Assembly: GCF_000143415.4 (NCBI RefSeq)
Contig: NW_003314263.1
Coordinates: 557,035 to 621,034 of the forward strand
Length of the DNA stretch: 64,000 bases
Source: Selaginella moellendorffii
Lineage: Eukaryota > Plantae > Lycopodiophyta
Direction of reading: 5' to 3'
Shown: positions 1-64,000 of the stretch, piece by piece
How positions within the stretch are numbered: the first letter of the stretch is position 1
How the letters are laid out: each line of letters starts with the position of its first letter
Notes under the pieces: model-generated
Told to the model about the DNA's origin: nothing
Databases searched by the model: none
Seen by the model: only the letters and a program-made list of their open reading frames with translations
Translations under genes and position numbers: made by a program

Positions 1-2
1 AC

Positions 3-385
3 CTCCTGAAATGCCCGATAGAAGCCCCAAATCCATGGACGAGAAGAATCGCGGGGCCTCCACTCGAAACGAGAGCAGCGTAGTTGATCTTGTACAACCC
101 CTTCCACTCCCAGACCTTGCACTGGCTGTAAATCTCTTCCATTCCCGGGCCGATGTCTCCAGGAGCGACCTCTTGCTGCTCCTCTCCACCGCCTGCCAGG
201 GCAATTCCAATGCTCGCCTCCGGCAATCCAACAACGCTGCTGCTCGCGCTTGCTTCGCTTTCTTGAGACGACGATCCAGCTGCGCAACTCACGCGATTTC
301 TGTAAGCAATGCGGCATCTTCCCCCCTGGATCGAAAATCTAGAAGAAGAAACGCTGAGAGAAGCGTTGAGGGCTATTGCCGCCAT
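3..385 (-). CDS. First exon of a plastid-targeted alpha/beta hydrolase (CLD1/pheophytinase-like); gene runs off the left edge
   Basis: Not in the ORF track. Manual translation from ATG 385: MAAIALNASLSVSSSRF...CKVWEWKGLYKINY...GPAILLVHGFGASIGHFRR, ending at a GT donor at 2-1. Ser/Ala-rich transit peptide and the LLVHGFGAS oxyanion motif. Confidence 0.85.
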   Translation of the reverse strand, partial: MAAIALNASLSVSSSRFSIQGGRCRIAYRNRVSCAAGSSSQESEASASSSVVGLPEASIGIALAGGGEEQQEVAPGDIGPGMEEIYSQCKVWEWKGLYKINYAALVSSGGPAILLVHGFGASIGHFR

Positions 386-420
386 AGCCAAATTAACGTT
401 AAGTTTCTAGGGTTCTTCAT

Positions 421-428
421 TTTCCCGC
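421..428 (+). promoter_or_regulatory. E2F-binding element TTTCCCGC
   Basis: Exact E2F consensus about 45 bp upstream of the primase ATG, as expected for a replication gene. Confidence 0.65.
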
Positions 429-469
429 CATTTTCTTTCCTCTTTCTTCTAGGGCTTTAGCGAGCGGCT

Positions 470-2492
470 ATGGCGGGTGAGTCGATTTCTCTGCGCGCCG
501 CTGTTGACGACGACGAATGCAGGTGATCCGATGGAAATCGACGGATTCAAGCAACAGCAAGGGCAGGCGCTTTGCAATCCCGAGCTTTTGAGCCTCTATT
601 ACAGTGAGATTGTTCGTTCTAGTGTGCTAGCGCCTAAGCTGGATCGCGATTCTCCAGGACGGATTTTCCCTTTCGCTGAGATGTACAAGTGGCTATCGTA
701 TGGCAATGGTACGTTTCTAGACGATACCAGTCTAGATCTAACTTCGGTCGTCTTTTCGTAGATGGAAAGCATCCTTCTTGCGATTCTTCGTTTTTTGGGC
801 GGAGAGAGTTCTCTTTCACTCTGGAGAACGACATTTATTTGCGGTACATGTCTTTCCGCGATGCGTCGGAATTTGAAGCTACTGTGTGTGAAAAGCGTCC
901 TCAAAAAATTGATATTGGAGCGGTTTACAGTGTGGATGTAAGTTCCTGGTTGTGTTTTTTTTCTTTCTTTCCTAACACTTTTTTCCTCGCAGCCTGCCAA
1001 GCGCTTAGCGTATGCCAACGTTTCCAATGATAGAGTTTTTGCTCCCGTCGAGAAGGAATTGGTATTTGATGTTGTGAGTGCCAGAACTTCTATATATAAG
1101 GGTCAGAAACTCACCACGCTTGCAGGACATGACAGACTACGATGACATTCGAAACTGTTGTTCTGGAGCCGACATTTGTTTGAAGTGCTGGCCGCTCATG
1201 ACAATAGCTATCAAAGTTGTTGATTCGACTTTGCGAGGTAGCGGTCGTCTGATTTTGGTTGAATGCTCATTGGTTTCTGGCGCCTAGAGGACTTCGGGTT
1301 TGATCACATCCTATGGGTATATAGTGGACGACGAGGAGTACACTGCTGGGTGTGTGACGCACGAGCTCGCAAGCTGACTAATGAGCAAAGAGCGTCCATT
1401 GCTGACTACTTTCGAGTTTATAAGGTTTGAGATTTAATTCTTTAGTCGTGAGGATCTGACTTCGTGAAAAGGGTAACGAGAATAACAACAGGAAGGTGTC
1501 CTTGCCTACACATCTTCATCCATTTCTAGCGTATGTGTCTCGTTCTTTTTTGTTAGTTATTGATTCGACAATGGACATGACAGGAGAACTTATTCACAGT
1601 TTTTGAGTCGCTATTTTGACGAAGAAATCCTGATAAAGCAGAGTTTGCTGCATCCTCAAGAGAATGCTGACAAGGTTCTTAAGCTGCTCTCTGGTGAAGG
1701 TATGTCAATGCAGTATATGTCTAGCGTTTATTCCGAGCTTCCAGTTCAATTGGAGGAGAAAAAGCGTAATAATACATTGCTCCCTGACAAGATAAATAGA
1801 CAGCGCTGGGCAGATTTACAGAGGAAGCTCATGCAGAAGCGAGGTATTCAAAGAGAGCTTGTATTTACTTATACGTACCCAAGACTGGACCTGGAGGTGA
1901 GGGAACAACTTTAAGTTATTTCCCCTCTTGTTTTGCTCACTGTTGTATAACAGGTAACTAAGAAAATGAATCATCTGCTAAAGGCGCCTTTCTGCATCCA
2001 TCCAAAGACTGGTAATGCATGGCTTACCATCTTAAACTGTTTTATCACTTGTCAGTTGTGGTGTAGGACGCGTCTGCGTGCCTATCGATCCTGCAGACTG
2101 CGACAATTTTGATCCAACGACTGTCCCGACATTGCCAGAGGTACTGGTCTTCAGATTAAAACATGTAAATTCTAGTTTTTCTTCTGTTTCCAGCTGCTCA
2201 ATGATCTAAACAACGGCGATGCGCGTCCAGTATCCAAAGGTACCGGCTCTTTCTTTTTAAGTTCTCACATTTTCCTGTACAGATTGGGAACGCACGTCCC
2301 TTGCCAAGTCAATTCGCTTCTTCAAGTCGTCCTTCCTCGAGCCTCTTCTCAAGGAATGCAGAGTAAGTTTTTCTTTTTTTTTTTCCGCAACAGGTTTGAA
2401 ATTCCTGGCCGTGCAAAATGCAGTGTCAGCTGGAAGCAAGCCATCACAAGAAGCTGCAAGAAATGTCGGCAAGACCAAACTTTACCTGGTAG
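470..2492 (+). CDS. PRIM1: DNA primase small (catalytic) subunit, multi-exon
   Basis: Exons encode [91 protein letters not shown]; ends ...RPNFTW* at 2492; GT-AG introns of about 50 nt. Confidence 0.95.
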
Positions 2493-2713
2493 TTTTTAAA
2501 TGAAAGCAATGTAACCTTTCATTCATGGTAAGAATAAAAGCTATTGTTCATCAATGTGTTTGGATTTAACGTTGTGATATTTTAGGGCCTTGGCTTTCGA
2601 GCCTGTCTTCTCACTGTTCGCTGTGTCTACTGTAGTTCTTTTCGGCTTGCATTAGCAGGTCTCGTTTTGCTTCTCACCTTGTGTGACAGTTTGCCGTCTT
2701 CGTGTCTCTAGAA

Positions 2714-4856
2714 ATGGGGGAAGCGAACATTGGCCTCAAGCCAATAGACGCGGAAGAATTTCGCAAGCATGCTCACGAGATGGTGGACTTCATTGCAGAT
2801 TATTACCGTGATATTGAGAGCTTTCCCGTTCGCAGTCAAGTCTCTGTACGTTTTTCCTTCTTCCTCCAATTTCTAATTTGCCTGACACTTGATTTATTGA
2901 GCAGCCTGGATACTTGAAAACTTTGTTGCCTCCGGCTGCGCCTGAAGATCCCGAAACGCTGGAGGAAGTTTTTGCCGGTATGTTCTTTTTCCAAGCGCAA
3001 TAAAATGCCGAGTTTCCTTCCTTTCAGATATTCAGAGCAAGGCAAAGCCCGAATTTTTTCGGATATTATCCGTCCAACAGTAGCACGGCAGGGCTCTTGG
3101 GGGAAATGTTAAGTGCTGGATTGAACATTGTTGGATTTAGCTGGATAACTTCGCCGGCGGCGACAGAGCTGGAGACCATTGTTCTTGACTGGCTTGCAAA
3201 GCTGTTGAAACTTCCCGACGAGTTTCTATTTGGAGGTATGGTGGAAATTTTAGATTATAAGATCATTATTCTTACACTTTACAATGCAGGTAATGGCGGC
3301 GGAGTGATTCAAGGGACTGCTAGTGAGGCAGTTGCTGTGGTGCTACTCGCTGCTCGAACTCGAGCCATTTCAGGAAACAAGAGAAAAGGTTTGTCGGAAG
3401 CGGAGATTCTTTCAAAGCTGGCGGTGTATACGTCAGATCAAACTCATTCCTGTCTGCAAAAAGGATGTGTGGTACGCCATTTCAAGCTTCTAGTCCTTTC
3501 AATCCGTGATAACCTCTTCGTGTTTGTTGTACAGATTGCTGGGATTCCTCTTGAAAATCTAGTGATTGTTCCAACTGATAGCTCAACAAATTATGCAGTA
3601 TCACCAGCTGCGATGAGACAAGCACTTGAGGATGGCGTCAAGCAGGGACTTTTGCCATTCTTCCTTTGCGGGACTGTGAGTTCGTGCAACTAGCTTGTCT
3701 CCCTCCTTACGCCTGTTATGTTCTTTCCTAGGTGGGAACTACATCATCTTCGGCCGTGGATCCATTGTCTGCTTTAGGAGATATTGCAAAGGTATAGCTC
3801 TTTTCTTTTCAATTTCTATCGATCTCAAAATGCAAGAATGTTACCAGGATTTTGGAATGTGGTTCCACGTTGACGCTGCCTACGCTGGCTCTGCGTGCAT
3901 CTGCCCAGAGTTTCGGCATCACCTGGATGGAGTTGAGAAAGCAGATTCGTTTAACATGAACGCACATAAGTGGCTGCTTACAAACTTCGATTGTTCTGCT
4001 CTTTGGGTGAAGGTAAAGTGGTGTTCATTCATTTTCCAAGAGTTCTTATACCTTTTGCTTTTCTCGATAGGAATCCAGCCATCTGGTGTCAGCTCTTTCT
4101 ACAACACCTGAGTTCTTGCGTAACAAGGTAGCGCATATCTTTCTCACTTTCGTGTTTAAGTTTCCTTTTCCTTTCTTTGTTGTTCCAGGCATCTGATTTA
4201 AATCAAGTTGTCGACTACAAAGACTGGCAGATACCTCTCGGCAGAAGATTCAGGTTCTAGTCTTCCGTTTTTCCCTTTAAAATCAAATCCTTAGGAAACA
4301 TTGTAAAACAGGTCGTTGAAGCTGTGGTTTGTCATGCGCATGAATGGCGCTTCTGGATTACGGAGCTACATAAGGAACCATGTCCGCCTTGCAAAGCGCT
4401 TCGAAGGCTTCGTGCGTGAAGACCCACGCTTCCAAGTAAGGCACACGTTCTATTCTTCAAACACGCTGGCACCATTTTGCAGCTTCTAGTTCCTCGCACA
4501 TTCGGCTTGATTTGCTTCAGGCTAAAGCCAGAAAGCGATGATCCGGACAACGGACGCACTCTAAACTCGACGCTTCTGGAGACTGTCAATTCCAGCGGAA
4601 GAATGTTTATCACTCACACGGTAAGCCAGCAAAACTATCGCGAATCCGAGCTCTCTTCTCAAAGTTATACTTGCCTGAATAGGTGCTCTCGGGCGTCTAC
4701 ACGCTGAGGATGGCCATCGGCGCTCCACTCACGCAAGACAAGCACGTAGACGCTGCGTGGAAGCTCATCCAAGAAGAAGCCACCACCCTCTTTGAGATAA
4801 ACTTGGTTAAGGGCCCTTCGCATATTCTTGCGAATAATCTTTGTTCCGAAATTTAA
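2714..4856 (+). CDS. PLP-dependent aromatic L-amino acid decarboxylase family (aldehyde-synthase type); apparent frameshift at about 3042
   Basis: [50 protein letters not shown] (PLP lysine), [16 protein letters not shown]. Confidence 0.9.
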
Positions 4857-5191
4857 AAGACTTGGTTTAGGGTTTAGGTGCTTCGGATATGCTTGCGAAT
4901 AATCTTTGTTTTTAGTATATTCTCTGATATTTGGATATGATCTGGGCCATTGATTCTAGGGTTCCTCGTGGTTTTGCGGCGATAGACTAGAGTCACTCAA
5001 GCGCCTCGTGTCCATGGCGCATTTTGAGCGCTGAAAGTCGCCAAGATCGATGTCTTCCACGGGATACCAGCAGCGCTGATGATCCTTTCCATCAGCTTTG
5101 TCAAATTTCTCGTGCCACATCTGTGAAGAATGATCCGAAGAATGATCTATTCCAATCGTGTTAGATAAATGTTTGCTAAGTGTAACGCTAT

Positions 5192-8100
5192 TTACAGATC
5201 AAGGCCCGGCACCATCGCCACCGTCACGACCCAATACTCGGTTCCCACGGGCAGCTCATACGAGTTTGCTCGATGCCTCCCCATCACCGACGAGGAAGAA
5301 GAAGCTCCTCCCTCCAAGATCGAGAAGCTGGAGGAGCTAGCACCGGGCGGCGCTGCGACGGTGTGGTGCTCGATGTGGACGATCTGGCCGACTATATACT
5401 TCCGCCGCTGCTCGTTCTTGCCGTGGAACAGCGCGATGGATTCCTCCGATAGAAAATAGTTTGGGCAGTTCCGGTTGAGCGCTTCGTAGTGACCAGCCGC
5501 GTTTGGAGCGAAGAGTGCCAGCTCGTGGACCTCGAATCGTGTCAGGCAGATCTTCTCCTTGCTAGCCTGCAAGGTTTCCACAGAGTCTCCCAAGGTGTCA
5601 AGAACCAAAAAAAAAAACGGGTTTTTCTTTAGAAAAAATCTCCAGCCATTCTCTCTAAGTCGTCTAGAGTAAGTACCTGTTTCTCAAGTTTACACTTTGC
5701 GAAGAGGCTCTTGGCCATCTCGGCTTTGTTCTCCACCTCCTTCCTCAGCTGGCTCTGCGAGCTCTCCGCAAGCTTGACGCGCTCGGCGAGCTCGGCGCGC
5801 TGCTGAGCCAGAAACGTCACCCTGTCCGCTAGGATGCTGATAAACGATCGAAACTCCGCTCCCACATCGTCTCCACCATCACTGCCAAAGAACTAACTTA
5901 GCAAGCCTTCCAAAGAACTAACTTAGCAAACTTTCCAAAGCGCGGACGAACGACTTACCTCGGCAGTGAAGCGGACAAGGAGCGTAGAGAGTCCATGAAA
6001 CCGGCAGGGCCACCGGCCGGAGAGGCAATGCAGCTCCTCAGCCTCTCCAGCAAGCCGCGAAGCTTGACGCTGGAGGCGCGAAGAACGTTGTACTCGGACG
6101 CTCGGCGGTCGGCCGCGCAGAGGTGGATTTGCGCCTCCTCCCGTGCCTCGTGAAGCCTATTCTCCAGATGCGCAGAGTTCATCTGACACTGCCTGAGTAG
6201 CTCCGCGCTCGTCTCAAGCTCTTCTCGAAGCCTCACCACCTCTGAAAGCACGGGCTCGTCCGCCGGCCACTCCCTCGTCTGTGAGAACACGTCCTTGACT
6301 GGATGCTGGTTCTTCGCTTCCTCGGACTGTGCGCTACTGTCTTCCTGTCCCGTGGCACCATCCATCGGCTCCACCGCTGCTCCAGTGATAGCCGAGTTAT
6401 CCGACTCTTCCCTGCGTTGATCTTCACTCGACACCATCGTATCCAAGTCGGTTCTCTCACGTTCCTCTTGCTCCCTCAGCCTGTCTTCCAGCTCTCGGAT
6501 CCGGGACTCGTATGAACTACACCGGCCCTCCTTCTCGGTTATGATTCTGTGCAAGTGTTTGGCATGCTCGTCTTTCAGCCTCAGAGCCTCGGCAGTTCTC
6601 TCGGCCGAGCTCAAGTTCCCACGTATCTCTTGGTCCTCGGCATCCCCCAGGATGTCTGGCTGAAAGCCGGGGTCGATGCTGCAGATAAATGCGATGGACG
6701 CTGCTAACTGAGCTCTCAGCCTGGCATTCTCGACCTCCAACTTACTCGTGCCAGATATCTCGTCAGTGCAAAAGTCTTCCTTTCCTTCTGGATCACCCCA
6801 GTCGTCCGCCGGAGAATCAGCCTTGAGTGACCCTGTTACCTGATAAGGAGCATACTTCTCCACATCCGCCAAGTCGATGTCCAGTAAGTTGGAGTCGAAA
6901 GACGCGAGGTTGATGAGGAACTGACTGGGAACCTCAAGCAGTCCCATTTGCGATAAAAGCTCTCGAGGCAAAGCAGCCGTGTGCGTTTGTAGAAACTCTT
7001 CCCTGCGGACCACCTCTTTCTCCCTCTTGGCGGCCATCCTCTCTGCGAGTTGCCCGGCCTGCCCGAGGTAGAGCTTCATATAAGACTTCCTCCTCACGAC
7101 CTCGGCGAGGCAAGCCTTGTAAGAACTCCCGACCCTGCGGAACTGCTTGAGCATCTCAAAGTTCTCGTCCTGGCGAGCCATGACTTCCCGGAACCCGGAT
7201 ATCTGGTTCCTCGTCAACTTTATACTGGCCTGGAGCGACGCCACGCTCTGCATCCTCTGGTGGACGCACAGCGTCATCGCGTTCTTCCCCACGACCAGCT
7301 GCTGGAGAAGCTTTGCGAGCTCGGCATCGCAGTCCTCCATTCTCGGCAAGTGACTCTTGACCTGCACATCATGCATCGGGCCGAGAGCCAACAGTGCGTC
7401 CTGAACTTGCATGGATGAATACCTTCCGTCGGAGTAGTCATCGCTCAGCCTCTTCACCTTGGTCACATCCTTCCTGGAAAGAAAAGAAGCAAGATCATTT
7501 CAACTTCCACTAGAAACTTCATAAAAAACTCTTTTTCTTACCTCAACGACTGAAGGATCGTCGACTGTTCATCGATAAACCTTGCGTGCAATCCAAGAGT
7601 CCGCTCCAGATTCTCCAAGCTCACCGCGGATGGCTCCTCGAGAAAGTCTTCCACCCTCCGCTTCAAGCCCGAGTACTCGGACGCCAGCCCGGCCACCTTC
7701 GTGCAGAGCTGCTTGTGATACACGCCACAGTCGTCGGCCGACTTGCGCAAGCTCCCTTCCTTGACGCAATCCAAGAGAGTGTACCGTGTCTCCGTCCTGA
7801 GGGCCGGATGGAGCTTGCAAGCACGCAATCTCTCGATATCCTTGCCCAAGTTTGCCAGAACCTCCGTGTGCTGCTGGCTCTGCCGCTGGAAATCCTCCAC
7901 AAACTCGCCATAGACGTGCTGGATGCTGCGGTAGTGCTGCTCCATGCTTCGCCGGACAGTCTCTAGCGCCATGTCCTGGACACGAATCTCTCGAGCGAGC
8001 TTGTGGCATGCATCGAGCTTCTTCTGGCTAGCGCTCAAGATGGCGTGACCCTTCTGGAAGTTATACCGGAATTGCCTCTCGGAAGAAACCAAAGGAGAGG

Positions 8101-8422
8101 AGCTTCCACTCCTCTCGGCCGCTGGAGCCTCCGGAAGAACTGGCACGACATTCTCTGGAGCTCCCTGCTGTGGCGGCAGCGGCGAATTCGGCGCTAGTCG
8201 CTGGCGATTGAAGAGGAAGATCGGCCTCTCGTCGTCTGGGAGGCGGTAGAATCCCAGTGACCTGTGTGAATCCAAGCGGGCATCGCCGGAGAAGAGGAGC
8301 TGGTCTTGCCTGAGCACGCCGGTGAGCGACGCCAAGACATCCTGGATTTCTTCCACCCTCGTCCCCGCCTGGCAGTCCTCCAGCTCGAAGGACTGGCCGC
8401 TCTCGGCGACATGGATCATCAT
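5192..8422 (-). CDS. ATG11: Autophagy-related protein 11, 4 exons
   Basis: N-terminal HVAESGQSFEL ubiquitin-like region, Atg17-like YKACLAEVVRRK, coiled coil, C-terminal claw YIVGQIVHIE...LPVGTEYWVVTV; start codon uncertain. Confidence 0.93.
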
Positions 8423-8714
8423 CGTTGGCGATGGAAATTTTGCCCTTTCACATTCCTCGCCCTCTTCCAAGAGCGCGATCGATCGATGGAGCGAGGAGAG
8501 GAGACGAGGAAGCGTGGATCACTGCCACACGCGTCCTAAATGCTTACTTGAATTGCGCCCGCGGGGAAAGCAAGGATTTCTCCACTCGAGGACGCCGCCC
8601 TAACTGAAGCCCTCGCTGGTTTATAGGGTTTAGATGCTTCCAAACTTACAATCCTTGGGTACAATTAGCCCCTTAATATAGTGGTTGTGCGTAACCACTA
8701 ATTAGAAGTCCTCC

Positions 8715-9007
8715 ATGGCTTCTCGCGATCATGCTCGGTGCTCTTTTCCATGCAAGCCAAGCTTACACTGCTGTTCAAAGGCGCAAGCACAAAGATCTAT
8801 CGCACAGTTTTCCGGATTGCTTGTTGTGATTCATGGACGCTAAAGAACGAGTTTACCGAGAACTACGAGCTTGTAAAGGGAGCACTAGCAAAACTGGGCA
8901 ATGAGGATGAGGGCCCGTTTCTCTGTGAAGCCCACGAGCCAGGAGCACTGCCCAAGCTCTTCAAGGCCATGTCATCCCTCGGCCAAAGTGGTGGTGCTGC
9001 CATTTGA
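8715..9007 (+). pseudogene. Internally deleted tau-class GST remnant
   Basis: Begins ATGGCTTCTCGCGATCA like the GSTs at 15244 and 53810; colinear pieces (NEFTENYELVKGALAKLGNEDEGPF; catccctcggccaaagtgg) with large deletions and frameshifts. Confidence 0.85.
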
Positions 9008-9542
9008 GACCTTTAGGGACTTTCTCTTATGTGTCAATGGCTTCTGTTATATAGCTCGAATTTTTTTTATATTAACACTCTTTCCTATTATCATTACAAA
9101 TGCATAATACATTTCATTTATAATTTTTGAACTGATTCTTCTAGAATTTCAACACTTAAATTGCACTTTTATAGAGTCGAAAGTATATTTTTTTAATATA
9201 CAGAGAACACAATTTCACATTGAAAAACTATAACCACTAGCAACGTTCTTAAAGATTTTTGATAATAATTATATTTTATAAATATTTCTATAAGTTCTTT
9301 TTTTTCAATTTTTGCTATGTAAAATACATTTAGTATTGTGAGTGCATGGAATATGGAAAGGGAATACAGAAATGTGCATATCAATTAGCCCAAAAACCCT
9401 AGCTTATATACAAGAGCGAGTGGTCTGGATTGAAACCAATCCGACGGCTACCAAAATCCACTACGCTAATATTAGTATACGGCATCGTAGCCGTACACTT
9501 GGCCCTCACATCATCCCCTCCTCTCGGAATAATGGAAGGCCG

Positions 9543-12500
9543 TCAGGGTTCTCTTGTAGATGGGCCGGGATCTGGAGGAACGTCAGGAGGAGGCATTGGT
9601 GGATCTGTAGACGGTATTAACTGCTCCTGATCCCTTTGTATGAAGCGTTTTAACCGCTGCACATGCACAATCTCCGGAGGATCGGCCTGCTGAACGTCAT
9701 GCCGAACCTCATAAACTTGTGGTCCAACTTGCCGCAACACCCGATACGGTCCTTTCCACTGCGCAAGGAGCCCCTTAGATAAACCACGTACCGTAAGATG
9801 GGGAAAACAGATTAACACACTTTGTACTCCGCAGGTGGACGATGATGGGAATTGTAACGCCGTTGTTGTCCCACTTGTACGCGGCCTAAGTGTTCAGCAG
9901 ACTCTACTCGGACAAGTGGAAGAATGCTTGTCAAATATTGATCCCATGACCTAGCATCAGGAGCTCGTGGCAATCGCGAAGGTAAACCCAGCTCTGTTGG
10001 TAATATTGGATCATGACCATATAGAAGTTTATATGGTGAAGCACCAACAAAACTCTGCACCCCTGTGACATAGGCATACCGAAGAGACGGCAAATAACCA
10101 TCCCAATCCGAATGTTGAAAGTTCACATACTTCGCAATCATCCCTTTGAATGTCCGAACGAGCCGTTCCACCAGACCGTCTGATTGTGGATGATAAGCAC
10201 TCGTAAAAGTGTGGCGTATCCCCAACCGAGATGTCAAAACATGAAATACCTCAGCCATAAATGCAGGACCATTATCCGAAAGAATCCGCTCTGGACAAGA
10301 ATGCTGGAACACCACTCGATTGAGGAGGAAGTATCCAACAGCAGTTGCAGAAGCACTAGCAAGAGCACCAACTTCCACCCAACGAGTCAAGTAGTCAGAA
10401 GCAATAATAACATACTCATTGCCAGCAGTCGATCGCGGAAAAGGTCCCATAAGATCAAACGCCACCAACTCAAACGGACGAGAAACTGCAATTGACTCCA
10501 ACCGTCTTTCCGCAGCACAAGGGGGAGTATTACGAGCTTGGCACCAAACGCAGCTACGCACATACCGGATAATATCACGTCGCATCTCTGGCCAATAGAA
10601 AGATCTGCGCAGCTTCTCGGTGACACGACGGTGTCCCATATGCCCACCTAGAATAGGAGAATCATGGTAGGCATGGAGAAACCGCGGAATAAACACCGAA
10701 GGCACCACCAGCCGTAAATGATCAGCAGGATCCGTCCCCACAAAATAAAGAAGGCCATCTTCAAGGCGATATTGAGAATGTAAATGCCGAAAAGGCAAGT
10801 CATCAGCAAGTGATGCAGGATTCTCAAACCCATCTCGAAGCCTTCGAATCCACGGCTCAATCTTTTGAGCCTCGCGAACCTCATCAAGAGAAGGTAGATC
10901 TTGCTCTATGCCCTGTGAGCACTGAACGTCAATGACAGCGACCGCCGACGGCACAGAATCCTCATTTAGAAAATCCACAGATGCTGGAACAACAGGTTCG
11001 TCAGAAACATGAGAAGTGAGTGGAGAAGGAAGAGGAGCTCGAGAAAGGGCATCAGCATCAGCCATAGAACTCCTTGGGCGATGAACAACATCAAAATCAT
11101 ATATCTGAAGCTTCAAAGCCCATCGAGCCGTACGACCAACCAGGTTCTTCCGCTTCAATAATGAAGTAACAGCAGCATGGTCACCTTCAAGTAACGTCCG
11201 AGAACCATGTAGATATGCATGAAGTTTCTCGAAACCCCAGACTGCTGCTAAACACTCCTTCTCCGTCGTGGAGTAGTTCATCTCCGCTGGTTGTAATGTA
11301 CGGCTGATGTATGCAATGGGATGGCGCTGACCAGGCACACTCGAGCTCTCTTGCATCAACACACCTCCAAGACCAATGTCAGAAGCATCCACGCGCAAAA
11401 TAAAAGGTCGAGTGTAGTCAGGATATGCCAAAACCGGAGGAGTCGTCAATAGCTCTTTGAGATTCACGAACGCCCGCTCACAATCGGGAGACCAGATGAA
11501 AGATGACGTTGATGACTTCAGCAACGCTCGCAATGGTGTAGTGCGATCGGAAAGATGATCCACAAAACGACCGAGATACTGCACCTTACCCAAAAAACGC
11601 TGCACATCATTCACACACTTTGGAGTAGGGAACTTTAGAACAGCCACAAGTTTGTCAGGATCAACTTGCAAACCCTCACGAGAAATACGGTACCCAAGAT
11701 AAGTTGTGTCCTTGGACCCAAACACGCACTTCGACCGCTTCAGCTTTAAACCAACGTCGCATAGCCGATCCAACACTTTACAAACATCACGAACATGCTC
11801 CTCCCACGTCCCCTCCGAGTGGATCAAGACATCATCAATGAAGTCAGCTGTCACCTTCGGCATATCGCAAAGAACCTCGTCCATCATCCGCTGAAAAGTT
11901 GCTGGAGCATTGTTCAAACTAAACGGCATCACCAAAAACTCGTACAAACCAAATGGTGTACGAAAAGCAGTCTTAGGAATATCTTCTTCAGCCATCGGTA
12001 CTTGCCAATACCCAGAAGCAAGATCTAGCTTGGTGAACCAACGACTTCGCCCCAGACGATCCAAGAGATCAGCAGTGTGAGGAAGAGGGTACACGTCCGG
12101 AATCGTCACTTCATTTAACGGACGATAGTCGATGCAGAAACGAATACTCCCATCAGGCTTCGTCACAAGATGAGGTTCACATGCCCAAGGACTCCGCGAC
12201 TTCCGAATAACACCCTTCTCCAACATCTCCTTGACGTTTGCACGTAAAATCTTGATCTCCTTGGGTGACCGACGACGAACAGGAACCTTGATTGGACGAG
12301 CATCCCCGGTTGGAATGGGATGACGTGTGGCAATCTTGGCCCCAGACGATAGGTCAAACTCAAAGAGATCAGAATACTCCTTCATGAGCTGGTCAACAGC
12401 TGCAACACAAAGATCATCGGAGGGATCGGAAAAAGGAAGAGCAGAACAAGATGAAAACACAAGAGGAAATAGTGGGGGAACAAAAGTAATGGAAGCAAAG

Positions 12501-13021
12501 GTAGAAGTAGAGGGACGAAGAGGTACGGAAGTGAGAGGAATGGATGAAACATAAGGAAGTATGAGACAAGGGGGAAAAGCCTCAAAGTCACACTTGGCAT
12601 GATTGTGCTGCAACCAATCCATACCAAGAATGAGGTCAAAAGCTTGACTCGGCACCACCCGCAACGACTGCAACTCAAGCTCGAGATCGCCCACACGCAC
12701 AACCAGGTCCGCCTCATCTCGTGCACATGCATGTGTACGGCCGTTGCCATAAAGAATGAAAACTGGATCTGCCGCACGACGCAAGTGTAGACGACAACGT
12801 GTGGCAACAGGTCGAGCAATAGAAGATAAACTCGAACCTGTATCAACCAACACGGAGAGAAGAATAGGAGACCTCTTGTTATAAAAACGAGCTTGGAAAG
12901 TAAACACTGGATGAACCGGTGCCGAGTGAACCCCTTGATGATACTCCCGAAAGAAAGATGGAGGGGTCACTAACTTATTCGCGCAAGGTCCCTCCATTAC
13001 TCGCGCGACTCCTTGTTTCCC
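9543..13021 (-). CDS. Pol of A1 (protease, RT, RNase H, integrase); frameshift near 9815 separates the GPY/F tail
   Basis: [59 protein letters not shown]; WKGPYRV lies in another frame; A2 has about 10 extra nt at this point. Confidence 0.95.
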
Positions 13022-13929
13022 GAATGCACCTCGGTATCCAAACCTTCCACCGCAGCAGCACCAACGGGACGTTGCTGACGCCAAGGTCTCCACCCAGGAA
13101 ATGGAGGTCGCCAATCCGGAAAGCGCCAACAACGCCGATAAGTATGACCAACTTCATGACACACCCAGCAACGAACGTCACGGCCACGACCACGTGCTCG
13201 CCCTTGTCCTTGGACTCAAGTAGCAGCAGCATCAACCTCCATGGGAACAGGACCATCACTCATAGGAAGTGGAGCTGAAGGACGTGTAGCAAGAAGTGGA
13301 AGAGGCGACGTCTCATAACATTGTGCCAAGCGAAGAGCATCGTCAAGAGTGGCAGGAGCAAGTGCATGCACAAGTCCGACAAGATCTTGACGAAGTGCTG
13401 GCCACAACATTCCTAGCTTGATCCGCTCTAACATATTTGGCTCCGCACGAAGCAAAAGACTTCGGAAACGAACGCCAAATTGCATCACCGACTCAGATGG
13501 CCCTTGGTGAAGACGATGCAATTGTTGGAAGGCATCATCACAATCGTCGGCGTGTCCGAAGGCGCGTTTGAAGACGTCCAGAAGAACACTCCAATCGCCA
13601 CGAGTAGCTGCACTCAATCCATTGTACCACTGCAATGCCGTCCCTTGGAGACATGTGGGGAACTCACGCAAACGTCGAGCATCATCCCAAGAATGATATG
13701 TGGCAATCACCGTGAAGTGATCGAACCAATGGTACACATCATCCCCAGGATTCCCACGAAAGAACTCCGGCCGAACGCGAGGATTGGCACCAAAAGCAGG
13801 AGGAGTTGTACCATGTGCCGTGAACGCCGCCATCAACTGAGTTTGGTTGTTCAATTGCAAGCGCATAGCATCAAGCAATTGAACCAACTGCTGCTCTAGA
13901 GTCAAAGGAGGAGATTGCGGATCGGCCAT
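12997..13929 (-). CDS. Gag of A1 with in-frame premature TGA at 13218-13216 upstream of the zinc knuckle
   Basis: Retrotrans_gag-like region and PVPMEVD; after the TGA the frame continues into CWVCHEVGHTYRRC; copy A2 has CGA at this position. Confidence 0.9.
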
Positions 13930-14145
13930 GAAAATGAATGAAAAAGAAAGAGCAAAAGAAGAGAAATGACAAAAAGCTGGAAAGAAATGGTAGATCTAGA
14001 CAATGCAAAAAGCTAGATCTAAACCAAAATCCTGAAAGGAAAGAACAAAAGAAAGGAAATGGAAAAAGCTAGATCTAGACAATGCAAAAGCTAGATCTAA
14101 ATTGAAATCCCAAATCCAAGCACTCCCCAGGGACAATCAAAGGTG

Positions 14146-14161
14146 CCCCTCACCTCCACCA
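14146..14161 (-). other. Primer-binding site of A1, tRNA-Ala-like
   Basis: TGGTGGAG.. is complementary to the tRNA-Ala 3' end ..CUCCACCA and lies next to the 5' LTR. Confidence 0.65.
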
Positions 14162-15243
14162 ATGTGAGTGCATGGAATATGGAAAGGGAATATAGAAATG
14201 TGCATATCAATTAGCCCAAAAACCCTAGCTTATATACAGGAGCGAGTGGTCTGGATTGAAACCAATCCGACGGCTACCAAAATCCACTACGCTAATATTA
14301 GTATACGGCATCGTAGCCGTACACTTGGCCCTCACAGTATGATATTTTTAAAATTAAAAAACATATTCTAGAATTCTATAACTGTATTATTATATTTATA
14401 ACTCATTATAGACACAGTTCTTTTCAAACATAATTGCAATTGTTAAGCTTAAAGAGGATAAATTTTCAAACATAATTGCAATTGTTAAGCTTAAAGAGGA
14501 TAAATTTGTTTAAGCCCTCTAAGTTTAATGAAGAATCTAAGATTTTCAGATTTTTAAGACTTGAGATTTAAAATAAAAGAACTTTAGAGATGGTTTTAAA
14601 AACATATACTTCTAATTATTTTTATTTTATGCAAAATCAACAGTTTTAGTAACCTTTACAATAACTCACTCACAATTATTCTAAGTTTGAGCAAGCATTA
14701 AAACTCACCCACAGGTCAGGAATTTCAATAAGAGCGTAGGCAAATATCCAGATTGCTTCCATACTGTGAGGTAATAGCAAGAAATACTTTCACAGATAGT
14801 GAGATAATTACTGGGGTATTTTTTCCTCAAGATCAGGATCATGCTGGGTTTAATTTGATGACTTTGGGCTGATACTCTTAACAGGAGGCTCTCGTATTCG
14901 AGATCACAAGTTACTGCAAAAATCAAGCAAAAATCAAAGGCCAATAAAGTGTTCCAAGAATTTCTGGATGAGACGATTGCCACCAGCAGGGCTTGAGCTT
15001 TGCTGTTGGATACGATCACCGTGAAGAATGGGCTAAGCTTCAGGCTCATGGAAGGACCAAAGTCAAATCAATCGATTTTTTAAAGTTTAAGCCTGTTACC
15101 TTCAGCCTTCTCCTCTGCCTTCTCGGAAATTCACGTAGGTGGAGCCACCTTGAACACGCTCTTTATGTTATAAAAAGCGACCCTTCATTCGATCAAACCT
15201 CATTCCATTCGCATTTCCAATTTTCCTTGTCAATTTTCCAGCC

Positions 15244-15980
15244 ATGGCTTCTCGCGATCAAGAGGTGACACTGCTCAGCGCTTGGCCCAGCCCCTATTCC
15301 ATGCGAGTCAAGCTTGCACTAGCGCTCAAAGGCATCGAGCACGAAGATCTCCCCCAAGACCTTGGCAACAAGAGCAAGATCCTGCTCGAATCCAACCCAG
15401 TTCACAAGAAGATCCCCGTTCTCATCCACAAGGGCAAGCCCATCCTGGAATCGGCCATCATTGTCCACTACATCGACGAGGTCTGGCCCGAAACAAGCCC
15501 ACTCTTGCCTCAGGACGCATTCCTTCGCGCACAGCACCGCTTCTGGAGCGATTTCATCGACAAAAAGGTATGGATTCTCTTACTAGAAATCTGCTGCTAC
15601 GGGTTTCATACTCTTCTTGCTTATCGATCACACAGCTTTCCGACTCCTGGATACGATTCTTGCGTAGTAACGATGACGCGGCCGTGAACGAGGAGTTCAA
15701 CCAAAACTGTTTGCTTATCGAGGGAGCTCTGGCGGAGCTGGGCAGTGAGGAAGAGGGCCCCTTCTTTGGTGGCGCGAGCATGTCGTTCTTGGATGTGCTG
15801 CTGGCACCCTATGCGGTGTGGATCCCAGGAGTTGAGCAAGTAATGGGCTTGAAGCCCGCGAAATGCCCGCGTTTCCACAAGCTCTTGGCGGCCGCGGCGG
15901 AGCATCCCTCGGCCAAAGTGGCGCTGCCGCAAGTCGAGAAGCTCAAGGAGTTTATTCGCGTTCGCTTTGCGAGCAAGTGA
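15244..15980 (+). CDS. GSTU: Glutathione S-transferase, tau class (copy 1), 2 exons
   Basis: WPSPYSMR catalytic Ser, SNPVHKKIPVL, ILES, FWSDFIDKK followed by the canonical intron, GPFFGG. Confidence 0.96.
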
Positions 15981-16089
15981 GCGATGACTGTTTACAAATC
16001 TAATAAATCTTTTGCCCGACTGTCCTGGAAGAAGATTGGAGTCAAGACGTTAGTGTCCTCCTTGCAGATTGTGCTAGTCCTTGAGTTAC

Positions 16090-16176
16090 AGAATCCCAGT
16101 GATCGCCGGAGAAGAGGAGCTGGTCTTGCCTGAGCACGCCAGTGAGCAACGCCAAGACATCCTGGATTTCTTCCAC
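16090..16176 (-). repeat. Captured fragment of ATG11 exon 1 (also at 54652-54739 and about 55001-55032)
   Basis: Matches about 8248-8357 with an internal deletion and few substitutions. Confidence 0.9.
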
Positions 16177-19100
16177 TTCCCCACTTGCCAATTAAATTAA
16201 AAAAACATATTCTAGAATTCTATAACTGTATTATTATATTTATAACTCATTATACACACAGTTCCTTTCAAATATAATTGCAATTGTTAAGCTTAAAGAG
16301 GATGAATTTGTTTAAGCCCTCTAAGTTTAATGAGGAATTTAAAATTTTCAGATTTTTAATACTTGAAATTAAAAATAAAAGTGTGAGTGCTTGGATTATA
16401 GAAAGGGAATACAGAAAATGTGCATATCAATTAGTCCAAAAACCCTAGTTTATATATAGGAGCAAGTGGTCCGGATTGAAAACAATCCGACAGCTATTAA
16501 AATCCCACTACACTAATATTAATATATAGCATCGTATCTGTACACTTAGCCCTCACATCATCTCCTTTTATTGGAATAATGGGTTTTCTTGTAGACGGGC
16601 CGGGATCTAGAGGAACATAAGGAGGAGGCATTAACGGATCTGTAGGTGGTATTAATTATTCTTGATCCCTTTGTATGAAGCATTTCAATTGCTACACATG
16701 CACAATCTCTAGAGGATTGGCCTGCTGGACGTCATACCGAACCTCATAAACTTGTGGTCTAACTTGCCACAACACCCGATACAGTCCTTTCTATTGCACA
16801 AGGAGCCCCTTAGATAAACCACGTACCGTAAGATAGGGAAAATGGACTAACACCAAATCATCCACTTTGTATTTTGCAGGTGGACGATGATGGGAATTGT
16901 AACGTCGTTGTTATCCCACTTGTACGCAGTCTAAATGTTTGGCAGACTCTGCTCGGATAAGTGGAAGAATGCTCCTCAAATACTGATCCCACGACCTAGC
17001 ATCGGTAGCTCGTGGCAATCGCGAAGGTAAATCCAACTCCATTGCTAATATTGGATCATGACTATATAGGAGTTTATATAGTGAAGCACCAACAAAACTC
17101 TGCACCCCTATGACATATGCATACCGAAGAGACGGCAAATAACCATCTTAATCCAAATGTTGAAAGTTCACATACTTCACAATCATCCCTTTGAATGTCC
17201 AAACGAGTCGTTTCACCAGATCGTCTGATTGTAGATGATAAACACTCATGAAAGTGATCATTATCAGAAAGAATTTGCTCTAGACAAGAATGCTGGAACA
17301 CCACTCGATTAAAGAGGAAGTATCCAACAGTAGTTGTAGAGGCACTAGTAAGAGCACCAACTTCCACTCAACGAGTCAAGTAGTCAGAAACAATAATAAC
17401 ATATTCATTGCCAGCAGTTGACCATGGAAAAAGTCCCATAAGATCAAACGCCAGCAACTCAAATGGACGGGAAACTGCAATTGACTCCAACCATCCTTCT
17501 GTAACACAGTATTATGAGCTTAGTACCAAACGCAGTTACGCACATACCGGATAATATCATGTCGCATCTTCGACCAATAGAAAGACCTGTGGAGCTTCTC
17601 GGTTACACGACGATGTCCTATATGCCCACCTAGAATAAGAGAATCATGGTAGGCATGGAGAAACTATGAAATAAAGAAAGAAGGCACCACCAGCCGTAAA
17701 TGATCATCAAGATTCGTCCCCACAAAATAAAGAAGGCCATCTTCAAGGTGATATTGACAATGTAAATGCCGGAAAGGCAAGTCATCAGCAAGTGATACAA
17801 GATTCTCAAACCCATCTCGAAGCCTTCGAATCCACAGTTCAATCTTTTGAGCCTCGCGAATCTCATCAAGAGAAGGTAGATCTTGCTCTGCACCTTATGG
17901 ACACTAAACGTCAAGTACATCAACTGCCGATGGCACAGAATCCTCGTCTAAAAAATCCACAAATGCTGGAATAATAGACTCGTCAGAAACATGAGAAGAC
18001 AGTGGAGAAGGAAAAAGAACTTGAGAAAGGGCATCAACATCAGCTATAGAACTCCCTAGGCAATGAACAACATCAAAATCATATATCTGAAGCTTTAAAG
18101 CCCACCGAGCAGTACGACCAATAATGTTCTTTCGCTTCAATAATGAAGTAATGACAGCATGGTCACCTTCAAATAACGTTCAAGAACCATGTAGATAAGC
18201 TTGAAGTTTCTCGAAACCCTAGACTACTGCTAAACACTCATTCTTTGTCATAAAGTAGTTCACCTTCGCTAGTTGCAATGTACGGTTTATATACACAATG
18301 GAATGGTGCTGACCAGGCACACTCAGGCTCTCTTGCATCAACACACCTCCAAGACCAATATTGGAAGCATCCACGTGCAAAATAAAAGGTCGAGTGTAGT
18401 CAGGATATGCCAAAACCGGAGGAGTTGTCAATAGCTTTTTGAGATCCATGAACGCTTGCTCACAATCCAAAGACCAAATGAAAGATGATGTTGATGACTT
18501 TAGTAATACTCACAACGGTGCACTGCGATCAGAAAGATGATCCACAAAACAACCGAGATACTGCACCTTGCCCAAGAAGCACTGCACATCATTCACACAC
18601 TTCGGAGTAGGGAACTTTAGAATACCTACAAATTTGTCATTATCAACTTGCAAACCCTCACAAGAAATACAGTACCCAAAATAAGTTGTGTCCTTGGACC
18701 CAAACACACACTTCGACTGCTTTAGCTTTAAACCAACGTCGTGTAGCCGATCCAACACTTTACAAACATCATGAACGTGCTCCTCCCACGTCCCCTCCGA
18801 GTGGATCAAGACATCATCAATGAAGTCAGCAGTCACTTCTGGCATATTGCAAAGAACATCGTCCATCATCTGCTAGAAGTTGCTGGAGCATTATTCAAAC
18901 TAAACGGCATCACTAAGAACTCGTATAAATCAAATGGTGTACGAAAAGTAGTCTTAGGAATATCTTCTTCAGCCATCGGTACTTGCCAGTACCTAGAAGC
19001 AAGATTTAGCTTGGTGAACCGACTTCACCCCAGATGATCCAAGAGATCAGCAATGTGAGGAAGAGGGTACACATCTGAGATCGTCACCTCGTTTAACGGA

Positions 19101-19997
19101 CGATAGTCGATGCAGAAACAAATACTCCCATCAGGCTTCATCACAAGATGAGGTTCACATGCCTAAGGATTCCATGACTTCCGAATAACACCTTTCTCTA
19201 ACATCTCCTTGACGTTTGCACATAAAATCTTGATCTTCTTGGGTGACCAATGACAAATAGGAACCTTGATTGGACGAACATCCCCGGTTGGAATCAAATG
19301 ATATGTGGCAATCTTGGCCCCAGACGATAGGTCAAATTCAAAGAGATCAGAATACTCCTTCATGAGCCGGTCAACCACTACAACACAAAGATTGTCAGAG
19401 GGATCAGAAAAGAGAAGAGTAGAACAAGATAGAAATATAGGAGGAAATAATGGGGGAACAAAAGTAATGGAAGCAAAGGTAGAAGTAGAGGGACGAAGAG
19501 GTATGGAAGTGAGAGAAATGGATGAAACATAAGGAAGTATGAAACAAGGGGAGAAGCCTCAAAGTCACACTTGGCATGATTGCACTGTAACCAATCAATA
19601 CGAAGAATGAGGTCAAAAGCTTGACTTAGCACCACCCGCAATGACTGCAACTCAAGCTCGAGATCACCCACATGCACAACTAGGTCCGCCTCATCCTGTG
19701 CACATGCATGTGTACGGCTGTTGCCATAAAGAATGAAAACTGGTTCTGCCGACGACGCTAGTGTAGAGGGCAACATGTGGCAATAAGTCGAGCAATAGAA
19801 GATAAACTCAAATCTGTATCAACCAACATGGAGAAAATAATAGGAGACCTTTTGTTATAAAAACAAGCTTGGAAAGTAAACACTGGATGAACTGGTGCCA
19901 AGTGAACCCCTTAATGATGCTCCCAAAAGAAAGATGAAGGGGTCACTAATTTATTTGTGCAAGGTCCTTCCATTACTTGCGTGACTCCTCATTTCCC

Positions 19998-22900
19998 AGA
20001 TGCATCTCGGTGTCCAAACCTTCCATTGCAACAGCACCAATGGGACGTTGCTGACGCCAAGGTTGTAAGAGACTAAATTTTCCATTCTACTTTAGTCATT
20101 TAACCACACCTCCAACCACTTGGAGGAGTCTCATTCACAACCTCCATAAGTCCAATTCAGGACTTGGGACTTGCTAGCCCCGAGAATGGCATCCATGCCA
20201 TTCAACATTTGTACTTGGTCCCAGTGCTCCACGTGTCCGATCCCATGACCGACACTCAAAGGTGACACCGACATGGCAGCTTGTTACGCTAAGGCCATGC
20301 CCAATCACCTTTGCCACACTGGTGGTCCAATACCACTTGCATCACAGTCTTGGCTATCCAAGACTAGGCAAACCATCTGTGAGTGGTCATCTCATATCCA
20401 CTCCTTAACATCCTTAGGATGCCCACCGACAAGGGGAATAGCCTTCTCCAATATCCCTCTGTCAGTCCCCACTAAGTCCCTTTCTGCCCTTGGCCGTGTT
20501 TGCCAACACTGCCACTGGATCAAGGCCCACAGGCCCGACCACTAAGTCCCACGGTCCTCTGAGACTTCCTCACCACACAACTGTGTCCTTGGTCACTGCC
20601 CCAGAGGACTGCTCCTCTTCCTTTCCACAGTCTGAGCCTTTGGGACAACATTTCGGAACACCGGGGCCTTACGCGAGCCACCTGGGTACTCTCCTCACCT
20701 TCCGCCCTTGGGTGCTCTAGCCATAGGCTTAGAGCGAGGTTCCATTGAGCCACGCCTGGTATCCAAGTAGGTAGTGCCACCCACACTTGGACTGGGAGCA
20801 TCGGCCAGTCGATCTCCCGGGGGAACTAGAGCCGGCTCTTGAACACTTCACCAAGCTACCCAGCTTGTCGGTCCGTGTTCACTCTAGTCTTGGACTTCCC
20901 AGTGGTCAGCTCATCACCCAACACTGGGTATGGCCTTCCTGGGCCAAACTAGCCTTTCCTGGGCCAAACTGGCTCCACTGGGCTCCAACCCCCACACTCT
21001 CCCTACTATACTTTTGGAACCCCCCACAGCCCCCCCCCAGATGCATCTCGGTGTCCAAACCTTCCATTGCAACAGCACCAATGGGACGTTGCTGACGCCA
21101 AGGTTGTAAGCGACTAAATTTTCCATTCTACTTTAGTCATTTAACCACACCTCCAACCACTTGGAGGAGTCTCATTCACAACCTCCATAAGTCCAATTCA
21201 GGACTTGGGACTTGCTAGCCCCGAGAATGGCATCCATGCCATTCAACATTTGTACTTGGTCCCAGTGCTCCACGTGTCCGATCCCATGACCGACACTCAA
21301 AGGTGACACCGACATGGCAGCTTGTTACGCTAAGGCCATGCCCAATCACCTTTGCCACACTGGTGGTCCAATACCACTTGCATCACAGTCTTGGCTATCC
21401 AAGACTAGGCAAACCATCTGTGAGTGGTCATCTCATATCCACTCCTTAACATCCTTAGGATGCCCACCGACAAGGGGAATAGCCTTCTCCAATATCCCTC
21501 TGTCAGTCCCCACTAAGTCCCTTTCTGCCCTTGGCCGTGTTTGCCAACACTGCCACTGGATCAAGGCCCACAGGCCCGACCACTAAGTCCCACGGTCCTC
21601 TGAGACTTCCTCACCACACAACTGTGTCCTTGGTCACTGCCCCAGAGGACTGCTCCTCTTCCTTTCCACAGTCTGAGCCTTTGGGACAACATTTCGGAAC
21701 ACCGGGGCCTTACGCGAGCCACCTGGGTACTCTCCTCACCTTCCGCCCTTGGGTGCTCTAGCCATGGGCTTAGAGCGAGGTTCCATTGAGCCACGCCTGG
21801 TATCCAAGTAGGTAGTGCCACCCACACTTGGACTGGGAGCATCGGCCAGTCGATCTCCCGGGGGAACTAGAGCCGGCTCTTGAACACTTCACCAAGCTAC
21901 CCAGCTTGTCGGTCCGTGTTCACTCTAGTCTTGGACTTCCCAGTGGTCAGCTCATCACCCAACACTGGGTATGGCCTTCCTGGGCCAAACTAGCCTTTCC
22001 TGGGCCAAACTGGCTCCACTGGGCTCCAAGCCCCACACTCTCCCTACTATACTTTTGGAACCCCCCACAGCCCCCCCCCAGATGCATCTCGGTGTCCAAA
22101 CCTTCCATTGCAACAGCACCAATGGGACGTTGCTGACGCCAAGGTTGTAAGCGACTAAATTTTCCATTCTACTTTAGTCATTTAACCACACCTCCAACCA
22201 CTTGGAGGAGTCTCATTCACAACCTCCATAAGTCCAATTCAGGACTTGGGACTTGCTAGCCCCGAGAATGGCATCCATGCCATTCAACATTTGTACTTGG
22301 TCCCAGTGCTCCACGTGTCCGATCCCATGACCGACACTCAAAGGTGACACCGACATGGCAGCTTGTTACGCTAAGGCCATGCCCAATCACCTTTGCCACA
22401 CTGGTGGTCCAATACCACTTGCATCACAGTCTTGGCTATCCAAGACTAGGCAAACCATCTGTGAGTGGTCATCTCATATCCACTCCTTAACATCCTTAGG
22501 ATGCCCACCGACAAGGGGAATAGCCTTCTCCAATATCCCTCTGTCAGTCCCCACTAAGTCCCTTTCTGCCCTTGGCCGTGTTTGCCAACACTGCCACTGG
22601 ATCAAGGCCCACAGGCCCGACCACTAAGTCCCACGGTCCTCTGAGACTTCCTCACCACACAACTGTGTCCTTGGTCACTGCCCCAGAGGACTGCTCCTCT
22701 TCCTTTCCACAGTCTGAGCCTTTGGGACAACATTTCGGAACACCGGGGCCTTACGCGAGCCACCTGGGTACTCTCCTCACCTTCCGCCCTTGGGTGCTCT
22801 AGCCATGGGCTTAGAGCGAGGTTCCATTGAGCCACGCCTGGTATCCAAGTAGGTAGTGCCACCCACACTTGGACTGGGAGCATCGGCCAGTCGATCTCCC

Positions 22901-23120
22901 GGGGGAACTAGAGCCGGCTCTTGAACACTTCACCAAGCTACCCAGCTTGTCGGTCCGTGTTCACTCTAGTCTTGGACTTCCCAGTGGTCAGCTCATCACC
23001 CAACACTGGGTATGGCCTTCCTGGGCCAAACTAGCCTTTCCTGGGCCAAACTGGCTCCACTGGGCTCCAACCCCCACACTCTCCCTACTATACTTTTGGA
23101 ACCCCCCACAGCCCCCCCCC
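19998..23120. repeat. Three tandem copies of a 1041-bp unit (about 65 bp of host A2 + about 975 bp of B LTR)
   Basis: LTR starts TGTAAG at 20064, 21105 and 22146; identical ORFs recur at +1041. Confidence 0.95.
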
Positions 23121-23179
23121 CCCCCCCCCCCCCTGGGGGACGATCGCTTTGGGCTTTCACCCAACTACCTGTATTAGTA

Positions 23180-23715
23180 TTCGGACTCGGACTCGGACTC
23201 AGTCCCGGTCCCGGTTTTGGACTCGGTCTCGGTCTCGGTCTCGGCTTCGGCCTCGGTCTCGGTCTCGGTCTCGGTCTCGGGTCCATCTCGGACTCCATCT
23301 TGGACTCCATCTCGGACTCCATCTCGGGTCCATCTCAGACTCCATCTCGGGTCCATCTCGGACTCCATCTCGGACTCCATCTCGGGTCCATCTCGGACTC
23401 CATCTCGGACTCCATCTCGGACTCCATCTCGGGTCCATCTCGGACTCCATCTCGGACTCCATCTCGGGTCCATCTCGGACTCCATCTCGGGTCCATCTCG
23501 GACTCCATCTCGGGTCCATCCCGGACTCCAACTCGGACTCCACTTCGGACTCCAACTCGGACTCCACTTCGGACTCCAACTTGGACTCCACTTCGGACTC
23601 CAACTCGGACTCCACTTCGGACTCCAACTCGAACTCCACCTCGGACTCCACCTCGGGTCCTTCTCGGACTCCAGTTCGGACTCCAACTCGGGTCCATCTC
23701 AGGTCCATCTCGGAC
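23180..23715. repeat. Hexamer/dodecamer array (CGGTCT)n, (GGACTCCATCTC)n inside the B LTR; related arrays at about 29175-29800, 51353-51725, 61270-61570, 63335-63610
   Basis: Direct reading. Confidence 0.95.
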
Positions 23716-24887
23716 ACTTCCACGTGTCATGTGTTGGTCCTTTTGGGTCCCTTTTTGGAGCCGCGCTTATTGCTCGCTTCGTGCTCATTCCTCGAGCACT
23801 TCGTTAGGAGTTCCACTCCCGCTCTCGACCTTTCAAGTCAGAGCTTTTGGCCCAAACGTGTTACACTTGTTTGGCTTTCGCTTTGGCCACTACCACGTGG
23901 CACCCTTCCGGCTCCACTTTGGGGCCTAGGGATTTTGTGTCTCACAACTCCACCACCCATAGACGAAGTTCGATGTCCTCATCGAACGGTAAACCATTTT
24001 ATAAAGTAACACCCGCATGTGTTACCATTTCCATCCTTGGCACCTAGCCAATATTTGTCAATGGTTTGACATTGAAGGCTCACCATGCCTTCTCCATATT
24101 CGTCAATAGTTTGACATTGAAGGCTCACCATGCCTTTTGCATATTCCTCAATGGTTTGACACCAAAGGCTCACCATGCCTTGCCCATCCTCTAAGGAGGG
24201 TAGTCTCTCCAACTTAGAGACTGATTGGACCACATGTAGTGATTCTCTCCTTTTATTGGTTTAGTTCTCGCTAAACCTCTTAGAGACCCTTCTCTAAGTC
24301 AATCCCACTACTCCTTCTCGAGTAGTCTCAATTTCCATCTATTGAACATTTGCACCTTGGAACTTTTACTCTTTTGACTTTTGGAAGTCAATTTCCTAGG
24401 TGTCTCCAACACCTTGCATTGCACAGATTGTGCAACTCCACTTCCCCATTCTAGGAAGTTCGTTACTTGAGGGCACCATCATCCTCTCTTCTATTTCGTG
24501 CCACCTTGGGCACTAAGTTCTATTTATCATACTTTGTGCTAAGGCTGTCCATGGCCCTATCATTTGGCTACCTTACCGCTCCCTCCCTTGGAGCTTCCAC
24601 TTTCGCCAAATTGGAGCAATTTGGAATCCATCCTTGGAAACACACTTCCTTTCCCGCAATTTGTTAGTGTCCAACACATTAGTGTTCCTCGCCTAACTTT
24701 GTCACTTGGATTCCTTCCAAGGGATTCCACGGCCCTATCTTGGCCACTCATCTTTTGCTCCTATCCATTGATTGTTGCACCAAGCAACATCGAATCTCTA
24801 CCTCCCTCCTTGAGGTATTCTTTTGATTCCATACCAAAGGCTCTGCTTTGCCAAGACTAGGGTGTTCACCCCTAGTAAGTCTCTTTA

Positions 24888-27800
24888 TGTAGCGCACGTG
24901 GTTTTGACCCTTTATCTTATGGTGGTTTACCATAGGATAACACCACGAAGCGGAACCTAAACCCTCTTTGTGCCACGTGACATATGCCACGTGTCACATG
25001 CCACGTGTCCATGCCACATGTCCATAGGAACCCGAGGTTCAGGGCCTTGGGCCACTGAACGAAGGAACGGTGCCAAACTCCCAAGCATGGAGCCAAGGAA
25101 TGATAGAACCGAACCATGGAGCAACCCTCGAGCATAAAGCCCAAGGAACGAAGGGACAGGAGCCCGGAGCGACTTGGAACAGTCCTAGAGTAACCAGCAT
25201 CCCAATGCTAGGACCAGCATGCAAAACGGAGCCAAATGGAGTCTGGCGCTATTTCGGCATACCGGTGGCCTAACGCGAGGATATGGGTACTCCACCAACT
25301 AGCATGGAATGGAACTTGGGCTTAGACCCAAGCCGGACGCAGAACAAGGACAGGCACGCAAGCGGGAGCTAGACTATGCCTCAGGTTGGTTGGCCATGCC
25401 CGACCTACCCACTATCCCTACTATACATTTGGAACCCCCCATAGCCCCCCCCCCCCCCTTGAGGAACACACGCTTTGGGCTTTCACCCCAAGCCTCCCTT
25501 AGTATCAGGAGTTAGTCTTTGGGACAAGCTCGAAACTTACTAAATATGGAATGTCCCTAGATTGTGAATTTGGACACGGGACGAACACCATTGTGTTCAG
25601 GCCGATCTCTACATTCTGTAGATATGCCAAATGAGCAAATCTGGACACTTTCCATAAATAGCATTTAGGACTGAAATGAGACTAACACAAAGGGCATGAT
25701 AGTGAGGGTGTTTGGCAAACACGGTAAGCTATCATCTAGCGATATTGAGGGACCAAGCTCAATATCGCGGGGGTTCCCAACACTAGCAAGTGCAAGTCAA
25801 CGAATGAGTTTCTCTAACCAAGTCAAGTATGCTTGACAAATAGCATGTAGGAATTTCGTCCTTATGCTCATCTGGTCAAGTGCACACGCGAGGACCAGTT
25901 TCTCAACTAGCTTAGGCGGAGGCTGATAACGGGTTCAGCAATACCGACCTCCTGCCATCGTGGCAGTAAGGTAAGAGTGTCCGTAACGACTAGCCGACAA
26001 GTAACTTTCGATACCCGAAGTCACATTCGCGACACTCTCCCCCCCTAGGGAAGATCGACGTCCTCGTCGATGCATACTCAAGTCTAGAATACCGCCAAGG
26101 AAACAACTCTAGAAAAATTTCACGGTACTCACACTATGTGAGAAATGCACCAACTTAAATGAGTTAGAGGGCAACCTCTTTGTCTAACGCAGATGCGCTA
26201 CCAGCTCAGACACCTTCCGGCCATCGCCGACAAGGAAATGACTAACAGATTCAGCCACCCTTGCTACTCTGGGAGTCACCCAGCTTACAAAAGTGTGATA
26301 TGCCCCTGCCCGCAGGGACATAGAGAGAGAAGCCAGAGGCCCCAACCCTCCTAAGCAAAGAAACCAAACCTGTCGGTAAGGTTTAGATAGACTACTGTAA
26401 ACAGGCAGTTAGAGTTGTTTACACGGTCACGCCCTTTTAATGGAATAAGGAACATCGACAGAGAGGCGGGTGATGTGACCAGTCGACAGTAGCTATCCCA
26501 TGACTAGAGATTTCACCATGCACACGAAGTGCCGAAGCCAGTCTGCCTATATTGGCCCAAACTCAAAGATCAATAGATGGACAATATCAAAGTCATAGAC
26601 AATGATATCTTAGAGACTTAATTATCAGTGAATAAATCTTATATTAGAACACAAAAGTATTCCAAGTATGTTATCATCTGATAAACTAGTATTATAGTAG
26701 AGGAACCACCAAGATCATCATAATTGGTAAACATAGGATTCACCATCAAACAAAATGCAATAGCAAGTATATCATCAAGTAAACTCAATGATAAAGTTTA
26801 ACTATTAAAGATTGCAGACAGAATGCCAAACAACTTATGAAAGATAACTCAAAGAATACAAAGTATCATTGACGGACAAGCACAATGCTCGCGAATGTAT
26901 CACCCGAAAGAAATAACATCCCAATCTATCAAAACTAACCTGAGCAATAATCAACAGAACAGAATGAATGCGGTAAGACCAACAAACACTCACTTCTGCT
27001 AGCTATCACAAAAGCCAATCTGAATAGATCCCAGCCAACAATACCAAGGAACTCAAGTTGCCTAAGCAAGTGTCAGCAACATCCTACTGATGTTTCAAAC
27101 CCAAGAGACCAATCCAGAACAAACCACAAAGAACATGTGGTATTGCAAAAAGCCAGAAGCCATCAAAAAGAATAACTAACTTATCATGAAAGACTATCAA
27201 TCATCCCATCAAGAAAGAGATGCATAATCATCGTTGAAGAAAGAATCTACCATCCTGAAGAACAGCAACTCAGTCTATACCAACAATAATCAAGCAAAAC
27301 CTTTTTGACAAGGATAATCAACTATCCCAGATGATAGTCAATCATCACCAATGATTGCTAGACGCAAATACTAACTTCAACATTGAAGCTAAAGAGCCAA
27401 AAATGCCTTCCCCAACAACTTCAAACAAATGGACCACAAGTATGATAACGCAAGGAACCAAAAGCTCGAAGAAGTCTATAGCTAAGTTTTTGCCTAACAA
27501 TGATCACGAGTCTCGCATGAATTAACTTCAATGCTAAAGAAGAAATCATGGTATAACCCACAATATCTTTCTCAACACATCCATAAGCTAAACTTCATAA
27601 TGCCAAAGCTATTGAAGAGCATATCTGCATCAATCCAAAAGCCAAGCACAATGAAGCTATGCTCAACAAGTGATCACTAAATGATCCTCCATGAATCCAT
27701 CTATAGCAAGACGTAACTCACTTCATAACAAGCACAAGAAGAATCATTAATGATCGATATATTCCAACTCAAACCCAATAAGGATTCAAACTTTTCAATA

Positions 27801-29646
27801 TCGATCACTAACTCTTCCACTTATAGAGTTAGCATAGTCCATGACTAAATCACTTTTCAAAGAAAAGCCAACACTCAACCCCTACTAAATAATCTCGTCT
27901 AAAACACAACTAACTCAAACTTGCCACTCAGTTCATTTGAACGTCAACATAGTTACTAACTAGCAAATGCGCAAATGCTAATAACACAAAGTCATGGCCA
28001 AATCATCAACACGATCTCTATCGAGAGTAATGAAACGCAATATCAATCCTAAGGATAGACATCTCATCTCACTTAAATCTCAACATCAACAATATCAACA
28101 ACAAGGCATCACTTCAATGCCATCAACACTAGAACAAAGCTAGAAGAAAGCACGAGTGTATCACCACTCAAGACTTTCTAGCAACCAAGCTAACCAAAGT
28201 CAAAGATACCTTAGTTAGTATCCGAGACCAATCCTTTAGCAAAACTCAGTTACAGATAACACTTCCTCAAGGAGTGAATCACCACGTCCAAGACTCAATG
28301 AAATCCAATACCATGAACTAAATGCAACCAAATGATATTGACAAAAGTAAAATCGATATGCCAACATGGAAAAACTCATGTGAGTCTAACGACACGATCC
28401 TCCGCAACACCATCCAGTAAAGCAAGCCCATTGCTAAATCATCATCGAGCAAAGCAAGTGTCAACAATCCTTGACGAAGTCTACAAGTAATCATTAGTCG
28501 CAAAGCAACCAACAATCACCTTTCAACTTGCCTTCACAAGACCTAAACACCAACTCTTATCATCAAGTTATATACTTGTCCAACATGAACGTGATACCCC
28601 AGGTATGAGATAAAAGTTCATAGACAAGCACAAATTAAATGACCACTCGAATCCAACTCAATCGCAATAAGCTCACTAAAACATTTAGCCACTAGCTCTG
28701 AGCATGCCTTGAAGAGGCTAGCTATGTGATCAACACTCAATCGAAACTAAAGTGAAGACCATGAGATGGACTCATATCGGTACACAACCTCCTCATAGAT
28801 AAAGCTATAGTACGGGTACTAACATCTCAACCTCAAACAACTAAGTTGGACATCACCATCCTCAACCAAAGCGTAGGGCCACCAAGGCCAAGTCAAGATT
28901 AGTGAGAGCTCACTACTCTCATACAGTCTAACGAAATGCAAATGTGAGACACAAAATCCCTAGGCCCCAAAGTGGAGCCGGAAGGGCGCCACATGGTAGT
29001 GGCCGAAGCGAGAGCCAAACGAGTGTAACACGTTTGGACCAAAAGCTCCGACTTGAAAAGTCAAGAGCGGGAGTGGAACTCCTAACGAAGTGCTCGAGGA
29101 ACGAGCACGAAGGGAGCAAAAGGCGAGGCTCCAAAAAGAGACCCAAAAGGACCAACACATGACACGTGGGAGTGTCCGAGATGGACTCGAGTTGGAGTCC
29201 GAAGTGGAGTCCGAGATGGACCCGAGTTGGAGTCCGAAGTGGAGTCCAAGATGAACCCGAGTTGGAGTCCGAAGAGGAGTCCGAGATGGACCCGAGTTGG
29301 AGTCCGAAGTGGAGTCCGAGATGGACCCGAGATGGAGTCCGAGATGGAGTCCGAAGTGGAGTCCGAGGTGGACCCGAGATGGACCCGAGTTGGAGTCCGA
29401 AGTGGAGTCCGAGATGGACCCGAGATGGAGTCCGAGATGGAGTCCGAGATGGAGTCCGAGGTGGACCCGAGATGGACCCGAAATGGAGTCCGAGATGGAG
29501 TCCGAGATGGACCTGAGATGGAGTCCGAGATGGAGTCCGAGATGGACCCGAGATGGACCCGAGATGGAGTCCGAGATGGAGTCCGAGATGGAGTCCGAGA
29601 TGGAGTCCGAGATGGAGTCCGAAGTCGAGACCGAGACCGAGACCGG

Positions 29647-29678
<32 letters not shown>

Positions 29679-32600
29679 TCGGGACCGAGACCGAGACCGA
29701 GGCCGAGGCCGAGACCGAGCCCGAGCCCGAGTCCGAGTCCGAATCCGAGTCTGAGTCCGAGTCCGAGTCCGAGTCCGAGTCCGAGTCCGAGTCCGGAGCC
29801 TGAGAGGGTGAAAGCCCAAAGCGTTCATCTCCCAGACCCTGGGGGGTTTGGTGAGCTCCAAAAGTATAGTAGGGGGAGGACTGCAGTGGAGCCAGTTTGG
29901 CCCAGGAAGGCCGGACCCAGTGTTGGGTGATGAGCTGCCCACTGGGAAGTCCAAGACTAGAGTGAACACAGACCGACAAGCGGAGTAGCTTGGTGAAGTG
30001 TTCAAGAGCCGGCTCTAGTTCCCCCGGGAGATCGACTGGCCGATGCTCCCAGTCCAAGTGTGGGTGGCACTACCTACTTGGATACCTGGTGTGGCTCAAC
30101 GGAACCCGCTCTAAGCCCATGGCTAGAGCACCCAAGGGCAGAAGGCGAGGAGAGTACCCAGGTGGCTCGCATAAGGCCACGGTGTTCCGAAATGTTGTCC
30201 CAAAGGCCCAGACTGTGGAAAGGAAGAGGAGCAGTCCTCTGGGGTAGTGACCAAGGACACAGTCGTGTGGTGAGGAAGTCCCAGAGGACCGTGGGACTTA
30301 GTGGTCGGGCCTGTGGGTCTCGATCCAGTGGCAGTGTTGGCAAACACGGCCAGGGGCAGAAAGGGACTTAGTGGGGACTGACAGAGGGATATTGGGGAAG
30401 GCTATTCCCCTTGTCGGTGGGCATCCTAAGGATGCTAAGGAGTGGATCTGAGATGACCACTCACGGATGGTTTTCCTAGTCTTGGAGAGCCAAGACTGTG
30501 ATGCAAGTGGTATTGGACTACCAGTGTGGCAAAGGTGATTGGGCATGGCCTTAGCGTAACGGGCTGCTATGTCGGTGGTACCTTTGAGTGTCGGTCATGG
30601 GATCGGACACGTGGAGCACTTGGACCAAGTGCAAATGTTGAGTGGCATGGATGCCATTCTCGGGGCTAGCAAGTCCCAAGTCCTGGATTGGACTTATGGA
30701 GGTTGTGAATGAGACTCCTCCAAGTGGTCAGAGGTGTGGTTAAGTGACTAAAGTAGAATGAAAAATTTAGTCGCTTACAATTTGGTATCGGAGTTGTTCC
30801 TTAGTCCGACTTTTATTGGTGCTCAAATATATCACCACTGGTGTTGGCAACGGAAGGTCCGAGAAGTGGGCCTATCCTTGAGGAGTAGCAGGTCGGGAAG
30901 ATATGGCTCTTCATTACAGTTCATGTGTGAACTTGTAGACAAGGTGGTGGATAGAAAAAGGCCAATAATGGAACGACTTTGGGATCTTGGGAACAGTATA
31001 TGGTTTTCCTCGAAGAGTTGAGGATGTGATCCAGAGGAGCGTTTGACTTAGCAAACTAGCTAATGTAGTTGTGGTAAACAACTACAGTTGGGATCACGGG
31101 AAAGATAAAGACTCCAAAGCAATAAAGGAGGCACAAGATTTTCCTCATATAGTTGAGGTTGGTGCTTATGAATGTGAGACCAGAAGTAATGACCGTGGGA
31201 GGTCAAATACGGAAGAGGACTCAAGTCCTTGAAAAGGTAGCCGGGGCTACCTCTAATAAATGCTGGAACAACCCAAGGAGTTGGGGGTGTATTAAGTGGA
31301 TGAGTTGGTGTTCTCATCACATGGACAAGTAGTCCTAAGGGGCAAAGGTTGCCCCCAGAGAACAAAATCAAGTGTCGGAGTAACACTTGTGAAAATAGTC
31401 CTTTTGAGTAGGACAGGAATGCAAGAAGTGTATTCCAGTGAGCTAGTGCCTCACAAGTAGGACCTTACGGGTCTGTGAATTAACCAAGTCCAAAACTGCT
31501 GGATGACTCAAGTAGAGTCAACGGATAGTCCTAAAATCAAGTAAGTAATCATCAATCAAGTAACACCACGAGTAATGCCCATGTCACTACTACAAAGGTT
31601 TAAATGACTATCAAGTGCCAACTCGATTCGACAAAATGCAACATAAATGCCACACTTCACCGACAGAGATTTACAACACCCAACACCACTAACTTTTGTT
31701 CACAACATAGATAAGCTTATGCCACTCTCTATCCGACCAAACTCAACACTAATCCAACACCAAGCTACTCAAGGAGCAATAGCAAGGTTCTTTGGAAAAG
31801 AATTGAACATTGCAACCCAAGTCTTCCAATAGCAAGCTTAGACAAAATGGTATAGTGTTTCACCACTATCCATCCCATAACTCACCATTTGTAAGACCAT
31901 CATCTCCAAGATGCATCAAGGTAGGGAATCTTGATTGCATAATATGAACATGAGCAATGAGTCAACACCTCGTTGCAAATCATCTCTCCAAGAAGAGAAA
32001 ATGATTTACGTATTTGATCCTTCGTCCCTGATGACTCTCTTTTCGGTCTCATCTTTGACTAAACCTCAAGCTTGCATTCGCACTGCCTTCAGTTCAATCC
32101 AAGAAAAGTTTATGAGAGAGCACGGCAACAATTACTTGAAATCAATAGACTTATCCCTACAGTCTTGATTGATCCACTGTAACCATGCCAAGGAAGGATC
32201 CACTAGTGCCGTGCTAAACAACTACAGACCAGCCTATTTGCCACTCATAGCAAACTCAGGGAAGGTTTACTTTTACCCATGGTACAAGGAACAACTCATG
32301 GAACCACCGATAGGCTAACATTAATCCTGCCAACTCAAAGTGTAACCTTGAGTTACTAATGTGCCTCACTCACGAGTCCAAGCTCAAACTCGTGCGAACG
32401 GAACAACTCAATCCCTCTTGTGAGCCCAAGCGCAAGCTCACATCATAAGGTACAATAAGGTAACAATATCCATACCCAAGGAACCAATTGCGAAGCCTTT
32501 GCACCCAAACGTGTACCCACTCGGATCATCATTTTCATCTCTGCGTATGCAACGAGACTAGTTGCCCAATCTCATTGGATAGTACTCGCCGAGACTCATC

Positions 32601-33764
32601 CTCTGATACCAAATGTAGCGCACGTGGTTTTGACCCTTTATCCTATGGTGATTTACCATAGGATAACACCACGAAGCGGAACCTAAACCCTCTTTGTGCC
32701 ACGTGACATATGCCACGTGTCACATGCCACGTGTCCATGCCACGTGTCCATAGGAACCCGAGGTTCAGGGCCTTGAGCCACTGAACGAAGGAATGGTGCC
32801 AAACTCCCAAGCATGGAGCCAAGGAATGATGGAACCGAACCATGGAGCAACCCCTAAGCATAAAGCCCAAGGAACGAAGGGACAGGAGACCGGAGCGACT
32901 TGGAACAGTCCTAGAGTAGCCAGCATCCCAATGCCAGGACCAGCACACAAAACGGAGCCAAACGGAGTCTGGCGCTATTTCGGCATACCGGTGGCCTAAC
33001 GCGAGGATATGGGTACTCCACCAACTAGCATGGAATGGAACTTGGGCTTAGACCCAAGCCGGACGCAGAACAAGGACAGGCACGCAAGCGGAAGCTAGAC
33101 TATACCTCAGGTTGGTCGGTCATGCCCGACCTACCCACTATCCCTACTATACATTTGGAACCCCCCATAGCCCCCCCCCCCCCCCCCCTTGAGGAACACA
33201 CGCTTTAGGCTTTCACCCCAAGCCTCCTTTAGTATCAGGAGTTAGTCTTTGGGACAAGCTCGAAACTTACTAAATATGGAATGTCCTTAGATTGTGAATT
33301 TGGACACGGGACGAACACCATTGTGTTCAGGCCGATCTCTACATTCTGTAGATATGCCAAATGAGCAAATCTAGACACTTTCCATAAATAATATTTAGGA
33401 CCGAAATGAGACTAACACAAAGGGCATGATAGCGAGGGTGTTTGGCAAACACGGTAAGCTATCATCTAGCGATATTGAGGGACCAAGCTCAATATCGCGG
33501 GGGTTCCCAACACTAGCAAGTGCAAGTCAACGAATGAGTTTCTCTAACCAAGTCAAGTATGCTTGACAAATAGCACGTAGGAATTCCGTCCTTATGCTCA
33601 TCTGGTCAAGTGCACACGCGAGGACCAGTTTCTCAACTAGCTTAGGCGGAGACTGATAATGGGTCCAGCAATACCGACCTCCTGCCATCGTGGCAGTAAG
33701 GTAAGAGTGTCCGTAAGGACTAGCCGACAGGTAACTTTCGATACCTGAAGTCACATTCGCGACA
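24888..33764 (-). mobile_element. LTR retrotransposon C (decayed internal region) nested in B
   Basis: LTRs 24888-26034 and 32614-33764; TSD CTTTA; PBS TGGTATCAGAG; PPT AGGGGGGGAGAG. Confidence 0.93.
28943..31536 (+). mobile_element. Truncated B-family element (LTR 28943-30779 + PBS + leader) nested in C in opposite orientation
   Basis: Reverse-complement match to about 49545-51958; PBS TGGTATCGGAG at 30783; no second LTR or TSD seen. Confidence 0.88.
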
Positions 33765-35119
33765 CTTTAGCATCTTCTGCTGTGGGCTCTATCCACGGCC
33801 CAACTTTGTGACCCTCCCATGGGTCTCTTTAGAGACTACTTTCCTTGGACACACTATGCCATCGCAATGACATAGCTCATTTCCCTAAGGTGCTTTTCCC
33901 ACTTGGTCACCTTGACCAAGCCACACCATCATCAATAGTTCAAATCAACACTTTGAATTAGGAACTTTATTCCTTAACCCAAACAAAAGCTCTATTTCGT
34001 TAAAGTGGGATTTATTCAGTAAAATGGGACTAGGTACAAATTTTCAAGTATTTGAAAATGACGTGAAATTATATGTTTTTTGTCCAGGGGCTAGACATAT
34101 CTGGGGCATGGTGACTAGCGCGGTGACCTTATGTCCAGACTGAGTCCATCTAGTTGTATAATAAATCTCATTGTCAAGGTGAACAAGCCGAATCTGAAGC
34201 TAAAGAAGAGTGATGGCATGCGCGCACACACTATTTGTTTGTTCATTGAGCGTGTGGTGAGCTTTCCAAGATGAACATCATTCCTATTAGCCAGACATAT
34301 AACTTAATGGTGAGAACATTTAGATATTATTCAATGTTATCTTTTTCTAACGAATCTAATTGTGAAGGTGTAGCAAGAGGCATTGCTAGTCTGGAGAAGT
34401 CATTTAACTCATTTGACCTTTAGTGTATTTTCATGAAACTAAATAACATTCATATTATTAAGGAATTTCTCTAGTACCTTTTTTTTATGACATAGAGGCT
34501 TGCATTTCTTTCAAAGGTGATTTAGTAAAAGGCCTGAGGGCACATGCCATTCTATTTCTCAGACCGGTATTAAGATATACTAGTGCAAAGGGAAAAAGGT
34601 ATTTGGTGATCAAGTAAATGGCATGAGGGCACACGCCATTATAAGCCTAAGCGCTAGTGGACACCTCCTTTTTGGTACTCTCAGCGGTACTATCATCCTT
34701 CTCCGGGTCAGTTGTTTTGCTTTGGATTGTTGTCTCTGACGTTACTGGGGCGTTCTCGATAGTTGTTAATGTTGCCGTTTGTTCAGAAAAATGATCACCT
34801 GGAGTATAGTACGGGGAGTTTGGAAGACTTATATATTCTACATCTTCACCTATCTCCTTCTCCGTCTCCTTTTCTGCCTCACTTACAGATTTTGTGCTTG
34901 CCATGAGAACGCTCTTCACCCTAAAATATGGAGTTCATTGTGTTATAAAAGGAAACCAACACACACGCTGCAAGGGAATGATGGTACATAAAGCACGTAA
35001 GCCCACAATATGGGTTTATGTGCCATTAATATGGGCCACACGCCATATTATTAGATTTATGCACGTGTGATTGGTAAATGCATATGTCACATCATCTTTG
35101 TTTTACCTCACACACTATA

Positions 35120-38100
35120 TCAAGCCTCCTCTGATTCAGATTCGGATTGTTCACCTTGAAATAAAATACATTAGAAACTTTGTAAAGGAATATTAATGAA
35201 TCTCACCTTGAACCCGAGTTATGAATGCTCTTGCTGCATCTCTTGCATGGTCTGGCAAGGTGATGGTGGCACTCTGCTTCCGCATCCAACCATGCACAAC
35301 ATTATCCACCGATATGCTCATGCTGGGATCCCTTGGATTCAGCACCCATCTCTTTTCTAGGCAATCCTTCGTATATCCGGAACTTGGCTTGAACCACTCC
35401 ACAGTTACATTGAAGGAGTTAGTTTCCGCATCCTCCTCTGCATCNNNNNNNNNNNNNNNNNNNNNNNNNNNNNNNNNNNNNNNNNNNNNNNNNNNNNNNN
35501 NNNNNNNNNNNNNNNNNNNNNNNNNNNNNNNNNNNNNNNNNNNNCATATCATTTGTTTTTTATTACTGGGTCTGACAAGCACGACCATTCCTTTGCAGAC
35601 CTGTACTGGATTGAATGCTGAATCCGGCTTCTTGTTCCTCGGCCCACAATAGTGATCCTCAACATCGTTATCTGTCACTGCATTTCCAGAGGACATTGTT
35701 CCGCTACTATCTGGTGCTCTGGGTTCTGGCCAAAAGGACTCTTCCAATTCTTCATATACAACCGGCCCATTTTGGATAGCAGATATAATCTTCTCCCAGT
35801 ATTCGAGCAAAGGCTTGCACCTCTGAAAATAGGATTCTCCACCAAACACCAACCCCCTCTTCCAGAAGGCAATATGCTGTCTAATCCCGGCCACTATACT
35901 TTCCTGGTCTTTGAGTCCATCCGGGTGCATCGGCCGTGGGGAACCCTGAGGAATCATAGGTTCCCCAGTTATGGGATCTCTCTTGAAGAGTTCAATGCCG
36001 TCCACTGGCAGCCACACTGTGTCCCATTCTCTCATCTTGTACCTCATCACTGGAGCACCGTCACACATGCTGAAATGAAACTGAAGAGGCTTGGAGTGGC
36101 CAATCAGCGTTTCGGATCCGTCCCTGATGTAGCCTCTTACAAACCCCTTAAAGTCTGGAACCTCTGTCACAAGTGCAGCTTCAACAGTGCCTTTGATGCA
36201 ATTTTGGAATTCATCGTAGAGTTGTGGGAGGGTGAGGACATTGGATCGCCGGAGGGACTCTGCCAGGTGACTGAACATGGCATCGACGTCTTCATGAGTG
36301 TGCCCAACCATGAGAAAGCCAAGTGTAACCGTTTCAAATATGCCTTTGGCAACAAGCATCGCCAAGTACGCGAAGACGTACATGTTTTTGTTCTCACTGC
36401 CAGCATTGTCTGTTTGGAGCAGAAGATGGGGTGGAAGGCCACATCGGCCGCAAGAACTTCCTTGAGATTCTGCTTCGTTTGGATGAGGCTGTGCATTCAC
36501 CGGGCGACCAGCCTCGTCAGAATGGCATGAGGCCTCACGTGATAACCCTACAATCTGACGGCCAACATATTCACTGGGATGGCATGGGGCCCCACGCGAT
36601 ACTGCAAGCCTTTGCTCCTCCTCCAGCTGAACCCTGTATGGGGTTCGATCGACAAGGGCCTTATGCAAGGGTTGGCCGTTCAGCTCAGTCTGCGCACTTT
36701 GCAGAGACCTTAAGTGTTTTGCTAGGGACGCAATCATCATGTTTGCACCCCCGCCACCCCATAGAGGTACAAAGAAGTTCCCATAGTTCTGGGCACCATG
36801 CCCATGAGCGATTATGCCAAACAGAGACACAGGCAGCTGCATGGATGAAGAGATTGCCTTGGGGGCAGGATTGAGTCGAGGTAAGCACGTCTTTTTCTGG
36901 TCCATTTTGTCGTGGATGATGCAGAGGTAAGAGTCAGGTCTCTCCATGGAGAGAATCCTGTTATGATAATATGCAGTCCTGCAGCTTCTCTGCTCGATGT
37001 TGTGGTCGAGCCGCCTTCTAACCAACGTCTCTCGCTCTTGAGCGCTGCAAGAATTCTTCGACAAAGCCATTTTGATAGCAGTGCACTCGTCACACTTTGA
37101 AAAGCTGGAGTACTTTCCTATACTCACATCCCTGAACCTGTTGCTCCACAATCTACTAAATCTAGATTGGCTCAGCTTCCTGTAGCCATTACTCTGGAGT
37201 TCCCGATTCACATCTTCCAATATGGCCCCCTTGGTATACATGGAAGGGAGAACTCGTTGGGTGTCTCGTGTTTCATCTTCCAAGAGGCGGGTTTTATGTG
37301 GTTGCTGCTCGCTACATGTCTCGACAAACCTCTTGAAGATTGCCTCTCCATATACAACATGACCCCTGGTTTTGTGCGTACCGTCGTTCCCATGGACTGC
37401 CTGTTGAACCCTTTGTTCCTCGAACTCAGTTTTGATTCTGTAGAATGTGGTTCAAGGGACTCCATAAATGATTCTCCATGCCTTCATGCAGACCAAACCC
37501 CTCTGGAAGACCATGCCCCCCACCTGATGTTCTGAAGCATCAACAGATGACCGTAATGCCTCATACACAAAATTGCGAGCTGCCTTCCAGGACAATGTCT
37601 TGTATCTTGCTCTCTCCTCTTCAATAGCATCCCAATCAGCATGTTGACAGCACCTCCTCTTGCAACAAGCAACTGTCGAGACCATTCGAACCTCCATCGC
37701 CATTTTCTGCCTTTTCGGTTCGTTGCTCAGATCCCTTTGGCTGCGCTTTAGGAAGGTGTACTTTCTTTTCCCATGAAGAGATGTTCTATCATCAGTTGTA
37801 GTGGTGTTTGATTGTGAATCCTTCACATTCTCAAACACTAAGTGCCTCAATTTCCACCGCACAATGCTTCCAATAGTCAGACTGTTTTCTTCTGTGTCAA
37901 CAACCTCTAAAATCGCAACTCCAATATCATCCCAGCCCAATTCTTGATTAGCAACCGCATCTCTTGGATCGACAACTGTGGCTAAGCCCTCAGCTACCAC
38001 CTCCCCCTCGGGGTTGTTTAGAAACACTTTTGCCTGAATCCATGTAGCACGGTTCTTAAGATCCACGGAGGGAACATGCGTCGCACTTGCGCTGTCCCCA

Positions 38101-38342
38101 ACATCTGCTTTCTTCTGAAGATTTTTCAAGGCAACAACAACATTTACCCCGACGACCATCTCTCCTCGTTCAATAGCAACCACATTCCCATCGAAGACAG
38201 TCTCTACTGATACAGCAGCATTGCCTTCCCCAAGCCTTTCACAGTGTATAACAAAGTTCCGATCCATAGACACAAGGGTCCCTTTTGCAACTCTCTTCCC
38301 ACCATTCAAAATGTAAACCTTTTCCCCAACCCTGAAGGCCAT
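35120..38342 (-). CDS. Transposase (about 1050 aa) with one in-frame TGA at 37454-37452, a 100-N gap and a short last exon
   Basis: The 296-aa and 696-aa ORFs share a frame across a single stop (YGVP*TTFYRIK). Motifs FSKCDEC, HDKMDQ, QTDNAGSENKN, FLMVGHTHEDVDAMFS. Last exon GEQSESESEEA* at 35154-35120. Confidence 0.8.
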
Positions 38343-39212
38343 TCTGAAAGTGCAGAAAAGAAGTTAAGACCATACAAAAAATGATTGGAGAATGGCCTAA
38401 ATCATAACATACCAAACAACCTCAATAGCATGAGGCCACATGCCATTATTCAAACATGCTATTGACACCCACGTGAAATTTCGCATTCACAAAATTGGCA
38501 TGAGGCCTCATGCCATCTTGATATACACACAGCTGCAGGCAAGTAAAAACATACATGACAATACGCTAGCCATGAAATTGCAAGGGCCCAAGATGGCATG
38601 TGGCCTCATGCCATTTCTAAATGTGGTCCTAAGCCATTCCATGGTGAACATACCAGGAAGCACAAGTGCCGAATATCAAGAGGAAGCGGTAGCCACACCA
38701 AAGACAGTGCCGCTCGCAACACCGCAACTACTTGTAGCACCGCTCGCAACACCGCAACTGCTCGTAGCGCCGCTCGCACAAACTGCCACTCGCATAAACT
38801 GCCGCTCGCAATGGCGCTCGCAATGCCGCAACCGCTCGTAGACGCATAAACCACAGCCCACAACGCCGCTTACACAAGCAGCGCTCACTGCGCTCAGCGG
38901 AACCAAGAACACGGCGCACAAAAATGATAAACCTAGGAATGAGTTCGAGAATTCAAAAATAACACACGCTTGAACGTCACATCAAATCCTCTGACAAACC
39001 AGATCTTATGATTCCTCTGACAAATTTCAAACTGAGTAGCTTCTAGACTTTGCTGTCGGAGGTTGAACTTTGTCACATCATGTCCTTGCCTCGATCCAGC
39101 TGTGCCATGTCAGTGATTCGAACTTTGCCATGCCATGTCAGCGATCCGCGCCAAGATTATTCGCCGTGTAAAGGAATAATTACGCTGTGTGTGTACGTCC
39201 ATTTATGGCAAT

Positions 39213-39317
39213 ATAAGGCCACACGCCATTCAAAGAATAATGCTCGACATAAGGCCACACGCCATTCAAAGAATAATGCTCGACATAAGGCCACACGCCA
39301 TTCAAAGAATAATGCTA
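39213..39317 (+). repeat. 36-bp tandem repeat x3 containing the palindrome half-site
   Basis: ataaggccacacgccattcaaagaataatgctcgac repeated. Confidence 0.9.
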
Positions 39318-39709
39318 GTCGAGCATTTTTTGGTGCATTTTTGGGTTCAAAATTGCATGAGCCCACACGCTATAAAGTTTACCTGTACCAAAAATAGAAA
39401 CAGCTTTATTTACTTGGGAATTTAAGTGGTTGAGGCATTTTTAAACTTACAAACACATGCCCTACTTACATTCCTTTGGTTGCCTAAAATTCAAAAATAT
39501 TATAAACCTTTCTTTTTGCATTTTCAATGTTTTCAATTATGGTTTTTGATTTTCGTAGGACCAGCCTAGTAATCTATTTGCATCCCGTCATGTTTATAGC
39601 TAGCTTTCGTTCGTCCCCTTCGCTAGCCTGAGATACATCTGCTCGGCATCTGCCTCTTACAGCATTTGCCCAGAAAGGGCATCTTTCTTCACGCAGCATT
39701 TGCCACATG

Positions 39710-39742
39710 TTTAGGGTTTAGGGTTTAGGGTTTAGGGTTTAG
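39710..39742 (+). repeat. Interstitial telomeric repeat (TTTAGGG)x4-5
   Basis: Direct reading. Confidence 0.9.
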
Positions 39743-41339
39743 CAATTCAGTAGGTTGATAAACATGCAAATACAGAACTTGATGCAAAATCCTTTGATAT
39801 GTCACAATGCCCCTAGGACCATAAACACATTTCAATAGAGAGGGTCCTTTCATTTCATAACTCCTTACGTAGATCTTGGTGAAACCAGAGTTAGTGAAGT
39901 TAGTTTCTTGTGATCCCGCATCTGATTGTGATGTCCCTTTGCAGTTTCGATGGAAAGGTCAATGCACACCAAACTGTGAAATCTTGGAGCAAAATAACGG
40001 TCGGATCTATGGCAAATGCCCCTGAAACATTGTAAGGCTCGTGTGGTCTCATGTGGTGTCCGATTGAGATGCTTCTTTGCAGGGTCATCAAGAAAGACAT
40101 TGTATACCATTCTGTAAAATCTAGTTGCGATCTAACGGTTGGATCTCCAGAAAACTCAAAAAAATCTCGCGCGTGTCAGAATATCCTAGGAATATACTCC
40201 TATGTGCCCCTGAAAATGGCATGCGGCCCCACGCCATTCAAGAGATAATGCCAGATGACGCCGAGAATTTTTTGGTGCATTTTTTGGGTTCAAAATTGCA
40301 TGAGCCCACACGCTATAAAGTTTATCTTTGCCAAATAGAGAAAAGTTTATCTGTGTCATGTGAGGTAGTTACAGTCCTTTGTGCTCGGCATCTGCCTCTT
40401 GCAGCATTTGCACTGAAAGGGAATTTTTCTCCATTCAGCATTTGGCCCTGAAAATGGCATGCGCCCACACGCCATTCAAGGAATAACGCCACAGGACGCC
40501 TGGAGTTTTGGGTTTAAAATGTTTAGGGTTTTTTGGGTTTTTTCAAAATATTTTGGGTCCAACGTTTTTTGGGTTTCTTTGGTTCAAAATTGCATGAGCC
40601 CACACGCTATAATATTGATTTGAGAGAAAAATAGAAACAGATAGAATTTCTTTATTTAGCTGAACATCTGCCATTTTTGGAAATACAAGATGCTTTGGAA
40701 TATCCAATCATGCATGGTATAAATATAGCGAGGGTATTAAATGATATCCCAATCATGATCTTTCTTTTGGATTTCGCGTGCATGCAGTCCGAGGAATGAT
40801 GACGTTGCGGATTTCTTTTGGATTTTGCGTGCTTGCATGCGCACGGCAATCCAGAAATTAATGGTGGCGCCCAAGTCCGAGGAATGATGACGTGGCGGGA
40901 TTACCAACCGTTGTGACATTTCGCGCGTGTGAGGTTAGGTTTTGCATTTTGCTTTGTACTTGCGCTCGCACACTCGCGCTCGCGCTCGCATCACACTCGC
41001 GCTCCCGCTCGCATCGCGCTCCCACTCGCGATCACGCTCACTTCTCTACAGGTTTCTCGTGTGCATCGGCGTCCACTCGCGCTTGCATCACACTCGCGCT
41101 CGCATCGCGCTCGTGTGCATCGGCGTCCACTTCAAGACACACCCAGTTTGTAACTTCGCCGCCAACTCCGCCGCCCACTCCACCACCCACACGCAGCCCA
41201 CTTGGCGTCCCGGGAGATTTCAGCACCACTCTCCAACTGTAAGTGGCAGAGTAGCCTTGCTGCTACGATCCGCTGCACACACAGTGCACATTCGCCAGCG
41301 AGTCCGGCCTCGATTGTCACGGCCTCCATTCGGCTTCAA

Positions 41340-44300
41340 ATGGTAAGTCTTTTAGACGAAGTAGAAAATGGCATGAGGCCACATGCCATTCAGTAGCAAC
41401 ATTGGCATGCACCGATTGGGCTCTCGAGTGCAGTCCGGTTACAGATGGCGTGTAGCCTCACGCCATCTTAGGATGCAGCCTCAAGACATCTGATGCAGTG
41501 GTGAATGGCGTGTGGCCTCACGTTATTTCCAGCTGCTAGCTTTTCATCTGTCAGCTCTAATTGTTGTGCATTTTTGAACAGGCGAGGAATTGCGTTCTTC
41601 TTCCAGCCACTGTCAATGTGGATGCAGAGAAGGGGGAGGAGCTCACCAGTTGGACTTTCGGGATGGAAGGCGAGGATCTGATGCTGTACAACACAGATGG
41701 TGGGAGAAAAGAATGCATGGGGATCCTCATCCAAGTGACAGACACTCCATGCAGTTCCATGCAAGAATATGGACTGGCACTTGTGGTAGAGACAGCGTCC
41801 GCCTTCAAGATCCACCTTGCACATCCTAGCGGCTTCCCGGAGGGGGGCAGCGGCTATGAGGAATTCCTAGAGGGAGCTAGGGAGAGGTTGTCCAGGAGGC
41901 CCACAATTTCAAAGACGCTGCGGGTCTATGAAGATCACATGGAATCCACGGACCTCACCTACGGCGATGTTCAAAAACTATATTCCAACATTGAGCCATT
42001 GAGAGTGCCTCCAGTTTGCGAAGCGAAGGGGAAGGGGGTCGATCTGGAAACTACCCCGAAGCAGAAAAGGGTGGTCAAGCTCAAGCCGACGTCCGACTCT
42101 GCTGCTCCAAAAAAGAAGCTACTCGGTGATGCCATTGCCTCGGGTTCGAACACTACACCCACCAAAAAGAAGAGCCGCAAAGAGCAGAAAGAGCAAGAAG
42201 AGGCAGCAAAAATCGTCGCAGATAATAGTACTTGTTACTATTCCAACAAAGTATATACAATCGACGTGAGCCGTATCGAGATCCAAAGCAAATACAACCA
42301 CAGGCTAGTATCTGATGAGTGGGTGGAGAAACTGAAGCAGAAGATGCTGGCAAGTCCAGTAACACCCGACATCGCAGACGTGATCCCCTACTACCGAACA
42401 ATGAAGGGCGAGACGAGGTTTCCAGACTTGATCAATAGGAAGGTGTTGGACGATCAGAACATCCGGTTCTATGCCGTCTCCGGGCAGCATTCTAGCTTGG
42501 CGATGCAACAGATAGTTGTGGATATTATGGTGGGCGAGGAGGTGAAGAAAGTCTTCAAGACAAGAGTTGTCCGCCTGATAAAAGGCAACTCGCCCCTCCG
42601 ATCTATCATATACATCTCCCACGCGCAGAATGTCAAGCAAGAAACGTGCTACAAATCGGGTCTGCACGAAACATTGGCACGAACACGGAAGCTCTGGGTT
42701 CAACTGAAGAAGCCACAAAAACCAGGACAAGGACGTGCACTAGCAACTAGCGCCTGGCAGGTAAGCCTCGTTGCATGTGGCATAGCATGTGGCCTCACGC
42801 CATTTCCATTGCAGGAATTCTCGAGTCTTCTCTCGAAAACACTGGGGGTCAATGACACACTCAGCATCCATAACATTCTACTCGCGACAAAAGTTGTTTT
42901 TGACAAATGGGTAGATGTGCTAAGGAGGTACCATGACGGGGAGTTGCTAAACTCAATGGGTGTGGAGGACGGCCGGAAGCCCAATGATTTGAAGCTCAAC
43001 GCCTTGCGTTTCTCGCGGTCTCTAGACGACGACGACCTTCTGACAGTGGCTAATGCTCTTCTACTTGGTGAGGTAGTCTTCAACAAGACCAAAATGACTC
43101 CCGGCCATATTGTGACATACGAGGACTTGTGCACGACTCTGAGAGCTCGTGCGCTATTGAAGGATTGGATCTTCGAGCAAGTGGCCGTGGCGAGGGTGAG
43201 CATCGACACCACGCAAGAGATGATGGAAGAGCTGGACTTGTCAAATGAAGACATCGACGAGTACGTGAAGGGGGCCCCCAAGTTCATCGATCTGCTGCGG
43301 GATGCCACGAAAAGTAAAGCTGAGAAGTTGGATCAGTATCCAAATTTCATTAAGAGGGATGTCGACCGCCGGCTTCAGAAACAGCTCGACCCCGCAGCAG
43401 AGGCCTATCGAGAACCTTACCGGGTATACGTGAATTCGGATGAGGATCAAAGGTGGAGGAGCATCGTTTCCCGCGGAGATGAGCAGGTCAAGAACATCTT
43501 TTGTGTGATGGACTTCACAAACGAGGAGATCACTCATGCAGACGAAGTCAGCTCCATCATTGACTTAATGGTGGGACTTGCGGAGGTGGAATCTTCAATC
43601 CACTATATGATCTACGACTCCGAATCCTATCACAAGTTCTGGAAGGCCTTGAACGAGGTGAAGGCTCGGTTGAAAGGCAAGGAGATGCGGGAGATCCATG
43701 GGATAATGGCTAAGAAGAAGATACCGACGAATGTCCGCATCTTCACAGTCGCCCTTGTTATTGGTCCTGCAGCAGAGTGGGACTGGAGTGACTTCCCAGC
43801 TTCGTTCAACAAAGCCGATCGAATTGATCTGAGGGAGGTCAATTTACCCGTGCCTGAGGAACTGAAGACGGCTATGGAGCTTTCGAATCCAAAGAAAGCT
43901 CCAGGTGCAGCATGGGAAATGCTCAGCTGGGTCTTCAATGCAATAGCGGGTGACTCCAAGGGCAAATGCGTTGTCGAGTACAACTGCGGCGGACTATTCT
44001 TTCGAGCCGCACTACTCAAGGGTGTCCCGTGTGTTGCGATGACAAACTCCATTGAAGAGGTGACTTCAATGGAGCATATAATTACAGTTGCCAAAGAAAA
44101 ACAGTATCTTCTCTACGAACCTGGTGAGTACGCACTTTAAGTTTAAATGTTATCTCACAAGCTCTGTATGCAGGAGCGTGGCCACCCCCAGATGCTGAAA
44201 CGGCGTTAACAGCTACTGATGTTAGGCCGAGGTCACAACCTGCACAAGGTAAGGTCACGTGAGGCCTCACGCCATTTTGATTATAGATCGTTGTGAATAT

Positions 44301-46930
44301 TCAGACACGAGGACTGAAAAGCGCACTGGTGGCGCGTCGAAGAAGGACAAACAGACAAGCAATAGGAAAAAAGGAGGTACAAATTATATTTGCAATGGCG
44401 TGTGGTCTCATGCCATTCCTTGCAGGAGACACTTCTTCAAAGGCAAAACAGGCAAGCACCAGCCAAGCTCAAACTGACAGTGGTCATAAAAAGCGAAAGC
44501 ACGTTGGACAGTCGTCGGGATCAGAGGCGTTTGATTTGAAAAGGAAGAAGGGCAACGAAAAGGTGATAGGTAATGCCTCGCGGTTATGGCGTGTGTGCTC
44601 ATGCCATTCATTGCAGATCAAGGGCTGAGTGAAAGGAGCCAGTCACCACCTTCTGACTCAGATTCCTATGGCAGACTCCCCTTCCCCAATCTCAATGGAG
44701 AGGTACAATGGATGAGGGATGCTTTTCAAGTTAGGGCCACGTTTTTCTCATCTCGTCGTCTTCGAAGGGTGCAAGAACGTGCAGAAACCATGTTAAGACA
44801 GTCGGGTGAGGATACGGTCCTAGGTCACGCACTAAAACAGGCTATGGATGTCTTGTATTTTGAGATGGAGACTCGGCCAGATGATTTTTCCAAGATGGTC
44901 CTGGAAAAACAAGCAATCCAGCCTGAGCAGCCTATGGAAGAAATGCAAGAGGGGGATGAGGAGCCAGAGAAAGATAATGAGCAGGAAGAGCAGAAGGACG
45001 AAGAGGAGGACGAAGAAGAGGAGGATGAAGAAGAAGGAGAAGCAGGAGGCTTGGATGGTCCTCACAATGGTGACGATCACAATAACGACGATGACGATGA
45101 TGACGATGATGGCCAGCCTGAGGTGGCCAAAGAGCAGCGGAGGAAGGTCATACAAGACAAACCATCAGGTAAATAATAGTACATCCATTCCTAACCTTTT
45201 ACCATTTCTAACATTGTCCATGTAGGTCGCAGAAGAAATGGTAAGTAGAGATTATTCAGTTGAATTAAGATACAAACTCTAGCCTTTAGTGTCGAGGAAG
45301 GATAGTGCCAAGCAAGGGTCGAAACGTATGTCCAATCCTTCAGAATCAGCAGTGCGCCCAAGTGATATCGGTCCTAGTTCCTCAATAGCAGTTGATGGTA
45401 AATACAGTATAGTCGATTCAATGTGCTAATGAGTTTGTTTTTAGTAGCACGGGAGGATACCATCTCAATCGAAGGGAGATATTTGGACATGCATATGGAT
45501 CCGCCAGTGGACTCTACTTGCCTGCAAGAGTCATCAGAGCTGGTGGAGGCTACTATCCATATCAACGCCAAGCAAGCTGACCACGCTCCACTTGATGCTG
45601 CCCATACCACTGAGTCAATCTTGTCCACGTATCCAACTGACGGTGACCAGGCGCCATTGGACCCGCATGAGGCCGCCCCAGCCGCCGAGCCGGTCGTATC
45701 CTCATTTCCAACGTGTGCCCAATCGTCTGACTACGCGCCGTTGGAACCTCCCTACACCGCCCCTGCTGCCTGTTCGGTCATGTCCACTTTGCCAACGGAG
45801 CCACCAGCTGAAATGGCGTGTGATCACACGCCATCGGAACCACCCCATGCCACTGTTGAGCCAGTTGTACCAGAGTCTACAGCTGAAATGGCATGTGCCC
45901 ACACGCCATCGGATGCGATTGACCCCACATTGCAGAGGAGAGTATTTCCGCCCTTCACGTTTCCTCGACCAAAACCCTCTGAACGACCATCGGGAGCACC
46001 ATTCGCTAATATTGTAGATGGTAAAATTGACTTGTACCATTTTTTATGCTAACGCATTTCATTTCAGAGTCACGGCGAAAGTACTGTATCGTTTTTGATC
46101 TGAACGGTGTCCTTTTCTCCCATGAGCGTGGCTCGTCCTCGAATGTCACTGCACCCTCCAAAGCCTGCGGTCGCAAGTTGGTCAAAAGAGACAGATTCAC
46201 ATTAATCACACGGGAGAAACTGCGGGATCTAATAATGACCATGCGACACTTAAAACAGAGGGCCGGGTTCAATTTGCAATTGGGAGTTTGGACATCCATG
46301 ATGCGCCACAATGCATTAACGTTGCTACAGATGATGCACGATCAGACGCGAGTAATATTACCATTTGACTTTCTCCTAACGCAGGAGGATTGCTTGACTA
46401 TGGTCCATGTGAGGGGTAGCAAGCCCATCTTCGTCAAGGCAGAGGCTGTAGTGATGAACCGGACTGCTAGGTCAAGTGAAATCCTCATCATCGATGACTC
46501 GCCGATTAAAACTGCAGCGAACACGCACACATATGCAGTGCACCCCATCTCTTGCAGTATGGAAACTAGGGAGAAGAAACCGTATGTTCTGGGGGACCTT
46601 GCAAAACGGCTTGAAGCGATGGTGATAGAGAACCGGCCAGTCCAGGAGGTGGCTGCAGAAATCAACCAAATGGCAGATGGAACGGTATATCAGAAGCCAT
46701 TTGATCGGACAGACACCAGTCATCATTTATGGCATGTATATTGTCTAGCTAAGCACTATCCGCATCTCCATAATCTGCTCAACCGGATGGGTTCTTCGAC
46801 CACTGAACATGAGCGTGGACGTATTAGAGAAGAGATGGCATTACTATTGGGTTTAAATCCTGATAGTGTGGAGAGTGATGAAATTCCAAGATTATTGTAT
46901 AGGCGTTGGAGGCAAAAAATAACAGTCTGA
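41340..46930 (+). CDS. Transposon-borne 11-exon gene, about 1630 aa: ParB/Srx-like + degenerate amino-MTase-like + acidic disordered + FCP1/NIF HAD-like
   Basis: Exons 41340-42, 41582-42760, 42815-44123, 44174-44248, 44305-44376, 44426-44569, 44617-45168, 45226-45240, 45290-45397, 45448-46020, 46068-46930; all GT-AG, phase-consistent, no stops. Domain calls by eye. Confidence 0.75.
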
Positions 46931-49900
46931 GATGGCATGTATTTATTTAAAAATGTAACTTATTATGGCATGGGGTTCCATGCCATTGTATTAATATTAA
47001 AAGACAATTCTTTGAGAGGATTTGCATTATACTAGAAGTGTTACAGCATGTTATTGGAAGTCTACGAAGTTGTTTTATTAATAAGGGGAAAGTAAAGATT
47101 GAATGGGGACTTGGGCTCCACCTAGACTCGGAGCAACTGAGCCAATATTAAAAGGATGGAAAGAAATTGGACGACAATGACAAGGAGAAGAGAGAGGTGA
47201 AGCAGTGAGAAGTGATTGAGTAGACATTTCCTTGTTTAAAATAAAATGGCATGTGCCTCAATGCAGTTGAATTTTGTTATATTTATATACTATATAAAGG
47301 TTTGGAAACCTTATTTTACAAGTGGGATAATGACAATTCCCACTTTAACGAAATAGAGCTTACAAGGACCTTGTCCTTATTTAGCCACAAGATCACCTAG
47401 TGATCTCACCTCGGCACCTTAACAGGTTTGCCAATAGGTACTAGGTCTTCCAGACCTTTAACTTGCTAACTACGACCCCGGGGGCATCCCCCACACTTGG
47501 CGGTGCACCCAAGCCAGCCCTTCCGGCCAAGGGTCCATAGCAACTGAGACTGGGTGTCCCCATCTCATTCACCACGTCCTTGGTGCCACACTAAGCAATC
47601 TAACCGTGCATCACGACTCCGGGGCATCCCCCGCTTGGCGGTGTGCCCAAGCCAATCTCCTTATTGAGAGTCCATGACCACCGAAATATGAGTGTCCTCA
47701 TATTCCAAACCATCACCACGCCCTAGTGATTTGGGACTCGAACCCAAGCACTAGAGGGTCGGGACTCGAACCCAACCTCCGTATATGCATCTACGGACGG
47801 CATCACCCAGGATGCCTGGCGTGACTCTTCACGCCGGTGCACCAACTTATACTCAAAGCGCGCTATAGATCACAGCTTAGGAACCTGGTTCCCCACTGCC
47901 AAGTCCTTTCACTTGACAAGCCTGTGATCATGCATGGACTCCTCCATGTTTGGCCCCATGGCCCACCCTTTTTGAAATTATCACCTTCAACTAGGGTGTT
48001 TGTTCCCCTGACTTGCCAATCTCGCTTTGGCAAGTCTTCCAACCACTGTAACATGGTTCCTGCACAAGCGTGAAAGCCCTTGATCATCGACTTTCGTTCA
48101 AAGCCCTCTCTTTGAACACTCGGGAACTACTTCCCTAACCTTGATAGCCTTGCCTCATGGCAAGCTTCAAGACCACGCTTTTGCTGTGCCACTCTGATTT
48201 TGCGCGTTCCTTGAACCATTTACGCTTGGCCTTTCTAGGTACTAAGCTACCTAGAATCCTCTTTACGAACCTTGAAGGAACTCTGTCCCTTAGCTTGCTA
48301 AGGCCTCTCTTTTTGCAAGCTTTCCAATTACTATATAGTCTAACATGGACAATTCCATATTTTAGACTCTCCATGGCATCACGGTTGCTAGCAGCAACAC
48401 CCTCGAGCCCCCACTTGATTCTCCACTCCCAGCTAGCATAACCAACCTTGGTTATGCCCTTCGTTTCCTATGGTTCGGTTCTATCCCCTTACTTCTTGCT
48501 TTTGGCTTCACACCTTTCCTTCGGTCATTCTCCTCCAGACCAGGGGGATAGCTTTGCACTTTCTATCATGCCTTAGCAAGTATTTATAGGGATGAACCTA
48601 CCCGATAGCCTAGGGAGTGGTTCCTCAATCCAGGTATGCTCACCCTATAATCCCACACACCGGGATTACGTTGTTGCTTACGGGCCTTTGCATGCCCATT
48701 GCTAGCCTTGCCAAAATTCCATTTTTGGCTTTGTCCAATTCGAGTAGACAGTTTTCTCCTGTCTCCGCCACCTTGGACATTTGGATAGCACCTACTACCC
48801 ATCATTCGCTAGGGACTTAGTCCCTTCGGCCTTATCTACTGCCCTCGCGACATCAAACACCAGCTCCTAGTGTTCTAGAGTGTTTGGGTGTCCCAATGAC
48901 GGCTTCCTTGACAATGAGCATTTCCTTTTATGACATTGACTTACTATATCGCAACATAAGCAACTTATCCCTCGTAAGGGTATATCCAACTTCCCTATGC
49001 CATTAAAAAGGCTTGGGTAGCTACCTTCTACCCGTTTAACCAATTATTTCGCACCTCTTGCTTAGTTGCCTCGTAGTTGTCAAATTTTACAACTCATTGC
49101 TGGTGCTTCCACACCTCCATCATTATCTGGGTGGTCACCACACTCCAACTGCATGCTCTGCAACTTAGGCTATGCCATTCCCATTTCTATTGGGATTCCT
49201 TTGGCAAGGGGTTCTCATGAACCCACTAACATAGCCTCAAGGTATCACACCTTGACACATTTGGTGTTTCCACACCTTTATGACACTTCTTCTTTGTGTC
49301 TAAGTCTTTGCCAAGACCAATACCACTCTTTCTCATGCCAACCATCCGTTAGCATTGCACTATAGAGGTCACACACAACTTTGTGTCAAAGTTGTTTTTT
49401 TTTTGGGAACACCTTTCCCACGACTTTAGCATGGCATATTTTGCCATCGATGAGATACCCTCTGTTCTCATCCTTGGATCCTATGATCCCCCCCCATCCT
49501 TCGTGGGGTACAACACACCTCAGTCCAAATGCTTCCATCAGTCCTTTTAGGACCATCCCTTGACTCTACTTGAGTCATCCAGCAATTTTAGACTTGGTTA
49601 ATCCACAGACCTGTAAGGTCCTACTTGTGAGGCACTAGCTCACTGGAATACACTTCTTGCATTCCTGTCCTACTCAAAAAGACTATTTTCACAAGTGTTA
49701 CTCTGACACTTGATTTTGTTCTCTGGGGTTAACCTTTGCCCCTTAGGACTACTTGTCCATGTGATGAGGATAGCAACTCATATTTAAGTACACCCCCAAT
49801 TCCTTGGGTTGTTCCAGCATTTATTAGAGGTAGCCCTGGCTACCATTTCAAGGACTGGTGTCCTCTTCTGTATTTGACCTCCCACAGTCAACAATTCCGG

Positions 49901-52900
49901 TCTCAAATTTATGAGTACCAGCCTCAACCATATAAGGGTAATCTTGTGACTCCTTTATTATTTTGGAGTCTGCATCTTTCCCGTGATCCCAACTGTAGTT
50001 GTTTACCACAACTACATAAGCCAGTTTGCTAAGTCAAACGCTCATCTGTATCACATCCTCAACTCTTTGAGGAAACCCTTATACTGTTCCCAAGATCCCA
50101 AAGTCATTCCATTATTGGCCCTTTTCTATCCACCACCGTGTCTACAAGTTCACACATGAACTATAATAGAGAGCCATGTCTTCCCGACATACTACTCCTC
50201 GAGGATAGGCCCACTCCTCGGACCTTCCGATGCCAACACCAATGGTGATATACTTGAGCATCAATAAAGTCAGACTAAGGAACAGCTCCGATACCAAATT
50301 GTAAGCGACTAAATTTTCCATTCTACTTTAGTCACTTAACCACACCTCCGACCACTTGGAGGAGTCTCAATTCACAACCTCCATAAGTCCAATTCAGGAC
50401 TTGGGACTTGCTAGCCCCGAGAATGGCATCCATGCCACTCAACATTTGTACTTGGTCCTAGTGCTCCACGTGTCCGATCCCATGACCGACACTCAAAGGT
50501 ACCACCGACATGGCAGCTTGTTACGCTAAGGCCATGCCCAATCACCTTTGCCACACTGGTGGTCCAATATCACTTGCATCACAGTCTTGGCTCTCCAAGA
50601 CTAGGCAAACCATCTGTGAGTGGTCATCTCATATCCACTCCTTAGCATCCTTAGGATGCCCACCGACAAGGGGAATAGCCTTCCCCAATATCCCTCTGTT
50701 AGTCCCCACTAAGTCCCTTTCTGCCCTTGGCTGTGTTTGCCAACATTGCCACTGGATCGAGGCCCACAGGCCCGACCACTAAGTCCCACGGTCCTCTGGG
50801 ACTTCCTCACCACACGACTATGTCCTTGGTCACTGTCCCAGAGGACTACTCCTCTTCCTTTCCACAGTCTGGGCCTTTGGGACAACATTTCGGAATACCG
50901 GGGCCTTACGCGAGCCACCTGGGTACTCTCCCTGCCTTCCGCCCTTGGGTGCTCTAGCCATGGGCTTAGAGCGAGGTTCCGTTGAGCCACGCCTGGTATC
51001 CAAGTAGGTAGTGCCACCCACACTTGGACTGGGAGCATCGGCCAGTCGATCTCCCGGGGCAACTAGAGCCGGCTCTTGAACACTTCACCAAGCTACCCAG
51101 CTTGTCGGTCCGTGTTCACTCTAGTCTTGGACTTCCCAATGGTCAGCTCATCACCCAACACTGGGTATGGCCTTCCTAGGCCAAACTAGCCTTTCCTGGG
51201 CCAAACTGGCCCTTCCTGGCCAAACTGGCTCCACTGGGCTCCAACCCCCACACTCTCCCTACTATACTTTTGGAATCCCCGGCAGCCCCCCCCCCCCCCC
51301 CCCCTGGGGGACAATCGCTTTGGGCTTCCACCCAACTGCCTGTATTAGTATTTGGACTCAGACTCGGACTCGGTCCCGGTCCCGGTTTCGGACTTGGACT
51401 CGGTCTCGGTCTCGGCTTCGGCCTCGGTCTCGGTCTCGGTCTCGGGTCCATCTCGGACTCCATCTCGGACTCCATCTCGGGTCCATCTCGGACTCCATCT
51501 CGGACTCCATCTCGGGTCCATCTCGGACTCCATCTCGGACTCCATCTCGGGTCCATCTCGGACTCCATCTCGGGTCCATCCCGGACTCCAACTCGGACTC
51601 CAACTCGGACTCCACTTCGGACTCCAACTCGAACTCCACCTCGGACTCCACCTCGGGTCCTTCTCGGACTCCAGTTCGGACTCCAGTTCGGACTCCAACT
51701 CGGGTCCATCTCCGGTCCATCTCAGACACTTCCACGTGTCATGTGTTGGTCCTTTTGGGTCCCTTTTTGGAGCTGCGCTTATTGCTCGCTTCGTGCTCAT
51801 TCCTCGAGCACTTCGCTAGGAGTTCCACTCCCGCTCTCAACCTTTCAAGTCGGAGCTTTTGGCCCAAATGTGTTACACTTGTTTGGCTTTCGCTTCGGCC
51901 ACTACCACGTGGCACCCTTCCGGCTCCACTTTGGGGCCTAGGGATTTTGTGTCTCACAAAGGTCTCCACCTAGGAAATGGAGGTTGTCAATCTGGACAAC
52001 GCTAACAAAATCGATAAGTATGACCAATTTCATCACATGCCTAGTAGCGAACATCACGGCCAGGACCATGTCCTCGTCCTTGTCCTTGGACTCGAGCAGC
52101 AACAGCATCAAGTGGAGCTGAAGGACGTGCAGCGAGAAGTGGAAGAGGTGACGTTTCATAATGTTGTGCCAAGTGAAGAGCATCGTCAAGGGTGGCAGGA
52201 GCAAGTGCATGCACAAGTCTGACAAAATCTTGATGAAGTGCTAGCCACAACATTCCTAGCTTGATCCGCTCCGACATATTTGGCTCCGCACGAAGCAAAA
52301 GACTTCGGAAACAAACGCCAAATTGCATCACCGACTTAGATGGCCCTTGGCGAAGACGATGCAATTGTTGGAAGGCATCATCATAGTTGTCGGCATGTCC
52401 GAAGGCACATTTAAATACGTCTGGGAGAAAACTCCAATCCCCACGAGTGGCTGCGCTCAAACTATTGTACCACTGCAACACCATCCCTTGGAGACACGTG
52501 GGAAACTCACGCAAATGTTGAGTATCATCCCAAGAATAATATGTGGCAATCACCGTGAAGTGATCGAACCAATGGAACACATCATCCCCAGGATTCCCGC
52601 GAAAGAACTCTGGCCGAACGCGAGGATTGGCACCAAGAGCAGGAGGAGTTGTACCACGTGCCGTGAATGATGCCATCAACTGAGTTTGGTTGTTCAATTT
52701 CAAGCACATAGCATTAAGCAACTGTATCAATTGTTGCTCCAGAGTCAAAGGAGGAGATTGTTGATCTACCATGAAGACGAACAAGAAAGAAAGATAAAAA
52801 AAAGAGAAATGACAAAAAGCTAGAAGGAAATGGTAGATCTAGATAATGCAAAAAGCTAGATCTAAACCAAAATCTTTAAAGGAAAGAACAAAAAAAAGGA

Positions 52901-53809
52901 AATGGAAAAAATTAAATTTAGACAATGCAAAAGTTAGATCTAAACCAAAATCCCAAATCCAAACACTCCTCAGAGACAATTAAAGGTGCTCAATGTGAGT
53001 GTTTGGAATATGGAAAGGGAATACAGGAAATATGCATATCAATTAGCCTAAAAACTTTAATTTATATACAAAAGCAAGTGAAACCAATCCGACGGCTATC
53101 AAAATCCCACTACGCTAATATTAATATATGGTATATACACTTAGCCCTCACAAAAAAACTTTAAAAATGATTTTAAAAACATATACTTCTAATTATTTTT
53201 ATTTCATACAAAATTAACAGTTTTATTAACCTTTACAATAACTCACTCACAATTATTCTCAAGCATTTACAAAGGTCAGGAATTTCAATAAGAGCATAGG
53301 CAAATATCCAGATTGCTTCCATACTGTGAGGTAAAAAAGAGACCAATAGCAAGAACTACTTTCACAGATAGTGAGATAATTACTGGGGTATTTTTTCCTC
53401 AAGAACAGGATCATGCTGGGTTTAATTTGATGACTTTGGGCTGATACTCTTAACAGGAGGCTCTTGTATTCGAGATCACAAGTTACTGCAAAAAACAAGC
53501 AAAAATCAAAGGCCAATAAAGTGTTCCAAGAATTTCTGGATGTGCCATGAGACAATTTCCCCCAGCAGGGCTTGAGCTTTGCTGTTGGATAAGATCACCG
53601 TGAAGAATCGGCTAAGCTTCAGGCTCATGGAAGGACCACAGTTAAAATCAATCGAAGTTTAAGCCTGTTACCTTCAGCCTTCTCCTCTGCCTTCTCGGAA
53701 ATTCACGTAGGTACCTTGAACACGCTCTTTATGTTATAAAACGCGACGCGTCATTCAATCAAACCTCATTCCATTCGCATTTCCAATTTTCCTTCTCAAT
53801 TTTCCAGCC

Positions 53810-54543
53810 ATGGCTTCTCGCGATCAAGAGGTGACACTGCTCAGCGCTTGGCCCAGCCCCTATTCCATGCGAGTCAAGCTTGCACTAGCGCTCAAAGGCA
53901 TCGAGCACGAAGATCTCCCCCAAGACCTTGGCAACAAGAGCAAGATCCTGCTCGAATCCAATCCAGTTCACAAGAAGATCCCGGTTCTCATCCACAAGGG
54001 CAAGCCCATCCTGGAATCGGCCATCATTATCCACTACATCGACGAGGTCTGGCCCGAAACAAGCCCACTCTTGCCTCAGGACGCATTCCTTCGCGCACAG
54101 CACCGCTTCTGGAGCGATTTCATCGACAAAAAGGTATGGATTCTCTTACTAGAAATCTGCTGCTACGGGTTTCATACTCTTCTTGCTTATCGATCACACA
54201 GCTTTCCGACTCCTTGATACGATTCTTTTTGAGTAACGGTGACGCGGCCGTGAACGAGGAGTTCAACCAAAACTGTTTGCTTGTCGAGGGAGCTCTGGCG
54301 GAGCTGGGCAGTGAGGAAGAGGGCCCCTTCTTTGGTGGCGCGAGCATGTCGTTCTTGGATGTGCTGCTGGCACCCTATGCGGTGTGGATCCCAGGAGTTG
54401 AGCAAGCGATGGGCTTGAAGCCCGCGAAATGCCCGCGTTTCCACAAGCTCTTGACGGCCGCGTCCGAGCATCCCTCGGCCAAAGTGGCGCTGCCGCAAGT
54501 CGAGAAGCTCAAGGAGTATATCGCGGGCTTCTCGAGCAAGTGA
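53810..54543 (+). CDS. GSTU: Glutathione S-transferase, tau class (copy 2), 2 exons
   Basis: Near-identical to 15244-15980 with the same intron. Confidence 0.96.
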
Positions 54544-55589
54544 GCGATGACTGTTTACAAAATCTAATAAACCTTTGCCCGACTGCCCTGGAAGAAGATT
54601 GGAGTCAAGACGTTAGTGTCCTCCTTGCAGATTGTGCTAGTCCTTGAGTTACAGAATCCCAGTGATCGCCGGAGAAGAGGAGCTGGTCTTGCCTGAGCAC
54701 GCCAGTGAGCAACGCCAAGACATCCTGGATTTCTTCCACTTCCCCACTTGCCAATTAAATTAAAAAAACATATTCTAGAATTCTATAACTGTATTATTAT
54801 ATTTATAACTCATTATACACACAGTTCCTTTCAAATATAATTGCAATTGTTAAGCTTAAAGAGGATAAATTTGTTTAAGCCCTCTAAGTTTAATGAGGAA
54901 TTTAAAATTTTCAGATTTTTAATACTTGAAATTAAAAATAAAAGTGTGAGTGCTTGGAATATAGAAAGGGAATATAGAAAATGTGCTAATCCTTAGTTAC
55001 AGAATCCCAGTGATCGCCCTAGAAGAGGAGCTAACTGAAACCCTTTTAGGGTCCACTTTTAATCTAATGACTCGAATCATATCTAGTTAGTAAACATTGT
55101 TTTGAATGTTATAATTTTGTTAAACTGGAAACTCAAATTAGAATAATATCAAAACAATAAATATTCCACAAATGTGTTTCCTCAAAGGAAATTATCAAAT
55201 TCGTTAAAGGAAGTTAGAGGGAATTATCATATCCAAATGATAAAGTCTCCATTGCAAAAGGTTAAATGTTAATGCCGGTCAACCCTTTACATGTGACCCA
55301 CGTCACAGCGCCTTCTTCTCTAAACCCTTTAACAGTTACTTCTTATCTGACGGCTGCCATTGGGTAGATCAGAAAGTTTGCCACTCCTCATTATTATATC
55401 ATTGTTATAGATGCTTAGCCATGATCAAGAGCATTTCCTTGAAGAATAACGAATAGAATGAGATTCGCAAGTAAGCATACCATGAGATTCGCAAGGCCCC
55501 TTATACCAGGAGGAACAAACTCTATGGCACAAAGAGTGAGTACCACAATGGAACTTTAATAGAGAAGAACGCTCACCTCGTTGGAGACC

Positions 55590-57178
55590 ATGGAGTTCTT
55601 AGTTGGTTTTGCAATTCTCTTGATCTTGGTTGTCTTCTCAAGCGTGTTCTACCTGAGAGTAGCATCGCAATCGCCATCACTCCCCACTCCACTGCCGATC
55701 ATCGGCCATCTTTACCTCTTGGGAAAGCTCCCTCACCACTCTCTCCTCGCGATTGCTCGAAAGTATGGCCCCCTCGTCAAGCTCCGGCTTGGCTCGGTTC
55801 CCGTGGTGATCGCGTCAAGCCCCGAGATGGCGAGAGAGTTTCTAAGAAACCAGGATCTCACCTTTGCATCGAGGCCGACGTTGCTCACCACGAAGTACAT
55901 CCTCTACGACTCCAAGGACATGGTTTTTGCTCCATACGGCGAGCACTGGAGGAGCATGAGGAAGCTGTGCGTCGTGGAGCTCCTGACGGACCGTCGCCTC
56001 GCCTCGTCGCACCAGGCAAGGCTCGAAGAGCTACAGAGATTGTTAGCGAAGATCGCAAAAGTTGCGGAGACGAGCAAACCTTTCGTGCTGCTAGATCTGC
56101 TGACGGAGTTTACGTTCAACGTCATCACCCGGATGGTGATGAACAAGGCTTACTTTGGATCCGGAGAGACGACGGAGGAGCTCGCGGCCACCAGAGACTT
56201 CATCCATATGCAAGAGCAAGGAACCATTCTTCTCGGGGAGTTCCACATCGGCGACTACATCCCGTTTCTCAAGTGGTTCGACTCGAGCGTCGCCAAGATG
56301 AAAGCCCTGCACAAGATCCAGGACGAGTTCCTGCAAAAAGTGGTCGATCAGCACGTCCTTGCGAGGCAAAGCAGAGAACAAACTCAAGCTCACGATGGAG
56401 GTGGAGATTTCGTCGACACACTCTTGTCTCTAGACTCTCCAGATCCAAACAATCAAGCTAGAAACATCAAGGCACTCATCCAGGTACTCTAAAAGGAGAA
56501 AGAAAGAAAAAATCCATACCTTGGAAGTTCTTCCATGTTGTGTTCTTACTCTTTCTCCTCGTCTAGAATCTCTTGGGAGCTGGAACAGACACCTCCATTA
56601 CCACGATCCAATGGGCAATGGCGGAGCTGCTAAACAATCCCAGAGCCCTGGAGAAAGCACAGGAAGAATTACGCGCGAAATTCGGCAATGCCCGCCAGGA
56701 AATCATCCAAGAACACGAGCTAAAAGATCTACCATACCTCCACGCAGTGATCAAGGAGACCTTCCGCCTCCATCCGCCAGCGCCGCTCCTCATCCCCCAC
56801 CAATCCACCCAAGACACCACCGTCGCGGGCCTCGCCATCGCCAAGGGCACGCGCCTCTTCGTCAATGTCTATGCCATCGGCCGAGACCCTGCCCTGTGGA
56901 AATCCCCCGACGATTTCCTCCCGGAGCGGTTCCTGGGATCCAGCATTGACGTCCACGGCAAGAATTTCGAGCTCCTCCCGTTTGGATCGGGACGGCGCGG
57001 CTGCCCTGGCATGGCGCTGGGATTGATCACTGTCCAGCTCGCCCTCGCGAATCTGCTGCATCGATTCCAGTGGAGCTTGGCGCCGGGCGTGGACGCGCAT
57101 CCCATGGCCGAGTGCTTCGGCGTCGTCACCACCATGGAAATCCCACTCCGCGCTCGAGCAAGCCCTAATAAGGATTGA
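55590..57178 (+). CDS. Cytochrome P450, CYP71 clan; intron 56484-56566
   Basis: TM anchor, PLPIIGHL, WRSMRK, AGTDT, ETFR, PERF, PFGSGRRGCPG; A-type intron just before the I-helix. Confidence 0.96.
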
Positions 57179-57962
57179 TACGTTCTAAATATTTTCAAAT
57201 GTATTCCAGGTGAAATTCTAGTGTTTCTTTAGTTTTTTTTTTTTTTTTTTTTTGAGCTTTCTTTTTCTTATAGAGGAAGGAACCAGCTTGGATCAGCAAA
57301 GCTTTGTATAGTTTCTGAATTCTTTTTTAAATCTCCTAATGCTTGAATTGCGAAGGAAAGAAATAGTCAAGCGACTAATGTACAAATGAGCAGTCAATCT
57401 TTTGTAACTTTGACAAGCTTGGTTTGGTTGTTAGCAGGATTTTTTGTGCAAGAGTTTAAGTTCTATTTGATATCATCAGCTTGAGTTCTATTTGACTGAG
57501 CATGTATAAAGTCTCACTGGGGTTACAAGGGGCAATGTGGTGTAAGAAATGGAAGCAACAGGCCTGATCATCTTGCTGCTCCTCACTGTTTCTCAGGGTA
57601 GTTATTGTTGATGAATCTTTTCTTTTCCCGTTTCATTGACAGCTTTCTGTGGATGGTTTCAGGTATGTTGCCTGAGCAGGCGGTAGCGTTTAGAACACTC
57701 AAGCAATGTAAATCTCTCTCTGGATTCATCCTCTCAATCACTGCTATTGGTTGTTGTTTTTGCAGTCTGTCCACAAGTGTGCACATACACTTCTGTTGTG
57801 TGTAATGGCGTGACCAGGGATAGAGTCTGCTATAGCGACTGCAACTTACCAGCAAATTGCACTGGATGTAGGGGTGCTTGCTCCTGATATGGAGCACAAT
57901 CTATAATAATCGCCAAGGTGAAGGATGTTGTGCTTGTATTTTGATCATGAATTTACTCTGAG

Positions 57963-58045
57963 AAAAATGCATACCTTTAGAAGTTCTTCTGGGTTGTGTT
58001 TTTCTTTCCTCTGCACTTGGGAGCTGGAACAGACACGTCCATCAT
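57963..58045 (+). pseudogene. Small duplicated fragment of the P450 intron/exon-2 junction
   Basis: cttgggagctggaacagacac (LGAGTDT) preceded by sequence resembling intron 56510-56566. Confidence 0.7.
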
Positions 58046-58863
58046 CGCATGCATACCTCAGAAGTTCTTACGTGTTGCGTTATTCTTTTCTATTTTTTTT
58101 CCCCGGAATTTCGGGCAGTCCCCATTTCTAGGGTTTCTCAATTCTAGGGCTTCTAGGCATTCACCAGTCCCTCACGCCATACAAGTAATTTCCCCCCACG
58201 TTAACATCGCCTTATGCGGGCTGGACTTCTGCGATGATTTGCTCGGTTGTATGCCACCTTTTTAGTATTGTTCGCTCTGATAGATTGTGCTGAGGTGGCA
58301 ACCAAATCTGTAACTAAAAGGACTTTTCTATCTTTAATTTGAATGGCTTTTGTGAAGATGCTTACTGGACAATGTGCTTGATCCTTGCCTTTTGACTGAG
58401 GGGATGGAGATGCTCCTTTCTCCACCCAGCAGCAAAGTAGCTCTAGATTTGAGCATATTTGATCCTCAGCAAAGTGAGTGGATGTAAACATTTTTCTTGG
58501 ATAGTAGTGTGGGTGTTATTTTGAAGGTCAGAATGCAGTTAGGCAGGATTAAGAAAGTGATTTTCAAATTTGGGCATCCTGAGTGCAATAAAGATCCTAA
58601 AAAATATTCTCCCACCCGGATTTAAGAAAAAACTAAATGTCATAATCAAGTTAAAATTTTTCATTGTGACTTCTAAAAAAAAAGGATAAATAGTCATAAA
58701 ACAAAAATCCTTTTTAACTAGTCATATGTATGTCTCAATGTATTTATATATGTATATATATTTCTACTAGCAAAGAATCTAGTTACTCTGGACTAAATAG
58801 AAAAAAATATTCAAAGATGCTTCATTAGGATAATGAACTTTATAAGATTACGAGGAAATGAAA

Positions 58864-59902
58864 TTTATGGTGTGCAATTTGTAAAGCAAGCTAAAAGCGA
58901 GTTACAAAGGAAGACAAAAAAATTGAAACAAATTCAAAAGAATTCAAACTAAATAAAACGAAATCCAATAAAGACAAATGAATTAAAACAAATTACAACA
59001 AAAACAAAAAAACACGTGGCAGCTCGTGATTGGCTCGGAAATACTTTGAGCAGGGTTCTAGAATATTCACTCGCATCTTTGGGGGGTTGTGAATAAGCCA
59101 TGAATGGGGCAAATGCTGGCGGGATAATCAGCTTTATGGCACAGTTGAGCGCAGAGCAGTGACGGAGAGTCATACGATTCAGATAGAAGTTTCTGGTGAA
59201 GTACTCAGTGAGAGAGAATGGCAAGGCCGAGGTGAAGTACTCAGTGTTTTTTTCGCTGCAACGAGGAATGGAGGTTCATCGTCAAGCCGAGACTGGGATG
59301 AGAACAGATCCTATCCTTTGCAATGTCTACGTGGGAAATGCACATGTACGTGAAGTGCCAGGTGCTCAAGAGGTGTGATACCATTTGGTTTTATGCCAGA
59401 TCACGAAAAGTTTTCCTTGCAACCTTTGTTTTCACAGTGAAAGATATCCAAGTGGAGCCAGCACTTTTGTGGCTTCTCAAGAACGCTAGCCCGGAAGGAC
59501 AAGAGATAACTAAGCTTGTGAGACGACAGGACACTGATACGTTGAGCCAGCTCACGGCCCTGCTTGTCAGGGAGTTATCTTCAAAGAAGCACGTACTGGC
59601 TGCTTGCTCGCTCTAGTTGCGAACAAGACATGGGCAAGGAAGGAGCTGCTGGATACCTCTCGTCCAAAAGGCAACGAGACCTCTAAACAAGCTCGTCAAG
59701 AACATCAACGAGGAGGAGCCAGGGACGATCAACGTTGCTACTCAGGCGGCATTAGCTCTGGCTGTAATTAGTTTGTTTTCATTTGATGTCGTTTGATTTC
59801 GTTTGAATTCTTGAATTCGTTTCAACTCTTTTTAAAATCGTTTCAATTTGTTTGTCTTTGTTTGTAACTTGCTTTTAGCTTACTTATGAATTGCACGCCA
59901 TA
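58864..59902. mobile_element. About 1-kb element with about 140-bp imperfect inverted ends and a coding-like interior (Pack-MULE/foldback-like)
   Basis: 58864-58997 is the approximate reverse complement of 59763-59902 (atggYgtgcaatt...agctaaaagcRagttacaaa...ttgaaac...aattaca); TSD not found. Confidence 0.6.
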
Positions 59903-60734
59903 GAAAGTATCTTTGAACTTTGCTAGGTCCATCTTAAATATCTAATTAAATTTCTAGATATTTATGTAAAATTTTGTATGTTAATTGAGATTATCAAGGA
60001 TTGATAGAAGTGAAATCATTTGGAGATCAGCCAATATAAGTTGCTAAAACTTTCAAGCTAATGACAATAAACAATTGAAATCTTTTCTATATGCATTTGC
60101 ATGTAAATCTCCTCACTTGTGCTGGCCTTGAAATATGTTCTCTCGATATCATTCCAGTTAGAGGCTCACTAGCTCAGCACAATGGGAAAACCTGACAATT
60201 TTCTCTATTAGTGTTAATGCTCAAGCAATTGAAACTTTTCCATTCTGGGAGCACATTGAGCTTGACTCATTTTCAAAATGTACTGCACCATAAACAACAC
60301 ATATGGATGATATATTTTCAATATTAAACATATATGCTGTATGGTTATTATAATTCTTTTGATGTGCTAGTTTATAAATAGTATAATTTGATGATTACTG
60401 CATTTGTATTAGTTTCATTAGCATTTTCAAGGTCTATATTTGTATGAGCTTCATTAGCATGTGCTATGTTTGTATTAGCATCATCAAAATCTGAAGTAAT
60501 TTTTGCATTAGCATCTTCAAAGTTTAGATTAGTTTCTTCATTAGCATCTTCAAGGTTGTTATGAGTATAAATATGTGTGCTAGTGTCAATAGTTAGAAGC
60601 AACTGGTGACATATACCTCTTAATACTTCGCAAAGCCGAAGCATACTTGGTAGGGAGGAAGTTGTGTTCAATAAGTAGCAGTAGAAGTGAAGCATGAATC
60701 TAAAAGAAAATCAAAGTACTTATCTCAAATTTTT

Positions 60735-61165
60735 CATAGATTTCATGTATAGGTTGTGCTCCTATTTTGCAAAATTAGTCTTCATTTTATTTTATTTTTT
60801 TATTTTTTCCAGTGTAATAATGTGAGTTTTGGCTTTTATTGGCCTGGAAAATGTATGCTAGTCCTTTGTCTAGATTTCATTTCTTGCTAGATTAGTGTTG
60901 ATGAAACTTCCCTTCCTCTATAGTTCAAGGCATGTATTGGTGAGCCTGTGACATGTTCACATTTTATTTTTTTGTTTTATTTTTTCCAGTGTAAGAATGT
61001 GAGTTTTGGCTTTTATTGGCCTGGAAAATGTATGCTAGTCCTCCATCTAGATTTCATGTATAGATTTTGCTCCTATTTTGTAAAATTAGTCTTCATTTGA
61101 TGAAGACTAAGATTAGTGTTGATGAAACTTCCCTTCCTCTATAGTTTGAGGCATGTATTGGTGAA
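60735..61165. repeat. Imperfect tandem duplication of about 180-220 bp AT-rich blocks
   Basis: tccagtgtaa..gagttttggcttttattggcctggaaaatgtatgctagtcc and gattagtgttgatgaaacttcccttcctctatagtt each occur twice. Confidence 0.8.
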
Positions 61166-61169
61166 TGAG

Positions 61170-63250
61170 TCTCTAAAAAGGGACATAAAAAGGACTAATA
61201 CATAGCAAGTGTTAGGACACATGGAAGTGTTAGGACACATGGAAGTGTTAGGAATGAGTTCAAAAAGAAGTTCGAGCAGGAGTCCAAAAAAAAGTCTGAG
61301 ATGGACTTCGAGAAGGAATCCAAAATGGAGTTTGATATAGACTTAAGATAGACTCAAGATGGAGTTTGAGATGGACCTGAGATGGAGTTTGAGGTTGAGT
61401 TTAAGATGGAACTTAGATGGAGTTTGAGGTTAAGTCCGAGATGGAGACCGAGACTAGATCCAAGGTCAATTCCAAGGTCAAGGCCAAGATCGAGATCGAG
61501 ACCGAAACCGAATTCGAGACCAAGTCCAAGTCCAAGTCCGAGTTTGAATCTGAGTCTGAGTCTGAGTTTAAAGGTGAAAGCCCAAAATGATCATCTCCCA
61601 GACCCTAAGGGGTTTGGTGAGCTCCAAAAGTATAGTAGAAGGAGGACTTCAGTGGAGCTAATTTGGCCAGGAAAGGCCATTGTGACCAAGGACGGTTATA
61701 CTTATGTAGTAGGTGATTATATAACCATTGAGGAGTCCAAGGCTAGAATAAATAGATGAATAAGTGGGGTAACTTGGTGAAGTGTTCAAGAGCCAGCTCT
61801 AATTTCTCCAGGAGATCTAATGGTCAATGCTCTCAATCCAAATGTGGGTGGCACTACCTACTTGGATAACTAGCATGGCTCATCAGAACCTTGCTCTAGC
61901 CATATGGCTAGGGCACCCAAAGGCAGAAGGTGGGGAGAGTAACCACGAGGCTCATGTAGAGCCATGGTGTTTCGAAATGTTGTCCCAAAGTCTTAGACTG
62001 TGGAAAGGAAGAAGAGCAGTCCTCTTGTGTAGTGACCAAAGGTATGGTCACGTGGTGAGGAAGTCCCAGATGTCAATGGGATTTAGTGGTTAGGCTTTCA
62101 GGCCCTGACTTAGTGGTAGTGTTGGCAAGCACTGCCGTAGGCAGAGTGGGACTTGGTGGGGACTGAAGAAGGGACATTAGGAAAGGGTGTTCCCCATGTC
62201 TTCAGACATCCTAAGGGTGCTAAGCTATGGTTCTAGAATGACCACCCATAAATGGATAGCCTAGTCTTTGAGAGATGGGATTGTAGTATGGGTGGTCTTG
62301 GACTACTAATAAGACAAGGGTAAATAGACATGACTTTAGTGTAACAGACTAATAAGTTGGTAGTACCTTTGGGGTGTCTGTTAGGAGATTGGATATATAG
62401 AGCACTTGGACTAAGTGCGAAGGCTAAGTGGCATAGATACCATTCATGGGGATAGCATGTCCCCAAGTTCAGAATAGGACTTATAGAGATTGTGAGTGAG
62501 ACTCCTCCAAGTGGTCAAAGATGTGGTTAAGTAATTAAAGTATAATGGAAAATTTAGTCACTTACAATTTGATTGAAATTGTTCCTTAGTCCGGCTTTTA
62601 TTGGTGGTTAAGAATATCACCACTTGATATTGGCATTGGAAGGTCCCAAAAGTGGGTCCATCCTCAAGGAGTAGCATGTCGAGAGGGCATGATTCTCCAC
62701 TTGAGTTCATACATAAACGTGTATGCAATGTGATGGATAGAAAGGGGCTAATAAGGGAATGATTTTAAGTTCTTGGGAATAATAGAAGGTTTTCCTCATA
62801 GAGTTGAGGATGTGATCTATATAAGCGTTTGACTTAGTAAATTGGCTAATATAGTTGTGGTAAACAACTATTGTTAAGATCACGAAAATGATGGAAACTC
62901 CTAGACGATAAAGGAGTTATAAGATTATCCTTATATAATTAAAGATGGTGCTCAAAAATTTGAAATTGGAATTAGTGACTATAGGAGGTCAAATATGGAT
63001 GAGGACACGGGTCTTTGAAATGATAGCCAGGGTTAGTTTTAATAAATGCTGGAACATCCTAGGGAGTTGGGGGTGTACTTAGAGAGGATGAGTTAAAATT
63101 TTCATCATATGGATAGATAGTCTTAAAGGGCAAAAGTAACCCACATGGAACAAAGAATAATCAAGTGTTAGAGTAACACTTGCAAAGAGGGTCCTTTTGA
63201 GTTGAATATAAAAAATTGTGTTCTAGCAAGCTAGCACCTCAAAAGTAGCC
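61170..63250 (+). mobile_element. Old decayed B-family LTR plus leader
   Basis: Colinear with about 29130-31460 with heavy C>T/G>A decay; LTR ends ..cttaca at about 62566. Confidence 0.85.
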
Positions 63251-63253
63251 ATG

Positions 63254-64000
63254 TGTAAGGAACCAACTTTCCAAGGTGTTGTAGGCTAAAGGATCCCCGA
63301 AAGCATGACCAAAATGACAAAGAGTTCATCGGATGGGACCGAATCAAAGATTGAGTCCAAGACCGACTCTGAGACCGAGTTTGAGATAGAGTTCAGGATC
63401 AAGTTCGAGGCCGAATCGGAGACCGAGTTTGAGATCGAGTTCGAGACCGAGTTCGAGATCCAAATCAGGTCCGAGACCGAGTCCGAAGTCGAGTCCGAAG
63501 TCGAGTCTGAGATCGGGTCCGAGACCGAGTCCGAAGTCGGGTCCGAGATCGAGTCCGATATCGAGTCCGAGACCGAGTCCGAAGTCAGGTCTGAGATTGA
63601 GTCCGAGTACTAATACGGGTCAAGGGGTGAAAGCCCAAAGTGTGCGTCTCCCAGGGGGGGGGGGGCGGGGGGGGGATGCAGGGGGCTTCCAAAAGTATAG
63701 TAGGGATAGTGAGGTCTAGGAACCAGTCTTGAAGGAACTCTCCAGTGGTGCTTCCAAATTGACTTGAGGTTGAGATTGGGGCCGAGGGTCCTTGGGTGGG
63801 AGTGAGCAGGGACTTGGATGGTGCCAGAGGGGCCACCCCAAGAAGTGCTCAAGAGCAGATCCCACTCCCGAAAGGGAAACCGACTGCGGTGCTCCCGGCT
63901 CATGTGGAGTGGTGTCCCACTTGAGTACCATATGGCTCATTGGGCCCCGCCCCTTCCTAGGGGCTTGGGCCTTTCCTTCGGGGATGGAAGTGGGGGGGGG
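63254..64000 (+). mobile_element. Start of another related LTR inserted in the decayed element, running off the window
   Basis: TGTAAG start where B homology breaks; hexamer array; shared GGGTGAAAGCCCAAAG..polyG..TTCCAAAAGTATAGTAGGGA module. Confidence 0.65.

Follow-up and report, generated by a model that had tools for sequence, protein, structure and literature searches.

What are 26 copies of one 22-bp palindrome doing inside a single plant transposon, and which protein would read them? The question is raised by a 13.4-kb cut-and-paste transposon of Selaginella moellendorffii, lying at 33987-47361 in a 64-kb stretch of DNA, the whole of which was analysed and is called the window here.

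The element and its transposase

The element is bounded by terminal inverted repeats (TIRs) of 27 bp and a 4-bp duplication, ACAA, and carries two divergent genes, a transposase gene and an accessory gene.

33983-33986, plus strand: left target-site duplication ACAA, identical to the 4 bases beyond the right TIR at 47362-47365
33987-34013, plus strand: left TIR, 27 bp, starting AAGCT, 96% complementary to 47335-47361
34003-34029, plus strand: separate end motif AARTGGGA, copies at 34003 and 34022, with a pair also at the right end
35193-38342, minus strand: DDD transposase, DUF7869 (Sola1-like), with a Transposase_23-like piece at its N-terminus
41340-46930, plus strand: accessory gene, modelled as 11 exons that encode 1631 aa without an internal stop
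47335-47365, minus strand: right TIR (47335-47361), then duplication ACAA (47362-47365)

TIRs with a 4-bp target-site duplication agree with the definition of Sola given in PMC10741241, and the AA...TT termini agree with the supplement row for Sola1-1_Ec32 (PMC12477816). On these features and its DDD transposase, the element is classed as Sola1-like. AARTGGGA occurs four times in the element, always at its ends (right-end copies at 47320 and 47338), and six further times elsewhere in the window; its end copies are candidate transposase sites, and the motif is unrelated to the 22-bp palindrome.

Pfam identifies the transposase solely as a member of the DUF7869 family (E = 1.7e-42; Transposase_23, E = 0.019). 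In the window copy, a stop at 37452-37454 breaks the frame, and 100 N at 35445-35544 mark an assembly gap. P0016, a copy 97% identical to it, has an open frame where that stop lies. Sixty-four transposase homologues were found, and three conserved Asp motifs, HDKMDQ, DN and HEDVD, run through the transposase alignment (A4), where they may be catalytic.

A 22-bp dyad confined to the element

An earlier note on this DNA had described about 26 fixed-spacing palindromes confined to the transposon, and both the number and the confinement held. The pattern ATGGCRTG-N6-CAYGCCAT has 11 exact matches in the window and 22 at up to two mismatches, all within 34213-46986; its shuffled controls gave a mean of 0.06 over 100 shuffles. 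With a symmetrised profile at a score of at least 10, 26 sites were found inside the TIR-bounded element and none in the remaining 50.6 kb. With a stricter profile, for which the 11 exact matches were the input, 26 sites inside and one outside scored at least 10, and 23 inside and none outside scored at least 15. The profile scan proposed in the note as a check thus confirmed enrichment inside versus outside the element, measured within the 64-kb window. Viral contigs, used as a control, contained 62 exact matches, every one solitary in its locus, and prokaryote genomes contained no exact match to the full consensus.

The half-sites are spaced by 6 nt in 18 of 21 pairs, which bears out the constancy of spacer length. 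The accompanying claim of free spacer sequence did not stand: the spacer has the consensus W-G-S-S-C-W, with G at place 2 and C at place 5 in 92%, and G10 and C13 are paired in 23 of the 26 palindromes. Because the spacer is constrained in this way, the whole 22-mer forms the dyad. At the R/Y positions the 26 sites have A-C (13), A-T (6), G-C (4), G-T (2) or C-T (1), so that R and Y vary independently (Fisher's test, p = 1). This lack of arm covariation, already remarked upon in the note, would suit a dimeric protein site better than a hairpin.

The 26 sites sort into 21 groups whose flanks are unrelated to one another. Near-identical copies of the element were found in four sequencing runs. 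None of 37 differences between copies lies inside the seven palindromes covered (154 of 3701 bases), a result that is uninformative, since about 1.5 were expected.

Placement of the palindromes

The palindromes were correctly described as spread beyond the ends; the widest interval between neighbours is 1904 bp, and they occupy transcribed DNA of both strands as well as intergenic DNA. Coordinates are listed without strand.

34213-34639: palindromes 34213, 34529 and 34618, 3' of the transposase frame
36522-36600: palindromes 36522 and 36579, variable transposase linker
38425-38614: palindromes 38425, 38495 and 38593, predicted intron immediately 5' of the transposase start codon, inferred from its GT/AG ends
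39244-40610: seven palindromes, 39244, 39280, 39352, 40216, 40295, 40454 and 40589, between the divergent genes
41368-41526: palindromes 41368, 41445 and 41505, accessory gene intron 1
42782-42803: palindrome in the 54-nt intron 2 of the accessory gene, its CTCAC at -18, the branch-point position
44254-44607: palindromes 44254 (intron 4), 44395 (intron 5) and 44586 (intron 6), accessory gene
45813-45909: palindromes 45813 and 45888, exon 10, in frame within a proline-rich linker
46965-47267: palindromes 46965 and 47246 (weak), 3' of the accessory gene

Non-coding DNA holds 22 of the 26 palindromes. With duplicated neighbours counted as independent, four of 26 in coding DNA compares with 58% coding positions (p = 9e-6), and seven of the nine accessory-gene palindromes in predicted introns with 8.7% intronic positions (p = 1e-6). 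Those nine lie as far as about 6 kb from the element end closest to them. The intergenic palindromes lie partly within local duplications, and the transposase linker with 36522 and 36579 may be either coding or a predicted 114-nt in-frame GT-AG intron. In introns 5 (44395) and 6 (44586), the CTCAT of the palindrome is at -16.

The accessory gene and its predicted protein

41343-41581, 42761-42814, 44124-44173, 44249-44304 and 44377-44425, plus strand: predicted accessory introns 1-5
44570-44616, 45169-45225, 45241-45289, 45398-45444 and 46021-46067, plus strand: predicted accessory introns 6-10
42230-43150, plus strand: ParB/Noc/KorB-like N-terminal domain and helical DNA-binding-domain-like region (model residues about 11-316)
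43406-44122, plus strand: beta-class DNA methyltransferase fold, DPPY catalytic motif absent
46068-46930, plus strand: last exon, NIF/FCP1-like HAD phosphatase domain (DLNGVL ... IIDDSP)

Removal of ten GT-AG introns leaves the reading frame intact, and the gene is presumably spliced. The donor first chosen for intron 6 broke the frame, and one 7 nt downstream was adopted. No splice joint appeared in any sequencing run, and in the single possible RNA run contigs read through introns 1, 2 and 6. Intron 2 coincides with a gap in the homologues; in several that are 24-28% identical, the called ORFs enter the intron-2 position and stop there.

Queried with the accessory protein, a word-based search gave no homologues and an exhaustive one gave 15 matches, two of which were discarded as unrelated repeat proteins by Pfam. 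No accessory-gene loci were found in the metagenome or viral contigs scanned, PHROGs returned nothing, and a PDB sequence search returned a cytochrome match alone, which was spurious. The order of ParB-like, methylase-like and NIF domains recurs in Riccia (P0094/P0097).

The structure model has a mean pLDDT of 67 and a pTM of 0.43; a single-sequence fold (pLDDT 32) was set aside. In this model the N-terminal part is predicted to have a ParB/Noc/KorB-like fold. It aligned to Caulobacter ParB 7bm8 (Z 10.3, rmsd 2.3, 99 aligned) and PadC (Z 9.5), and over the N-terminal and DNA-binding regions, model residues 15-318, to ParB, Noc and KorB (Z 8.6-10.8), including the ParB-DNA complex 6t1f (178 of 190 aligned, rmsd 4.8, Z 8.7) and 8qa9 (186 of 208 aligned, rmsd 5.7). 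The helical-domain alignments, taken within the multi-domain model, extend to residue about 315, and several ParB matches show an rmsd of 10-12, owing to domain orientation. Pfam made no ParB_N call on the protein. The GxxR arginine patch of canonical ParB serves CTP binding and hydrolysis; in its place, 17 of 17 aligned sequences have GQH followed by S or T, with an upstream Arg and a downstream Asn mostly conserved around it.

The next domain is predicted from its fold and motif order to be a beta-class N6A/N4C methyltransferase (CcrM 6pbd: Z 12.4, rmsd 4.6, 194 aligned; MboIIa: Z 12.1), and Pfam N6_N4_Mtase appears below the cut-off in the Riccia homologues (E about 0.005). The catalytic (D/N/S)PP(Y/F) is absent from 11 of 11 sequences, which have DFT, DLT, DVT, DLR, DSA or DAT in the column assigned to it by position. 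Pfam NIF is above the cut-off in the accessory protein (E = 5e-6) and reaches E = 2e-14 in Riccia P0094. At the position of the HAD DxDxT motif the accessory protein has DLNGV and Riccia DVEGL, and phosphatase activity is uncertain.

Relatives of the element

Palindromes specific to the family are a common feature of plant DUF7869 elements (L063, L064, L078, L079), and their motif differs between element clades. In a quick tree of the relatives, one entire clade carries TRGTGGCCACYA (31 of 33 rows). The motif of our element and that of a distant clade have the core G-W-GGCC-W-C in common; as a single two-lineage comparison, this is not taken as proof of a common binder.

Two short TIR-bounded relatives, L112 (5.4 kb, seven palindromes, duplication TAAA) and L113 (4.6 kb, six palindromes), have no detectable ParB gene; their palindromes lie near the element ends and inside an intron predicted for the transposase gene. 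L125 has a 4-bp duplication, CTAT, and retains a NIF relic. Locus L098 contains a decayed accessory gene (E = 5e-10) flanked by 13 of the 18 family-specific palindromes of the locus, and no TIR was found joining this relic to the transposase. NIF relics adjoin palindromes in L132 and L125. Among 80 related loci, many of them on short or decayed contigs, a ParB-gene relic was found in one and a NIF relic in two; other relatives have palindromes on contigs without a visible accessory gene.

What reads the palindromes

ParB, Noc and KorB bind palindromes as dimers. Its predicted ParB-like fold makes the accessory protein the best candidate binder, and we infer, with moderate confidence, that it binds the palindromes as a dimer and, in a VANC-like manner, controls the copies of its own family. 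An accessory dimer would recognise the 22-mer dyads dispersed over the element, most likely with VANC-like anti-silencing as the outcome, both divergent promoters and the gene bodies staying open although the genome is methylated. Alternatively, the protein would repress its own gene as KorB does, or aid transposition. The methyltransferase domain, since its catalytic motif is missing, may act as a DNA-contact or dimer scaffold, and the FCP1-like domain is a candidate effector. Binding by the accessory protein is favoured by the dyad without covariation, the different motif at the element ends, the surrounding of the L098 accessory relic by most palindromes of that locus, the NIF relics in L132 and L125, the domain order conserved in Riccia and the published parallels in Plavaka and VANDAL described below. 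Against it count the palindromes of short relatives without a detectable ParB gene, the few relics among 80 loci, Ser/Thr at the GxxR arginine and the modest model confidence. We regard as doubtful the more elaborate proposal of a eukaryotic ParB/parS-type system, in which a nucleotide-gated clamp would load at the 26 sites, some of them doubling as intron branch points, spread, and deliver the FCP1-like phosphatase, with RNA polymerase II or chromatin as its target, controlling the element's own transcription or silencing by dephosphorylation and not by DNA modification.

The main rival is the transposase itself, a possible but rather unlikely binder. Through HTH-like or Transposase_23/DUF8039-like N-terminal domains it would pair the ends and activate its own copies, with the accessory gene as unrelated cargo. 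The frequency of family-specific palindromes in plant DUF7869 elements fits this, as do the 4.6-5.4-kb members of the TRGTGGCCACYA clade, too small for a full accessory gene; such elements could, however, be deletion derivatives served in trans, and L125 keeps its NIF relic. L112 and L125 each have one palindrome about 80-100 bp from either end, yet the palindrome of our element is unlike its TIR, and a different motif is repeated at the ends. AtMu1 transposase alone can demethylate and activate its family, but it peaks at TIRs (10.64898/2026.08.24.746577), whereas the sites here fill accessory introns. End pairing would not require sites in the accessory gene, up to about 6 kb away from an end, and this favours the accessory protein, as does L098, where the palindromes lie mostly around the accessory relic and not the transposase.

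A role at the RNA level, with the palindromes serving some host or element protein as hairpins or splicing signals, is very unlikely. The majority do lie in predicted introns or UTRs, the palindrome supplies the sole CTVAY in three of four short introns, at -16 to -18 (chance about 0.02), and the non-Watson-Crick R/Y pairs on the transcribed strand are G-U in six cases and A-C in two. However, the arms lack covariation, the symmetry continues into the would-be loop, seven palindromes are intergenic, Rfam gave no match, and the branch-point overlap is better read as the fitting of a DNA site into a 50-nt intron. Exploitation of a host transcription factor seems equally improbable: the CACGTG/CACGCC-like half-sites, which we take to resemble plant G-box-type words, speak for it, but the 50.6 kb of flanking host DNA has no site at a score of at least 10, and a motif that varies by element clade is expected of an element-encoded binder. 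Hardly credible is an origin of the palindromes as independent micro-insertions or intron-generating elements, an alternative named in the earlier note. Introns 2, 5 and 6 have common 3' ends, which speaks for such an origin; target duplications around the palindromes are nonetheless at chance level (4-mers, one observed versus 0.9 expected), and the symmetrised profile finds no copies outside the element. The position of intron 2 is, moreover, common to the distant homologues, so this intron looks older than its palindrome.

Comparison with known systems

Bacterial ParB/parS, Noc/NBS and KorB/OB resemble the Selaginella element in that the replicon encoding the protein also carries several palindromic sites at dispersed positions. 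The predicted N-terminal fold is alike too, and the helical DNA-binding part may be (6t1f, 7bm8, 7ol9, 8qa8, 8qa9). The Selaginella system differs in its 22-bp site, in having GQH(S/T) where the GxxR arginine patch would stand, in the fused methylase-like and phosphatase-like domains and in its eukaryotic introns, and no ParA partner was seen.

Accessory genes of this kind were known before from algae: a ParB-methylase gene in Ectocarpus Sola1 (PMC12477816) and ParB-like PAG3 in red-algal Plavaka (10.1101/2025.02.11.637652). Self-binding by such proteins was proposed for both in 2025 (PMC12477816; 10.1101/2025.02.11.637652). In Ectocarpus, the accessory protein of Sola1-1_Ec32 was proposed to bind and modify its own element, and Iyer et al. 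2011 is cited for similar algal proteins (PMC12477816). Compared by description, both elements are giant and Sola1-type, with AA...TT termini, a 4-bp duplication with a tendency to A as its last base, and an opposite-strand accessory gene with ParB-like and N4C/N6A methyltransferase domains (PMC12477816). The Selaginella element, however, is from a land plant, is 13.4 kb against 21.5 kb long, and has TIRs of 27 bp against 282 bp; its accessory protein has 1631 aa against 1104 aa, lacks the methylase catalytic motif and adds an FCP1-like domain (PMC12477816). The Ectocarpus account, in its accessible text, names no binding site (PMC12477816), whereas Selaginella offers a precise candidate, 26 natural variants of one 22-mer, together with an intact accessory frame. 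In Plavaka (EnSpm), inverted-repeat arrays adjoin the PAG3 gene (10.1101/2025.02.11.637652). There, too, element-borne inverted repeats were proposed as sites of a ParB-like accessory protein, but the superfamily is different, the effector is a 2OG-oxygenase, and the arrays are tandem and beside the gene (10.1101/2025.02.11.637652); the Selaginella sites are dispersed through the whole element and placed in introns. The literature searched yielded no such system in land plants; the accessible portion of PMC4738411 has no description of the accessory family.

In VANDAL elements, introns and the rest of the non-coding DNA are enriched for VANC motifs (PMC5735166), and the Selaginella motif is likewise family-specific and enriched in non-coding parts of its element (22 of 26 sites, none outside). 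The anti-silencing systems VANC/VANDAL and TnpA/Spm resemble it in that the element encodes a protein and has also accumulated short motifs specific to the family, in its introns, between its genes and in its non-coding ends (PMC5735166; 10.64898/2026.08.24.746577). Their motifs are 8-10 bp, often tandem repeats, and not described as palindromes in the text searched; their proteins belong to other families, and their function was shown experimentally, whereas that of the Selaginella system is predicted from sequence and model (PMC5735166; 10.64898/2026.08.24.746577). If the accessory protein binds the palindromes, VANC and TnpA would be joined in plants by another system of anti-silencing or self-regulation, built on bacterial or phage components and bringing in a new effector domain; it would also be a possible sequence-specific tool to keep transgenes active.

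Palindrome Array

Scanning the window with the pattern ATGGCRTG-N6-CAYGCCAT gave 11 exact matches and 22 with up to two mismatches, all within 34213-46986, against a chance expectation of 0.06. A profile scan recovered 26 sites in the element and none in the other 50.6 kb of the window; a profile built solely on the exact sites gave 26 within the element and one outside. Of 21 half-site pairs, 18 were separated by exactly 6 nt. The array, described in an earlier note as fixed in spacing and confined to the transposon, is thus a real feature. In line with that note, R and Y vary independently in the arms (p = 1), and the flanks sort into 21 groups with no relation to one another. The spacer, which it considered free to vary in sequence, proved constrained; its consensus, W-G-S-S-C-W, extends the symmetry across all 22 bp and makes the unit one continuous dyad. 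The R/Y position behaves as a CG/CA/TG switch, which would fit either deamination or a binder blind to methyl-C versus T. In viral contigs, the same pattern occurred in 62 loci, at one site per locus.

Element and Surroundings

33987-34013 and 47335-47361: terminal inverted repeats (TIRs), 27 bp each, ACAA adjoining both

Each element end carries two copies of a separate motif, AARTGGGA. A DUF7869 transposase is encoded on the minus strand (E 1.7e-42); in the window its frame is broken by a single stop and by a gap in the assembly, and the stop position is open in another copy. Near-identical element copies were present in 4 of 4 sequencing runs. The transposase has 64 homologues; most of those with a named source belong to the liverwort Riccia, and a few are animal proteins. 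Homologues in Riccia, Calypogeia and Selaginella suggest that the host is probably a land plant outside the seed plants. Its DDD transposase and target duplication of 4 bp agree with Sola as defined in PMC10741241. The AA...TT termini, and a duplication with a final A, agree with the Sola1-1_Ec32 row.

The promoter region common to both divergent genes contains telo-box-like repeats of the plant telomere type, and about 300 bp of it is locally duplicated; GCTCGCA-rich repeats lie upstream of both genes. Other features of the window were as follows.

5955-8518, minus strand: ORFs that encode ATG17-like domains and weakly match a ubiquitin-like domain; they probably represent all or part of an ATG11-like gene of the host
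9812-13995 and 52041-52838: reading frames for gag and pol of Ty3/Gypsy type
15174 and 53740: GST_C_5-like ORFs inside repeated segments
16345-20063: diverged second Ty3/Gypsy copy
19995-23120: three tandem units of 1041 bp, 99.8% identical, possibly an assembly artefact or recent tandem duplication
24887-26036 and 32613-33766: direct repeat of 1.15 kb, 96.6%, flanking the element
29407-31536 and 49545-51727: family of 2.2-kb repeats flanking the element, present in either orientation and containing internal repeats of 12 bp

Accessory Gene and Protein

Removal of 10 predicted GT-AG introns from 41340-46930 left 1631 codons with no stop. Homologues show a gap where intron 2 lies, and several of their called ORFs stop there; no splicing of this gene was observed in the sequencing runs with element copies. 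The domain order (ParB-like, weak N6_N4_Mtase, NIF) is shared with Riccia homologues P0094 and P0097.

In a structure model from 24 sequences (pLDDT 67, pTM 0.43), residues 15-318 resemble ParB, Noc and KorB (7bm8: Z 10.3, rmsd 2.3, 99 aligned; 6t1f: 178 of 190 aligned, rmsd 4.8), and residues 404-641 resemble beta-class DNA methyltransferases (CcrM: Z 12.4, rmsd 4.6, 194 aligned). The top viral match was a phage ParB/Sulfiredoxin protein (697 aligned columns, E 1.9e-6); phage ParB and methylase clusters lay near the protein in Atlas features (0.78-0.79), which serves as a lead only. Neither catalytic signature is intact: GxxR is replaced by GQH(S/T) in 17 of 17 aligned sequences, and the methylase DPPY is absent in 11 of 11.

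The nearest named Atlas clusters to the ParB-like domain (42200-42760) were fungal DUF3723 (score 0.95, 184 of 256 features). DUF3723 occurs as an accessory gene of Starship elements, and its product may have a ParB fold; a literature search pairing DUF3723 with ParB found no paper.

Only 4 of the 26 palindromes are coding, every one in variable linkers, and 7 of the 9 in the accessory gene fall in predicted introns. In introns 2, 5 and 6, CTCAY within the palindrome is the sole branch-like word (at -18, -16 and -16), so the site appears to have been fitted into minimal introns through overlap with the branch point. Such a word is supplied by the palindrome in 3 of the 4 short introns that contain one (chance about 0.02). 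Of the five short introns free of palindromes, four show CTAAY or CTCAC between -15 and -17; the exception is intron 8, which lacks any such word.

Related Loci

Relatives comprised 80 metagenome loci with related transposases, several being the same insertion. The palindrome TRGTGGCCACYA occurred 232 times in 55 of them, compared with 2-5 times in five shuffles and zero in both 346 kb of viral loci and the window. In a quickly built tree with 78 rows (the window, 48 of the 80 loci and 29 proteins), it marks a single clade (31 of 33 rows) distant from the window and is absent from the other 15 tree loci. Among 16 loci examined, other branches carried different palindromes.

L063:526-1850, L064:632-930, L078:52-2940 and L079:3-160: own palindromes of other plant DUF7869 elements, 18-22 bp, 4 to about 10 copies each
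L098:300-6050, strand as transposase: decayed ParB-like accessory gene with a cluster of 8 palindromes on one side and of 5 on the other; a search for the ends of the element found none
L125:5885-12413: NIF/FCP1-like relic adjoining palindromes, within a 6.5-kb TIR-bounded element with duplication CTAT
L132:179-2061: NIF/FCP1-like relic adjoining palindromes

Binding Partner and Function

Since the dyad lacks covariation and lies in both genes and between them, the best reading is a site in double-stranded DNA to which a dimer would bind, in line with the earlier preference for a dimeric protein over a strict hairpin. Palindromes crowd the predicted introns of the accessory gene, whose product, as modelled, shares its fold with proteins known to bind palindromes (ParB, Noc, KorB); this accessory protein is the probable binder. 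Binding by the transposase is a less likely alternative; a transposase can by itself activate its own family (10.64898/2026.08.24.746577). On this point the relatives' sequences cut both ways. L112 and L113, TIR-bounded elements of 5.4 and 4.6 kb with 7 and 6 palindromes, have no detectable accessory gene, and any accessory-gene or NIF relic occurs in only 3 of 80 loci, as a transposase binder would allow. Against it, 13 of 18 sites in L098 surround the accessory relic, and NIF relics are kept in L125 and L132. Readings based on RNA, a host factor or insertion are improbable even when taken together; no duplications flank the sites, which speaks against micro-insertions with their own target duplications.

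If the accessory protein does bind, its most likely effect is to counter silencing, as VANC does (PMC5735166). Its FCP1-like domain is the candidate effector because the methylase motif is lost. A CTP-driven sliding clamp is possible, a version weakened by the missing GxxR arginine.

Comparison with Known Systems

Ectocarpus Sola1-1_Ec32 carries on its opposite strand a gene with ParB and methylase domains, whose product has been proposed to bind the element that encodes it (PMC12477816); the present element is similar in having an opposite-strand ParB-like and methylase-like gene on a Sola1-type transposon. Red-algal Plavaka elements have a ParB-like gene adjoining inverted-repeat arrays (10.1101/2025.02.11.637652). 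The literature searched contained no land-plant case of a transposon combining a ParB-like accessory gene with palindromes. As far as these searches go, the new features are the occurrence in a land plant, the apparent fusion of a catalytically degenerate methylase to an FCP1-like domain, dispersed sites in predicted introns overlapping branch points, and palindromes specific to clades among relatives.
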